NCBI GenBank assembly: GCA_963823665.1 | Contig: CAWGMQ010000005.1 | Location: 1,152,001 to 1,216,000 of the forward strand | Length of the DNA: 64,000 nucleotides | Source of the DNA: an uncultured Planctomycetota bacterium | Lineage (GTDB): Bacteria; Planctomycetota; Planctomycetia; Isosphaerales; Isosphaeraceae | Direction: 5' to 3' | Part shown: in pieces, positions 1-64,000 of the stretch | How positions within the stretch are numbered: position 1 is the first letter of the stretch | How the letters are laid out: the number at the start of each line of letters is the position of its first letter | Notes under the pieces: model-generated | Told to the model about the DNA's origin: nothing | Databases searched by the model: none | The model's input: the letters and a program-made list of their open reading frames with translations, nothing else | Translations under genes and position numbers: made by a program

Positions 1-1217
1 TTCCACGGCGGCGGCGTTCCAGGGGTGCTCGTCGAGATGGGCCAGCATCCGCCGGGCGTCGAACGCCTGGACGCGTTCAGCACTACTCTTGCCGGCGACG
101 CCGGCGATCGTCTGGGCGAGGCCGTCGAGGCGGGCTTCGCTAACCAGGTCGTACCCGATCTGGCCGAGAGCATAGACGAGTTGCGGCGCCCCGGTCTGAC
201 AACCGCAAGCGGACGGTTGGACTGCCGCGGGGCGAACCGCGTTTTCGGTCGGGGGCAGTGGGATCGGCGAGGCCGCGGCCAGGTTGTCTTCGTTTGGCAC
301 CGCGTCGCTTGGCGGGGCGGTGGAGTCGGACATCGTCAGCATACTCCGGGTGAGGATTGTTACGGCTCCATTGACGTTCAACCGTCCAGCCAGGAGACGG
401 TGGCAATCCGTTTCAAGCTCCTGAGCACATCCCAGGGCACTGCGCAATAATGCATCCCTGACGAGCGGCGGGCTCGGCTGCCGGCCGCGTTTTCGCTGCA
501 AACTCAAAAGCAGGGCCGCGACTCCCGAAACCACTGCCGTCGCGTAACTCGTGCCGATCCCGCGCCTGTCCCACCACCGGGTTGCGCGCCAAGTATATCC
601 ACGCCGGGCGCCAAAATCCCCTGAATTCCGTAGAGTCCGCCCCAATTGCTGGAACTGACGGGTTCCCCCTGCGCATCCATCGCGCCGGCCGCCAGCACCG
701 AGTCGAGGGCGGCGGGGACGTGGAGGCACGCGCAACCGTCGTTGCCCGCGGCGGCGACGATCAGAACGCCGCGCCGGGCGCAATCGCGGACCACGTCGGC
801 CAGCAGCGGGTGGGCAGTTCCCGAAGGGGAAAACTGTCCGCCGCTGATGTTGACGACATGGGCGCCCTGCTGTACCGCCTGGGTAATGGCCCGTGCGAGA
901 TCGAGTTGCGAACAGAGCTGAATCGACTGCTCACCGACGGACTGAAAAATCGGCACGAGAACGCCTCGGCAGAGCGGCGCGAGGCCCGGCACGAGCCCGC
1001 CGTGCTGGCCGAAGATCACGCTGGCGATGTGCGTACCGTGCCGGCTGGCGGGCCCGAGGTCGGCCGTCCCCGGCACCAGGGTTTCCACCTGCGTGAGGTT
1101 CGCAGCTTTCAAACTCGGGTGGGAGAGCTCAACCGGGCCGTCCAGGACCGCGATGCAGACCGCGGGATCGCCGAGGGTCTCGGCCCAGAGTTCTCGGATT
1201 CCGGAGAGGAGGCCCAT
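1..1217 (-). CDS. PatA/PatG-family (cyanobactin maturation-type) S8 subtilisin protease with C-terminal PatG-type DUF; frameshift near 560, 3' end runs off the window
   Basis: ORF 504..1217 has AVLDGPV (Asp), HGTHIASVIFG (His), CSQLDLARAI and AAAGNDGCACLHVPAA. Manual translation of the shifted frame gives GTSYATAVVSGVAALLLSLQ (Ser), then ACGCQTGAPQLVYALGQIGYD...EARLD typical of the PatA/G DUF. Confidence 0.85.
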
Positions 1218-1365
1218 GACAATACAACCGCGAGCTGCCCACGAACAGGAACCTGTAGAGTGGCCGCACAGCTTGTGAGCCCACCCTCGTGAGTGTCCCT
1301 ACGGTAAGCCACCCGCCGCGCGATAACAAATGAAAAAGTGGTGACGGATCAATTTCCGAGCCCGG

Positions 1366-4300
1366 TTATTCACGCCGCACCGCCCGCGTGACTCCAGGCA
1401 GACTCGGGGCCAGACGGAAGCCGTAGAAGTTCGAGCGGTCCGACGGGACGTCCGTGTGGCGGATCGCCGACCGGCAATACGCCGCGACGGTGCGCCAACC
1501 GCCGCCACGGCTCACGCGGCGCGCGCCCTCATCGGCGCCTCGCGGATCGGTGATCGCTTCGACACCATAGTCCCCGACCCAGTCGTGGCTCCACTCAAAC
1601 AGATTCCCGTGCAGATCAAACAACCCACGAACGCTCGGACGCAATTCCCGTGGCGGATGGGCGTGCTTGCCGCTGTTCTCCGCGAACCAGCCAAATCGTC
1701 CCAGCAGGCTCACCTCGCCGCCAAAGCCGTAAGGCGTCCGCGCTCCAGCACGGCTCGCCACCTCCCACTCCGATTCCGTCGGCAATCGAAATCCTCGTCG
1801 ATCCAGCTCCAGTGGCCAGTTCCGCGGGGCCCAGTTCGCCTCGAGATTCGGTTCGCGTGGATACCTCGCCTTGTCCAGGGTCTCGGGGGCCGGATACGAC
1901 TGGTCTCTTTCCGGCAAGCCCGACTGCTGGCCCAGCCACCGGCAGAAGCCCACCGCGTCGTACCAATCCGTACCGAACCCGGCATCCGCGGGTCTTGCGT
2001 CGTATTCCTGCATCAGTTCCGCGTATCGTGGCGAAAAAGCTCTCAGCTCCAGAAGGGTGATCTCACGATCCAGCAGCGCAAACGGGCGCGTCAGCGTGAC
2101 GCTGTGCCGGACTTCGTTTTTTTGCCGGTCCGGTTCGTCATTGACCGAGCCGACGTTGGAGGCGCCCGCTGGAATTACGATCAACGTATAGTAAAACGTC
2201 TCTTTCACCAGCTCCGTTTCCGGCCTCGGTGGCGCTGCGGGCGTTACCGTGATCGCCAGCGTGAACCACTCCCGGTCAGGCGCATACGGCACCACCGTGC
2301 GATCCACCTGACGCACGACCTCCGCCTGCCTCCATTGCCGCAGCAGCCAACCCGCCGCGCCGTGGACTCCTGAACTCGGGTCATGGCGGTACCAGCCGGC
2401 CAGTTGCTCAAGAAGCGCTACCCGATGCGATTCGGGAATCTCCTCGAGTGAAAACTCCCCCAGTGCCAGCAGCAGGGCATACCGAGTGTTTTTTGGATAA
2501 CGATCTTTCGGAGCGATGCTGACCCGTTGCAGACAGTCGAGCAGCGCATCCACGGCGACTCCACGGGGGCGGCAGCGGAAGATGAATTGCGTGAGCGCCT
2601 CCGGATCGTCGGTCATGTCAAACACCGGCAGCACCTTCTCGCGCTCGCCCAGCCGCAGCAAGGTGACTGCGGCGTTCGCACGACGCTGGCCAAAGGGTAT
2701 GCGCTCTACGGAGCCCAGTTCCACCGATGGCGGCGTGGCGGCGATCCTGGCGAGATCCTCGAACGTGGCAGGCGCGGGGCCCGCGGCCACGATCGGGTAG
2801 AGCACGGCGAATTGCTCCGGCGTGGCGACGGCGAGTAGCTGGGACAACTTCGGGATATCGCCCGCGGCGTAATCTGCGAACGCGTTGGCGGCGGAGACCT
2901 GCTGAGCGACGGTCGCCTTGGCATCGGCGAAGATCCGCTCCAGATCCAGGAGCAGTCGCGCGCGAATCGGACGCAGCGCGTCGCGCAGCAGCGGCTGGGA
3001 CTCGGGATTGGACAAGACCAGTTGCTCGGCCACGAACTTCAAGTTCTGCTCGCTCCACGAGGCCGCCTCGGAATCGGGAACGTAATCCGAGAGCGCCACC
3101 GCGGCGCGGAACCGGCGAAAGGCCTCGGCTTTCTCGTCCCGCAGGATGGCCCGGAGTTTTTCCGTGAGCTCACCCGCGTAGGGACGCAATTGCGCACGAA
3201 TCGGGCCGATGTAAACGACCTTGTTGGTGAGCAATTCTTCAAGCAGTGGTTCGACGAGCGCCCGGTCGCGGGAAACCAGCGCGAGGCGAGCATGCAATTG
3301 CGCGCGCTTCTCGTCGACCGTTCTTGCATTGGCGGCAAGCAGCGGCAACAGATAGGTCGCGGCAACCTCGGGGTTCGCATCGAGTTCTTTGACAATGGCC
3401 GGCAACTGATTGGGTTCCGCACTCACCAGGCGTCCCACCAGCCCTTCGATGCGGGTCGCTTCCTGCTCTCTGGCAACTTGGGTGCGAACCACTACTCCGA
3501 TGGAAATCAATGCGACGAGACCAGTCATAGCGAGCGCAGATCGGAGACTGTGCAACCGGGTCGCCTTGGACATCATCACCCGCTGCGGTGAGGTCCACTT
3601 TTTCGGATCTGTCAGCGTGCGGATGCTGAGCCATTCCCAGACTGTCGGTAGATGGCGGTTCTCTGGTTTGGCGTTCCACAAGCCTGAGCGTTCCGCCAGT
3701 TTCAGCTCCGCGCGGCCCCGGCGAGTTTCCTTCTGCTTGCGCGTCAGCCATTCTCGCAACGAGTGAACCAGATAGTCGTGAGTGAGCTGGTAGTATTTCT
3801 GCCCTGGCCTGGTCTGCGGCGCGGAATCGCCGTTCGCCTCTTTCCCTTCCGGGTCGGTCGGCGTGATCAGGCGGATTTCGCTGTCGAGAATTCGGATCAG
3901 GTCGTCGAAGTCGTTGGGGCGGCTACCATAGCCGGAGGCGTCCAGCAATTCTTGGCGGGACCTCATCTGTCCCTTGATGTCAGTGCCGCTTTCGGGAAGC
4001 AAGGCTTTGAGCACCGCTTGGGCGGCGGTCTGGTGCAGTCTACGCTCGGGGGGCGCGGTCGAGGCGCTGAATGTTTCCTCGAGGAATGTGACACCCACGC
4101 CCCTCGTGCCGCCAACTTCTTTGAGCGTGGAGGGAGTCCACGGTTTGCCTTTTATCATCTCGGCGTAGAGCGCCAACCTGACGGAAATGACCTTCCCTTC
4201 TTCCGCCAGTCCACTCACCGATTCCTTCAGGAATTCGTTCTGCTCGCTCGAAGTATCCGACGCGTTCTCTGGGAGCTTGCCGAATGCCCGGCCGAATGCC

Positions 4301-6054
4301 GCCAGCACCTTTCGGGCGTGGTCAAGGTCGAAGAGATCGACGGCCGCAGAGTTCTGCCCTTCGAGGAGACAGATCTCCAGACCCCTCGTGAATCGCGTGG
4401 CGGCCATCCAAAAATCATCGCGTACCATCACGATCGCCTGGAGATGCTCGCCATCGCACTGACGAAGCGCGGCGACCAGTTCCGTGTTCTCCTCACGTCG
4501 CCTGGCAAAGAGCCATTGCTCGAACTGGTCCAGGACCAGCAGCACCTTGCGCTCGGATGGCAACACGTGACCTCGCCGCACGCTTGCCAGCGAATCAACC
4601 AGCCCCGATCCTCTCGGCAGTAAAGGACAAACCTTGCGCAGACCCTTGAGCAATCGAGCTTCGGTGTCTTCTGCGTTCGCCTCGATGTAAGCCGCATGGA
4701 CGTGCTTGCCGAGCCGGGGCAAGAGTCCCGCCTTGACGAGCGATGACTTGCCGCAGCCCGAGGGACCATAGATCAGCCCGACCTTGAAGGTCAGGTCGGG
4801 ATCGATCTGCTCGATCTTTCGCTTCCAGAATTGGATGCTGTCTGGCAGTCCGTCCCGGTCCCGCGGTCCGGGAAGCAATTCCACGAAGAAGTCGGCATCA
4901 TGCTCATCGAACGATCGCAGGCCTCTTGGGACGATCTTGATCGGCCACTGGTCGGAGGCCGATTGCTTGTCGGAGGCCGATTGCTTGGAGGTCGGTGGGA
5001 CCGGTGTCACCACATCGGTTGAACCGGGTGGCGGGCTGACCGGAGCGAACGAGGCGGCAGGCGCGACCACTCCCGTGACGGTCGGGAGAAAGGCCCGCAG
5101 ATCCTCAGCCATGTCACGCCCGGTCGTGTACCGGTCCGCCGCTCGCTTGCTCATCGCCTTCAGGCAGATTCGTTCCAGTTCCTTGGGAATCGTGTCGTCG
5201 ACCTGGCGCGGAGGGCGGGCTTCGGTCGCGGCGATGAGATCCAGCAGTTCGTTGCGCGCTTCGTCTTTGTCTTGAGCTTTGGCTATGAACGGTCGTCGCC
5301 CGGTCAAGAGCTCGTAGAACACCACGCCCAGGCTGAAGATGTCGGACCGCCCATCAACACGATGCCCCTCGCCACGAGCCTGCTCGGGACTCATGTACGC
5401 AGGCGTTCCAGCCAGCCCACCACCGATCCCGAAGTCCTCGTCCGTAAGCGCGAGACCGAAGTCGGCGACGAACGCCTTCCCTGAGCCATCGATCAGAATA
5501 TTGCCGGGCTTGACGTCCCGGTGGACCAGGCCGTGAGTATGAGCGTGATGAAGGGCTTCGGCGACAGTCGCCACCATTGCCGCCGACGCGTGAAAACTGG
5601 GGCGCGCTTCCTTGATCCTGGCGGCAAGGTCGCTACCTTCAATGAACTTGGACACCACGAAACAGGGTCCGCCCTCCATGCGACCCACGTCATGCACCGG
5701 CACGATATGGGGATGGTCCAGCCTGGCGAGAATTCGGGCTTCGACCAGAAACGCTTCGGCATCCTCCGCGCGCGTGATACGCTCCGCGTTTGGCACCTTG
5801 ACGGCGACCGGGCGATTCAGATCATCGTCGTGTGCAAGATACACCGTCCCGAACCCGCCCTGACCCAGCCGCTGGATGACGCGGTAGCGCCCGATCTTGG
5901 AGGGATCGCCTTCCCTGGAGCCACCCGAGCCAGGCGCGGGCAGTTGCGAGCCGGCCGTTTCCGCGACGCTCCTTGTCTCATCCGAGGACCGACTCGCCGC
6001 GGCACCCGGCGATTGAGATGCTCCCGGTTCGGGCGTGCCCTTCGTCTCATCCAT
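1366..6054 (-). CDS. Multidomain protein: Ser/Thr kinase + STAND-like P-loop NTPase + hydrophobic segment/helical region + FGE-sulfatase (SUMF1) domain
   Basis: GQGGFG, AVK, HRDVKPGN, DFG, YMSPE; Walker A GPSGCGKSS and Walker B LLVLDQFEQ; C-terminal FRLPTESEWE, GLFDLHGNLFEW, RGGGW, GFRLA. Confidence 0.9.
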   Translation of the reverse strand: MDETKGTPEPGASQSPGAAASRSSDETRSVAETAGSQLPAPGSGGSREGDPSKIGRYRVIQRLGQGGFGTVYLAHDDDLNRPVAVKVPNAERITRAEDAEAFLVEARILARLDHPHIVPVHDVGRMEGGPCFVVSKFIEGSDLAARIKEARPSFHASAAMVATVAEALHHAHTHGLVHRDVKPGNILIDGSGKAFVADFGLALTDEDFGIGGGLAGTPAYMSPEQARGEGHRVDGRSDIFSLGVVFYELLTGRRPFIAKAQDKDEARNELLDLIAATEARPPRQVDDTIPKELERICLKAMSKRAADRYTTGRDMAEDLRAFLPTVTGVVAPAASFAPVSPPPGSTDVVTPVPPTSKQSASDKQSASDQWPIKIVPRGLRSFDEHDADFFVELLPGPRDRDGLPDSIQFWKRKIEQIDPDLTFKVGLIYGPSGCGKSSLVKAGLLPRLGKHVHAAYIEANAEDTEARLLKGLRKVCPLLPRGSGLVDSLASVRRGHVLPSERKVLLVLDQFEQWLFARRREENTELVAALRQCDGEHLQAIVMVRDDFWMAATRFTRGLEICLLEGQNSAAVDLFDLDHARKVLAAFGRAFGKLPENASDTSSEQNEFLKESVSGLAEEGKVISVRLALYAEMIKGKPWTPSTLKEVGGTRGVGVTFLEETFSASTAPPERRLHQTAAQAVLKALLPESGTDIKGQMRSRQELLDASGYGSRPNDFDDLIRILDSEIRLITPTDPEGKEANGDSAPQTRPGQKYYQLTHDYLVHSLREWLTRKQKETRRGRAELKLAERSGLWNAKPENRHLPTVWEWLSIRTLTDPKKWTSPQRVMMSKATRLHSLRSALAMTGLVALISIGVVVRTQVAREQEATRIEGLVGRLVSAEPNQLPAIVKELDANPEVAATYLLPLLAANARTVDEKRAQLHARLALVSRDRALVEPLLEELLTNKVVYIGPIRAQLRPYAGELTEKLRAILRDEKAEAFRRFRAAVALSDYVPDSEAASWSEQNLKFVAEQLVLSNPESQPLLRDALRPIRARLLLDLERIFADAKATVAQQVSAANAFADYAAGDIPKLSQLLAVATPEQFAVLYPIVAAGPAPATFEDLARIAATPPSVELGSVERIPFGQRRANAAVTLLRLGEREKVLPVFDMTDDPEALTQFIFRCRPRGVAVDALLDCLQRVSIAPKDRYPKNTRYALLLALGEFSLEEIPESHRVALLEQLAGWYRHDPSSGVHGAAGWLLRQWRQAEVVRQVDRTVVPYAPDREWFTLAITVTPAAPPRPETELVKETFYYTLIVIPAGASNVGSVNDEPDRQKNEVRHSVTLTRPFALLDREITLLELRAFSPRYAELMQEYDARPADAGFGTDWYDAVGFCRWLGQQSGLPERDQSYPAPETLDKARYPREPNLEANWAPRNWPLELDRRGFRLPTESEWEVASRAGARTPYGFGGEVSLLGRFGWFAENSGKHAHPPRELRPSVRGLFDLHGNLFEWSHDWVGDYGVEAITDPRGADEGARRVSRGGGWRTVAAYCRSAIRHTDVPSDRSNFYGFRLAPSLPGVTRAVRRE

Positions 6055-6139
6055 CGTTCGATCCCTGACAGCGACCGATCACTTTCACGACAGCGAAGCG
6101 GAGCCATTGTCTCATCCCGAGCCGTGACAGAGAAGGAGA

Positions 6140-6690
6140 TCAATGAGCGAATGGGTCGGTCGGGAATATCGGGTCGAGGCGAACGACGGCCTGCGCTTCC
6201 CCGGCCAGCCGGCGGGCGATCAGCCGGTCGGGCCAGCCCCCCGGTGCCTGGGGTGCCGAGGGCTCGGCGATGAGCCGCTCGGCCCGGGCCAGGCAATCCT
6301 GCGCCGCTTCGGACCGGCCTCGCCGTTTCAAGGCCACCGCCTTGATCGCAAGGGCCGGGACACTGACGATGCGATCGGGCCCGCGCTCCAGGCAAGGGTC
6401 CAGTGACTTCAAGGCCGCCTCGGTATCGCCGGCGCGGTACTCGGCGAGGCCGAGGGTCAGGAGCAACCAGTCGACCGCCGAATTGTCCGGGCCGGCGCGT
6501 TCGACGGCGGCCCGGGCGATCGCCAGGAGCCGTGTGGCCTCGTCCGGTGCTGGCGGAAGTACCAGCAGCCCCGCCTTGGCGGACGTCGGACGGATCCACC
6601 CGCCCCCGCAACCTGGGGTCGAGCCGCAGGGCCACCAGCTTGCGCAGGCGGGCCCGATGCCGCTCCAGCAACCGGCCTCAGGAATCCGGG
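6140..6690 (-). pseudogene. Collapsed ECF-kinase cassette: ECF sigma-2 fragment joined out of frame (about 6581) to a kinase-type C-terminal TPR tail
   Basis: LLERHRARLRKLVALRLDPRLRGRVDPSDV (matches the ECFs at 23598 and 41618) is followed directly by AKAGLL...LTLGLAEYRAGD...FPTDPFAH. Confidence 0.75.
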
Positions 6691-7021
6691 CCGTCGCGCG
6701 CATCGCCGCCGGGCTCGGGGAACACATCACGCGAATTCTGGCTCATCATCACCATCCTAACCTATAGACTGCGAGAACACCGCCACCGGGGACAGGGTGG
6801 GCGGATTTCGCGGCCGCCTCTCCGCGATGACGTGGGTGCAGAACCAGCGGACTTTCCCGTTCCTTCGCTCCGCTCAGGGAACGCCACCTTGGGCGCGGGT
6901 CGCCGGGCACCCGAAGGGTCGCCGCCCACACATGGATCGGAGAACACATTTCCACACGATGTAACCCATCAGCTCCCACGATCGATAATCGTGCACACTC
7001 CTATCATCAATCTCCTCAATC

Positions 7022-7094
7022 GGCGACCTAGCTCAATGGGGAGAACGCCTGGTTTACAACCAGCAGGTTACTGGTTCGATTCCGATCGTCTCCA
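7022..7094 (+). tRNA. Degenerate tRNA-Val(TAC), probable pseudo-tRNA
   Basis: TAGCTCAATGG D-arm, CTGG-TTTACAA-CCAG anticodon arm and GGTTCGATTCC T-arm are present. There are mismatches in the acceptor, D, anticodon and T stems and no encoded CCA. Confidence 0.7.
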
Positions 7095-7225
7095 CTTAAC
7101 GCGCAGCGCGCGCTCAACTTACGTCATCCAGTCACTTCTCTTACTTTCCGCTGAGGGTTGGCCATACAATTGGTCGATGTCACAGTCGAACCCAAAACGG
7201 GCATCTACCTCGAAGTGAGTCTTCG

Positions 7226-7385
7226 TTGATCGTGAGCTTGAAGGGCCACAGCCAGTCTGTCAGCGCGGTGGTGTTCAGCCCCGATGGCAAGCGGCTCGCC
7301 GGACCCGCCATCGATCAGACATTCAAGATCTGGGACGCCGCGACCGGTGAGGAGATCCTCTCCCTCAATGGGCATACCAGCACGA
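7226..7385 (+). pseudogene. Single WD40-repeat remnant
   Basis: LKGHSQSVSAVVFSPDGKRLA...FKIWDAATGEEILSLNGHT with no surrounding gene. Confidence 0.7.
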
Positions 7386-7399
7386 TCTCGAGAACACGA

Positions 7400-7672
7400 A
7401 TGCAAGAACCACTTTGGACCGGACGCCCCGATCCCCCTCTTCCGCCAGTCCCCGAGAAGGGCCGCTGGCCGCGGAAGTCCGTTCTCGCCGCGTTCAGCCT
7501 GATCCCCATCGGCTTTCTGCTCTGGTTCGGCGGATTAGGCATCGGGCTTGGTGGCGGCGCGGAATGGAAAGTAAGAATCGCCACGTATTGCTTCGTCGCG
7601 GGCCTGCCGATTGCGGCCGTGGGCTTCATTAGGCTGGCGATGATCGCGATCGCCGACTTCGTGAATCGATGA
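7400..7672 (+). CDS. Small two-TM membrane protein, hypothetical
   Basis: ATG at 7400; two hydrophobic helices (VLAAFSLIPIGFLLWFGGLGI and YCFVAGLPIAAVGFI). Confidence 0.5.
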   Translation: MQEPLWTGRPDPPLPPVPEKGRWPRKSVLAAFSLIPIGFLLWFGGLGIGLGGGAEWKVRIATYCFVAGLPIAAVGFIRLAMIAIADFVNR

Positions 7673-8323
7673 GCGGAGCGAGTAAGCACTGTGTCGGTCA
7701 GACCGCACCAGCATCGTGCTTCAGTCCTCCATTTCATAGCGCTCAAGCATCCGATCGACTTTTGTCTTGGTCGCGGTCTGCTCTGCCACAACCGGTGGAT
7801 CCTCCCGTAGCCCGCCATACACGACTATGCCCATACCGGTGTGCAGGTGTGCCAAAACCACGTGCCATTTCGCCATGGTGTAAGTTCTGTCCGGTTGTTG
7901 GCAGAGATGTTAGTCGGTCACTTTCCTGCTGCCCCGCCATCGGCTTGAATGGGACCGACGCATCGACGTGGCCCGAAAGCCAACGTACGATGGCGGTTCT
8001 GAAACCGGTCAGCCCGATTGTGTGATGACGGTTCTAGGATTTCTGATCGTCAACAGGACCGCGGCGGACGAAGCTGAATCCGCCGGTGGCCGATCAGCAC
8101 CGGTTTCGGTGTTCGGCCAATGCACTGTCGTGATCAACGATTGTATTGCGGCTCAGGGTAGCGGTGATCGGCAGGGGTCCCTCGAAACGCTACATCGCGA
8201 ACGCGATGTCACATTTGCTGGCTAAACGAACATCTACCTCGCAGGAGTCTTGGTCATTGGCCTTGGAAGACCGGGCCAGGTGTTGGGCGTTTGATGGACT
8301 TCGGACCCCCGGAAAGAACCTAG

Positions 8324-9067
8324 ATGAGCGACCGACCCAGCCATAACCTCCGCGGCTTGGACCTGGACTTGGCTCGCCAAACGGTGCAGGACGAGATCTC
8401 CTGGCCTCCCCATGACGATCCGACGGCACATCTCGGCTCAACCGATCGTGCCAGGCCGGATAAGGCGCCTCCCGGTAAGATCCGCTATTTCGGCGACTAC
8501 GAGATCAGCGGCGAGATCGCCCAAGGCGGCATGGGCGTTGTGTTCCGCGCCCGGCAAGTGAGCCTGAACCGGCCCGTGGCACTCAAGATGATCCTCGCCG
8601 GCCAGCTCGCCGACCAAACCGATGTCAAACGTTTTTACACCGAGGCCGAGGCGGCCGCCAACCTGGATCATCCGGGCATCGTGCCGATTTATGAGGTCGG
8701 AAAGCACGACACCCAGCATTATTTCAGTATGGGCTTCGTCGAGGGCCAGAGCCTGGCGCAGCGACTGGCCGACGGGCCGCTGCCTGCCCTGGAGGCCGCC
8801 GATCTGATCCGTCGCGTCAGCGAGGCCATCGAGTATGCTCACCAGCGAGGCGTGATTCACCGTGACCTCAAGCCGAGCAATATCCTTCTCGATCAAAACG
8901 CCAATCCCCGCGTGACCGACTTCGGGCTGGCCAAGAGGGTCCAGGGCGATAGCGGTCTGACGGGTTCGGGTCAGATCATGGGGACGCCCAGCTACATGCC
9001 GCCGGAGCAGGCCGGCGGCAAGCGGGGCGAGGTGGGCCCGGCGACGAAACGGCGAATACTGGCCTGA
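8324..9067 (+). pseudogene. C-terminally truncated Ser/Thr kinase
   Basis: [21 protein letters not shown] and YMPPE are present, but the sequence breaks at GEVGPAT just before the D(V)YSLG subdomain IX. Confidence 0.8.
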
Positions 9068-9197
9068 CCTCGCGCTACTTCGATGGCCCGAGACCAAGAG
9101 GTAAGAGCCTGTATCGATTTCCAGACGGCTGAAACTGCGCGACCGAGAAGACAAATCGCCGTCGCGCCAGCATTTCTCAAGCTCAGCGAGGTAAATC

Positions 9198-9587
9198 ATG
9201 AACGCCGCACTCGACGCGGAGCTCCTCGGCAGCGTGATCTTTTTGCTCGTTCTCGCGAGCGTGCTGTGGCTTTGGTTCAAAACAAAAATGGGATCCGTCA
9301 CACGCGCGTCGCTCACGTCGTTCGTGCTCTTTGGCCATGGCCTGTTCATTTCTTACCTGCGCCATAAGTACCCTGATCCGCGACAGGACCCCGCTGGCCA
9401 GGGCTTGGGCAAGGTCTACCCGCTGTTGTTTGGCACTGCCGTGAGCGCTGTGTTCGCAATGATAGCGGCCGGATTGGTTATAGCCAGGTTTTACGAGCTC
9501 AAGCCGGCGAACCGGGCACTTGGACTCGCTCCTCTCGTTCTCCTTCTGGTTTTGTTGCTGTGTTTATGCACGGGTGTGTTCGGATAG
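9198..9587 (+). CDS. Hypothetical membrane protein (about 4 TM)
   Basis: gaggt RBS-like sequence before the ATG; four hydrophobic stretches. Confidence 0.55.
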   Translation: MNAALDAELLGSVIFLLVLASVLWLWFKTKMGSVTRASLTSFVLFGHGLFISYLRHKYPDPRQDPAGQGLGKVYPLLFGTAVSAVFAMIAAGLVIARFYELKPANRALGLAPLVLLLVLLLCLCTGVFG

Positions 9588-9589
9588 CC

Positions 9590-9843
9590 GAATTGAAGCG
9601 CTGCGCCTCGATTCGCAGTACGCCCTCGCCTACGGATTTCGGGCCAGCGCATGGAGTCACGAATCAGACGACGCCAAAGCGCTAACTGATTACAAAAAAG
9701 CTCTCCGCCTCGATCCAAAGGACGTGCTGACCTTGTTACACCGCGCCTCATTCTGGGGGCGCAGGGGTGAAAAGGAGAAGATGATCAGCGATTTCAATGA
9801 AGCGGTGCGCCTGGAATCGAGGTACAGCTTTTTGCGATTCTGA
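9590..9843 (+). pseudogene. TPR-repeat remnant
   Basis: EALRLDSQYALAYGFRA; ALTDYKKALRLDP; DFNEAVRLE; no credible start codon. Confidence 0.6.
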
Positions 9844-9871
9844 ACAGACCGCGAGAACAAAATCTGTGCCG

Positions 9872-10200
9872 TCACACGCTCCAATCCGAGAATGTCGCCA
9901 GATACTCGCGTGCGACCTTTTTCAGCCAGATGAAATCCTCATCCATTCGCGCGGGCACGAGTAGGCGCGTGGCGAAGAACCCGGCGATGATCGCGACGAA
10001 TGTCACGAGGCACCCGATGAGCAAGAGGATCTTCTCGAGGAATTCGGTCTCGGTTACCGAGAGGCCCTGGGTAAGAGCCACCGTGGTGACGAGGAACAAA
10101 AGAAAGCCGGCCAGTCCCAGGAGCCACGCACCCAGGAAGGCCCGACTCCGTCGTTTGCGATGACGCGGACAGAGACCGACCGTGATTTTCCCTCGCCAGC
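9872..10200 (-). pseudogene. 3' part of a two-TM membrane protein, 5' end missing
   Basis: KITVGLCPRHRKRR, two TM helices, then RLLVPARMDEDFIWLK; upstream sequence is an 18-bp tandem duplication and unrelated sequence. Confidence 0.45.
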
Positions 10201-10396
10201 AGACGAGCGCATATGGGAGTGAAACCGGGACGGGGAGTGAAACCGGGATGCGACTGGTTTTTATCCTGGACTCAATCGAGCCTCTTGGGGCGTTCGCCCA
10301 TGGCCACGGTCCGGCCCGGGACCACATCGACGAGCACTCGCTCGGCTGTTTCTTCGTCGCGCGCAGCAGGTTCGTCAGTCGGTGAAGAGGCGATGC

Positions 10397-10945
10397 TCAG
10401 CGGACCGGTGCGAGCTCGCTCGGCGAGAGGCGATAGACCGTCGCGGTGAATTTGCCGTTCGTACCCAAGACTGTATCGAGCACGTACAGGTCACCATCCT
10501 GTCCGAGGGCCATCGAATCAACAAAGTGCTGTCGAAGGGGCACGAACTTGGACAGGTTATAGGACGTGGCCACGCCGCTTGCCGTGATCCGGCCGATCTT
10601 GAAGGACGTCGAAATCCCGTCCGAGAACCAGAGCGATCCGTCCGCCGGACCCAGATAAGTCCTGAATGAGTCGGAAATCGCCGCAGGGATCTTGTTGCGC
10701 GATGGCGCCGGCCATCGACACCTTAAGGACTTCGTTCTGCGAAAGGTTGTTTCCCAAGGCGCTCACGACGAGGCTCGCGCTCGACCCGTTGTCCACCGAC
10801 CCGGTAAACAGGCCACGCATCGGGAACTGAGTGACGGCGCCGCTCGGGGACATCCGGCCGAAAACGAAGGATTTGCCCAAGCCCGCGGTGAACCAGAGAT
10901 TTCCGTCGGCTCCGGCCGCGAGTGAGTCCACGAATGGCGGCGATT
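10397..10945 (-). pseudogene. Virginiamycin-B-lyase (Vgb)-like beta-propeller remnant
   Basis: LAAGADGNLWFT, FGRMSPSGAVTQF, and in another frame MALGQDGDLYVLD...PVR*; frameshifted with no N-terminus. Confidence 0.6.
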
Positions 10946-11153
10946 TGGAACCGAAGGACGCACACCGTTCGGGCTTCGGTACGTTTTCCAGAGACCGTGC
11001 GGGGCGCCCGACAGAACTGGTTCTCGCAGCCGCACGTGAGGTCGACCCGTGCGTACAGGCAAGTGTGCCGGAGGCGAGCATTACCGACCCGTCCGAGTGG
11101 CACGACTTGATCCGGATCATTTCGGATCTCAGGTCAGCAGGACAGTCTGCCGC

Positions 11154-12764
11154 TCAGCGGACGACCTCGGTGAATGCACTTTCGCTCGACGCTCCGTCAG
11201 TGGCGTCGATCATCCCGTCAAGCGAGACCTTAACCTCCCCTTTGTACGGCTTGGCGAGGCTGATTGAGACGGTGTCCGTGGCCTCGGCATAAAGGACGGT
11301 CTTGATCTTCACTTTCTTGCTGAAGACCACCCTCCTTCGCCTCGGCACACCTCCCGAGATTCTGTAAAGGGCGGGATTGTTGACCGAGTCGGGCGCCATC
11401 GCCTCATTGAAGGCGATCGTCACTGCGCTGACTTTCTTCTTTGTCTGCTGGACTTCGACCACACCGAGAACCTGGGGCGCGGCCGCCTCGCCGCCGCCCC
11501 CTCCAGTGGTCCCGCCGCCGCCCCCGCCGCTGGTCGGGCCCACGGTCAGTGTATTCGAGGCGTCGGAGTCCCATAACGGCACTTGCGTGGTAGGCCCCCC
11601 CATCTGGGCTTGAACTCGAAATGTGTACTGATTCTCGGACAGATCCTCGGTCCATTGCGCTGGCACCGTGTAGGTCGTCGTTCCCGGTTCGACGGAACCA
11701 ATTGACTGGAACGCGCTGCCATCCACGGACCATTCGACGACGTAGGGCGCAGCACCGCCGGTATGATCGGTCCATTGGAGGCTAAGCATCCCGCCGGACA
11801 GCGACCCAGTCAGATTCGTCGGCGCGGCAGACGGAAGCGCGGCGTAGACGATCTGCGAAACGGCTGGGACGTTGGCCGCGGTCGCCGCGACGATCATGTA
11901 TTCGTAAAGAGTCGCGCCGGCGGCATCATCGTCGATATAAGAGGTACTCCCAACCGGAAGCGTGGCAATCGGCTCGAACGTGCCATTTGCGACGGCGCGT
12001 TCCACAGTGTAAGTCGCCTGGCCTGCATTCGTGTCGGTCCAGGTGATCTGGATCTGGTTCGTCGAAGCATCCGAAGCCGTAACATTCCGCGGGACCTGGG
12101 CCTGGCCGGGTCGTACCGGGTAAAGCGTGTCGATTGCGGCAATGTCGTCGGCGCTCAGGACGGTGTTCTGGGGTAGCGGCGTCCCGTTGAGTTCCGTGGC
12201 GACTGGGAGACCATTTGCCGAACCGACATATCCATTGTAGAGCATGATCGAGGAATAGTCGAAGGGCCCGACGTCCCTCACGAAGCCGGCAGGAAACGGC
12301 GCCCAAACGCTGGCATCAGCAGCCAGGAGATTTTGATTATTAATGATAATATAACTACTCGCGTCCAGCATTTGTTGTTCGTGCCAAAAGCCGAGGACGT
12401 GGCCCATCTCATGCAGAATAATGTAGGTCAGGTCGAGGTCGTTGATACCGGCGTATTGCTCAACCCCTTGCTGATAGCCGACCTGCGCTTCATTCTCCCC
12501 TGGCAAGTCCGCATACTCAAAGTCAACGTAGCCAGCCTGGTTCGTTCGGGGGATCCACTGCGTATCGGTTTCATCGTTATACTCGTTGATTGCTTGGATG
12601 ATCCCTGACGGATCCTTGATCAACGGGTCGATCACGTACGGAATCTGGCCATTCGGCCAGAGGTCTTGTGCAAACGGCCCGGCAACCACGGCCGAGAGCA
12701 CCGTCCTCGGTTCGAGAGGCTCCAGGGAAAACCGATGGGCTCGGTTGGAAGGCTTGCGGGACAC
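11154..12764 (-). CDS. Secreted astacin-family (M12A) metalloprotease with two FN3 domains and a C-terminal Ig-like domain; LEPRxLL-type N-terminus
   Basis: LEPLEPRTVLS; WPNGQIPY; HEMGHVLGFWHE zinc motif; DYSSIMLY Met-turn. Probable GTG start at 12764 after ggag (ORF track start is 12827). Confidence 0.9.
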   Translation of the reverse strand: MSRKPSNRAHRFSLEPLEPRTVLSAVVAGPFAQDLWPNGQIPYVIDPLIKDPSGIIQAINEYNDETDTQWIPRTNQAGYVDFEYADLPGENEAQVGYQQGVEQYAGINDLDLTYIILHEMGHVLGFWHEQQMLDASSYIIINNQNLLAADASVWAPFPAGFVRDVGPFDYSSIMLYNGYVGSANGLPVATELNGTPLPQNTVLSADDIAAIDTLYPVRPGQAQVPRNVTASDASTNQIQITWTDTNAGQATYTVERAVANGTFEPIATLPVGSTSYIDDDAAGATLYEYMIVAATAANVPAVSQIVYAALPSAAPTNLTGSLSGGMLSLQWTDHTGGAAPYVVEWSVDGSAFQSIGSVEPGTTTYTVPAQWTEDLSENQYTFRVQAQMGGPTTQVPLWDSDASNTLTVGPTSGGGGGGTTGGGGGEAAAPQVLGVVEVQQTKKKVSAVTIAFNEAMAPDSVNNPALYRISGGVPRRRRVVFSKKVKIKTVLYAEATDTVSISLAKPYKGEVKVSLDGMIDATDGASSESAFTEVVR

Positions 12765-12816
12765 AGGAACATCTCCGTGGCTCTTGGCGATTCTCAAGCG
12801 ACGCGACTCGCGCCAC

Positions 12817-12975
12817 TCAGCGGACATCCTCCGGGAGTTTACTGTCGCTCGACGTTTCGTCGGTGGCCTCGATTATGCCTTCAGGCGGGACCTTGAGTTG
12901 TCCTTTGTGAGGCTTGGCGAGGCGGATCGAGACCGTGTCCGCGGCCCCGTCAGAGTGGACGGTCCGAATCTTCAT
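12817..12975 (-). pseudogene. Orphan C-terminal remnant paralogous to the end of the astacin protein
   Basis: KIRTVHSDGAADTVSIRLAKPHKGQLKV...EDVR* aligns with KIKTVLYAEATDTVSISLAKPYKGEVKV...EVVR* (11154-11310). Confidence 0.75.
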
Positions 12976-12988
12976 GTGCTGGCAATAA

Positions 12989-15061
12989 TCAAAGGGCGCT
13001 GATCTCCTTCCCACCCGCCGCAATGGTGAAAACGGTACTTCCGTCGAGTCCAGTGCCGGATATGCCGGTGACGCCGGACGAGGGACCACTGACCACTGTG
13101 ATCTGACCCCCGGTCGGGAATGTCTGCTTGCCGTTGAACGTCAGGATGATCGCGTCGCTCTCCGCGCTGTATGCGACCGAGAAACCCTTGATCGGATGAA
13201 GTTTGAGCTGGATTCTCCCTTTGACCCGCTTGGACGCGACGGAATCGACTCGATAATTTGCACTGGTCGTCGCGCTCGAGGGATTGAGCGGGTCGCTGGA
13301 CTCGAACATGAATCCGGTGAGGACCGGGCGGCCGACGGGCTCGCCGTTCCTCTTGGTCTTGCGGCGGAAGATCGGTCGCTCGCCAATAATGGTTGGCGCC
13401 GCGGGGTTTATCACCAGGGTGCCGGTGACGCTCGCGGCCGTGTAGTTCGGATTGTCAAGTGTCGCGGCAACGGAGTAACTGCCCGGTTGCGTCGGTGCTG
13501 GCACGACAACGCCGTTCTGCGAATAAGTCACCGTCACGCCCGCGAGGCCCTCGGGGTCAGTGCTGACCGTCGCTGTGTGGGGCGTGCCATCATATGTGAA
13601 GCTCAATCCGCTGAACGTCAAGGTCGCCTGGGCTGGGTTCACGGTCAAGTTGCCGCTGCCGCTGCTACTGGCGTCGGTCGAGTCACCGGCAAAGCTGGCC
13701 GCCACCGCGCCGGAGTAATTGCCGGCGCTCAAGCTGTGCAGGCTCGCACCGGCCAACGTGGCGATCCCGCTCGCATTGGTTGTCGCCATGCCGGCCAACG
13801 TGGTGTTGCCGGCTTCGTCCAGAGTGAAAGCGATCTGCTGGCCCACCACGGGCGATCCGCCGGCACTCAGAGTCGCCGTCAGGGTGGCCGTACCGCCGTA
13901 GGTCGCGTTCGCTGAAACCGCCGCAAGGCTGGTGGGTATTGGAGTCGGCGTGGCAGTGGCGGACACCTCCCGGACGACGTCGTTGCCAACGTCGGCAATG
14001 AAAAGATCGCCTTGCGCGTCCACCACGACGGCCTCGGGCCTGCTGAGTTCGGCCGCGGTGGCCGGTCCGCCGTCGCCGCTGTAACCACCGGTACCGTCTC
14101 CGGCAACGGTGGTGATCACGCCCGTAGTCTGATTGACCTCGCGGATCACGTTGTTGTATGTGTCGGCGATGAAAAGATCACCCGCCGTGTCCAACCCTAT
14201 TCCGACGGGCAAATCGAGGGAGGCGTCGGTGGCCGGGCCACCGTCACCGCTGTATCCATTGTTGCCGTCGCCGACGACGGTAGTGATGACGCCGGTGACG
14301 TGATTGACCTCACGGACCGCGGAATTCCCGTAGTCCGCGATGAAGACGTCGCCTACCGAGTCCACCGCAACGCCGCTAGGGTACCTGAGTTGGGCGTCGG
14401 TGGCGGGCCCGCCGTCGCCGCCACCGCCGAAAGTGCCGTCGCCCGCGACCGTCGTGATCATGCCGCTGGTGAGATTCACTTTGCGGATCACCTGGTCACC
14501 GGGGTCGGCGATGAAGATGTCGCCTTCGGAGTCCAGCGCGATGCCTTGCGGCCTGCCGAGCATGGCGTCGGTCGCCGGGCCTCCATCACCGCTGTAACCA
14601 AAGTTACCGTCGCCGGCTACGGTCGTGATAACGCCCGTGGTGTGATTCACCTCGCGGATGACGGCGTTTAGAGTGTCGGCGATGAAAATGTTGCCTTCCG
14701 AGTCCACTGCGACTCCAGACGGCGCGTTGAGCTCGGCGGCGGTGGCCGGACCGCCGTCACCGGTATTACCAGCGGTACCGTTGCCGGCGACCGTCGTGAT
14801 CACCCCGGTGGCGTGGTTCACCTCGCGGATCACATTATTCGAGAGGTCGGCGATGAAAAGGTTGCTTAGCGAGTCCACCGCGACGCTATAGGGGCCATCG
14901 AGCTCGGCGGCGGTGGCTCGCCCGCCATCACCGTTGTAACCATCGCGGTAGCCCTCGCCGGCGACCGTGGTGATGATGGATGTGCTACTAGCCAGCAAGC
15001 AACGATTCTCGACCTGCTCAAACACAGGGCAGAAAACGCGCCGTCTGCGCAAACAATGCAT
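12989..15061 (-). CDS. Secreted NHL-repeat beta-propeller protein with Ig-like/MBG domains; LEPRxLL-type N-terminus
   Basis: FEQVENRCLLA; six GDGGPATxAxL..PxGVAVD..GDxFIAD repeats; FTYDGTPH MBG-like domain. Confidence 0.9.
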   Translation of the reverse strand: MHCLRRRRVFCPVFEQVENRCLLASSTSIITTVAGEGYRDGYNGDGGRATAAELDGPYSVAVDSLSNLFIADLSNNVIREVNHATGVITTVAGNGTAGNTGDGGPATAAELNAPSGVAVDSEGNIFIADTLNAVIREVNHTTGVITTVAGDGNFGYSGDGGPATDAMLGRPQGIALDSEGDIFIADPGDQVIRKVNLTSGMITTVAGDGTFGGGGDGGPATDAQLRYPSGVAVDSVGDVFIADYGNSAVREVNHVTGVITTVVGDGNNGYSGDGGPATDASLDLPVGIGLDTAGDLFIADTYNNVIREVNQTTGVITTVAGDGTGGYSGDGGPATAAELSRPEAVVVDAQGDLFIADVGNDVVREVSATATPTPIPTSLAAVSANATYGGTATLTATLSAGGSPVVGQQIAFTLDEAGNTTLAGMATTNASGIATLAGASLHSLSAGNYSGAVAASFAGDSTDASSSGSGNLTVNPAQATLTFSGLSFTYDGTPHTATVSTDPEGLAGVTVTYSQNGVVVPAPTQPGSYSVAATLDNPNYTAASVTGTLVINPAAPTIIGERPIFRRKTKRNGEPVGRPVLTGFMFESSDPLNPSSATTSANYRVDSVASKRVKGRIQLKLHPIKGFSVAYSAESDAIILTFNGKQTFPTGGQITVVSGPSSGVTGISGTGLDGSTVFTIAAGGKEISAL

Positions 15062-15141
15062 GGGACAGCAAGACCCCGTCAGCGGATTGGGCTACATTCC
15101 GCCAGTGACAGTCACGAGGCGAACGCCGGCTCTACCCCTAC

Positions 15142-15172
15142 AGTCACCGCGCGACCGAGAAGCGAACGCGGC
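15142..15172. promoter_or_regulatory. 31-bp element identical to 17011-17041; candidate ECF-dependent promoter or operator
   Basis: agtcaccgcgcgaccgagaagcgaacgcggc occurs exactly twice, each about 70-80 bp upstream of a minus-strand secreted-protein gene. Confidence 0.5.
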
Positions 15173-15249
15173 GATTTCGTTTTTTTTTTAATCTCGTCCC
15201 GATGATCTTGTTCTGGAAAGACTCCGCGGTACCTCGGCCCCCAACCGCA

Positions 15250-15424
15250 ACGCTCGACCACCCCAACATCGTCCCGGTGTATGAAAGCGGCAGCGTCGGC
15301 ATGGTCGCTTACCTCGCGTCGACGTACTGCCTCGGCCCGACGCTCGCCGAATGGCTGGCGAGCCAATCACGGCCGGTGCCGCCGCACGACGTCGCTCACC
15401 TCGGCGCCCTGCTCGCGCGGGCAA
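15250..15424 (+). repeat. About 175-bp near-identical copy of kinase coding sequence 18332-18506
   Basis: TLDHPNIVPVYESGSVGMVAYLASTYCLGPTLAEWLASQSRPVPPHDVAHLGA; DNA is identical except a few substitutions at the 3' end. Confidence 0.9.
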
Positions 15425-15452
15425 CCGGCGACTCGCCATGGTGAGGTTCCTC

Positions 15453-15962
15453 CTATTTCGTTGGCTTGAGACTGATGTGGGCGTTGAAGGGGACAGGCGG
15501 GTGGTATCCCCCGCGGAACCCCACGATCCCGTTGACAAGATTGATCGTCCCCGCGACGTGAATGCCGGTGTAGCTCCCGGTTGCGGAGCGTACCTGCACC
15601 GTCGCACGTATTTCCTCCGCGTCTTGACGTCGGAGCGGGAAATACCCATGCGTCTTCAAGGACAACGTCAGACTTCCCTGGCTGTTGGAAAACGTCAAGA
15701 TTCCTTTGTCGTTCAGGGCACCCTTACCCCCGCCAAAGAATCCGGTCGCAGTGACGTTCCCCAGGGGCGTCATTGCGCCCGTCCCACCAATCTGATACCC
15801 TTGGGCTGAAATCGTCTCCGTGCCCTGAATCGATCCGACCAGCGCCGGGCTCATGGCCCTTCCTTTCGACACGCCATCAGGCGACGCTCCGGGGCCTGCG
15901 TGCGAAAGCAAAGCACGCCGCTCCAGCGGCTCGAACTGCGTGTTGAGATTTCGATAGGCCAT
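15453..15962 (-). CDS. Small secreted protein with LEPRxLL-type N-terminus
   Basis: MAYRNLNTQFEPLERRALLS followed by a Gly/Thr-rich beta domain. Confidence 0.75.
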   Translation of the reverse strand: MAYRNLNTQFEPLERRALLSHAGPGASPDGVSKGRAMSPALVGSIQGTETISAQGYQIGGTGAMTPLGNVTATGFFGGGKGALNDKGILTFSNSQGSLTLSLKTHGYFPLRRQDAEEIRATVQVRSATGSYTGIHVAGTINLVNGIVGFRGGYHPPVPFNAHISLKPTK

Positions 15963-16075
15963 GACCCATTGCCTTTCGTTGAGTTCGATGCACCTGCAGG
16001 CGACGAACCGACGCGGCGGGATCAGGAAAGGCGGCGAACGATTCGCTATAGCAACGGAGGAAGGAAACGTTCTCG

Positions 16076-16942
16076 TCAACTCAACCGCGATTCCTCGGCC
16101 TTTTTGCTGACACTGCGACTGACGCTGCCGACCACGGCGATGATGCCCATCGCAAACAGCACCAGGCTCGATGGCTCTGGTATCGCGCTATTACTGACGA
16201 CAAAACCCGCCTCCGGGTCGAAGTCAATGTAGCTCGACCCTGCCGACTCTTTCGTGAACGTGGCTTGCATGGTGATGCTTACATCTATACCAGGCGGATA
16301 AATGATAACGCCCTGTGGGTTATAGATAACGTTTCCGTATTCGTAAGCGAACAAAGTTGGCGGGCTCTTGACGCTTATGTCAAAATTACCGGGGCTTGTT
16401 ATCACGCCGCTCGCGTAATTATTGAGAACTGCCAAGGCGCCGGAACCATACAACTGATATGCGATCGAGTCGCCGGGCGCAACATACCCCTTGACTTCAC
16501 CTTGATAGCTTACATAAAAGTACTGGGTTTCACCGGGCAGTATGGGGGTTATTTGGGCGACCTCAGTGGCATGGGCGATTACCGACCCGGCGATACCGTT
16601 GGTATAGGTAGACGGACCGCCGCTCTGGGAAAGCTGTAAGTTTGTGTCCATGCTGATCAGCGAGGACGAGACCGATTCCGATGCCCCAAAGGAAACCGAA
16701 CCCGAGATCGGTGTGCCAGGATAGTTGGGTGCGAATAGTGGAGTCGGAGAAACAACAACGGGCGGACCGGGATAATAGCTCCAAGACCCGGTAACGGGCA
16801 AGCCATTGGATGCGGCCAGAGCAGTTCCGCCGGTTGTGATGTCAGCTCCCGCGATGGCGAGCACCAGGTCGGCGTTCGCCGACCCGGAGGCCAGTAGAAA
16901 GCTCGCGACTGTCGCCGAAAAGGCCCACTGTGAACGCTTCAT
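16076..16942 (-). CDS. PEP-CTERM sorting-domain protein
   Basis: Signal peptide ending ANA-D; C-terminal IPEPSSLVLFAMGIIAVVG plus basic tail. Confidence 0.9.
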   Translation of the reverse strand: MKRSQWAFSATVASFLLASGSANADLVLAIAGADITTGGTALAASNGLPVTGSWSYYPGPPVVVSPTPLFAPNYPGTPISGSVSFGASESVSSSLISMDTNLQLSQSGGPSTYTNGIAGSVIAHATEVAQITPILPGETQYFYVSYQGEVKGYVAPGDSIAYQLYGSGALAVLNNYASGVITSPGNFDISVKSPPTLFAYEYGNVIYNPQGVIIYPPGIDVSITMQATFTKESAGSSYIDFDPEAGFVVSNSAIPEPSSLVLFAMGIIAVVGSVSRSVSKKAEESRLS

Positions 16943-17010
16943 CGGAACACCTTTTCAAGTTCGAACGGTCGGGACGGTGCGTGTGGTCCCGAGTGTTTCC
17001 CTGCCTCTAA

Positions 17011-17041
17011 AGTCACCGCGCGACCGAGAAGCGAACGCGGC
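17011..17041. promoter_or_regulatory. 31-bp element identical to 15142-15172, between the divergent PEP-CTERM and ECF genes
   Basis: Exact repeat; its 10-bp core recurs inverted (ggtcgcgcgg) at 17118-17127. Confidence 0.5.
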
Positions 17042-17213
17042 AATTACAGTTTCTAGAATTCCGTACTCTTGAGCATCTTCCGGGAGTCTCTGCGGCGCCT
17101 CCGTGCCAACGGCAAAAGGTCGCGCGGACGAGTCTCGCCGTTGCCCCTTCCGCAGGGTATGATGGTCGAAACCCTCGGTGCTACGAACCACGCTTGCGAG
17201 TCGGGGAGGGACG

Positions 17214-17870
17214 ATGACGGTCATTTCCAAGACGAATGTTCCGGGTGAGATCGGCACCCAACCGCTCGGCTTGACTTCCGCGTCCGATACCGGGGTTTCA
17301 TCCGAGATCGACACTCCCCACCCAGCACTCGACGGCTGCCGGCAGTATCTCCTTTTGATCGCCAACGAGATGATCGGGCCAGAGCTCCAAGCCAAGTTCG
17401 GGGCATCGGACCTCGTGCAGGACACGTTCATCGAGGCACAGCGGCACCTGGCCGGGTTTCGGGGGACGAGTAACGCCGAAATGCGAGCCTGGCTGCGCGA
17501 GATCTTGGAATGCCGGCTCTCGAACGTGCGGCGCGCCTACGTTGCGACCGGGAAGCGCGCCCTCGGGCGCGAGGTGGCGATCGAGACCTTGCGCGTCGCG
17601 TCGGAAGAGCAGGGTGACATTCTTGCGAGTCGGGTGCCATCGCCAAGCAGCCATGCAATGCGATCGGAACTGACTCAGGCCCTCGATCGCGCGATGGCGC
17701 GTTTGCCCGAGCACTACCGGCAGGCCGTGCGCTATCGGCACCAGGACGAACTTCCGTGGGACGAGATCGGCCAGCGGATGCACTGTTCCGCGGATGCGGT
17801 GCGCATGGTCTGGAGCCGGGCCATTCGCCAGTTGAAGAAAGAAATGGAGATTCACGGACCAATGCGATGA
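17214..17870 (+). CDS. ECF sigma-70 factor (kinase-associated type)
   Basis: GASDLVQDTF, AWLREIL, REV, SPS and LPEHYRQAVRYRH...DAVRMVWSRA; ggaggg RBS before ATG 17214; overlaps the kinase start (ATGA). Confidence 0.9.
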   Translation: MTVISKTNVPGEIGTQPLGLTSASDTGVSSEIDTPHPALDGCRQYLLLIANEMIGPELQAKFGASDLVQDTFIEAQRHLAGFRGTSNAEMRAWLREILECRLSNVRRAYVATGKRALGREVAIETLRVASEEQGDILASRVPSPSSHAMRSELTQALDRAMARLPEHYRQAVRYRHQDELPWDEIGQRMHCSADAVRMVWSRAIRQLKKEMEIHGPMR

Positions 17871-20800
17871 GCGGCGACGAGGCGACGCGCGCTGAGCGGC
17901 GGCTGGCCGACGCAATGGCCGCCTTTGACGACCGGTTGGCCGTCGGCCGCGAGACACCGCCCGATGAGCTTGGGGAGTCCGTCGACGCCGATCTCGTGCC
18001 CGAGTGGGAGCGGATCGCGGCGTTTTTGACACTCGTTGAACATGCCTGGCCCCGCGATGCCTCACACGCGGATCGCCGGACGGACCGGGCGCCCACCGGG
18101 CTTGTTAAGCCTGGAGCCGATGCTGACGCTGCTCCGCCCGAAGTCGCGGGCCCCGCCCAATTCGGCCGTTTCCAGATCCGAAAGACGCTCGGCCAAGGTG
18201 GGTTCGGGGTCGTCTTCCTCGCCTGGGACCCGGCACTGCGGCGCCAGGTCGCGCTCAAAGTCCCGCAGCCCGAGACTCTGGTAACGCCCGAGGCACGGAA
18301 GCGGTTCCTCCGCGAGGCGCACGCCGCCGCGACGCTCGACCACCCCAACATCGTCCCGGTGTATGAAAGCGGCAGCGTCGGCATGGTCGCTTACCTCGCG
18401 TCGACGTACTGCCTCGGCCCGACGCTCGCCGAATGGCTGGCGAGCCAATCACGGCCGGTGCCGCCGCACGACGTCGCCCACCTCGGCGCCACGCTAGCGC
18501 GGGCAATCCACCACGCGCACGAACGGGGCGTCCTCCATCGCGACCTGAAGCCCAGCAACGTCCTCCTGCAGCGACCCGGAGCCGTTGAAGGAGATGCCGA
18601 GGGCGACCATCTGCTCTCCGAATTCCAGCCGAGGATCACCGACTTCAGCCTGGCCTGGCTCGCCGACGGCGACGGGCCGAAGACCCGGAGCGGGGTCCCG
18701 ATTGGCTCACCCCCTTACATGGCCCCCGAACAGGCCGAGGGACGGCTCAAGGCGATCGGTCCGCCCACGGACGTCTACGGGCTTGGGTGCATTCTGTACG
18801 AGCTCTTGGCCGCTCGTCCTCCCTTCCGAGGCGAGAGTCAGCTCGAAATCCTGAAGCAAGTCAGCGCGGACGACCCGATCCCGCCTCGCCGGGTGCGGAA
18901 GGATATCTGCGTGGCGCTCGAGGCGATCACCCTTAAGTGCCTGGAGAAGGACCCCGCTCGGCGATACCAGTCCGGTTGTGAACTTGCCGACGACCTCGAC
19001 CGGTTCTTGGCTGGCGGGCCGACCGTCGCCCGCCCTGCGGGCCGATGGGAGAAGCTCCGGCACGCGGCGAAGCGGCATCCCGCGTCGGTCGCCATGCTCA
19101 CGCTCGGAATTCTTTTTGTGGGAACGCTCCTCGGTGGCAGACACTGGTTCGAGGACCGCTTGAGGGAAACTCGTCAGGCTGCTCGCCGGCTGGAGGATCA
19201 AGTCCGCGATCGCAAGTTGGCTGCACGCCGAGCTCAGTACGTCGCCGACATCCGTCAGGTGCCCCGGTACATACAAGATAATCGAACTTCCCTCGCGGAT
19301 GAGGTGCTCCTGCGTCATCGGCCGCGCCCGGGCGAGGACGACCTGCGCGGCTTCGCCTGGTATTATCTCCGGCAACGGAGCCATACCGAACGTCGCACCC
19401 TGGCGGGACATCGCGGCGACGCCTACTCCGTCGAGTTTTCGCCGCGCGGCGACCTGCTGGCGAGCGCTGGCAAGGATGGCACTGTCCTCGTTTGGGACAC
19501 CTCACGCTGGCAACTGGTCCGGAAGATCGTGGCCGCCCAAACGGAAGTCAACGCCGCGGCCTTCTCGCCCGACGGCAAGACGATCGCCACCGTCGACGAC
19601 GACGGTATGCTCAAACTTTGGGAAATCGCGACGGGCCATCGCCAACTGGAACGGCTCGCACACAGGGGTGATGCCGTCGTCGCCCGATTCACCTCAGACG
19701 GCAAGACGATCATCACGGGCGGCCGGGACGATGGGTCTCGTCAAGATTTGGGATCGAACTTCCGGGAACATGCTGGACTCGTTCTCGGTCGGCGATAAGA
19801 AACTTGAAAACGCTATCTTGTCCCCGGACGGCTCGTGTCTGGCCACCGTGGGAGGAGCGGGCGTCAAGCTATGGAAGTGGCCCGGTAGAGCTCTTATCGT
19901 CGCGCTCTCGGGAAGCGAGAACGCCCAGGGAACGGCCTTTTCTCGCGACGGGACGAGACTGACAACCGCGCATGAGACCGACCAAGCGCTTCGGCTCTGG
20001 GACGTGCCCGGCGGCCGCCTCGTGCGCGAAATCTGGGGGCATACCGAAGGCGTTTACTCCGTGCGCTTCTCGGCCGATGGTCGGACGATCTTATCGGCTA
20101 GCCGGGATGAGACGATCCGGCTCTGGGATGTGGCCACCGGTAAGGAGCGAGGCGTCCACCTGGGGCACTCCGGCCGAGTCTGGAACCTGGCCGTCTCGCC
20201 CGACGGCCAGACCATTGCCTCCGCAGGCCAGGACGGCACGGTCAAGCTCTGGGATCCCGAACCGCCCCCCAACGGCTTCGCGCTTCCGATTCCGGAACCC
20301 ACTGATCTCGAGTTCTCGACGGACGCACGAACCCTGCTGGTCCTTGAGGTCGGCTCCAAGTGGTCACTTTCCCGCTGGGACGTCCATTCGGGCTCGCTCC
20401 TTGATCGTAAGCCGCTGAACCTGACTGCCACCAATTGGATGTCAGCTTTTTCCCACGACGGCCGCCTGCTGGCGATCGCGAACGAGCCAGACACGATCAC
20501 ACTCTGCGAATTGGAGACCGGTCGCCGCCAGCGCCTCCGCGATCCGGCCATCGGTGAGGTCATTTCCCTCAAGTTCTCGTTTGACAACCGTTTCCTTCTC
20601 TTTCACACGGTGCGTCCGAAACCGGGATACCGGCTCTGGAGCCTCGCGAGCCAACGCTTGATACCTTGTCCAGCATGGGATAGCCCGCACGATAGTTGCT
20701 GGACACCTTCGCAGGAAGTGTTGACCGCCCTTCATGGTGGTGATCTCGGCTGGTGGAATCCCACGACGGGGCTGAGGAAGAGGGTTCCGCTTGATCCGCG

Positions 20801-21191
20801 TCACGCCGACATTTCGCTTCCTACCGTGTCGACCGATGGCCGATTCCTCGCCGCGGTTGATCGCAATCAGCGGGTCATCTATTTGCGGTCAACCGAGACA
20901 TTGAAGTTCGTGAAGGAGTTTGCGGGATATCGCGGCGGTCTATCTATCCTGGCCTTCTCACCCGATGGGAACACGCTCGCCTCGGCGTGCGACGATCAAA
21001 CCGTCAAGCTCTGGGACGTTCCAACGGGCGAGGATTTATTGACGCTCGGAGGCTACGGCGGCACGCCCTGGATCGTTCGGTTTTCGCCCGATGGCAAGGC
21101 TTTGGCCGCGATCGGCCCGACAGGTCCCAATAAACCGGGCGAGGTCCGGGTCTGGCTCGCTGCCGACACGGAGTCGGCAGAGCGACCGTAA
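17867..21191 (+). CDS. Ser/Thr kinase with TM segment and WD40 beta-propellers; one frameshift near 19735
   Basis: [21 protein letters not shown] (instead of DFG), YMAPE; many GH...FSPDG...VKLWD repeats split across ORFs 17756..19798 and 19299..21191. Confidence 0.88.
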
Positions 21192-21274
21192 GCGCACTAG
21201 GTTTGAATCCTAGCAGTCCATTGCTCGCGGCCGAGCTACGCCGATCCGGCCGCGGCGTTGATGGGCAACCAGCC

Positions 21275-21412
21275 GTGCGTGTAGCACAGACCCCATCGTT
21301 CAGGAAAGCCGTGAAACGGCTTCACCGCAATCAAAAGCTGGAACTGGATGAAGCCGTTAAGACCATCCTGGCCAATCCGCTGATCGGCGAGCAGAAGGTC
21401 GGCGATCTCGCG
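21275..21412 (+). pseudogene. RelE/ParE-type toxin N-terminal remnant
   Basis: VRVAQTPSFRKAVKRLHRNQKLELDEAVKTILANPLIGEQKVGDLA, then an abrupt break. Confidence 0.65.
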
Positions 21413-21657
21413 AGGATCGTGTCGCCATCGTGGGCGATGTCCTGAATGGGATCAACATGGTGACATCATGGCCGGGACTGCACGAGCCTCCCGGCTTCTT
21501 TACCGTCGATGCCGCTCTGAACCGCTGTTCAATTCGTCGCTTGGCCGAGCTGGAGCCTCGTCTACTATGTTTCGGTCACGGCCCGCCGCTTCACGACATG
21601 AATAAATTCGACCGTTTCCTCAAGCGCACGCTGAACGATCGGGTCACCGTTCACTGA
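21413..21657 (+). pseudogene. MBL-fold hydrolase C-terminal remnant
   Basis: DRVAIVGDVL...SIRRLAELEPRLLCFGHGPP; the HxHxDH motif is absent. Confidence 0.65.
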
Positions 21658-21867
21658 TTGTTGATGAGTTCATTGATCGTGCCACTTGCGAGCACCTGGC
21701 CGCGGTTCACCGCGTCGTCGAGCACCTTCGGCTTCTTGTTCTTCTGCGGCGAGTTCTCGACCGTGACCGTGCCAGCGGGCACTCCCGAGCCCAGGGCCAA
21801 TGCGCCGACTTTCACGTCGAAGCTGAGCGCATACCCCGCCTTGGCCTCCGCAGCGGCGCCGGCAACG

Positions 21868-23280
21868 TCACTCCTCGAGTGGCGGCGCCACGCCCCAGCT
21901 TCGTTCGAGGTGCGCGAGGAAAGCGCGGACATCGCCGATGTGCGAGAAGAGACTCGACACCAGCGAGGCATCGCTGGCCTCGCCGATGGCGATGCGTTCG
22001 AGGGCCGCGTCCTTGATCGTGCAGAGCTCTCGGTGAAGACGTCGGATGGCCGAACCGTCCTGATTTCCACTTTGCTCCAGCTCGAGTGCGCGTCGCTCGA
22101 CGCCGCTGATCAGGGCGATGAAACGATCGAACCCGAGCTCGCGGCGGAGCCGCATGCGGTTACGGAGCCATCCCCAGAACAGCAGGACCGTTCCGCCGGC
22201 AGGTAGCAGGATTTGCAGGGCATTGGAGAGCACGCCGATTCCCTCGCCCGTGATCAGCGGCTCGTCGCGGAGACGGTAATCCAGCGCACCGGGATGCCAG
22301 GGCACCTCCGCATGCTGGCGCACCATTCCCGCGTCGAGCGACGGCTGCATGGCCTCTGCGAACCGGCTGGCGATCATCAGGTCGAGCACCTTGGTGACCG
22401 TCCTGCGGTCGGTCTGGCTGTTCGTGACCAGCAGGACCCTGAGACCGAGCGTCAATATGGCTTGCGGCGGGACGGGCGGGCTCGCTTTGTATGCGTAAGC
22501 CGGGATCGTCGCGTCGACGATATTCTCCTTGCGGATCCCTTCGACCACGGGTGGCAGCGCCCCACGATGGAGGGCTGTCAGTCGGAACGCGTCTCCGAAC
22601 GGGAGCGGTACGAGCCGGTACCCGAAGTCGACAACCAGCCGACGCACCACTTCCGACGGCGGCATCGTCGAAATGAAGACGACATCCGGGAGCCGCGACG
22701 GGTCGTTCTCACGCACAAGCTCTTCGTACGGGATCACGAGCGGCTGGTAATCCTTGGGCGCGAGCCCGACGAACGAAAGAACCTCCTGGCTCAACAAGAA
22801 CATCACCGTGTGCTTGGCGCTGCCGAGGCTGATCGTCCTGCCGCGCAGGTTTTGCAGGTCCTCAACCACGGCGGCGTGATGCTCCTTCTTGACGAGCACG
22901 TGGACCGGCGCCACCGACAACACGCCGATCTGGCGAATGTTGTGGTAGTGGTCCATGTCAAATCCGCCGTGAACGATTGCGAAGTCAAGCTCGCCGGAGT
23001 GGACCTGGTCCAGCAAGTCGATCGTACCCGTAGCCATCTCCGGCTGAATATCGAGCTCAGTGCGAGCGGAATCCTTGGCGAGACTCAACAGGAATTCATG
23101 CACCGCGCCTTCGGTTTGCCCGGAACCGATCGTCACGCGGCGAGGACCACGCACATACAGCAGCCGGATGCTCAGCGATACGAGGATCACGAACGCCAGC
23201 ACGGCCAGCCAGCCGAGGAGCCGGCCCTGAAAACGCCTCTGCGCCAGCACCTGGTAATTCCAGACTCGCGGCCGCCTCAC
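21868..23280 (-). CDS. TAXI-family TRAP solute-binding-like protein with N- and C-terminal membrane segments
   Basis: ATGTIDLLDQVHSGELDFAIVHGG, DLQNLRGRTISLG, PWHPGALDY. Confidence 0.75.
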   Translation of the reverse strand: MRRPRVWNYQVLAQRRFQGRLLGWLAVLAFVILVSLSIRLLYVRGPRRVTIGSGQTEGAVHEFLLSLAKDSARTELDIQPEMATGTIDLLDQVHSGELDFAIVHGGFDMDHYHNIRQIGVLSVAPVHVLVKKEHHAAVVEDLQNLRGRTISLGSAKHTVMFLLSQEVLSFVGLAPKDYQPLVIPYEELVRENDPSRLPDVVFISTMPPSEVVRRLVVDFGYRLVPLPFGDAFRLTALHRGALPPVVEGIRKENIVDATIPAYAYKASPPVPPQAILTLGLRVLLVTNSQTDRRTVTKVLDLMIASRFAEAMQPSLDAGMVRQHAEVPWHPGALDYRLRDEPLITGEGIGVLSNALQILLPAGGTVLLFWGWLRNRMRLRRELGFDRFIALISGVERRALELEQSGNQDGSAIRRLHRELCTIKDAALERIAIGEASDASLVSSLFSHIGDVRAFLAHLERSWGVAPPLEE

Positions 23281-23597
23281 TGGTCGTGCCTCCGATCATG
23301 TCGCTCGCGTTGTCGCCAAAACAAATCAGGCCTGTCAAGAGTATCAGGAATCGCCGGAATCTCCAGGATGATCCGCCGCGTGCGCTCAGGCTTCCTTGGC
23401 GAAGGACACGATCAACTGCGTCTTCATCCGGCTCAGGGTCCCTGACGAGCCCGGATGGCCTTGTTTTCTCTCGAATTTGCGTCGCCGCGCCGGTATGATC
23501 CCGACCGCGGGTTCTCAAGCGACGACAGAAAAAAAATGCATCCGATCCTGTAACCTTTTCCGCCGTTTGGGAAGGTTATGTTGAGGGAGACAGCCCA

Positions 23598-26500
23598 ATG
23601 AAGGCCGTGTCGCAGCCTGACACCGAGGAATTGATCGAGCGCACCGCCCGAGGCGATGTGGAGGCGCGCCAGCAGTTGTTGGTACGGCACCGCAGCCGGC
23701 TGGTCAAGATGGTGGCCGTGCGGCTCGATCGCGGGGTCGCCGCGCGGCTGGACCCATCCGACGTGGTCCAGGAAGCGCTCGCGGAAGCCGCACAGCACCT
23801 GGATGAATTCCTGCGGACCCGGCCCCTCCCGTACTATGCCTGGCTGCGGCAGTTCGCCTGGGAACGACTGGTCAAGCTGCACCGCCACCACATCCGCTCG
23901 AAGAAGCGGAGCGTCACCCGCGAGGAGCCGTGGTCCATGCCGCTGCCTGAGGATTCAGTGCTGCGCCTGGCCCGCCTGGTGGCCAGCGGCGCCAGCCTCA
24001 GCCAGGCCTTGATCCGCAACGAGATGCGCGAGCGTCTCCGAACCGCCCTGGAGCAGTTGGCTCCGCACGACCGCGAGATTCTGGTCATGCGGAATCTCGA
24101 GCAGCTTACGATCGCCGAGATCGCCGAGGTGCTGGGCCTGACCGAGGGGGCCGTCAAGGTCCTGCCCTTGGCCGGCGGGCTCGACTCGCGCCAGCTCCAG
24201 CGCTTCAAGACCGAGGCCCAGGCCGCGGCGCTGTTGCACCACACGAACATTGTGCCGATCCATGCCGTCGGCTGTGAGCGCGGAGTGCATTACTTCGCGA
24301 TGCAGTTCATTGACGGCCAGACCCTCGCCCAGTTGATCAACGAACGGCGGAGCATCGAGCAGCCGCTCTCAAGTGGCGACGGTCCCCTCCAGTCTCCGGC
24401 CGCGACCCCGCGCGTTGGGCGCGGGTCTCCCGACCCCGCCCATCCCGCCGACCGGGGGTCTCCCGTTTCAGCGACAGGTTCCCCCACCCCCTCGTCCCGG
24501 ACCCGCGAGTTCATGCGCATGGCCGCCATGCTCGGCATCCAGGCCGCGGACGCGCTGGATCACGCCCACGGCCACGGCGTCGTTCACCGCGATATCAAAC
24601 CGGCGAATCTCATGCTCGACGCGGCTGGCTGCCTCTGGGTCACGGACTTCGGCCTGGCCCGGCTCCAGGACGACAACGGCTTGACAATGACCGGCGACTT
24701 GCTGGGCACGCTCCGTTACATGAGCCCCGAGCAAGCCCTCGGCCAGCGCGCGTACCTGGACCATCGGACCGATATCTACTCGTTGGGTGCGACCCTCTAC
24801 GAGATCTTGACCTTGCGACCGGCCATCGAGGGTCAGGACCGGCAGGAGATACTTCGCAGGATCGCCCAAGAGGAGCCGGCACCGCCGCGCCGGCTCAATC
24901 CGGCAATCCCGCGCGAACTGGAGACGATCCTGCTGAAGGCGATGAACAAGGAGCCGCAATCGCGCTATGCCACCGCACAAGAGCTGGCCGACGACCTGCG
25001 GCGGTTCGTGGAGGATAAGCCGATCAAAGCCAAACGGCCGAGCTTGGTGGAGCGAGCGACGAAGTGGACGCGGCGGCATCGAATGGTGGTCGCCACGGCC
25101 TTTCTCTTCCTTGTGCTGGCCGTCGTCACTCTGGCCACCAGCACGGTGTTGATCGCCCGCCAACAGCGCGAGGTGGAAAGACCGCGTGACGAGGCCGGCC
25201 AGGCCGTTGAGGATATGTACACCGAGGTGGCAGAGGAGTGGCTGGCCCAGCAGGCGGCGCTGGAGGGTGTGCAGCGGAAGTTCCTGCAGAAGGCATTAAA
25301 TTACTATGAGCGGTTCGCCGGGGATGCGGGCAAAGACGCGACGATCCGCTTGAAGACGGCCGTGGCCTACCGTCGCGTCGGCGAAATTCAGGAGAAACTA
25401 GGTGATTACAGCAAAGCAGAGTCAGCATGCCGTCAATCGGCAAGAATCATCGAGGGTCTCGCCACCGATGGCCCCTTCCTCCCGCAATACCAGAGCGAGC
25501 TCGCGATTAGCGAACTTGCACTTGTCCGACTGCTGTGGACAACTGGGCCTCAGGGCGAGGCCGAGCGGTTGACTGAGCGACTCACGATGCGCCTGGAGAA
25601 TCTGTCTGCGGAGCAACCCACATGGCCTCAGTACCGCGATCAGCTGGCACGCTGCCATATGGCGATGGCTCGATTCGTCTGGCGGACTGATCTTCATACC
25701 TGCGAGACGAAGCTGCGAAAAGCCATCGCACTATTCGAGAAGCTTGCAGCCGACTCACCCTCGAATCGCAAATATCAAGCTTCACTCGCTCAGGCGCACA
25801 ATAACTTGGGCCTTTTGCTCCGTGACCTCAGCCGTCCCCAAGACGCCCGAAACAGTTACAGTCGTGCAATTGCCGTGAATGAGAAGCTCGTTTCCGAATC
25901 GGCCTCCGCGCCGGACTACGTGAGCTCACTCGCGAGAAGTCTCGACAATCTCGCGCAGTTGGGAGGACTCACGAACGACCCGTCGGAACCCGAATAACTG
26001 TACCGCCGAGCAATCGAGCTGCAGGAAAAATTGATGGCTAGCTCGCCTTCAGTTCCGTCGTACCGAGCGCGCCTGGCAGCGACTTATGGCAACCTGGCCC
26101 TGATTCTGGGCGGTGAGCGCAAAAGGAGCGCGAGCAGGTATCTCGTCGCAGTACTGAAATATTCGACAAGCTGGCGACGGACTTCCCCACGTCGATCGAG
26201 TACCAGGGCTTTGCAGCAATGAGCCACAGAAATCTGGGCATCCTCCTCACGACAATGGGCCGTTCTACCGAGGCCGAGCTTGAGTTTCGATCCGTAATCA
26301 CATTGGCGCAAAAGCAGCCGAACGATGTGAGATCCGCCCCGCAATTCCTTTATGAGCTAGCGACCTGCACGATGAACCTGGCTGACCTCATGCGGTTGGG
26401 CGGCCGTTCGACGGATGCGGAGGAAATGGCCCGGGGAGGAATAGCCGTGCTGAAAAAACTCCGGGATTTCCACTCCCTGAACACCCTGGCGTGGACACTT

Positions 26501-26914
26501 TCCACCTGTCCGTACCCACGGCTCCGCGATCCCCAACTGGCCATCCACGTTGCGAAGCAAGCCCTGGAGTCAAGGCCGCTGCACGGAGAATACTGGACGA
26601 CCCTTGGCGTGGCACATTATCGCGCGGGGGAGTGGAAAGCGACGATCGACGCTCTTGAGAAGTCGACCGCAGTCAGCCCTGGCGATGACATCGTCCGCTG
26701 GTTCTTCCTTGCGATGGCACATTGCCAGCAGGGACACAAGGTGAAGGCCCGCACTTGGTTTGACAAGGCCGTCGAGTGGATGGATAAAAATAAATCACAG
26801 GACGATGAGCTGCGTGAATTTCGCGACGAGGCCGCGTCGCTCCTGGGGCTAACCGAGCATCCGAAGTCAACCGAAAGGAAGGAGGACGACACCAAGCAAC
26901 GGTCGAAGCCGTAA
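23598..26914 (+). pseudogene. In-frame ECF sigma::Ser/Thr kinase fusion with TM and TPR repeats; nonsense TAA at 25995 and a frameshift near 26120
   Basis: LDPSDVVQE...DREILVMRNLEQLTIAEIAEVLGLTEGAVKV|LPLAGGLDSRQLQRFKTEA; HRDIKPAN, DFG, YMSPE; TPR tail TLGVAHYRAG...FFLAMAH. Confidence 0.8.
24415..24465. repeat. GC-rich palindromic REP-like element inside the kinase reading frame
   Basis: ggcg-c-gggtc-tccc-gaccc-cgcc hairpin; the 13-mer ttgggcgcgggtc also occurs intergenically at 6889. Confidence 0.45.
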
Positions 26915-27213
26915 TCGCCAGGCTCATCGCCGAGCCCGACACGTGAAAATCTGAGCCGGCACCGTCATCTGAAGTATAACAACCGTGAAGTATAACAGCC
27001 GCCGGCAGCTCTGAGAGTGAACCGCCTTCTTTAGACAAGGCCCGCGAGAGGTCCGAGCGCTCGGTGTGCGCTCCTGTGGGCCATCGCATCACCGAACCAC
27101 CGGGAATTAGCTTTGTTGGAGCCGGCCGATGAGAACATTCTTAAATCGGCTCATGCCGCGTCAACCCGGGTACCCGGTCAAAGATCCGCACCTTCAGCTC
27201 AGGAGAAGCCCAC

Positions 27214-30200
27214 ATGCGCCGGCGACGACCCCGCTCAGTACGCACTTCATCCTCCGTACTCCGTCGCGTTTTCCGGCCAGTGCTGAGCTGGCTCGAGGCT
27301 CGCGTCCTCCTTTCCGGCAACCCCACCTACTACACGGTGAATCTGACGAGCGACACCGGCGCTAGCTCCGGCACCGACGCCATCACATTGAACCCTTCGG
27401 GCGACCTGCTTTGGGCCATTTCCCAGGCCAACGCCAACGCGAACCAGGCCGGCAGCGTGATCAATTTCGACCCGAGCCTGTTCGCCACTCCGCAGATTAT
27501 CGCGCTGTCGAGCACGCTGGAGCTCTCCGAATCGGCCGGTGCAGAGACGATCCAGGGGCCCGGTTCAGACATGCTCACAATCGGCGGCAACAACGCGGTG
27601 GGCGTGTTCCAGGTCGATAGCGGCGAAGTGGCGACGCTCCCCGGGCTGACAATCTCCGGCGGTGACGGCCAACGCGCCGGGGAGCGGCACGCCCACGGGC
27701 ACCGTGACCTTCTACCCCGACGGCGTCTCGATCGGCACCGGCACGCTTTCGGTCGTGGGCGGCCAGGATCAGGCGACCCGCACGACCAGCTCCCTCAGCA
27801 CGGCCACGCACTTGATAACCGCGGCCTATACCAGCGGCGACGGCAATTTCAATGCGAGCCCGGCCTCGACGGCGATCAGCCAGGTCGTCAACAAAGACAG
27901 CACCACGACGACCGCCGGCGCCTCGCCCAGCTCGGCAAACCTGGGCCAGACCGTGACGTTTACTGCGACGGTCTCGGCCAATTCGCCCGGCTCGGGCACA
28001 CCCACCGGAACGGTCGATTTCTACGAAACCACAACCAGCACTGACCTCACGCCCGGTGGCGTGGCGCTAACGTCGGGCACGGCTTCGTTCTCCACGACCA
28101 GCCTGGCCGCTGGGCCCCACACCATCACGGCGACCTATTCCGGCGACGGCAACTTCCTCAGCAGCTATGGCACCGCCGGCACCGTAACCGTGGGCCAGTC
28201 GATCATCGTGCTTGACCCCTCGGCGGGCGGAGCACTCAGCATCTCGGGCAATGCGTCGATCAACTTGCCGGGAGGGGTTTACGTCGATTCGAGCTCGTCG
28301 ACCGCGCTATCGGCCAGCGGCAACGCGTCGATCAAAGCAACCGTGATCGATGTGCACGGCGGCGTTTCCAGGAGTGGCAATGCGAGCTTTAGGCCGGCGC
28401 CGGTCACAGGTGCCGCCGTTGCCGCCGACCCATACGCGACGCTCGCGGAACCGAGCACGACGGGATTGACCAGCTTTGGCTCCGAGAGCGTAAGCGGCGA
28501 TTCGTCGGCAACGATCAAGCCCGGCATCTACTCCGGCATCTCGGTTTCGGGCAATGCCACGCTCACCATGAGTGCCGGGACGTACATCATCGAAGGAAGC
28601 GGGTTCTCGGTTTCCGGCGATGCGGGCGTCAATGGCACGGGCGTGACGATTTTTAATGCCGGCAGCAAGTACCCGACGACACCCGGGACCTACGGCGCCA
28701 TCTCGCTCTCCGGAAATGGGTCCTACAAGCTGACTCCGCCGACGGGTGGACCCTACGCCGGCATCGTGATCTTCCAGTCGCGCGACAACAGCAAGGCCCT
28801 CACCGTCAGCGGCAACGCGCCGGGGATGACCGGCGTGATCTACGCGCCCGCGGCTGCGCTCGGCGAGAGCGGCAACGCGGAGTTGAGTGCCTCCATCGAC
28901 GTCGATACGCTGTCGATCAGCGGCAACGGGGTTGCCAATACGATCACGCTGAGCTCGCCTTCCGGCACGGTTGCTCTTGCGCCAACCAGATCCGGGATGC
29001 CTATGGGTTGAGCGCCCTTGCGCTCGACGGCACCGGCCAGACGATCGCCATCGTGGATGCGTACGACGACCCGAGCATCATCCAGTCGGTCGATGCGTTC
29101 GACTCGCAGTTCAGCCTGACCGACTCCGGCCCGACGCTGTACCAGCGGTATGGACCGGCCTCGTCGTTCCTGACGGTGCTGAACCAGTACGGCCAGGCCA
29201 CCTCGCTGCCGGGCACGGACCCGAACGGCGCCGGCACGGATAACTGGGAAGTCGAGGAGGCGCTCGACGTCCAGTGGGCGCATGCGATCGCACCGGGCGC
29301 GCAGATCATCCTCGTCGAAGCGAACAGCCAGTCGCTCTCGGACCTGATGGCGGGCGTCGCCACGGCCGCCGCGCAGCCCGGCGTGACGGTCGTGTCGATG
29401 AGCTGGGGCTTCGCCGAAGGGCAAGCTGTTTTCGCAACCGATGAGGCGATCTACGACAGCACATTCAACGTGCCGGGCGTGACCTTCGTCGCGAGCACCG
29501 GCGATTATGGAGCGGCTGACCCGGAGTATCCGGCCTTCTCGCCGAATGTGGTCGCTGTCGGCGGCACGAGCCTGATGCTCAACGGCGGTCATTCGTACGA
29601 CAGCGAGACCGGCTGGGGCTATTTCTCGAGCGCGGCCGGTGCGTTGATCGGGTCTGGCGGCGGGATCAGCCTGTACGAGCCCGAGCCGGCTTTTCAGCAG
29701 GGCGTGCAGTCGACCGGCTACCGGACGACGCCGGACGTATCGCTGGTCGCCGATCCCGCCACGGGCGCCTGGATCGCCGATACCTACAACCTTGACCCGA
29801 GCAATCCCTTCGAGCTTGTGGGCGGGACGAGCCTGGCGGCGCCGGCCTGGGCCGGGCTCTTCGCCCTGGTGAATCAGGGGCGCGCGACCGTGGGCGAGTC
29901 AACCCTGAATAGCGCGGCACCCACCCAGGCGCAGCAAGCCCTCTACTCACTGCCGCCAAGCGATTACAACGCGATCACGAGCGGAACCAACGGCTACACG
30001 GCGAGCGCCGGGTACAACCTGGTAACCGGCCTGGGAACGCCCGTGGCTAATCTTCTGGTGCCCGACCTGGTCGCCTACCAGGGGCCGGGCACCACATACG
30101 CAGGCTCGCCCATCGCACCACTTCAGAACGCCGGCCTCGTCGATTCGGGGACCACCGACAGCCGGCCGATGGACGTATTCAGTGTGTTCAATTCCTTCAC

Positions 30201-30441
30201 GGTGACGAACGTCGGGCTCAGCCAGGCCCGCACCAAGGCTTCACGTCTTCCAGCCACGGCGCTCGAGCACGCGACGAATGCCACAGACCCGGCCAACCGC
30301 GTTCTCACGGCCGTCGACCAGCTCCTGGGCGTGCTTGTGGACACCGATTCGCACGACACGCTCATCGGCGACCTGGCGTTTGAACAGGTCTCGTCAGGCA
30401 CTCGTAAGGCAGCGGGAATCAGAATCGCGGCGCCCGCATGA
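27214..30441 (+). pseudogene. LEPRxLL-type secreted protein: Ig-like (Big_3) domains + S53 sedolisin peptidase; frame breaks near 27662 and 28985
   Basis: LSWLEARVLLS; PTGTVTF...YSGDGNF; EEALDVQWAHAIAPGA, STGD, GGTSLAAP, YNLVTGLGTP. Confidence 0.8.
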
Positions 30442-30569
30442 TCACGCGCGGACTACATGGCCCGGCCGGCATCCAAGCCGCTTTCGGGTTTGTGGGACGC
30501 CATGATAGAATTCTCTCCAGACAGCTCGATGTCAGCCGCCATCGTAGATAATGCTGGGGAACCACTACC

Positions 30570-30851
30570 ATGATTCACGGAACGGCCCATCGCTACATTG
30601 TCACCAACGATCAGATTCTCAGCGGCGAGCCGATTATCGATGGCACGCGCACGCCAGTCCGGGCGATCGTCGAGCTGTGGCGGCAGGGCTTAGCACCGGA
30701 GACCATCCCCACTCGGCTGCCGCATCTGAGCCTGGCGCAGGTTTTCGACGCGCTGAGCTATTACAGCGACCATCAAGAGGAAATTCATCGGCATATCGAA
30801 CGGAATCGAATTCCGGATGAGCTCATCGATCCGCTGGTGAGAGAGTCGTGA
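30570..30851 (+). CDS. DUF433 antitoxin-like protein
   Basis: ILSGEPIIDGTRTPVRAIV...LSLAQVFDALSYY. Confidence 0.85.
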   Translation: MIHGTAHRYIVTNDQILSGEPIIDGTRTPVRAIVELWRQGLAPETIPTRLPHLSLAQVFDALSYYSDHQEEIHRHIERNRIPDELIDPLVRES

Positions 30852-31196
30852 ATCGTCTCTTCATCGAACTTTACCTCGATGAGGACGTCGATGTGCTAGT
30901 GGCGGATTTGCTCCGGGCACGCGGATTCGTCGCCACCACGACCCGTGACGCCGGCAATCTGCAAGCCGCGGATGCGGCCCAGCTTGCGTGCGCGGTAAGC
31001 CGGCAGGAAGCGCTCCTGACCCACAATCGGGCGGATTTCGAAAGCGCTCGCCCGAGCGTACCTTGCGGCGGGCCAGTCCCACTACGGCGTCATCATCGCC
31101 TCGCGCCATCCACCTTACGAGATCGTGCGCCGCCTCCTACTCATTCTGAACCAAGTGACGGCTGACGAAATGCAGGATCAGCTCCGATATGTCTGA
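30848..31196 (+). CDS. DUF5615 PIN-like toxin; frameshift near 31045
   Basis: LYLDEDV, LLTHNRADF, then in the shifted frame HYGVIIA...DEMQDQLRYV*; GTGA overlap with DUF433. Confidence 0.8.
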
Positions 31197-31249
31197 AAAA
31201 CAAGGAGATCGCACGCGAACCGGACATTTTCTCTCTGCGGGAGCAGACA

Positions 31250-32574
31250 CTACGCCCCGCTGCGTTCGCGATATCCCTTGGCGACCTTTTCCTCGATCAG
31301 TCCGTCGGCGTGGCGCTGGGCCAACTCTTCGCTTGCGAGCTCCTTGGTCTTGGCCTGGCCATCGCTGCCGATCCGGCCAAAGCGCACGGTCACCGCGCAG
31401 CCGTCGCGGGCCACTTCCCAGAACTTGCTCGACGATCCCTCGATCAACTCGAAGCGCCGGGCCGCTTGCGACGGTGCCGAGCGCGTCGGACTCGCCGGAG
31501 CCGGGACCTTGGTGTCCGCTTTGGGAGTGGTCGTCGGCGTGGTCGGGCCGACGGCATCGCCCCGCACGCGCACAAAGGACGGGAAACGGGGCACGCCTCC
31601 CTCGGAAAGCTCCTGGTAGCGGAAGGTGATGAGGGAGCCGACCGGCGGAGGGGCCTCCCGTTCGGCGGTCGGAGAAGCCGGTACCCACGGAGAACTGCGT
31701 CCCATCGGCCAGTTCCACGAGCAGCGCGCCGAGCCGCCCCTTGTGCCGGCCGGCCCCTTTGAGGTGCTCCAGGACCCGCGCTTCGGCGTCGCGGAAGTTC
31801 TTGACCTTGAGCAGAGTCAGCGACCGGCCGACTTCGTAGCGCGATTCCGGTTGGCGGAGCATCAGCCCTTCGCCCCCGAGCGCCTCGATCCGCGCCAGCT
31901 CCGCGCGGAGGTGGTCCAAGCCAGTGCAAATCACGTGCTCGTGGGCTGCCAGGTACGGCGGCCTGTGCCGCTCGACGTGCGCGCGGATGGCCGCAAGACG
32001 AGTCTCGAACGCGCCGTCGACATCGGGCGCGTCGAACGCCAGGTAGCGGACCTGCTTCCACAGGTCGGTCTTGTCCTGCCGGCGGACAATCCCCACCGTG
32101 CGCTGAAAGGCCTTGCGACCGATCCACAACTCGCCGTCGAGGGGGATCTCGGGCAGGCCCTCGAGGAACCAGTCGGGCGCGTGAAAGCGATTGCCCAGCC
32201 GGGAAATCAGTGACTTGCCGTCCCAGTAAGCTCGAACGCCGTCGAGCTTCTCGCTCAGCCACCAGCCGGCGAGGTCCTGGGCGTTGTCCCAGCGCTCGGC
32301 CAGGAGCAAGGGAGGGCCCGTCTTCTCCTCGCTCGCCCCCTCCTCCTCACCTCGGTCCGGCCACCGGCGGAGCGTCGAGCCCGATGCGCACCTCCTCCGC
32401 CGCGTCGCCGCGCAGTTTCCGCAGGTGCTTGCACGTCCGACGCTCGATCGCGATCGACTGGTTCCGCCACGCCGGGCAAGTGCACGAGTAGACCCCGCCC
32501 ACGTTCTTCAGAACGTAGGGCTTCGCCCCCGAGCCCTTCATCTCCACCGATTCACCGTCATTCAGGTCGGCCAT
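31250..32574 (-). CDS. ATP-dependent DNA ligase with N-terminal SWIM Zn finger and C-terminal WGR domain; frameshifts near 32355 and 31670
   Basis: YSCTCPAW...CKH; SEKLDGVRAYWDG, DGEL, EGLML, LLKVK, GTGF, PRFP; SSKFWEV...RFGRIG...KGY. Confidence 0.85.
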
Positions 32575-32616
32575 GGGTTCGTCTCCCCGCTTCGCGCAAA
32601 ACCCTCCTCTATCCTA
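32509..32616. repeat. About 105-bp imperfect direct repeat with 41692-41798 (ligase upstream region and first 22 codons)
   Basis: MADLNDGESVEMKGSGAKPYVL versus MADLNDGESLEMNGSGAKPYVL, with shared upstream ggggagacgaaccc-type RBS region. Confidence 0.85.
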
Positions 32617-32711
32617 CTCTCGGCGGTTCATCCCTTGCACCAGTCTGCTGCCATGTCTGAAGATGTTTCATCAGTAGCGCACTTAACAGAAGCCCGTCAA
32701 GGAAATCCACG

Positions 32712-33362
32712 ATGACCGTGATGCCGTCGGATATCTACACCGAGCCCCAGGCCGACATTGACACACTGCGAAACCTGGGACCGCTCAGACCCATGGCCGG
32801 GCTCTGGGTGGGCGAACACGGAGTGGACGTGCACCCCACCGCAGAAGGCCCAGCCGAGCAGCGCTTCATCGAGCGATACGAGTTGCAGCCCATCGACCTG
32901 CAAACGAATGGACCGCAGCTCTTCTACGGCTTGCGCTACCACACCCACATCACCAAGCCGGGCGAGGTGGCTATGTTTCACGAGCAAGTCGGATTCTGGC
33001 TCTGGGAGCCAGCCACCGGCACTGTGCTGCTCACGATTGCCATCCCGCGCGGACAGATCGCGATGGCGAGTGGTCAGGCCTCGACCGATTCGCGTCGCTT
33101 CACGCTCAAAGCGGAACGCGGCTCTGAGACCAACGGCATCGTCTCCAATCCCTTCCTGGAGTACGCCTTCAAAACCACGAGTTTCGAGATCACGGTGACC
33201 ATCAACGACGACGGCACATGGTCTTACGATCAGACCACTACTCTGTCCGTCCACGGCCAGGCCGAACCTTTCCTGCACACCGATCGCAACACCTTGATCA
33301 AGTTCGGGAATCCCAAGCCAAACCCGCTCGCCGAGGAACTGACGCGGCCCAAGGCGATTTGA
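32712..33362 (+). CDS. FABP-like/nitrobindin (DUF1794) heme-binding beta-barrel protein
   Basis: LGPLRPMAGLWVGEHG, FHEQVGFWLW, HTDRNTL. Confidence 0.8.
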   Translation: MTVMPSDIYTEPQADIDTLRNLGPLRPMAGLWVGEHGVDVHPTAEGPAEQRFIERYELQPIDLQTNGPQLFYGLRYHTHITKPGEVAMFHEQVGFWLWEPATGTVLLTIAIPRGQIAMASGQASTDSRRFTLKAERGSETNGIVSNPFLEYAFKTTSFEITVTINDDGTWSYDQTTTLSVHGQAEPFLHTDRNTLIKFGNPKPNPLAEELTRPKAI

Positions 33363-33421
33363 TCGGGGGACAGCATGATCGGGAGACAGCATGCCGAACT
33401 CCAGGCCGATCTACAGAGAGC

Positions 33422-36400
33422 TCAGGGGACCACAGTCTCGATGTCGGTCGCCTTCTTGTTCACCACCAGGTCCCGGGAGTGGACGATGAACCACGTCTGG
33501 CCCGTGCCCGAGGCGAGCGTGTTGGCCTGCGCGTCCTCGGTGATGGTGGAGGCGGTCAGGACATACGAGCCATTCAGGCCGCCGCCGGATGTCAGGTCCA
33601 AAACGCGCTGGGTGAAGCCGATGTCGGTCCGGTCCCATTCGGCCACGATGGCTTCGAGGGCTGCGTCGTTGAGGTCGTAGGTCGTACCCCCGCCGATCAG
33701 CAGGCGGTCGCTGGAGCCGCCGGTGATCTGTGCCGCGCCGCCACCGCCGATCAGCAGGCAATGGCCCGAGCTCGGGCCGGTCAGCGTGTTGGGCCCGGTG
33801 CTGCCTATGACCCCCTGGATGTTCGTCACCCCTTCGCAACGCCCGTCGCCGCGCCGGTGGCGAGGTTCACGGTGACGCCGGTGGTCTCGCGTGCGTAGTT
33901 CAAGAGGTTAGGGCCGGTGCCTCCCGCAATCGAGCCGGAGAGCGAGCCGCCTGGGAAGAAGTCAAAACTGTTGGCCGCGGAGCCGCCGGCCAGGCTGGCG
34001 AACCCCGTGAAGTTCACCCAGCCGCCAAGCGAGCCGGCGTTCGCCCCGGTCAGGTTCCAGGACGTAGCGACCGCCGGGCCGTCGAGCGTGTTAGCCCAGG
34101 TCCCGCCTTCGATCGTCACCGGGTCCGGCCCGGGCGCGCCGGAGACATACACCGGTGTGCCGTGGTTGTCGGTGTCGAACGTCACCCCGCCTCTCATGTT
34201 CGCGTAATTGACAGAGCGGGTGGTCACTGTGACAGTAAGGCCGCTGAGGTAATAACTAGACCGGGCGACGGACTGGCCCGTCACCGTGTACGTGTACCAC
34301 TCCGCCCAGCCGAGTCCGGATGTCACCTCCGACGGGTTGAGTGAATCGTTGACGGTCAGGCTGTCGGTACCCGTCCCGCCGTTGACCGTCAGGTTGCTGG
34401 CGAGCCCGCCCAGGTTCTCCGCTACGGCCGTGACGCTGACGGCCGTGTTGCCCGAGCCGACGTTCACCGTCGTCGCCGCGGAGGTCCCCTCGACGTCGAC
34501 CGGTGTGCCGTGGTTATCGGTGTCGAGAGTGACCCCGCCGTTCATGTTCGCGTAGTTGATGTAGAAGGTAAACCGCATCAGCAGGAAGCGGCTGCTGACA
34601 TAAGTCGTCCGCTCGAGGGACTGGCCCGATACCGTGTACGAGTACGAGGTCGACGTGCCAGCTCCGGACATGGGCACCAGCGGGTTCAACGAATCGTTGA
34701 CCGTCAGGCTGTCGGTCCCACTCCCGCCGTTGATGGTCAGGTAGCCTGCCAGCAAGCCCAGGTTCTTGCCTGTGGGTGTAACGCTGACGGCCGTGTTGCC
34801 CGTGCCGACGTCCACCGTAATCGGAGCGGAGGCACTCTCGACGTCGACCGGAGTTCCGTTGTTGTCGGTGTTGAGGGTCACGCCCCCGATAAAGCCCTGA
34901 TAGGAGATGAAGGCGGCGTAGGGCGAGACGGGGAGAGTGCGATCGATCAGTCCCGAATACACCAGGTAGGGCGTCGCCGACGCATATGGGTCCTTCTGGT
35001 CGTTGACGACCAGGCTGTCGGTGCCCGACCCGCCGTTGAGCGTCAGCGCGGAGCCGAGCGCAGCGAGCGACTGGCCGGCCGCGGCGACGGTCACCGTCGT
35101 GTTGCCGGTGCCGAGATTGACCGTGGTCGGTATCGAGGCGAGTGTCCCTTCGACGTCGACCGGTGTGCCGACGCTGTCAGTGTCGAGGAACGCGCCGCCC
35201 GAAAGGCTCGTGTAGGTGATGGTGTCTCCCAGGTGGTGAGTCGTGGTTCCGATCTGGATGTTATAGGTCCGCGCGATCGAGCCCACCCCCGGAGAGTCGC
35301 TCACGGTGTACTGGTTCGCTGTCTCATTCGTCAACGTGTGCGCCCTGTCGTTGACGGTCAGAGAGTCAGCGCCCGAGCCGCCGTAGATGGCGATATCGGG
35401 GATGAGGTCGTCCATGTTCTCGGAGTAGGGCGCGGCCGAGAGGGTGTCATTGCCGGTGCCGGCGAAGTAATCGATCGCCTCGAACGCCCCCGAGTAGAAG
35501 ACATAGGTCGAGGTAGTCTCCAGGACGTAACCGTCCTCGATCGTGACATTCTCCGAGGCGGAGTTGGCCTGGTCATCGAAGCTCAACGTGTTGTACGGGC
35601 CGATAGCAGTGACATCGACCATCCTCTGGATCAGGCTGAGGTTGTGGGCGACCGAGGAGAAGTTGACGTTGTTGCTACCGCCTCCGAGATTGATGTACGT
35701 CGGGCATGGTGTGGAGTTGACGTCAACGGTGGCGTTGGCCGCGCCCTTGTTCATTGTCACGTCGGCCGGGTAGCCGGTGCTGTACTGCACCAGCGTCTGC
35801 CCATCCACGCCGTAAGATGACCCATTGAGGCTCCAGGTATGAAACGTAGTGTCCGCCTGGTCGTCGAGGGTCAAGTAAGTGCGATGGTACGGGTCATTTA
35901 CAGTCACGAGAGAACCCGCGAAGTTGCCGATATTCTCGGCGTCGGCGCTGACGTTGAGGGCGACAATGTTGTTGGCTCCGGAGTTGATCGTCACGCCGGT
36001 GCCGGAGCTCCAGGTGCCATCGAGATTGACCGTCGTGGATTCCGAATTGGCGTTGATGATGATCTTCGAAAGGGCTCCCGCGTTGAACCATACGGTCTGG
36101 CCGTCAAGAGTAGCGGTGATCGCGCCGCTCGCGGTGCTGGTAACCGTGATCGTGTCGTCCGTGTATGCACCGGCTTGGCCCCCGTTGATGGTGAGCGTGG
36201 AGCCGAGTGGTTCGCTGAATTGGTGGAGGGTGCCACCGCTCACCGTGAACTCGAAGGAGTTCCCGTCAGGGACGATGTAAGCCTGGTCCTGCTGCGACCA
36301 GTACGGCTGCACGAGCGTCCCCCCCGGCCCACCGAGATCGTAACCCCAGTCTCGCGCCTCGTGGTCACAGATCTGGTCGTTCGTGGCACCATCGTAATAG

Positions 36401-37143
36401 GGGTCGTTCGCCTCGGTTGCACCCTGGGTCACTGTGATCCCTGTAGGATCTTCCGGGTCGGTCAGGTTCTCGACCAGTTCGTGTCCGAGGGTCGTCGAAA
36501 ACTCGCCCAACGACTGGCTGGAGCACCAGACCTCGGGCACGAAGTAGGTGTACGGCCCCAGTAGCCCCTCCTGCGTGGTCAGAATCGTGGTGGTGTTCCA
36601 CCCAACGGCGTTACCGCTGACGATGGTCGTCGGCGGTGTAATCACGACATAGACGGGAACGGATGAGCCGTAAGCGGGCGGCAGGCTGACCTGGCCGAGG
36701 GAGACGGCGTTATTCAACATGGTGCTGACGTCACCGGGCAGGGCCTGGCCGGAGACGTTGCCTGAATCGTCCGGCGATGTGATCACCACGGGCTTCGACG
36801 CAAGGCTGACCGTCGGCGTGACGCCGAAGTACTCTGATAGCCCGCTAAAGTAGTTGTGGCTGATCAGGCTTGCGGCAGCGCTGATGTCGTTGGCTTCGGT
36901 AGTGATCCCTGGGGTCGTCTGCCAGTAGGAGCCCCAGAAAATGAGCTGGACGGTGGGATTGGAGATCTCCCAGCCGTGGTTGTTTGTGACCGTCTCGGCT
37001 CCGTACTGAGGTGTGAACAGGATCGTGGGGACCACCCGCTCCTCCAGCAACTCCAAAAGGAACCTGGTTGCGGGCCGCCGGCGCCCTCCGCGTGGAGCAG
37101 GGCGGATGAAGCGTCGGATTGTCGAGGCGGCGAGTGCTTGCAT
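33422..37143 (-). CDS. Large LEPRxLL-type secreted protein with a metallopeptidase-like N-domain and Gly/Thr-rich beta-strand repeats; frameshift near 33830 in a G run
   Basis: LELLEERVVPT; LIFWGSYW, HELVENLTDP, QICD, VQPYWS; repeated LNGGSGTDSLxVND; continues in ORF 33422..33829. Confidence 0.8.
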
Positions 37144-37312
37144 CACCAGGTGTCCTTTCGCGCCGGAGTGTTCTTCACAACAGCGTGCGTGTGGGAACGC
37201 TCGGTGACATCGCAGCCACCCGGTTCCCTGCCGCCCCATATATGGAGGACTGCGCAGGGGGGCCGTTTCGACAGGAATTCGGCGAAGATTCCCGAAGTCG
37301 GCCGGGCCGCGC

Positions 37313-40300
37313 TCAGGACGCAGGGGTGAAGACGTCCTCGGGTAGCTCGCCGGCCGAGCGGGCGAGTACGGCTTCGGCCTCGGCGCGGAAGCCGGTCAAA
37401 GCCTCGGCCCAACGCTCATCGAGCGCCTTGTGATCGCCGAGCCAGCGGAGGGCGCGGTCGAAGTGAGTGCGAGCGTCCGCGCGGTGTCCCAGCCGGTGGT
37501 GGGCCATGGCCAGGAAGAAGAGGTCGAAGGCGTCGGTCTGGCCGCGGCCGGCGGCGAGGCTGCGCTCGAGGGTGTCGATGGCCTCGTCGTACCGGCCCGA
37601 CCGGTACAGGGCGACGCCCAGCGTGTTGAGGGACATGGCGTCGCCGGGAACGAGGTCCGCCGCCCGACGACCCAGCGCCACGGCGCGGTCGAGCTCGCGC
37701 CGCGGCTCCGGACCGTTGGCCAGCTCCCAGGCCCGGCCGTTGCAACTTTTGGCCAGCCATTCGCGGACCAGGTACTGGTCGGGATTGAGGGCCAGCGCAG
37801 CCTCGAGGTCGACGATCGCGGGATCGAGTTGGTTCAGGTCCAGGTAGATCACTCCGCGCATGGCCCGATAGTGGGCGTCGCCCCTGCGCAGGCGGATTGC
37901 CTGAGTCCAGTCGTCGATCGCTTCCGAGGAGCGATTCAGCTTGGCCAGGGCGTGAGCGCGATGGTGGTAGGCGTCGGCGTTGTTGGGATCGCTCTGAAGC
38001 CGCGCGGAATAACGCTCGATCAGCGCCGTGGGGAGCTCGGTGAAATGCTCGATGTGCTGGGCCAGCTTGCCGAAATCGACCTGGAGAGGAGGCAGCGGGG
38101 GTGCCGAGGGGTTCGCGGGGGTATCTTCGGAATAAGCCGGAGCGTCCCAGTCGAGGCCTCTACCGGCCAGGTCCTTGCGGATGGCCCGCAGGTCCCACAC
38201 GTGCACGGCCGGAGACGGACGATCCTTGGTGGTCACCACCAGGCGTGATCCGTCGGGGCTGAGCGCTACCGCCGCCACGCTGCACAAGTCGGGACTTTCG
38301 AGCCGTGCGAGCGTGCGGCCGGTATCGAGCTCGACCAGGCGAAGGACCTGGTTCCGGTCCACGGCGACCACCAGACGGCTGTCAGGGGAGAAACAGCCAC
38401 CGACGTCCGTGATCGGCCGCTTCTCGCGCCAGGTGCCGACTTCCCAGAGCCGGCGCTGAGGATTTCCGGCCACCAGCCACTTTCCATCGGGGCTGAAGCT
38501 AACCCCCGTGCCCCCATCAATGGGCAGTTCGGCCACTTTCGTGGCATCCTGGATGCGCCAGACCTGCGCCCCCCGACCGTGAGTGCCGGTCGCCAACCAT
38601 TGCCCGTCCGGGCTTACGGCGACGCTACGGCAATCGTCCAGCGGCCCCACACGGATCGTCCGAAGAGGGGTCGCGACGTAAGCATAATCCGAGTTGGCCT
38701 TGGCCACGATCCGGCTCGACCGGTCCTCGGCAATCGCCCCAAGGCCCGCTGGTAACGTGAGCGGACGCGGTGGGCCGATCTGGAATTTACCACGCTCTCG
38801 GTCGAGGTGAACCGGCCATCGCTGTACGCCGATGTCGCCGCTCGTGAGCAAATCGCCCGACGGCTCGAACATCACTTGCCAGGCGTTGCCGATCGGCAGG
38901 ACGGTGAGCTCGGTGCCACGGGCCAGGTCCCAGAGCACTGCCCCCCGGTTCGACCCCACGGCCAGCACCCGACCGTCGTGGCGGATCGACGGATTTGCGT
39001 AATCCATCGGCTCGTCAGAAGCGTGCGCAGATGTCCGATACGAGAGCGCCGGGTCGACCTGGTGCATGGTCAGTTTGTCGTCGAGCCAAACGAGGATCCG
39101 TCCGTCACGGCTGAATTGGGTGTCGGAGTTCCCGTTCAAGCTCAGCACGGGTTGTCCCAGGATCGCATCCCACAGCCGTAGCCGCCCCTCGAAGCCGTCG
39201 CTGGCCAGCAGCGTGCCGGCGGGGTGGAAGCTCGCAACCAAGCCGCTATTGTCATGACCTTCGAGAGTTGCCCGCCGGGTCCCGCTCGTGGCGTCCCAGA
39301 GGTCGATCTTGAAATCAAAGCTCGGAGTCGCCAGCATCGAGCCGTCCGGGCTCCAGGCGACATCATCTGCGACAGCCTGCAAGGGGAACATCCGGACGAG
39401 ACGGCCGGTCTCCCCCTCCAGAATCCGGCATGGGGGGGGTTTCGGCTCATTGTCGATAACCGCGATTTGCGCCCCGTCGGCACGAAACGCCACGCGACTT
39501 GCATTCCAGGGCCAGCGCCTGTCGGGCCGACCGGTTGCCAGATCGTAAACCAGGAGTTCGCCGTCCTCATGTGCCACGGCGATTCGCCGGCTGTCCGGAC
39601 TGAATCCGGCCCCCCTCCAGATACGGCGCGGGTCCTCCAATGCGATGGCGCGTCGGTCGACGTCCCACACCGTCAGGGCGGAGCCGGGAGAATGCGCGGT
39701 CGCCAGGTAGCGGCCATCGGGGCTGAAGCGGAAGATCCAGCACTCGCTATCGAACTGGGCCTGGAACTTGGCGATCTCCTGGTCGTCGGCGACAAGGCGG
39801 ACCAAGATCGTTCCATCGCGGAACCGCATGGCGTACCGCGTCATGGTCAGATCGAAGGTGATCGAATCCATGCCTGTCGGCCGGCTGATGCTCCATTCGG
39901 TGGGCTTCAGGTCGGGCAGGGCCAGGCAGGCGATCGCCTCGTCGCGGAGCCTATCGAGCCGGTCGCGAGGCAGTCTCAGCTCCCTGGCGATTTGCTGCGC
40001 GCGTTCCAGAGACTTCAGGGCATCGAACCGATGTCCGACTTGCCGGCTGTATCGCGTGGCGCGGGCGCTAGCCAGCAACGCGTCGAAGAGGTTCTTGCGC
40101 GTCTCGGTCTCGCCCTGCTGGATGAGGACGTAATCGCTGCCGATCTGGTCGCGCTGACTGCGGTAGACCCACGCGGCCCAGGTCGAGACGATGGCCAGCG
40201 CCGTCGTCAAGATTGCCGCGGCGATGTTCGCGCCGGCCAGCCACGGGTCGCGCTTGCACCACCGCCAGAACCGCTCGACGAACGACACCGGCCGCGACCG

Positions 40301-41618
40301 GATCGGCCGACCCTCGACAAATCGCCGTAGCTCGTCGGCCAGCTCGCCCGCCGAGCCGAACCGGTCCTTCGGGTCCCTGGCGAGCGCCTTCAGGACGATC
40401 GTCTCAAGGTCGCGCGGGATCTTCCGGTCGAGCCGCCGCGGCGCGGTGGGGGCGTCGTTGCGGATCAGCTCCATCAGCCGGATCTGGTCCGTCTCCTCGA
40501 ACGGCGGCCGCAAGGCCAGCAGCTCGTACAGCGTCGCACCCAGGGAATAGATGTCGCCGCGACGATCCGACGTGCCACGGAACCGCTCGGGCGCCATGTA
40601 GCGGAGCGTGCCCACCAGCTCGCGCGATTGCGAAAGGTCGTCCCCCGCTTCGAGTTTGGCCAGGCCGAAGTCGGTCACCCATACGTTGCCCAGGGCGTCG
40701 AACAGCAGGTTCGAGGGCTTGATGTCGCGGTGCAGAACGCCCCGACGATGGGCGTACTCCATGGCGTCGGCCACCTGGGCGCCCAGCCGCGCGATCTCGC
40801 GAAAGTACTAGTGAAGATCGCATCGGGCTCGAGCCGGCCATGGGCGTGCTCGCCCTCGTCGCGGAGGCGACGGATTTCGGCCAGAACACGGTCCACGGTC
40901 TGACCCTCGATGAACTGCATCGCGTAGTAGCAGACCCCGTCCTGCGCGCCGTAGTCAAAGACGCCGACGATGTTCGTATGGTGCAACCCGGCCGCCAGGC
41001 GGGCCTCGGCGTGGAACCGTCGCAGGTAGTTCGGGTCGGCCCGGAATCGCGGGCGAATGACCTTCAGCGCCACCCGGCTCTTGAGCGACTCATGCTCGGC
41101 TTCGTAAACCACACCCATCCCCCCGCTGCCGATCCGGCCGTCGAGTGCCTTCTGGAGCTGTCGCTTCCGCTCGGCGCGGATCGCCACTTCGCTTGCCCGC
41201 GTGTCCCGGCCCAGAAGCTGCGCCGCAAGCGCCCCGAGGTCGCCGCCGGGAACGCCTCGTTGTCGATTGAGACTTCACGCCCGGCGTCCCGCGCCCTGGT
41301 CCCAAGCTGCTGGCGATGCACGAGCTGCAACCGCTGAAGGGTCAGGGACCGCAGCCACAAGAACGGCGGCATCGGATCCGGTTGGCGAACATAGTCGGGC
41401 CGCCGCTCGGTGGCCTCGAGGAACGCTTCCTGGATCACGTCCGAGGGGTCGATCCGGCCGCGCAGCCGCTGATCCAGCCGGATCGCGACCATCCGCCGCA
41501 GCCGATCGCGGTGGGCCGACAGGAACTTACCCCAGTCGGTGCGATCGGTACCAATCGCTGTAATCCGATCCCGATCCACGCCATTCCCAGAATTATCCGT
41601 CCCCTCGTTCGGGTCCAT
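37313..41618 (-). pseudogene. ECF sigma (sigma-4 deleted)::Ser/Thr kinase fusion with WD40 and TPR domains; frame breaks near 41240 and 40810
   Basis: IDPSDVIQE, PFLWLR, ERKRQLQKALD|GRIGSGGMGVVYEAE, VALK, HRDIKPSN, DFG, YMAPE, WD40 repeats, TLGVALYRSG...FFLAMAH. Confidence 0.8.
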
Positions 41619-41691
41619 ATTCAACGAGATTGCGCTTGGCCGCCGATTCGTGCCAGGAAAAAATCCGCAAGACCATTTCACCGCAACAGTC

Positions 41692-41798
41692 AAGGACGTA
41701 GGGCTTCGCCCCCGAACCGTTCATCTCCAGCGATTCACCGTCGTTCAGGTCCGCCATGGGTTCGTCTCCCGCTGTGTCCAAAATCCTCCCTTATCCTA
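41692..41798 (-). pseudogene. 5' remnant of the SWIM-ligase gene (upstream region and 22 codons)
   Basis: Direct repeat of 32509-32616. Confidence 0.8.
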
Positions 41799-42143
41799 TG
41801 TGTTTCGAGTGAAACGATAAACGGACCGGACACCCCGAAAGCCGTTTCTCGAGGCTCTCGACTACGTGGCCCAAAATCGGCCGCTCATCAAGCAAGAGCG
41901 GGACCACGAGGCGGCGCGACTCCGCGCCGAGGTTTGCTCGGACCAACGCCGGAAGTCATCGACGTAACGGACGTAACTCAGGCCTCAGGCGTTCGCAGAC
42001 GAAATGATCGAACGGATTGAGGTACAGGCGGCCGGCGGTAGCAACTGTGGAAAGTTCCGTGCTCACGAAGAGGCCGGTTTGTGCGGATCGATCCCAAGCA
42101 GAGCAATTGCTGACCGCCGGCCCTTGGACCCCCTGAGCCCAGC

Positions 42144-45100
42144 TCAGTTCCCACTCCGTTTCCGGAACTCGGGAACGATCCCGATGGCGATAGCGTTGCT
42201 TGGTGTTGTGCTTGGTGTTGCCGGGTTTCCCGTGAAATCCAGCATTCCCGTGGCCAGCAATTGATCGACTGCCGCAGCGGACGGACCATTCTCGCGGACA
42301 GCTTGAGTGATCAACCGTTGCACCGCAGCAGCTATCGATTTCTCTGCGGCCGCCATCCGTTCTTGCTGAATGGCCCGCCTGTTGGGTACCGCTGCGAGCC
42401 GCGCGTCGGTCGCGGCAAGCTCCCGCGCTTCGGCAAAGTATCGACTGGGTGCCGTGCGAAGTAATTCGGGCGCTGGGCCTTGCACGATCCCCCCTGAAAA
42501 CATCTTGACATAGTTGGTGCCGGACGTGCCGTTCCCGGCACCGTCAATCGGCACGCCGGTTGAACTTGTCAGCCCGCTCGGAGCTTCACCGTTAACCGTG
42601 AGCTGATAAAAGCTCTCGAGATTCAGGAGCTGCGACGGGAAGATCGTCACGGTCAAGGCCGTCGGATCGTACGCAACCGACTTGATGGGAATCATCGTGC
42701 CACTCGATGTCATGAGCATATAGTTGCTCACATTTTCAGCCGGCGTTGGGTCAAGCGCCGAGCTGAAGGTCAGAACGAGAGACGTCGGCTGCATGTGGAA
42801 TCCGAAGCGTACCAGCGACATCACCGTGGGCGCCGAAACGGCTGCGTAAGTGAACTGATCGGCGGTCGAGACAGCCGATGTGCCCGACGGTGTCGTCACG
42901 GTCACGTCCACCGTGCCGGTGCCAGCCGGGCTGTCCACGGTGATCGTGGTGTCGCTTACGACTGTCAGATTCGTCCCTGGCGTCGTGCCGAAGTCGACCG
43001 CCGTGGCTCCGGTGAAACTGGTCCCGGTGATCGTCACCAGAGTGCCGCCTGTGGCAGGACCGCTGGTCGGGCTCAGGCCTGTGACCACCGGCGCCGCTGT
43101 GACTGCATACGTGAACTGATCGGCGGACGATGTGGCCGACGTGCCCGCAGGCGTCGTCACGGTCACGTTCACCGTGCCGGTGCCAGCCGGGCTGTCCGCC
43201 GTGATCGTCGTGTCGTTCACCACCGTGACATTCGTCGCCGCCGTCGTGCCGAAATCGACTGCGGTGGCGCCGGTGAAACTGGTGCCGGTGATCGTCACCA
43301 ACGTGCCGCCGATCTCGAGACCGTTCGTCGGGCTCAGGCCAGTGACCGAGGGCGCAGCGGCTACCGTGTACGTGAACTCGTCGGCGGGCGTGACGGCCGA
43401 CTTGCCCCCAGGCGTCGTCACGGTCACATTCACGACGCCCGTGCCCGCCGGGCTGTCCGCTGTGATCGACGTAGCGCTCACCACCGTGACATTGGTCGCC
43501 GGCGTCGTCCCGAAGTCCACCGCCGTCGCGCCCGTGAAACCAGTGCCGGTGATCGTCACTGGAGTGCCGCCCGCCACCGGTCCAGTGGTCGGGCTCAAGC
43601 TCGTGACCGTGGGCGCCGCGACCACTTGGTACGTGAATTGATCAGCGGGAGACGTGGCGGAGACGCCCGCAGGGGTCGTCACCGTCACGTCCACCGTGCC
43701 GGTCCCTGCCGGGCTGTCCGCCGTGATCGAGGTGTCGCTCACCACGGTCACATTCGTCGCCGCCGTCGTCCCGAAGTCCACCGCCGTCGCGCCCGTGAAA
43801 CTCGTGCCGGTGATCGTCACCAGCGTGCCGCCGGCCGTCGGACCGCTTGTCGGGCTCAGGCCCGAGACCGCCGGCGCAGCCGCCGTGACATAGGTGAATT
43901 GATCGGCCGCAGATGTGGCCGATGTGCCCGCAGGCGTCGTCACGGTCACGTCCACCGTGCCGGTCCCTGCCGGGCTGTCCGCCGTGATCTCGCTGTCGCT
44001 CACCACGGTCACGTTCGTCGCCGCCGTCGTCCCGAAATCCACCGCCGTCGCGCCGGTGAAACTCGTGCCGGTGATCGTCACCAGCGTACCCCCGGCCTGC
44101 GAACCGGTGGTCGGGCTCAGGCCCGTCACCGTCGGCGCTACCGCGGCAGTGTAGGTAAATTGATCGGCTGCGGACGTGGCTGACATGCCCAAGGGCGTCG
44201 TCACCGTCACGTCCACTGTGCCGGTGCCAGCCGGGCTGTCCGCCGTGATCGAGGTGTCATTGACCACAGTGACATTCGTCGCCGCCGTCGTTCCAAAGTC
44301 GACCGCCGTCGCGCCGGTGAAGCCGGTGCCCGCGATCGTCACCAACGTGCCGCCGGCCGTCGAGCCGCCCGTCGGGCTCAGGCCCGTGACCACCGGCGCG
44401 GCAGCCGCGGTGTACGTGAATTGATTGGCCGCAGACGTGGCCGACGTGCCCCCTGGCGTCGTCACCGTCACGTTGATCGTGCCGCTCCCGGCCGGGCTGT
44501 CGGCCGTGATCGTCGTGTCGTTCACCACGTCCAGATTCGTCGCCGCGGTCGTGCCAAAGTCAACCACGGTGGCGCCGGTGAAACCAGTGCCCGAAATTGT
44601 CACGGGAGTACCGCCGGCCGTCGAACCGCCCGTCGGGCTCAGGGCTGTGACCGCAGGCGCGACGATGTAGGTGAATTGATCGGCCGCAGACGTGGCCGAC
44701 TTGCCCGCCGGGGTCGTCACGGTCACGTCCACCGTGCCGGTGCCCGCGGGACTGTCCGCCGTGACCGTCGTGTCGTTCACGATCGTGACATTCGTCGCCG
44801 CCGTCGTGCCGAAATCGACTGCGGTGGCGCCGGTGAAACTGGTGCCGGTGATCGTCACCAGAGTGCCGCCGGCCGCCGGACCGCTCGTCGGGCTCAGGCC
44901 CGTGACCACCGGCGCAGCGGCTACCGTGTATGTGAACTCATCGGCCGGCGATACGGCAGACGTGCCCTCCGGTGTTGTCACTGTCAGGTTCACGACGCCA
45001 GTGCCAGCCGGGCTGTCCGCCGTGATCATGGTGTCGCTGACGACATCCAGATTCGTCGCTGCCGTCGTCCCGAAATCGACCGTCGTCGCTCCCGTGAAGC

Positions 45101-45293
45101 TCGTGCCGCTGATCGTCACCGAAGTGCCGCCGGCTTCCAGACCGCTGGTCGGGCTCAAGCCCGTCACCGTCGGAGGTGATAGCAGCGTCCTCAGCTCCAT
45201 CCATTCGATTCGAGGCCGGCTTGCCCTGAACCGCTTCAATTTGTCGGACCGTCCCACGGCGAGCGCGCGCAGAATCATGGTGATTGCCTCCAA
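42144..45293 (-). CDS. Surface protein with nine tandem IPT/TIG domains and a C-terminal Ig-like domain; LEPRxLL-type N-terminus
   Basis: IEWMELRTLLS; nine PxVTGLSPTxG...GTxVTITGTSFTGATAVDFG...DQFTY units; start may be ATG 45278. Confidence 0.92.
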   Translation of the reverse strand: MEAITMILRALAVGRSDKLKRFRASRPRIEWMELRTLLSPPTVTGLSPTSGLEAGGTSVTISGTSFTGATTVDFGTTAATNLDVVSDTMITADSPAGTGVVNLTVTTPEGTSAVSPADEFTYTVAAAPVVTGLSPTSGPAAGGTLVTITGTSFTGATAVDFGTTAATNVTIVNDTTVTADSPAGTGTVDVTVTTPAGKSATSAADQFTYIVAPAVTALSPTGGSTAGGTPVTISGTGFTGATVVDFGTTAATNLDVVNDTTITADSPAGSGTINVTVTTPGGTSATSAANQFTYTAAAAPVVTGLSPTGGSTAGGTLVTIAGTGFTGATAVDFGTTAATNVTVVNDTSITADSPAGTGTVDVTVTTPLGMSATSAADQFTYTAAVAPTVTGLSPTTGSQAGGTLVTITGTSFTGATAVDFGTTAATNVTVVSDSEITADSPAGTGTVDVTVTTPAGTSATSAADQFTYVTAAAPAVSGLSPTSGPTAGGTLVTITGTSFTGATAVDFGTTAATNVTVVSDTSITADSPAGTGTVDVTVTTPAGVSATSPADQFTYQVVAAPTVTSLSPTTGPVAGGTPVTITGTGFTGATAVDFGTTPATNVTVVSATSITADSPAGTGVVNVTVTTPGGKSAVTPADEFTYTVAAAPSVTGLSPTNGLEIGGTLVTITGTSFTGATAVDFGTTAATNVTVVNDTTITADSPAGTGTVNVTVTTPAGTSATSSADQFTYAVTAAPVVTGLSPTSGPATGGTLVTITGTSFTGATAVDFGTTPGTNLTVVSDTTITVDSPAGTGTVDVTVTTPSGTSAVSTADQFTYAAVSAPTVMSLVRFGFHMQPTSLVLTFSSALDPTPAENVSNYMLMTSSGTMIPIKSVAYDPTALTVTIFPSQLLNLESFYQLTVNGEAPSGLTSSTGVPIDGAGNGTSGTNYVKMFSGGIVQGPAPELLRTAPSRYFAEARELAATDARLAAVPNRRAIQQERMAAAEKSIAAAVQRLITQAVRENGPSAAAVDQLLATGMLDFTGNPATPSTTPSNAIAIGIVPEFRKRSGN

Positions 45294-45991
45294 AGCTGTG
45301 GCGAGTCGACCAAATGAAGATTCAGAAACTCACGAGACCGGCCTCATCCGGGGGAAACTCACGGCACGGTTGCCACGTAGCGACCGCCACGGGGCACAGC
45401 GCCCCGGTAATAGGTCACACCAACCGAAGTCGCACGAACACAACAGACACCGCACCCGACTCGATGGATCGAATTAATCAGGTCGAAGTCGCACTAAAGT
45501 GACATCCACTGTTTGCAAAAGCATGAAGACACACAAAATAACCAGGGAAAGGACGGTTGTAAATACACTGGTCAAAATGGACTATCTGTACAAAGTAGTG
45601 AGCTTTTGAGGGATTCGTGATCCCGGCAAAATATGGCGGTGGCTTGGAAGATCGGTTTTGGGAAAAGCTTTCGCGGATCGGTCAAATTTGCTAGCAACAA
45701 TTGCGCCAAGCGCTATCCCATGTTTGAGGTTGCGCATCGTGACTCATCACGCCGCAAACTCCGAATTCTCAATCGGTCGCTACATTAACGGCATCCGCCC
45801 GCTGAACCAGCAGCGAGAGCGCAGCGACGGAAGTACGCGCGATGTCGCAGGCTTGAGCCGTCGTGCTGCACCGGTGCACTATCTTGGGATATACTGGCGC
45901 CAGGTCCGATCCGCGCTGGACACCACGAACTGTTCATCATCGCTTGCGGCCGGTAGCTGATTCCAACGACCCGATTCAAGGAGCATCGATC

Positions 45992-46690
45992 ATGTCCGGT
46001 GCGAAGGGCGTCAAGCCGCGGCCCGGCCGTTTGCTCATGGGCTTGCCGCCCGACACGCGTGTTGTCATCGCCGACGTCACGTGGAACGACTACGCGCGGC
46101 TCGTGGATGCGGTCGCCGAGGGCGAGAACTGCCGCGTCGCCTATGACGGGAAGGATGTCGAACTCATGAACGTCGGCCCCGTTCACGATTCGTACAGTGA
46201 GATCCTGGGGTTATTCGTTAACCTGGTTGCCGAAGAGCTCCAGATCGATCTGAGAGGAGCGCGATCGACGACGTGGAGGCGCAGGAAATTGAATCGGGGA
46301 ATCGAGGCCGATCTATCGTACTTCGTTGACGCCGCGAAAGTGGCTGCTTTTGATGCTGCGCTCGCGAGGCGGTCTGGGAAAATCAAAGATTACCCCAATC
46401 CGGACCTGGCTGCTGAAGTCGATATCTCACGTCCGAAGATTGATCGCCAGGGGATCTATGCTGCGCTTCAGGTCTCCGAGGTCTGGCGTGTTTTCGAGGA
46501 GCACGTGTCGATCGAGCAACTCCAATCTGACGGGAAGTACCTGGCGGCTGTCAGCAGCCGGTTCCTCCGTGTCACGCCTGACGACGTGGAGCGCTGGGTC
46601 TTGCGCGAAGGTGCCCGAGGTAGTGTGACGTGGAAGCAACGATTGCGCGAATGGGTACGGAATGAGCTCCGTTCCAGGACGGCCCTGTAG
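45992..46690 (+). CDS. Uma2 family (PD-(D/E)XK) endonuclease-like protein
   Basis: DVTWNDY, RVAYDG, GIEADLSY, PDLAAEVD, IYAALQVSEVW; aaggag RBS. Confidence 0.85.
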   Translation: MSGAKGVKPRPGRLLMGLPPDTRVVIADVTWNDYARLVDAVAEGENCRVAYDGKDVELMNVGPVHDSYSEILGLFVNLVAEELQIDLRGARSTTWRRRKLNRGIEADLSYFVDAAKVAAFDAALARRSGKIKDYPNPDLAAEVDISRPKIDRQGIYAALQVSEVWRVFEEHVSIEQLQSDGKYLAAVSSRFLRVTPDDVERWVLREGARGSVTWKQRLREWVRNELRSRTAL

Positions 46691-46703
46691 GGCTTGTTCT
46701 CCT

Positions 46704-46967
46704 TTATGCTTCCTCGTCTTCCTTGATTGCTCGGTCGATCTCTTCAGCGTGCGTCCGGTAATAGGACCAAGCGACCGTCAAGTCGGCCTCGGTCAAGTCC
46801 GGGTGGTGTTCTCGGATCTGCGCATCGGACAACCCCAGCCGGCGCCACGCAACGAGACCCGCGACCGTGTGCCGCGTATTTCGAATGCATGGCTCGCCAC
46901 CACACACCTCGGAAGCCGATTGAATCCAGCTTTCTGTGCTAACCGGAGTCGGTTACATCGTGTTCAT
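46704..46967 (-). pseudogene. DUF433 protein with an early in-frame stop
   Basis: ggag-ATG AAC ACG ATG TAA...EVCGGEPCIRNTR...EEIDRAI. Confidence 0.65.
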
Positions 46968-47063
46968 GACTCCAACGACAGGGAGAATGAGTCGCTCTCG
47001 CTCGAGCGGCGGCAAGAGGCCCTACTGCAAAGTATCGCCGTCACGAGCGTGATGTCAAACAGG

Positions 47064-49367
47064 CTACGCCCGGTCCTGGCTCGCAACAGCCCTGGACTCG
47101 ACCCGAAGATGGCACCACCGCCTCCACATTTCACGGTAAGCGGCTTCGACCGATCGGGCGAAGCGCGGCGCATCCGAGAGTGGAGAGGCCTGCAAACGAT
47201 CTCGAAGGGTCGCACGAAGCGCACCGAGACGCGGCACATCGCCGGCCAGGGCGACCGCGATGCTCACGAATTGGTCCGATGTCTCGGCAACCAGTTCCGG
47301 CAGACCGACGTTGGTTAACAAAGAGAGTCCCGCTCGTGCGACTGGCGTATCGCCCACGAGAGTGACGACCGGAACGCCTTGCCAGAATCCGTCGAGGCTG
47401 GTGGTGTGTCCGTTATACGGGAAGGTGTCGAGGCCGATGTCGATGCGATGGTAGAGCTCCAGATACCGCGGGCGAGGCTGCCTGGGGACGAAGGTCACCC
47501 TATCGCGGCTTATGCCTTCCCGTTCCAGCAAATCCAAGGTACGCCGGCGCACCGAGCCCCCAGGGGCCAGGAGCAACAGCCGCGAGCCGTCGACGGCCGT
47601 GAGGACCTGAGCCCAAAGCTTCAGGACCGAATCATTCACCTTGCAGAAGTTGTTGAGGCAGCCGAACGTGATGCAGCCGTTCTCCACCGCTGGCAAGGCG
47701 CTGACCGCCGGTTCCCCGGCGAGCGGATCGTAGCACCAGAAGGCGTCGGGAAGGCGGATCGATTCCTCCGAGTAGTCCTGATCGTGAAGCCCCGGAGGAT
47801 CGATGAAGGGGTCAGTGAGGCGGTAGTCAATGGTCGAAAGGCCGGTGGTGCCTGGATAGGCAAGCCAGCAGACTTGAACAGGCGCCGGCTTGCGGGCGAA
47901 GACCAGCAGACGATTCCCGGCCATGTGCATACCAAGGTCGACGAGAATGTCGATCCCGTCCTGGCGGACGAGCGCGGCGACCTGCTCGTCGGAAAGACCG
48001 GCGATGCTCCGCCAGACATCGGCAAGAGAACGGAGCCGCGCGGTGATCTCGTCAGGACGAGCGACATCTGCATAGCAGTATATCTCGAAGTTCTCGTGAT
48101 CATGTACGGAGAGAAGGGGCACCATGAAGAACGACTGGGCATGGTCGCGAAAGTCCGGCGAAACATAGCCGATTCGCAGCCGGCGCTGGGAAGAGCCGTC
48201 GTTCAAATGCGGTTGAATGACGCGTGCGAGTGGCTCGGCGAACCGCCGGCTCCAATGCCGGTGTTCCTCCAAGATCGCTCGCGCGTCAAAGCCGGAGCAG
48301 AAGATCAGAGTGTAGAGCAGGTTGCTGTGCGCCGTATGAACGTCTGACTCGAGCTCCATGGCCCGCCGGAACGAGGCAACCGCTTCGTTCAAGGCCCCCT
48401 GATCCTTGAGCGCATTGCCCAGGTTGTTGTGCGCCTCCGCGTACGTAGGGTCCCGTCTCAGTGCTTGCCGATACCACGCCACCGCTTCGTCCAGGTTCCC
48501 GCGCTCCTGCCAGAGGAGCCCCAGGTTGTAGTGCGCCAGGGCGTAGTCGGGCTTCAGTTGCAGCGCCCGCTGATAGCATGCCACAGCTTCGTCCAGCTCG
48601 TCTCGATCCTTGTGAGTATTACCGAGGTTGTTGTGCGCCTCCGCGTAGTCGGGCTTCAATCGCAGCGCTCGCTCATAGCATGCCGCGGCTTCGTCCGGCT
48701 TGCCCTGACCCATCAAAACATTACCCAGGTTGTTGTGCGCCTCCGCGTGGTCGGGTTTCAGTTCCAGTGCTCGCTGATAACACGCCGCGGCTTCGTCCGG
48801 CTCGCCCTGACCCATCAAAACATTACCCAGGTTGTTGTGCGCCTCCGTGTAGTCGGGTTTCAGTTCCAGCGCTCGCTGATAACACGCCGCGGCTTCGTCC
48901 GTCTTACCCTGACGCATGAAAACATTACCCAGGTTGTTGTGTGCCTCGGCGTAGCCAGGTTTAAGTTGCAGCGCTCGCTGATAACACGCCACGGCTTGAT
49001 CGAGATCCCCATGGTCGCGCCAGGCGAGCCCCAAGTTGTTGTGCATCTCGGCGTAGTCGGGCTTCAGTTGCACCGCTCGCTGATAACACGCAATGGCCTC
49101 GTCGAGCTTTCCCAGGTCCGTGCAGGCGTTTCCCAGGTTGAAGTGCGCCTCGGCCCAGTCGGGTCTGAGCGCGAGAGCACGCCCGATGCACTCGACTCCG
49201 GCTTGAGTATTGCCGACATGACAAGCGATGAGCCCCAGCAGGTGCCACGCATCCGGGTGAAGAGGGTCAGTGGCAAGAATCTGCCTGTAGATCGCCTCCG
49301 CCTCGCGCAATCGGCCCTCCCGTTGATGCTCAATAGCGATGGCCAGGGCCTCGGCAATCGTAGGCAT
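47064..49367 (-). CDS. TPR-repeat O-GlcNAc transferase-like (GT41/SPINDLY-like) protein
   Basis: About 10 TPRs; RLRIGYVSPDFRDHA, DILVDL, KPAPVQ, LAYPGTTG, FGCLNNFCK, LDTFPYNGHTT; probable start MPTIAEAL. Confidence 0.9.
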   Translation of the reverse strand: MPTIAEALAIAIEHQREGRLREAEAIYRQILATDPLHPDAWHLLGLIACHVGNTQAGVECIGRALALRPDWAEAHFNLGNACTDLGKLDEAIACYQRAVQLKPDYAEMHNNLGLAWRDHGDLDQAVACYQRALQLKPGYAEAHNNLGNVFMRQGKTDEAAACYQRALELKPDYTEAHNNLGNVLMGQGEPDEAAACYQRALELKPDHAEAHNNLGNVLMGQGKPDEAAACYERALRLKPDYAEAHNNLGNTHKDRDELDEAVACYQRALQLKPDYALAHYNLGLLWQERGNLDEAVAWYRQALRRDPTYAEAHNNLGNALKDQGALNEAVASFRRAMELESDVHTAHSNLLYTLIFCSGFDARAILEEHRHWSRRFAEPLARVIQPHLNDGSSQRRLRIGYVSPDFRDHAQSFFMVPLLSVHDHENFEIYCYADVARPDEITARLRSLADVWRSIAGLSDEQVAALVRQDGIDILVDLGMHMAGNRLLVFARKPAPVQVCWLAYPGTTGLSTIDYRLTDPFIDPPGLHDQDYSEESIRLPDAFWCYDPLAGEPAVSALPAVENGCITFGCLNNFCKVNDSVLKLWAQVLTAVDGSRLLLLAPGGSVRRRTLDLLEREGISRDRVTFVPRQPRPRYLELYHRIDIGLDTFPYNGHTTSLDGFWQGVPVVTLVGDTPVARAGLSLLTNVGLPELVAETSDQFVSIAVALAGDVPRLGALRATLRDRLQASPLSDAPRFARSVEAAYREMWRRWCHLRVESRAVASQDRA
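48600..48980 (-). repeat. Near-identical 102-bp tandem TPR units
   Basis: Repeated cccatcaaaacattacccaggttgttgtgcgcctcc block at a 102-bp period. Confidence 0.8.
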
Positions 49368-49713
49368 GGTTACCGTACCACCAATGAAAGCAAGCACATG
49401 GAAAGCAAGAACATGCATTGTATTCCTGACAGACACCCGCGGTTCAGGTACCTTCCGTCGATCGATCACCCAGGGAGTTCCACCCATGACGACGCCCCGC
49501 GAGCATCTCGTCAACCCCATCGAAACTCCGGCGATTCGTACGTGTGCATTACTATATACTAATATAATTTTAAAATTCGTGTATTTTCTTGGTTTCAATC
49601 GATACAATGCAATTCTGAAGGTGAGCCTCGCTACCGTCGACGGCGATTCAGCACCTTGCCGGATCACGGCGGGTGGTGAAAAGCAAACGGCGGCGGCCGC
49701 AAAGGGGTATGCG

Positions 49714-50196
49714 ATGTGGAAACATCACGCGGGACGAATGGACTTCCACGAGCCGCTCTTTCAGCTCCTGGAGCGCGGGTGGCGATTCCAGGAATTCGGC
49801 CCGACCGCCGGCGCTCGGGAGGGTGGTTGCTGGGCCGTAACCGGGTTTCACCGATGGGCGCGGGTGCGGGTCGACCGCCTCGAACGAAGGGATGCGTGGG
49901 CCGCGGCCGTGCGTCTGGCACTGAAGGCCGCCATCAAGCGCAGGCCCTTCCTGACTGCGCCTACCACCGGCACCAGGCGGAGCTCGCCGGACGATCCAAC
50001 GGTCTTTGACGAGGAGCAAATGCGGCTCAGGGCGATGGGATGGTCGTTCTCCGAGCACCAGACGGCCCAGGAGAGTGGCCGGGTGGGATGGGTGGTGAGC
50101 GGAACTCGGCGTGGGCGGAGAATTCGAGCCCTGGACGACGATCGCTCCGACGCGTGGGGTACGGCCCTGATCCTGGCGGGCGTGACGTCCACGTAG
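49714..50196 (+). CDS. Hypothetical protein built from two copies of a ~55-aa Trp-rich domain
   Basis: LLERGWRF..WAVTG..DAWAAAV and LRAMGWSF..WVVSG..DAWGTAL. Confidence 0.55.
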   Translation: MWKHHAGRMDFHEPLFQLLERGWRFQEFGPTAGAREGGCWAVTGFHRWARVRVDRLERRDAWAAAVRLALKAAIKRRPFLTAPTTGTRRSSPDDPTVFDEEQMRLRAMGWSFSEHQTAQESGRVGWVVSGTRRGRRIRALDDDRSDAWGTALILAGVTST

Positions 50197-50246
50197 GCCT
50201 TCCCGTACGTGGATCGATGTCACAGGTAGCGCGAATCGACACCGAG

Positions 50247-51461
50247 CTAGAGATTGGAGGCGGTTTTGACCGCTACGTTAGCACGCTCGCCGGTAGAACC
50301 GACCAGTGTCCTGCGCTCGGTCGACGCAACCTCGACAAAGAGGTCAAGATACTCCCGGCCCACATTTGGCCAGAACATGGGCTTGGCGTAGTCGTAAGCC
50401 TTTCGCTGCGTCTCCAGCCGAAGGGCGGTGTCGCTCAAGTAACGGACTGTCGCATCCGCCAGGGGAGCGCTCTGGGCAAAAGGGACGATCTGGCCCCGAC
50501 CTTCTGCCAGGACTTCCTCGGCATAGAGGTAGGGTGTGCTCACAATGGCCCGTCCGGCCGCCATCGCGTAAGCCAGAGTGCCGCTGGCGATCTGGTCCTT
50601 GCCCGGATAGGGGGTGACGTACACGTCGCACGCTTGCAAGTAGACCATGAGCTCAGACAGCTCGAGATACTGGTTTACAAACCGGACGTGCGCCCCGACA
50701 CCAAGTGCTTCGGCCATCGCGACCAGGCTCTTCCTGTAGATCTCCCCTTCCTGGCGTTTGACCTCGGGGTGGGTCACGCCGACGATGATGTAAATGGCCT
50801 TGGGACACGAGGCCACGATTCGCGGCATGGCCTGGATCATGTATTCCAGCCCCTTACCCCGATTGATCAGTCCGAATGTGCAGATCAGGCGTTCACCCCG
50901 CAATCCGAGCCGCTTCTTGCTGGTCTCACCGCTTTCAAACGCGACTTCGGGTACTCCGTGCGGAATCACGCGCACACGGTCCGTCGGAATCTGATACACG
51001 CCCGCCAGAAGCCGCGCGGTGCGCTTGGTCATGACCACAATGCCTCGGCTTTGGGCCGCTAAACTTCGGATCAGGTGCCTGGGCAAGGGCGCAGGCTCTG
51101 TCATCAACGTGTGAAACGTCGTGATGATGGGCTTGCGGCAAGCGCGCACGAAGTCCAGCACACCCCTTCCCCACTCACCGGGATAAAGACCGAATTCATG
51201 CTGCAAGCTCACGAGGTCGCAAGAGCTTTGATTGGCCATTTGAGCGGCCAATCGGTAGGCATCTTTACCCTGGTTCCCTATGACGTGGACAACTCGAGGG
51301 TCTCGGTAATGACACGCATTGATCTTGTCGATCGCGATCACCGACGACACGCCCCCCGTCGCCGCCTTGTCGACCGCATCGGCTGAATCCTTGGTAAAAG
51401 TGGCGAGCCCACATTCCGCGGGCGGATAGGTCGAAACAAACAGAGGACGTGCAGCCTGCAA
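50247..51461 (-). CDS. Glycosyltransferase family 4
   Basis: [43 protein letters not shown]; ggaggt RBS before TTG. Confidence 0.9.
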
Positions 51462-51592
51462 TCACCACCTCCAGATTTTTTCACTGCTGTCGTCAACGTC
51501 GAAGTCCTACACGCATAAGCCACCCATGCGACGGATTGGCAAAGAGGCTCCCCTCACTCCGACCGGACGTCCGCGGTCCCTTCTTGCGCCAC

Positions 51593-51811
51593 CTATGACG
51601 CGGGATTCCGCAGCGTCCCGTCCGCTCCGTTGCTCTCGTGGATTCGTTCCCAGACCTCGGAGCGATGGACAGGGACAGAGGCGTCAGCCTCGAAGCCCAG
51701 TCGTACGCTCCCATTCTTGATCTCGAGTACGGTCACTTTGAGCATTTGCTTAAAGAGGCCAGACCCACCCACCACGACCGATTCCATACTCTTCCTCGTA
51801 AGGACTAACAT
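51593..51811 (-). CDS. csrA: Carbon storage regulator CsrA/RsmA family RNA-binding protein
   Basis: MLVLTRK..ESVVVG..VTVLEI..VRLGFEA...VHRSEV. Confidence 0.88.
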   Translation of the reverse strand: MLVLTRKSMESVVVGGSGLFKQMLKVTVLEIKNGSVRLGFEADASVPVHRSEVWERIHESNGADGTLRNPAS

Positions 51812-51984
51812 CGTTGTGCTCCTTCCTCATGATCGATCGATCGTTCCACTTCCGCTCCAGGCGTCCGCGGGTATGCCATGCGCAAGCAGAAACACCTGCA
51901 CCATCGCACCCGCCGTGCATACGTTGAATCGGCTTGTTCCATCGGTTCGTCTCGAGTCATCGTGGTCATCCCTCGCCAGCGCAA

Positions 51985-52036
51985 CAAAAAAGCCGGCGTG
52001 GTCAAACACCCAGAGGTGTTCGACCACGCCGGCTTA
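51985..52036 (-). terminator. Intrinsic terminator: 20-bp stem followed by a U tract
   Basis: aagccggcgtggtcgaacac-ctctgg-gtgtttgaccacgccggctt then tttt on the minus strand. Confidence 0.75.
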
Positions 52037-52100
52037 CTCGTCAACGAGCCTCCTGGCAAAGCCAGGTTGCCCTTTACCTAGTCGTCCGGAGACGTCAATT
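51985..52100 (-). ncRNA. Candidate structured RNA (sRNA or attenuator leader) upstream of csrA
   Basis: Four consecutive hairpins: cgtc-UCCG-gacg, cctggc-ttt-gccagg, ctcg-ttga-cgag, and the terminator. Confidence 0.45.
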
Positions 52101-52224
52101 CATCAGATTGATAGGAACTGCCTGCTCGTTTGCACAGGCATGCCAAGCGGGCTCATTGTCCGATACCAGAGCATAAATAGCAAGGGATAAGGTTTTATTG
52201 TTCGTACGATGATGGTCAGATAAC

Positions 52225-52467
52225 TCACGCACAAACCTTGCGTTCAATATACGAGACGATTTTACGCGGCGTCGCCCATTCCTCGCGATCAAGTTCCGCA
52301 GGCGAGATCTCCAGGCCGAACTCCGACGAGAACGCGACGATCAACTCCACCGTCTTGAGTGAATCGAGGATCTGGAGGTCGAACAGACGAACGTCGGGTT
52401 CGTGCCGTACATCCTCGATCTCGGACACGCCGGCAAGTACGTCCAGCACGCGATCAGAAATCGTCAT
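52225..52467 (-). CDS. dltC: D-alanyl carrier protein
   Basis: LFDLQILDSLKTVELIV (phosphopantetheine Ser), ISPAELDREEWATPRKI; operon context. Confidence 0.9.
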   Translation of the reverse strand: MTISDRVLDVLAGVSEIEDVRHEPDVRLFDLQILDSLKTVELIVAFSSEFGLEISPAELDREEWATPRKIVSYIERKVCA

Positions 52468-52554
52468 CGCAAGAAAACCTCCAGAAAGTCGTTCGCCAAT
52501 CCATCAGCAGTGGAGCGGGACCACCGCTCGCAAGGGAAACTTCGCCTGCGGACC

Positions 52555-53922
52555 CTACTCCACCCGGACTGGCAGATCCGGCCGGGCGACCTCCCGCGGC
52601 TGATTCTTGATGCTCGGGACATCACCCCACTCGTGAAGAGGGACAAATCCGGGCGCAGCCACTTCGGTCGCCGGCGAAACGGGGCGCGCCGGCTCCCACG
52701 TGGGACCGATCCTTCCCGAGAAGAGGAGGAAGCCCAGGCACACCAGATGGAACGTGACCAGGGTCCCTGCTGCTCGCCAGAGCGGCCCGTTCCCCCACAC
52801 CCGCCGTGGTTTGTTCCAGCGGGTGAAGAGATCATGCCCCGCCGAGAGCGTTCCGTGGTACAGACCATAAAGCAGGTAATAGGGCTCAATTCCGTGCCAG
52901 AGCCCCATCAGCCCGAAGGTGAGAAAGAAGCCCAGGTACGAGGCCGTGTGCCGGCCGGTGAACCAGCGGCCCTTGGTAGCGGCCAACACAAATCTCATGT
53001 ACACATGATCGCGGAACCAGGTGGAGAGACTGATGTGCCAGCGGTTCCAGAAGTCCTTGATATTGCCGGCCAGGAACGGGCGGTTGAAGTTCTCGGGTGT
53101 GTGAATCCCCAGCAGGTAGCTCGCCCCAACGGCGAAAGCGCTGTAGCCGGCGAAATCGAAGAAGAGGTAGAGACTGTAGCCGTACATGTATGACAAGGTG
53201 CTGAGAATTCCTCCGGGGGCGATCCGGTCGATCCAGTAGCGCTCTATGAGCGCCGCCAGGATGAACTTGTACAGGAAGCCGGTGAAAACGCGATGAACGG
53301 CCCCATCCAGGTCCGTCCAGAACTCCCCGGGGAGCCTGGGGCGCTTCCAGTCCTGACTGAACCGGCGGTAGCGGTCGATGGGGCCCGACGAGATCGCCGG
53401 GAAAAAGAAGAGGAAGGCAAAGAACTGTGTGGCGGGGAGCGAAACGATCGCGCGGTTCCGTATGCCGAAGATCACGTCCAGGCTGCGAAACGTCACGTAC
53501 GAGATCCCCAAGAACCCGACCACGGCGCCTGGGACAGCCAGCGGCAGGAATCGAGCCACGACCAGGGGGAACAAGGTCAACAAGAGCGCCGCGGGGAACG
53601 GCCAGTAGCGCGTCGTGAGCGTCCTCGTCCACAGGAAAGCCTGGGCCACGATCCACTGGAAGATCCCGCAGGCCAGCACCACCCAGATCACCCGGATCTC
53701 CGCCAGCCCGCCGGAGGCCGAAAACCCGCCGGTGGCCCCAGCGCCTTCGGGACTGGTGAGCGGCAGGAGGTGCGCGATCGCCCCGTACTGGACGATCAGC
53801 ATCGCCGCGGTGGCGAGCAAGACCCAGGCGCGCGAGAAGCCGAGCCACCGCCGGATCAGCAAGGTCGGCAGGGCGCTGTAAAGCAGAATGCCGAAATAGA
53901 GGAAATCCGCGTACGGGGTCAT
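52555..53922 (-). CDS. dltB: MBOAT-family D-alanyl transfer protein
   Basis: MTPY, FLGISYVTFRS, SSGPIDRYRRF, FDFAGYS, FWNRWHISLSTWFRD, MGLWHG. Confidence 0.93.
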   Translation of the reverse strand: MTPYADFLYFGILLYSALPTLLIRRWLGFSRAWVLLATAAMLIVQYGAIAHLLPLTSPEGAGATGGFSASGGLAEIRVIWVVLACGIFQWIVAQAFLWTRTLTTRYWPFPAALLLTLFPLVVARFLPLAVPGAVVGFLGISYVTFRSLDVIFGIRNRAIVSLPATQFFAFLFFFPAISSGPIDRYRRFSQDWKRPRLPGEFWTDLDGAVHRVFTGFLYKFILAALIERYWIDRIAPGGILSTLSYMYGYSLYLFFDFAGYSAFAVGASYLLGIHTPENFNRPFLAGNIKDFWNRWHISLSTWFRDHVYMRFVLAATKGRWFTGRHTASYLGFFLTFGLMGLWHGIEPYYLLYGLYHGTLSAGHDLFTRWNKPRRVWGNGPLWRAAGTLVTFHLVCLGFLLFSGRIGPTWEPARPVSPATEVAAPGFVPLHEWGDVPSIKNQPREVARPDLPVRVE

Positions 53923-55377
53923 GTGAGGGCCTCGGCCAACCTCCGTCGGTCTGCCTTACCGTTGGTGTTCATCGGAAAGCTCTCCAGAAACGAGAACCTC
54001 CGCGGGATCATGTACGCGGGCAGACGCTCGATCATCTTGCCTTTCAGCTCGCAGGCCATTTGGAAGTCTGACTGCGAGGGCTTCTCGTTCAGGATCACGA
54101 AGGCGGCGAGGGAATCGACTGCCCCCTGCTTGAGGACGGGTAGGACCACGGCATCGCGCACCCCCGTGAGGGCCCGCAAGTTTGCTTCCACATCCGCCAG
54201 CTCGATGCGGTAACCGTGCAGCTTGATCTGGTTATCGATCCGGCCCTCGAAGAAGAGCATGCCCTCGCGGTAGCGGCCCCAGTCGCCGGTTCGGTACGCC
54301 CGCTGACCGTTCACGTGAAAGAATGCGGTTCTCGTTTAACTCGGGCCGGTTCAGGTAGCCGGGGCTCACGTTGGGGCCGGCAATGATGATCTCCCCTCGC
54401 TCACCCTCCGGCAGCTCGCGCCGCTGCTCGTCCATCACCAGCACGCGGCTGCCCAGCATCGGATAACCGATTGGCAGCGGGGAGTACTTCAGGGCGATCT
54501 CGCGCGTGATCCGGATCGACGTGGTGGCGATGGTCGCCTCCGTGGGGCCGTAGGTGTTCCAGACCTCCGCAGCCGGGAACCGGTCCAGGAGCTGCGATGC
54601 GACTTCCGGGGCGAGCGTCTCGCCGCAAAACAGGAACCGCTTGAGCAAGGGCAGCATGCCCTGGTTGAACGTGGGCTCGACCAGGCACATCTGGGCGAAC
54701 GAAGGGGTCGACACCCAGGCCGTCAATTCAGAAGCAGCCAGGAGCTGATACATTTGCTTCGGGTTCGCCACATCCGCCTTGGTGACGCTCGTCACCGTCC
54801 CCCCCGTCACCAGGGCGGGGTACGTATCCATCAGGGAAACGTCGAACGAGTAGGGAACGACGTTCAGGAAAACCTCCCGCCCCTCCACGAACGCGTGCTC
54901 CGCGAGCATCCACCGCAGAAAACTCTGCAGGCAGCCGTAGGTGATGGGCACCCCTTTGGGCTCCCCGGTGCTGCCGGATGTAAACATGATGTAATAATGA
55001 TCGTCTATTCCGAGCCTGCATTGGGGAGCCTGCCCTCCTCCGGAAGAGAGATCGGCGACTTTCTCAGGCGTCAGGATGAGCGCGGCGCCGCTCGCGGCCG
55101 CGATACGCTCGATCCGCTGCGCGGGTAAGGCGGTGTCCACCGGCACATACGCACGCCCCGATTTGATGGCGCCCAGGTAGGCGATGATCAGTTCCGGCTC
55201 CTTGTGTCCCAGAACGACCACCGGCGCATTTTCCGGCAGCGAGGCGGCCAGATGGGCGGCCAGCGCGTCGGACCGGGAGCGCAATTCCCCATAGCTGAGG
55301 GTACGAGACTCGCTCTTGTAGGCCGGGTGGTCCGGGGTCATCCGGCCCCAGTGATCGATCCGCTCGATGATTTCCAC
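53919..55377 (-). CDS. dltA: D-alanine--carrier protein ligase; single frameshift near 54330
   Basis: FTSGSTGEPKG, YSFDVSLMD, WVSTPSF, FLFCGE, NTYGPTE, AYRTGD, QIKLHGYRIEL, NGKADR. Confidence 0.9.
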
Positions 55378-55387
55378 GAGTGGTCCC

Positions 55388-55564
55388 CTAGAAATTCTGG
55401 TAAATGAATGGGGGGGTGGAGAAGTTCCCTTGACCGTACAGCGCCGCCAGCGCCACCAGGATTCCGAGGTAGTAAATCGTCAGAGCAACGAACCTGAGCC
55501 ATGGTTGCGCCAACCGCTCTCTCCACAGGGCATGACGATTGTGGGCTCGCTCCACAAGATTCAT
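55388..55564 (-). CDS. dltX: DltX small membrane acyl-shuttle protein, 58 aa (not in ORF track)
   Basis: Manual translation: MNLVERAHNRHALWRERLAQPWLRFVALTIYYLGILVALAALYGQGNFSTPPFIYQNF*; ATGA overlap with the dltD stop; one TM and C-terminal FIYxxF. Confidence 0.85.
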   Translation of the reverse strand: MNLVERAHNRHALWRERLAQPWLRFVALTIYYLGILVALAALYGQGNFSTPPFIYQNF

Positions 55565-56874
55565 GGCTTGTCTTCCCTGGAAAATGGGATCGCGTCGTGG
55601 AAAAAACCGTCGAGCACCTGGTCGTAATACAGCAACCCATTGGGAGCGAGGTGCCCCATGGGATCGCGGCAGAACGACCGGTCGGCATCGTGATCGGCGA
55701 AGTCGACGACCGGAACGTGATAGCGGTCACTGATCCCGCGCAGCTTCTCGTAGTAGGCCCGTCGGTGCGTCAATCTGACGCCGCAGTAGTCATACCAGCC
55801 GCCGTGGATCGGCATGCTCAAGAGGAGCGGCCGGGCACCGAATTCGGTCAACTCGCGCAGGAGAAGCTCCAGATCGACCCATTCCTGGCTCCTCTCGAGC
55901 GTGCTCAGAAAATGCTCCTCCGTCCGGGTGTTTTTGAGTCGGAGCGTTTCCTGGCGAATTGTGCCTTTCCACTTTTCGTTCGCCAGCCCGAACTCGTTGT
56001 TGTCGGAATGGCTCCGGTACACTTCGTCGGCCTGCCGGTGCAGCATCGGCCAATCCAAGGGCGCAGCGCTGCGCGGCGAAGTCGGGTACGGGGATTTTAG
56101 TGGATGCGTCCAGAGATAACACACGACGTTCAAGTGATCCTGGTAGCGGAGGATCGCATTGTGCATGATCCCCAAGGGTAAGACGGCGTCATAGCAGGCG
56201 AGGGCCAGGGGAGATCCATCGGCGAGGTTCTCCAGCGCAAACCGAAGCAGCGGACGGTTCGCCACTGTCCTCGGGAACTGGAGCATCCGTCGCGCCGCAT
56301 CCTGCCGGAGCCGAAGGCTCAAGCGGGTATCGAAAACCAGTTCTCCGGCGTGCAAGTCAGAGAAATTACCCGCGTATGCGTCCGGCCGAACCGTGAGCCT
56401 CGAGTAGAACCAGCAGGGCGATAACGAGATCGCCACTTTCCGCCCAGCGAGCGCGGGGCCGACCGAAGCCAGCTTTTGCAGGATGGTCAAGCACGTCGAT
56501 TCCGCTTTGCCAATCGGAAAAATCGTGAACCCTGTCGGGCGATCGTGGAACAAGATGGTCGGATGAAAAGGCCGGGTATACGGCTGCAGCAGGTTCAGCT
56601 CGGAGCTGCCGTAAATCGGCAGCAAGCACGCGGTATCCAGCGCTGCCTGTTGCAAGGCCGTGCCCTGGTTCTTGACCGGGGCGAGATCGCCATCTCGTTC
56701 GATGACTGCCTCGCCCGCCGCGAGTGCCGCGATCGAGCGATATTCCAGAGACCGCGCGTAAAACGCAGATGCCTCCAGCGCGACGACGCCCAGAATCACC
56801 GCGGCGACCGCAGCAGCGAGATGGGGGGTTTGCTCCAGGCGCTCTTTCGGACCGGGCATTGTTGTCTCTCGCAA
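55561..56874 (-). CDS. dltD: DltD (SGNH-like, membrane-anchored)
   Basis: N-terminal TM, PIYGSSEL, FHP, ISLSPCWF, GNFS, PIHGGWYDY, DPMGHL; start may be ATG 56859. Confidence 0.9.
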   Translation of the reverse strand: MRETTMPGPKERLEQTPHLAAAVAAVILGVVALEASAFYARSLEYRSIAALAAGEAVIERDGDLAPVKNQGTALQQAALDTACLLPIYGSSELNLLQPYTRPFHPTILFHDRPTGFTIFPIGKAESTCLTILQKLASVGPALAGRKVAISLSPCWFYSRLTVRPDAYAGNFSDLHAGELVFDTRLSLRLRQDAARRMLQFPRTVANRPLLRFALENLADGSPLALACYDAVLPLGIMHNAILRYQDHLNVVCYLWTHPLKSPYPTSPRSAAPLDWPMLHRQADEVYRSHSDNNEFGLANEKWKGTIRQETLRLKNTRTEEHFLSTLERSQEWVDLELLLRELTEFGARPLLLSMPIHGGWYDYCGVRLTHRRAYYEKLRGISDRYHVPVVDFADHDADRSFCRDPMGHLAPNGLLYYDQVLDGFFHDAIPFSREDKP

Positions 56875-57577
56875 CCGTCCTCGGGATTTCTGGAATCGCC
56901 TCCCGTCGCGGTGATATCAAGTTGGATCGCCGGCTGCTTCGACCGGGGAGGGGCGACCGAGCGTTTGGCCCCGGCCCACCCCACGAATTCCGGAGACGTG
57001 GCGCGAGCCCGGCCGATCGATGCGCGCACTGTGTGAATACGACGCCCCTCCCTGTTTGTCGGATTCGGCGTCCCCACGAGTTCAGACTTTGTGACAGCCC
57101 TCGCCCGTCCTCGATCGGAGGACGTCCTGGCGGAGAGGATAGGCCTTCGCGATGCACAGGCTATGCTTACCGTCGTCAAAGTCAACCCCGATTTGCTGAC
57201 CCGGCCCGGCCGAGTGCCAGCCCAGCCACGGTTGGGCTTGGTGGCCGACAAACGCGCCTGAAGGGTCGCAATCGAAAACGCCCTCACCGGGGCTATCTGG
57301 AACTGCTTGTCCCGGCACGGATTTCATTACAGCCGGAACGCCTTGACTGAAAGCAAAGCTGTCGCTACCAACGTTCGTCTGGATTCTGCGAACACGTCGC
57401 TGTTTTCATTTCTTAACGGTTGACCGGATAAAAGGTTAAGCTTTGTGCGCACGCCCGCATTCTGGGGGTTTTCGCTCATGCAGTTAGAGTTTGACGGCCG
57501 AGCTTATCGTTGGGTGCGCCTGGAAGAATGCTGACGCACGACCCGCCCTCGACAAAAGCGACGAGAAGAGGACAAGC

Positions 57578-58780
57578 ATGATGCGTCTCTTCGCGCCACG
57601 GCAGCATTCATGCCCATCGTCCGGGCCCCGGATCGGTCCAGCCCGGTCGGCCGCGCGGCCGGGTCGGCGAGCACGATGGCGGGCGCGGCCCGAGGCCGAG
57701 CCGCTCGATTCGCGTCTGCTCATGGCGTCGCCCGATCTGTCCGCGCGCGTTGCGCAGGTCTTGCAGCCGTACCTCGATCAAGGCCGGATCCCCGGCATCT
57801 CGGTGGCGATCGTCACGGACGGGCAGGTCGCCCTGACGCAAGGATACGGGATCAGCAACGTGAAGACCCATGCGCCCGTCGAGGCCAATACCCGGTTCGA
57901 CATCGGTTCGGTGACGAAAACGTTTACCGCCATCGGAGTGCTGCTCCTCTACCAGGAGAGCCAGGGCACGTCCGACCCACTTGATCTCAACGCCCCGATC
58001 AGTGAATATCTGAAAAATACTCGATCATTCAAGCTGCCGCGCAAGTGGGCCGGTGTCACCACGATGGAGCTGCTCAACATGACCAGCGGCATCGGGAATG
58101 CGTCAGACACCCAGCCCTGGCAGGCGCAAGTCGCGTCGGTCGGGAAGAACCCTCTGCTCTTCGCGCCTGGGACAAAGACTTTCTATAGCGACACGGGCTT
58201 CGACCTGCTCGGCGAGCTCATCGAGCAGCGGTCCGGGGAAAAGTACAGCACCTTCGTACAGAACCAGATCCTTGCACCGCTGGGGATGTCCGCAACCCAG
58301 GAGCTGGGCCTGTCCCCCACGGTGCCGAACCAGGCGGTCGGCTACAACGCGCGCAGCCACGGGACCTGGCCCAAGGCCAAGATCGAGAACGGACCCGAAA
58401 TGTACGCCGCCGCCGGGATGATCTCGACTGCCCAGGACATGGCCACCTACATGACGGCGCTCTTGAGCGGTCAGTTCCTCGATCCGGCGACCTATAACTT
58501 GATGTGGACCTCGACACCGACGCCGCAGTACGGCGTGAATCCCCCCTCCGACACGGTACGCGGCCTGGGATGGGATACGGCGATCGACACGAGCGCGGGG
58601 CCCACCATGGTCGCAAAGGGCGGGTCGGTACCCGGATTCGTCTCCGAGATCATCCTGTACCCGAACACGGACAGCGGAGTGTTCGTCTCCATCAACACCA
58701 ATCCTTCTGGCAGTCGGGGTGCGAGCCCCCTCAGCGCCTTGCAGGTCGCGAAGGCGGTGTACGCGGCGACCCAAGATTAG
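57578..58780 (+). CDS. Secreted beta-lactamase-fold serine hydrolase with LEPRxLL-type N-terminus
   Basis: AEPLDSRLLMA; IPGISVAIV, FDIGSVTKTF (SxxK), LLNMTSGI, FYSD, KGGSVPGF. Confidence 0.85.
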   Translation: MMRLFAPRQHSCPSSGPRIGPARSAARPGRRARWRARPEAEPLDSRLLMASPDLSARVAQVLQPYLDQGRIPGISVAIVTDGQVALTQGYGISNVKTHAPVEANTRFDIGSVTKTFTAIGVLLLYQESQGTSDPLDLNAPISEYLKNTRSFKLPRKWAGVTTMELLNMTSGIGNASDTQPWQAQVASVGKNPLLFAPGTKTFYSDTGFDLLGELIEQRSGEKYSTFVQNQILAPLGMSATQELGLSPTVPNQAVGYNARSHGTWPKAKIENGPEMYAAAGMISTAQDMATYMTALLSGQFLDPATYNLMWTSTPTPQYGVNPPSDTVRGLGWDTAIDTSAGPTMVAKGGSVPGFVSEIILYPNTDSGVFVSINTNPSGSRGASPLSALQVAKAVYAATQD

Positions 58781-58894
58781 TTGACCTCTTGCCCCGCATC
58801 CGATTATGATCGGACATCTGTCGTACACGCCCCATGGCGACTGCACACCGCGCGATATCCGCATGCCAGATACAGTCTCATCCGGAGGATCACG

Positions 58895-61045
58895 ATGCGC
58901 CGCCCCCGTCCGGCTCTGACCGCCCTGCTCCTGATCGCTGGAGCCTGCCACGCCAACATCCCCGCAGGTCGCGCCGACGCCGAGCCGGCGAGCTTCGACG
59001 GAGAAGCAACGATCTCCGGGAAGATCGTCGACGCATCGGCGGCTCCCATTGCGGGGGCACAAGTAACACTCTATCGCCTTGAATCGCTCAACTCTCGCTG
59101 GGGGCGGTTCAAGGTCGAGCGCGCCGCCGCGGCGGCCGATGGGGCTGGAACGTACAAGTTCGCGGGTCTGGGAGACGGTTACTTCATGCTGTCCGTCGAA
59201 AGCGCCGGATTCCCTCGAACATTCCATGCTGCGAGCATCCAGGGCCATGCGTCACAAATGGTCGACATCGTGCTCAAACCGCCGGTATCGCTCGTCATTC
59301 GTGTCGAAGATCAGGACGGCAAGCCGGTTGCCGGAGCGCGTGTCCGGGAGATGACCCAGCGTGGGGCCAACGGAGAGTGCAGTTTCCGGCAACTCTGGAT
59401 GCGCTCGCTCGCCGTCTCGATCCCCACCAGCGACGAGCAGGGATGCTTGCGGCTGCCGCCACTTCCCTCCGGGGACATCATCAAAGCCACCATCGAACAT
59501 CCGAGACTCGCGCCGGTCAGGACGGGCGACCTGACGGCCGCCCCAGGCGCCACGGCCACGGTGAAGATGCAGCCCGGCGTCACGGTCACGCTGCACATCC
59601 CGGTCGATCCGCCGGCCGTGCGGATCGCCAGTGCAGTCGTGGACCTGCGGCACGAGCCTTTCGACGACCCGTCGACGATCATCTACTACGAAGTGGACTT
59701 TGATTCCAAGGGTTTGGCTCAACTCACCGTCGCGCCGGGCGAATACTCGTGGCTTCTGCTGCAGCATGAGAACTTCTTCTTGACCCCGGTGTATTCCGCG
59801 AATCATCAGAAGAAGAACTGGCTGCGCATCGAGCCCGGGCGGAACCGGGACCTGCACATCGACGTTCACCGGAAGGTATCGGCTCGAGGCCGGGTGGTCG
59901 ATGCCGACACGGGAAAGCCCCGGTACAGAATGTCGGTGATGGGCGAGCTTGCCCACCGAACTCCGCCGGGATGGGCCGATCCGCCGCCGGATACATGGAG
60001 CTTCGCCGGATGGGGTGAAACCGATGTGCAGGGGCGATACAGCATCGACCTTGCCGCCGGGCTCGGCCGCGTCTCCTTTCAGGGAAGCGCGTTCGTGGCG
60101 GAACAGGATTATTATGAAGTTTCCGTCGCCGACGACGGTTCAACCGTCATCCCGGATATCAAGATTCGTTCTCTGCAGAAGATCACAGGTGTTGTGCAGA
60201 ATCCCGACGGCACTCCCGCCCCCCGCGCCGTCGTTCGACTCCGCGGAAAGTACCTGACGGGGCTCCAGCCGGTATTGACCAACGACTCCGGTCGATTCGA
60301 GGTTCGCCCTGAATGGATTCCGGTCGACCCGGACACGGGAAAGCACGCCTACCTCCAGCACGTGGTCGCCTTCGATCCGTACCGCCCCCTGGCAGCCCGA
60401 GCCGAGGTACGGCTCGACCAGCCGAGTAAGGTCGTACTCAAGCTCGAGCCGCACGGCCCAGACTGGCCGCTGGCGGAATTCCAGTCCGAGCTCTCCGAGT
60501 GGGAGCGCGGCATCGTGCCGGCCGCCAGAACTGCCAAGGACGCAGCCGTCTCGATGCGCGGCATCAACCCACCCGAGATCGACAGTGTTTTATGGCTGAA
60601 TACCAATGACAAGACCCTGAGCCTCGCCGACCTGCGCGGCAAGTACGTTTTGCTGGATTTCTGGTTCGTCGGCTGTGGCCCCTGCCACGGTGATTTTCCG
60701 TCGGTCAAGCTGGTCCATGAGTTGTACAAGGACAGGGGCGTTGTGGTCATCGGTGTCCATAACAATTCCAGTCCGCCGGAGGCTGTCCGGAAACACGTCG
60801 CGGAGATCGGTTTGCCCTTTCCTGTGGCCGTCGACCATCCCGACGGCCGAACGATTGCCCGTTTCGAAAAACACGGCGTTCCCTCCGGCTACCCGGATTA
60901 CGTCCTGATCTCACCCGAGGGGAAAGTCCTGCTCGATGATCGCACCATTCCGCATCCGACCTTGCGTTCATACAAGCTGGAGATCATCCGGAAGTTCCTT
61001 CTCGAAGCGCGGGCGACTTTGGGGAAAGTTCAATCGGGCCTTTGA
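58895..61045 (+). CDS. Secreted protein with carboxypeptidase-regulatory-like domains and a C-terminal TlpA/redoxin domain
   Basis: Signal peptide; ISGKIVD..PIAGAQV repeats; LRGKYVLLDFWFVGCGPC; ggagg RBS. Confidence 0.88.
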   Translation: MRRPRPALTALLLIAGACHANIPAGRADAEPASFDGEATISGKIVDASAAPIAGAQVTLYRLESLNSRWGRFKVERAAAAADGAGTYKFAGLGDGYFMLSVESAGFPRTFHAASIQGHASQMVDIVLKPPVSLVIRVEDQDGKPVAGARVREMTQRGANGECSFRQLWMRSLAVSIPTSDEQGCLRLPPLPSGDIIKATIEHPRLAPVRTGDLTAAPGATATVKMQPGVTVTLHIPVDPPAVRIASAVVDLRHEPFDDPSTIIYYEVDFDSKGLAQLTVAPGEYSWLLLQHENFFLTPVYSANHQKKNWLRIEPGRNRDLHIDVHRKVSARGRVVDADTGKPRYRMSVMGELAHRTPPGWADPPPDTWSFAGWGETDVQGRYSIDLAAGLGRVSFQGSAFVAEQDYYEVSVADDGSTVIPDIKIRSLQKITGVVQNPDGTPAPRAVVRLRGKYLTGLQPVLTNDSGRFEVRPEWIPVDPDTGKHAYLQHVVAFDPYRPLAARAEVRLDQPSKVVLKLEPHGPDWPLAEFQSELSEWERGIVPAARTAKDAAVSMRGINPPEIDSVLWLNTNDKTLSLADLRGKYVLLDFWFVGCGPCHGDFPSVKLVHELYKDRGVVVIGVHNNSSPPEAVRKHVAEIGLPFPVAVDHPDGRTIARFEKHGVPSGYPDYVLISPEGKVLLDDRTIPHPTLRSYKLEIIRKFLLEARATLGKVQSGL

Positions 61046-61748
61046 GTGCCGCTGGAAACACGCCCCAGGTCACCTCGTACGAGGCTTCGAGCGGGCACGG
61101 GACGTAATGATCTGGCGTGAGGAAGATCGGCATGTCCGGAAGCCGCTCGCCGACGGCCACGTTTTCGACGTAGGCGACTTTCTCCGAACCTGCGGCATAC
61201 GCCGCGAGGGTCAACGGTTTGGCCGGCGGCAGTTCGAACGGCTCGTCCTTGAACTGGTCCCAGATCAACTTGTGGATGCCGTGCGGGTCGCGGGCTGACG
61301 GCGGAAAGAGATCGACGACCAGCAGGTGGACGCCGCGGCGGAGCAGTTTCCCGGCCTTGCGAACGAACGCCTTGAGCCCGTTCATGTTGTCCTTGTTCCC
61401 GCGCGACAGGATCTCGATGACCGCAATCAACTCCCCCTGCGGCAGGTAAACGGACAAATGGTCAGCCCGCCTCGCGTACCCGGCGGTGTTCTCCCCGCGG
61501 GTCACGACGCGGGTGCGGGGGGGGCTGTCGAGCACGGCGAGCCCTGGTGGACCGTTCGGGGGCATCGGCGGCTGGGCCTTGAGCGCGAGCACGTCCGGGA
61601 TTGGCCCTTTCGCATCCACCTCGCTCATGGCGAAATAACCCTCGGGCAACCCTCCGGAGTTGAGCCCATCGGCGAGAGCGGAAATCCATCGCTGGTGGAA
61701 GAAGTGGTACGTCCCGGCCGGAACGCAGGTCCAATCGTGAATCGGCAT
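60984..61748 (-). CDS. DUF4058 family protein
   Basis: MPIHDW...FHQRWI, PDVL, IAVIEILSRGNK, HLLVVDLFPP, LPDMPIFL. Confidence 0.8.
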   Translation of the reverse strand: MPIHDWTCVPAGTYHFFHQRWISALADGLNSGGLPEGYFAMSEVDAKGPIPDVLALKAQPPMPPNGPPGLAVLDSPPRTRVVTRGENTAGYARRADHLSVYLPQGELIAVIEILSRGNKDNMNGLKAFVRKAGKLLRRGVHLLVVDLFPPSARDPHGIHKLIWDQFKDEPFELPPAKPLTLAAYAAGSEKVAYVENVAVGERLPDMPIFLTPDHYVPCPLEASYEVTWGVFPAALKGPIELSPKSPALREGTSG

Positions 61749-61949
61749 GGCGAACCTCCCGCCGATATTGTACCAGATGGACGTTGGTTCTTCTTCTACG
61801 GCAAGAGCCACGCGGCCGTGCGAAGATCGAGACTTCGCTCCGATCGATTCCGGCGCTCGATCGGGAGCGCTGGGTGGTCGAACGGACTCTCTCGGATTAC
61901 TCTCGAACCTGACCGACATAGCCGGCCAGGATGCGAGGGAGCCCTTGTC

Positions 61950-63083
61950 ATGAGTCAAGCTGGAGTGCAGGAAGACCGGATCGTCGCGGCCTTCGAGCGT
62001 GCGGTGCCGAGCCGGGTCCTGTTGCTCGTCGTGGGGCTTTGCTGCGCCCTGCTGGGCGTGGTGGCGATCTGGCTGCCGCAGTCGCTGTTCGGGACGCTCG
62101 TGTGGATCGTCGGTGCGCTCTTGCTCGGCTCGGGTGTGATCAAGCTGCTGCTCCTGTTGCCGGGGCGGCGCTCACGCGCGGCGAGACGGCAGTCGTGGGC
62201 GATGATCCTGGTCCAATCCGGGCTGGACATCGCGATGGGGCTTATCCTTTTCAATCACGGACAGATCTCCGCGCGGGTGGTGGCGGCGGTGTTCGGGCTT
62301 CTGTTCCTGATTGAGGGCGGAGTCCTGTTCTGCATGGGCGCGAAGTCAACGAGTTTCCGTGGTCGGCTCATGCTGTGGATCACGGCGGCGGTCACTGGTG
62401 GAATCGGCCTGGCGGTCGTGTTCGCTCTCGTGCCTGATCCCATCCGTTGGGCAGGTGTGATCGTCGGGCTGAAGCTGCTCTGCTTCGGGCTCACCCTGGT
62501 GATCATCGCACTGACCGCCCGCGAGGATGCCGCCGCGCTGCTGCTGGCGACCCAGGTGCCCGAGCCGGTGACCGGCGAGCTGTATTCCGTGTACTTCGGC
62601 ACGGCGTTCCACCTGGGTGTATATGTCGGAGACGGCAAGATCGTCCATTTCCTGAACGACAATCATGTGTACCACGTGAGCTGGGAACTGTTCCTGGAAG
62701 GAAGGATGCCGCAGCACTGGACCTATCCCGACTTGCCTGTGGTACCGGTGGAGGAGATTGTGCGCACCGCGCTCTCGGAAGTTGGCAATACATACACTTA
62801 TAAACTGTTGACGTTCAACTGTGAGCACTTCGCGATCCACTGCAAGTCGGGCGGGCAGGTGAAAACAAGCCAGTACGCACAAGTGCCCTCGAGCCTCGAA
62901 AGCGTGCGGAAACATCCCTGGCGAGGCATAGTGGCCGAGCTGAATACGCGGCTCGTAGAATGGCTGGCATTCCACCTGGGCGGTCCAGCCGGCAGACAGC
63001 TCTCGTTGACGATTCGGAGGCTCGGCTCAACCGTAACCTTGTGGCTGATGCATCCGGAAAAGGTGTCAGGAACCAATGATTGA
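61950..63083 (+). CDS. DUF308/HdeD-like 6-TM domain fused to an LRAT-like (permuted NlpC/P60) domain
   Basis: Six hydrophobic helices, then FHLGVYVGDGKIVHF...YTYKLLTFNCEHFA. Confidence 0.8.
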   Translation: MSQAGVQEDRIVAAFERAVPSRVLLLVVGLCCALLGVVAIWLPQSLFGTLVWIVGALLLGSGVIKLLLLLPGRRSRAARRQSWAMILVQSGLDIAMGLILFNHGQISARVVAAVFGLLFLIEGGVLFCMGAKSTSFRGRLMLWITAAVTGGIGLAVVFALVPDPIRWAGVIVGLKLLCFGLTLVIIALTAREDAAALLLATQVPEPVTGELYSVYFGTAFHLGVYVGDGKIVHFLNDNHVYHVSWELFLEGRMPQHWTYPDLPVVPVEEIVRTALSEVGNTYTYKLLTFNCEHFAIHCKSGGQVKTSQYAQVPSSLESVRKHPWRGIVAELNTRLVEWLAFHLGGPAGRQLSLTIRRLGSTVTLWLMHPEKVSGTND

Positions 63084-63103
63084 CTCGTTCCGGTGGGGCG
63101 GTT

Positions 63104-64000
63104 TCAGCGATCACGCAGCGCCGCCAGCACTTCATTCGCGACCCGTTCGCCCGATCGCACGGCCCCGTCCATGTAACCACACCAGGCTTCCGAGGTCTCG
63201 GACCCCGCCCAGTGAATGCGCCCGACGGGCACGCGCAAGGCCGGGCCGAACCGCGTCAGGACGTTGCGCGGTACGGGGGAAACACACCCGGTCGTCCACC
63301 CATCGCTCGACCAGTCGGTCTCGAAATAGGCCACCGGCTCCTTCGCTCGTTTGCCGAACAGGCTCGCCAGCCCGGCGAGCACGGCCGTTCGGCGCTTGCC
63401 GGGGTCTTTGTTCACGCCATCGTCGGTCAGGAACGCGACCAGAACGCCGCGAGATCCATCCTGTGGCGAGTTGTCGAACGTCACGCCGATCGGCGGTCGG
63501 TCGGCCACGCCGATGCCGCTGAGACCGTCCTTCCTCCAGAAGGGTTCGTCATAAACAACATTGACCTTGATCGCCGGTTGACCTCGCCATGCGTCAACCA
63601 GCCCACGTCGCTGCGCCGGCAACGCAGGCAAGAACGCAATCCGACGCGTGTCTGCCGGCATCATCGCCACGACCACGCGCCGCGCTCGAACCTTGAGCCG
63701 TGTCGATTCGACAGCGACCCCCGATTTCTCTTCATCAACGATCCGGAGCACGGGGGAGCCGACCACGAGCTGATCGCCGAGCGGTGCCGCGAGCGCCTTC
63801 GAGAGCGACTGCGGTCCGCCAACAAACCGGTATTCCTGCGCGTCGATATCGAGGGCGTGGATGCTTCCCGCGGCCCGGATGAAGAAGAGGTAGTAGAGTA
63901 GCGAAATCCGCGAGGCTGGCCCCAGCTCGGTCGACAGGTTGATGTCGAACGTCTGCTTCGTCTCTTCGTCGCGCGTGTTCGCTGCCAGCCACTGTTGGAC
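63104..64000 (-). CDS. Flavin monoamine oxidase family protein, 5' end outside the window
   Basis: YDEPFWR..GLSG, DWSSDGWTTGC, GRIHWAGSETS, GYMDGAVRSGERVA. Confidence 0.88.
   Translation of the reverse strand, partial: VQQWLAANTRDEETKQTFDINLSTELGPASRISLLYYLFFIRAAGSIHALDIDAQEYRFVGGPQSLSKALAAPLGDQLVVGSPVLRIVDEEKSGVAVESTRLKVRARRVVVAMMPADTRRIAFLPALPAQRRGLVDAWRGQPAIKVNVVYDEPFWRKDGLSGIGVADRPPIGVTFDNSPQDGSRGVLVAFLTDDGVNKDPGKRRTAVLAGLASLFGKRAKEPVAYFETDWSSDGWTTGCVSPVPRNVLTRFGPALRVPVGRIHWAGSETSEAWCGYMDGAVRSGERVANEVLAALRDR

Follow-up and report, generated by a model that had tools for sequence, protein, structure and literature searches.

A six-gene dlt cassette of soil Isosphaeraceae and its probable role in D-alanylation of a non-teichoic envelope molecule

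Our analysis makes it fairly probable that D-alanine is esterified onto an envelope molecule other than teichoic acid by a cassette of six genes, which has spread laterally among soil Isosphaeraceae with large genomes. In the relay that we infer from family membership and conserved residues (DltA to DltC to DltB to DltX to DltD), DltA would adenylate D-Ala and load it onto DltC, DltB would carry it over the inner membrane and hand it to DltX at Tyr55, and Ser86 of DltD would receive it and transfer it to a hydroxyl of the acceptor at the periplasmic face. The hydrolase encoded by the divergent sixth gene would most likely strip or recycle the D-Ala esters, like DltE and FmtA. The surface would be expected to become less negative, and the cells to tolerate cationic peptides; resistance of the carriers is suggested by analogy to Dickeya and Bacillota.

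The window, i.e. the whole stretch of 64,000 nucleotides analysed here, belongs to a 1.97-Mb contig and holds dltD-X-A-B-C as five co-oriented genes of the minus strand, with the following features:

52225..52467, minus strand: dltC, D-alanyl carrier protein (NF003464 80.3, cut-off 68; TIGR01688 76.4, cut-off 52.35)
52555..53922, minus strand: dltB, membrane-bound O-acyltransferase (TIGR04091 400.7, cut-off 375)
53919..55377, minus strand: dltA, D-alanine:carrier-protein ligase, split over two frames by one extra base near 54331
55388..55564, minus strand: dltX, 58-aa membrane microprotein (PF12459 38.1, cut-off 25)
55561..56859, minus strand: dltD, 432 aa, ATG start (TIGR04092 192.9, cut-off 150)
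57158..57187, minus strand: putative conserved promoter-like site (GGTTGA...TAGCCT), ~330 nt upstream of dltD
57578..58780, plus strand: serine hydrolase of beta-lactamase fold (S12, PF00144), ~400 aa, divergent from the dlt genes

The complete co-oriented operon of the original prediction is borne out: DltB, DltC, DltD and DltX score over their curated cut-offs, dltA is intact in a relative, and both of the ATGA overlaps reported at gene junctions are present in the sequence (55561-55564 and 53919-53922). The dltD start had been placed at 56874, which is a TTG five codons upstream of the ATG at 56859 that we use instead. The operon was rightly seen as a unit of five dlt genes, but its extent was underestimated: the common unit reaches ~58773 and includes the divergent hydrolase gene. 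Nor did that prediction include the gap in alanine racemase or the apparent lateral movement, both described below. This six-gene cassette measures 6.5 kb and has sharp ends. It resembles the dltXABCD system of Bacillota in its five components, the FxYxxF of DltX, the DltB histidines, the DltA pocket and the DltD fold; contrastingly, its host is diderm, its gene order is D-X-A-B-C, and TagF, LtaS and alr were not found in the genome searches described below.

The residues of the relay are preserved in the individual proteins. DltC carries its phosphopantetheine Ser36 within DSL, and the genome encodes a phosphopantetheinyl transferase. His296 and His343 of DltB align with His289 and His336 of the Streptococcus thermophilus protein (PDB 6BUG, E 2.7e-67). 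DltA is 47-48% identical to the B. cereus and Listeria proteins, and its pocket residues equal D197, C269, T297 and K492 of B. cereus, kept in 26 of 26 DltA sequences as well as in the two pieces from the window; the pocket of the A-domain matches that of D-Ala-specific DltA, including the Cys associated with D-selectivity. DltX ends in FIYQNF, an acyl-shuttle motif (FxYxxF) with Tyr55, and F53, Y55, Q56 and F58 are invariant in 20 of 20 aligned sequences; PMC12148441 describes FxYxxF as the shuttle motif of the Bacillota Dlt system. The motifs first noticed in the sequence stand for the DltC Ser, the DltB His and the GSSE of DltD, while the supposed D..H of DltD is actually D-P-M-G-H.

DltD is predicted to have a single membrane helix at its N-terminus and an SGNH-type domain in the periplasm, with the candidate triad Ser86, Asp399 and His403. 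Ser86 and His403 are invariant across 129 sequences and the Asp sits four residues before the His in 118 of them, a DxxxH with one residue more than the DxxH found in Bacilli. The AlphaFold model has a pLDDT of 94.7, and among the Foldseek matches listed (E<=0.001) 10 of 10 are DltD chains. The protein is nevertheless only 22-30% identical to its counterparts in Bacilli, and it falls in a separate soil clade which also contains Chthoniobacterales and Chloroflexota. The DltD tree is a quick version from which three rows were removed for stops; its Bacillota are six Bacilli and one Symbiobacteriaceae-labelled protein, and we claim no donor. Our two trees, in both of which the clade is separate from Bacilli, were built without Clostridia and without the Dickeya, Pectobacterium, Photorhabdus and Bordetella sequences. 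The dltD-first order, which had been likened to that of Clostridioides difficile, is uninformative: gene order varies freely in the clade, and the closest relatives come from other soil lineages. Moreover, the Gln of the SPQW motif is present in 6 of 6 Bacilli versus 6 of 129 clade members, the window's DltD having SPCW. According to PMC13653941, this Gln contacts glycerol-phosphate in a docking model of the L. plantarum protein.

By elimination, the acceptor is most likely a non-teichoic lipid-linked surface glycan or glycolipid (LPS core or O-chain, or a repeat-unit intermediate). TagF was found in 0 of 121 family genomes and LtaS in none of the 22 dlt carriers at E<=1e-8, with nine candidates scored per genome, in line with the undescribed envelope acceptor that had been proposed at the outset. 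OpgB gave 0 of 5 genomes in a search run without a positive control, the genome encodes LpxC, and across the wider clade the cassette has no conserved acceptor gene as a neighbour. It could be argued that the acceptor, a phosphodiester polymer or substituent resembling teichoic acid, is the product of a flanking membrane-anchored protein of sulfatase fold. LtaS and EptA combine membrane helices with an alkaline-phosphatase-superfamily domain that has a Thr, and the flanking protein resembles this layout, with Thr at the nucleophile position (WTLPSH); its gene lies within 10 kb of the cassette, on either side, in 17 of 23 close loci, and copies at least 71% identical were found only beside dlt. 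However, the family is common irrespective of dlt (101 of 121 genomes), the gene is not beside the window's cassette, the best copy of genome G000 being on another contig (46-54%), and 0 of 3 proteins match the LtaS or OpgB profiles at E<=0.001, their best matches being sulfatases. Thus we consider a product of this protein an unlikely acceptor.

The frameshift noticed earlier in dltA is indeed in the assembly. The two pieces score 397.7 and 146.2 on NF003417, whose cut-off of 476 is for the whole protein, and the intact DltA of a relative scores 569.7. The extra base is missing from the contigs of relatives and is most likely an assembly error. It could also be a true mutation, which would make this strain's copy a pseudogene of a system functional in its relatives; the base is, after all, present in the assembly. 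This is rather improbable: the remaining five cassette genes are intact, long-contig assemblies have 10 of 18 loci broken at scattered places in dltD, dltA and dltB whereas the others have 0 of 5, and other genes of G000 (dat-like, pabC-like and sulfatase-like ones) show single-gene breaks too.

The supply of D-Ala deserves separate consideration. The alanine racemase gene alr, which the original prediction had listed for a search, was found in 0 of 121 family genomes at E<=1e-12 (controls positive 9/14), and no Asp/Glu racemase was over the cut-off in G000. Because no alanine racemase was found, D-Ala would most likely come from a D-amino-acid transaminase that uses pyruvate together with scavenged D-amino acids, or else be taken up directly. 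A dat-like gene is stop-free in 15 of 15 carriers fetched, although the five proteins tested reach 254-265 bits, below the family cut-off of 320; this intact gene is the likely source. It might be objected that little D-Ala is made and that the relay loads another small amino acid (glycine, D-serine or L-alanine). The missing alr would fit such a view, as would a ddl-like gene in only 1 of 22 carriers, below cut-off, and Mur-ligase matches in G000 limited to one MurE-like and one FolC-like protein. Nevertheless the DltA pocket is unaltered, D-selectivity Cys included, the dat-like gene is present, and alr occurs in 3 of 5 other tested carriers of the DltD clade, C. flavus among them, which leaves little room for a different amino acid in place of D-Ala. 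More tentatively, soil planctomycetes whose canonical pathway for D-Ala and peptidoglycan precursors has been lost might harvest D-amino acids from the wall debris of other bacteria by means of an exported D-peptidase-like hydrolase and the transaminase, and Dlt would then build a D-alanylated envelope polymer that is the substrate of the multi-phylum DxxxH DltD clade; we hold this wider scenario as possible but doubtful.

The hydrolase is tightly associated with the cassette: its orthologue occurs in 20 of 22 dltD-positive family genomes, two carriers being without it, versus 0 of 99 dltD-negative ones, and it is still linked to dlt after rearrangement in two loci (L020, L027). It was not found in 80 metagenome loci, which are mostly short. 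The motifs SVTK, YS and KGG (SxxK and a catalytic-type Tyr) and the best PDB match, the alkaline D-peptidase 4Y7P (E 6e-27), make it a candidate DltE/FmtA-like D-Ala esterase or D-peptidase. Its N-terminus has an ExLDxRLL motif, a type that also occurs in large extracellular-type proteins of the window and is presumably akin to the planctomycete LEPRxLL motif; this assignment comes from a pattern match and from the likeness to LEPRxLL, since an NCBIfam scan of the hydrolase N-termini gave no export-motif family. L. plantarum, with dltE-dltXABCD, and S. aureus, with FmtA, likewise tie a beta-lactamase-fold serine hydrolase to dlt, and PMC10241514 and PMC13653941 present DltE and FmtA as D-Ala esterases. 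The cassette hydrolase differs in being divergently transcribed, in having no hydrophobic membrane segment and in its planctomycete-type N-terminal motif. L. helsingborgensis has a DltD with a fused PF00144 domain, to which the hydrolase is 22% identical, so that independent recruitment is probable. The structure model of the hydrolase (pLDDT 41, from 16 sequences) is too poor for a reading of the cleft, and a predicted complex with DltX scored 0.00 and gives no verdict. An Atlas search with the C-terminal domain that some relatives carry as a fusion returned unnamed clusters, with a single Ig-like lead (0.88).

Dickeya, Pectobacterium and Photorhabdus are likewise diderm hosts with Dlt in a cationic-peptide resistance role (PMC3544676, PMC5541007), and the Bordetella dra locus is another set of Dlt-type genes with this role in a diderm; all four hosts make normal peptidoglycan. 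Dlt in diderms is already known, as the mention of proteobacterial homologues in the original prediction implied; in PMC3544676, Dickeya dltB gives polymyxin resistance. A Dickeya dltD mutant is quoted in PMC5541007 as equal to wild type in resistance, and neither source, in the parts available, identifies the acceptor of diderm Dlt. The wall of Isosphaerales is a standing question, since most planctomycetes have lost alr and this group has also lost most of its mur genes (PMC12673574). With a complete Dlt cassette that spreads laterally, such cells are predicted to have an envelope component decorated with a D-amino acid, which a D-Ala label could trace. Since the cultured and harmless Chthoniobacter flavus Ellin428, whose dltA carries an in-frame insertion, belongs to the same DltD clade, the acceptor question is now testable.

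Of the 121 family genomes, 22 carry dltD. Each of the 23 closest loci, with DltD identities of 55-87%, is labelled Isosphaeraceae, Isosphaerales, Planctomycetaceae or Planctomycetota, which supports the planctomycete host deduced earlier. Silent-site identity of the cassette between genera is 0.69 compared with 0.45 for one control gene, and the cassette thus appears to have moved between genera of Isosphaeraceae. Although the source is a metagenome-assembled genome with 3.5% contamination, an origin of the operon as Firmicute DNA that faulty assembly or binning placed on a planctomycete contig, a chimera that had been raised as a risk and is very unlikely on a contig of this length, is refuted by the recurrence of the operon in independent assemblies (the 22 genomes, often within contigs > 0.5 Mb). 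The host-like GC of the operon (0.622 vs 0.630 for the window), the dltD-hydrolase pair in the same-genus genome G001 and the separate position of the clade in both trees also speak against it. No integrase family recurs among the neighbours of the cassette. A tRNA-island model was not adopted: tRNA-Leu(TAA) comes after dltC at 3 of the 22 loci, and neither the window nor the remaining loci yielded a tRNA remnant. A structured leader RNA upstream of dltD was rejected as well (consensus energy -19.7 vs -19.2 +/- 4.1 for shuffled sequences); the leader identity of 0.715 is on par with the silent-site identity of 0.738 and thus gives no signal of leader structure, and Rfam had 0 matches within 49000-60000 of the window. 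The promoter-like site is absent from the list of the sigma-70 scan, and its pattern was matched in 14 of 21 upstream regions.

The five-gene operon described in the original prediction is real: dltD-dltX-dltA-dltB-dltC follow one another in this order on the minus strand, and the genes, together with ATGA overlaps at the dltD/dltX and dltA/dltB junctions, were found in the sequence. The contig that holds the window is 1.97 Mb long; the genome comprises 16.46 Mb in 12 contigs and is 91.9% complete, with 3.5% contamination. In profile searches DltD, DltB and DltC passed the NCBIfam cut-offs and DltX the Pfam cut-off, and an intact dltA orthologue scored over both DltA models (569.7 against 476 and 559.9 against 559.85). 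The residues equivalent to D197, C269, T297 and K492 of B. cereus DltA are kept in all 26 aligned DltA proteins and in the pieces of the window's dltA. The best structural matches of the predicted DltD model (pLDDT 94.7) are all DltD.

The window's dltA is split over two frames and, compared with its relatives, carries one extra base near 54331. The original prediction had proposed a read check at this site, which is answered in part: the extra base is absent from relatives' contigs of two soil runs (X1, depth 7.3/7.3; X5, 24.9/26.9), these being strains other than the window's, and X2 and X3 had no cover. Of the 18 loci from long-contig assemblies, 10 have breaks, at scattered positions, versus 0 of the 5 others (3 of which hold a partial operon). 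One of the 10 is close to the window's dltA site, in the opposite direction, and three unrelated genes of the window's genome are broken in a similar way. The frameshift is most likely an assembly error.

Genome contigs yielded 56 dlt loci: 23 have a DltD 55-87% identical and carry the title Isosphaeraceae or another planctomycete rank, 28 (Chthoniobacter flavus among them) bear Verrucomicrobiota titles, and 5 are other. One locus titled Candidatus Dormiibacterota (L042) has the gene neighbourhood of the Verrucomicrobiota loci L045 and L046 and is possibly misbinned. DltD over the cut-off is present in 22 of the 121 genomes of the host family (inferred Isosphaeraceae), all of at least 8.3 Mb, and these carriers are patchy inside genera (5 of 14 genomes in genus g17, for example). 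DltB over the cut-off was found in none of 400 other Planctomycetota outside this family, and a DltD match in none of 300 other Verrucomicrobiota; the D-X-A-B order occurs in one locus titled Planctomycetaceae (L035), outside the family. We found no published report of dlt in planctomycetes or Verrucomicrobiota, and subscription papers or supplements, including any survey in Schultz 2023, could list them. Among diderms, dlt genes have been described in Dickeya, Pectobacterium and Photorhabdus, in papers that name no substrate for them (PMC3544676, PMC5541007).

A beta-lactamase-fold serine hydrolase (57578-58780, plus strand) is encoded divergently from dltD. It is linked to dlt in 20 of the 23 close loci, despite changed order in L020 and L027. 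An orthologue of at least 62% identity is present in 20 of 22 dltD-positive versus 0 of 99 dltD-negative family genomes, where the best matches reach 35-38%; we treat this co-occurrence as a pattern rather than a test, since kin genomes are not independent. The hydrolase has no hydrophobic segment and begins with an Arg-rich stretch and ExLDxRLL, as do 4 of 6 other window proteins checked; we take this type of N-terminus to be a planctomycete export motif. Among PDB entries an alkaline D-peptidase matches it best, and a DltD-PF00144 fusion is encoded on a Lactobacillus plasmid. DltE of L. plantarum is a D-Ala esterase of the same fold, encoded with dlt and binding DltD and DltX (PMC10241514, PMC13653941). 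A second neighbour, a sulfatase-fold protein that is membrane-anchored and has Thr as the nucleophile residue, lies near the cassette in 17 of the 23 close loci, is not beside the window's cassette, and belongs to a family found in 101 of the 121 genomes. It is preceded by a membrane peptide of 72-87 aa in 8 loci (L021:5271-5498) and by a protein of about 124 aa in 5 (L028:7905-8276), both with no Pfam match.

The search for ltaS, tagF and alr suggested in the original prediction ended in absences: TagF and alanine racemase were each found in 0 of the 121 family genomes, and LtaS, with 9 candidates scored per genome, in none of the 22 carriers, its 18 weak partial matches all lying in other family genomes. 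Ddl-like proteins occur in 30 of the 121 genomes, but in 1 of the 22 carriers. The window's genome encodes LpxC and two PPTases and no Asp/Glu racemase over the cut-off, and its Mur-ligase-type matches are limited to one MurE-like and one FolC-like protein; the MurE-like protein stands alone (contig C5, 1867598-1868068; L107), other Mur ligases, Ddl and Alr not being found in this genome. A 2025 review (PMC12673574) reports that most planctomycetes have lost alr, that part of the class has lost most mur genes, and that ddl is missing from some Isosphaerales. A transaminase with D-amino-acid transaminase as its best-scoring family is stop-free in all 15 carriers examined and in three pieces in the window's genome; five such proteins scanned scored 254-265 against a cut-off of 320.

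By the known relay (PMC12148441), D-Ala would pass from DltA to DltC, DltB, Tyr55 of DltX, Ser86 of DltD and finally the acceptor. Elimination suggests that the acceptor would not be a classical teichoic acid; it would have to be accessible from the periplasmic side of the inner membrane, a requirement that favours LPS, a lipid-linked glycan or a glycolipid. By analogy, the hydrolase may edit or recycle D-Ala esters and the outcome may be charge neutralisation. We consider this mechanism as a whole, from relay and non-teichoic acceptor to hydrolase editing and charge neutralisation, to be rather probable.

Within the 20 kb tested (44001-64000), nucleotide similarity between the window and the 23 loci is confined to 52222-58782 and ends there in all cases. 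Outside the cassette the window holds:

51990-52088, minus strand: hairpin of 20 pairs plus T run, 190 nt beyond dltC
51593-51811, minus strand: csrA-like gene, downstream of dltC, not common to the 23 related loci
50247-51461, minus strand: GT4 glycosyltransferase, downstream of dltC, likewise not common to them
47064-49367, minus strand: TPR-GT41 protein, downstream of dltC, likewise not common to them
42144-45293, minus strand: tandem IPT/TIG-repeat protein, about 1,049 aa

The hairpin stretch has no Rfam match and is probably a dispersed repeat, because many short soil contigs match it with loose ends. A tRNA-Leu(TAA) is directly 3' of dltC in 3 of 22 loci (L011:14864-14950, L014:15188-15272, L021:14818-14902).

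For comparison with dltD, the transaminase served as the one control gene in 15 of the 21 carriers other than the window's genome. Between genera amino-acid identity is alike (0.74 for dltD, 0.72 for the control), and fourfold-site identity is 0.69 versus 0.45, dltD being higher in 92 of 93 pairs. Genus g17 is split in the dltD tree and whole in the control tree. This fourfold-site excess and the split of g17 point to lateral spread of the cassette after the genera diverged, as judged from one control gene and dependent pairs.

Quick versions of the DltD and DltA trees both show a clade apart from Bacilli (SH-aLRT 100 in each), with source labels including Chloroflexi, Anaerolineae, Symbiobacteriaceae, Gemmatimonadota and Rudaea. 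Among 80 metagenome loci, mostly short and of many gene orders, dltA was detected in 47, dltX in 46, dltC in 44, dltB in 35 and the hydrolase in 0, and no common acceptor gene emerged. In 118 of 129 clade sequences of DltD an Asp precedes the catalytic His by four residues, versus DxxH in all 6 Bacilli; the SPQW Gln occurs in 6 of 129 clade sequences versus all 6 Bacilli. This Gln contacts the glycerol-phosphate chain in L. plantarum docking (PMC13653941).

In Chthoniobacterales a single operon or genome often holds two or three dltD paralogues (L056:7336-11197; L042, L043, L045, L046, L049; genome G536), and C. flavus has dltD at three places; the catalytic Asp is absent from some of the paralogues. 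This set of paralogues suggests several acceptors. The dltA product of C. flavus (L038:11716-13572) is 619 aa long and has about 130 residues inserted in frame behind residue 107. An unnamed domain of some 100 aa (GWAWD...G.G.HGF) is joined to the DltB C-terminus in Chthoniobacterales (L037:13195-14715, L041:13174-14712, L042:14412-15887) and, in one to three copies, on DltD of other relatives (proteins P0122, P0126, P0138, P0157, P0173); P0180 and P0248 have a concanavalin-A-like domain (PF13385) in its place. These fused domains may be acceptor-binding modules.
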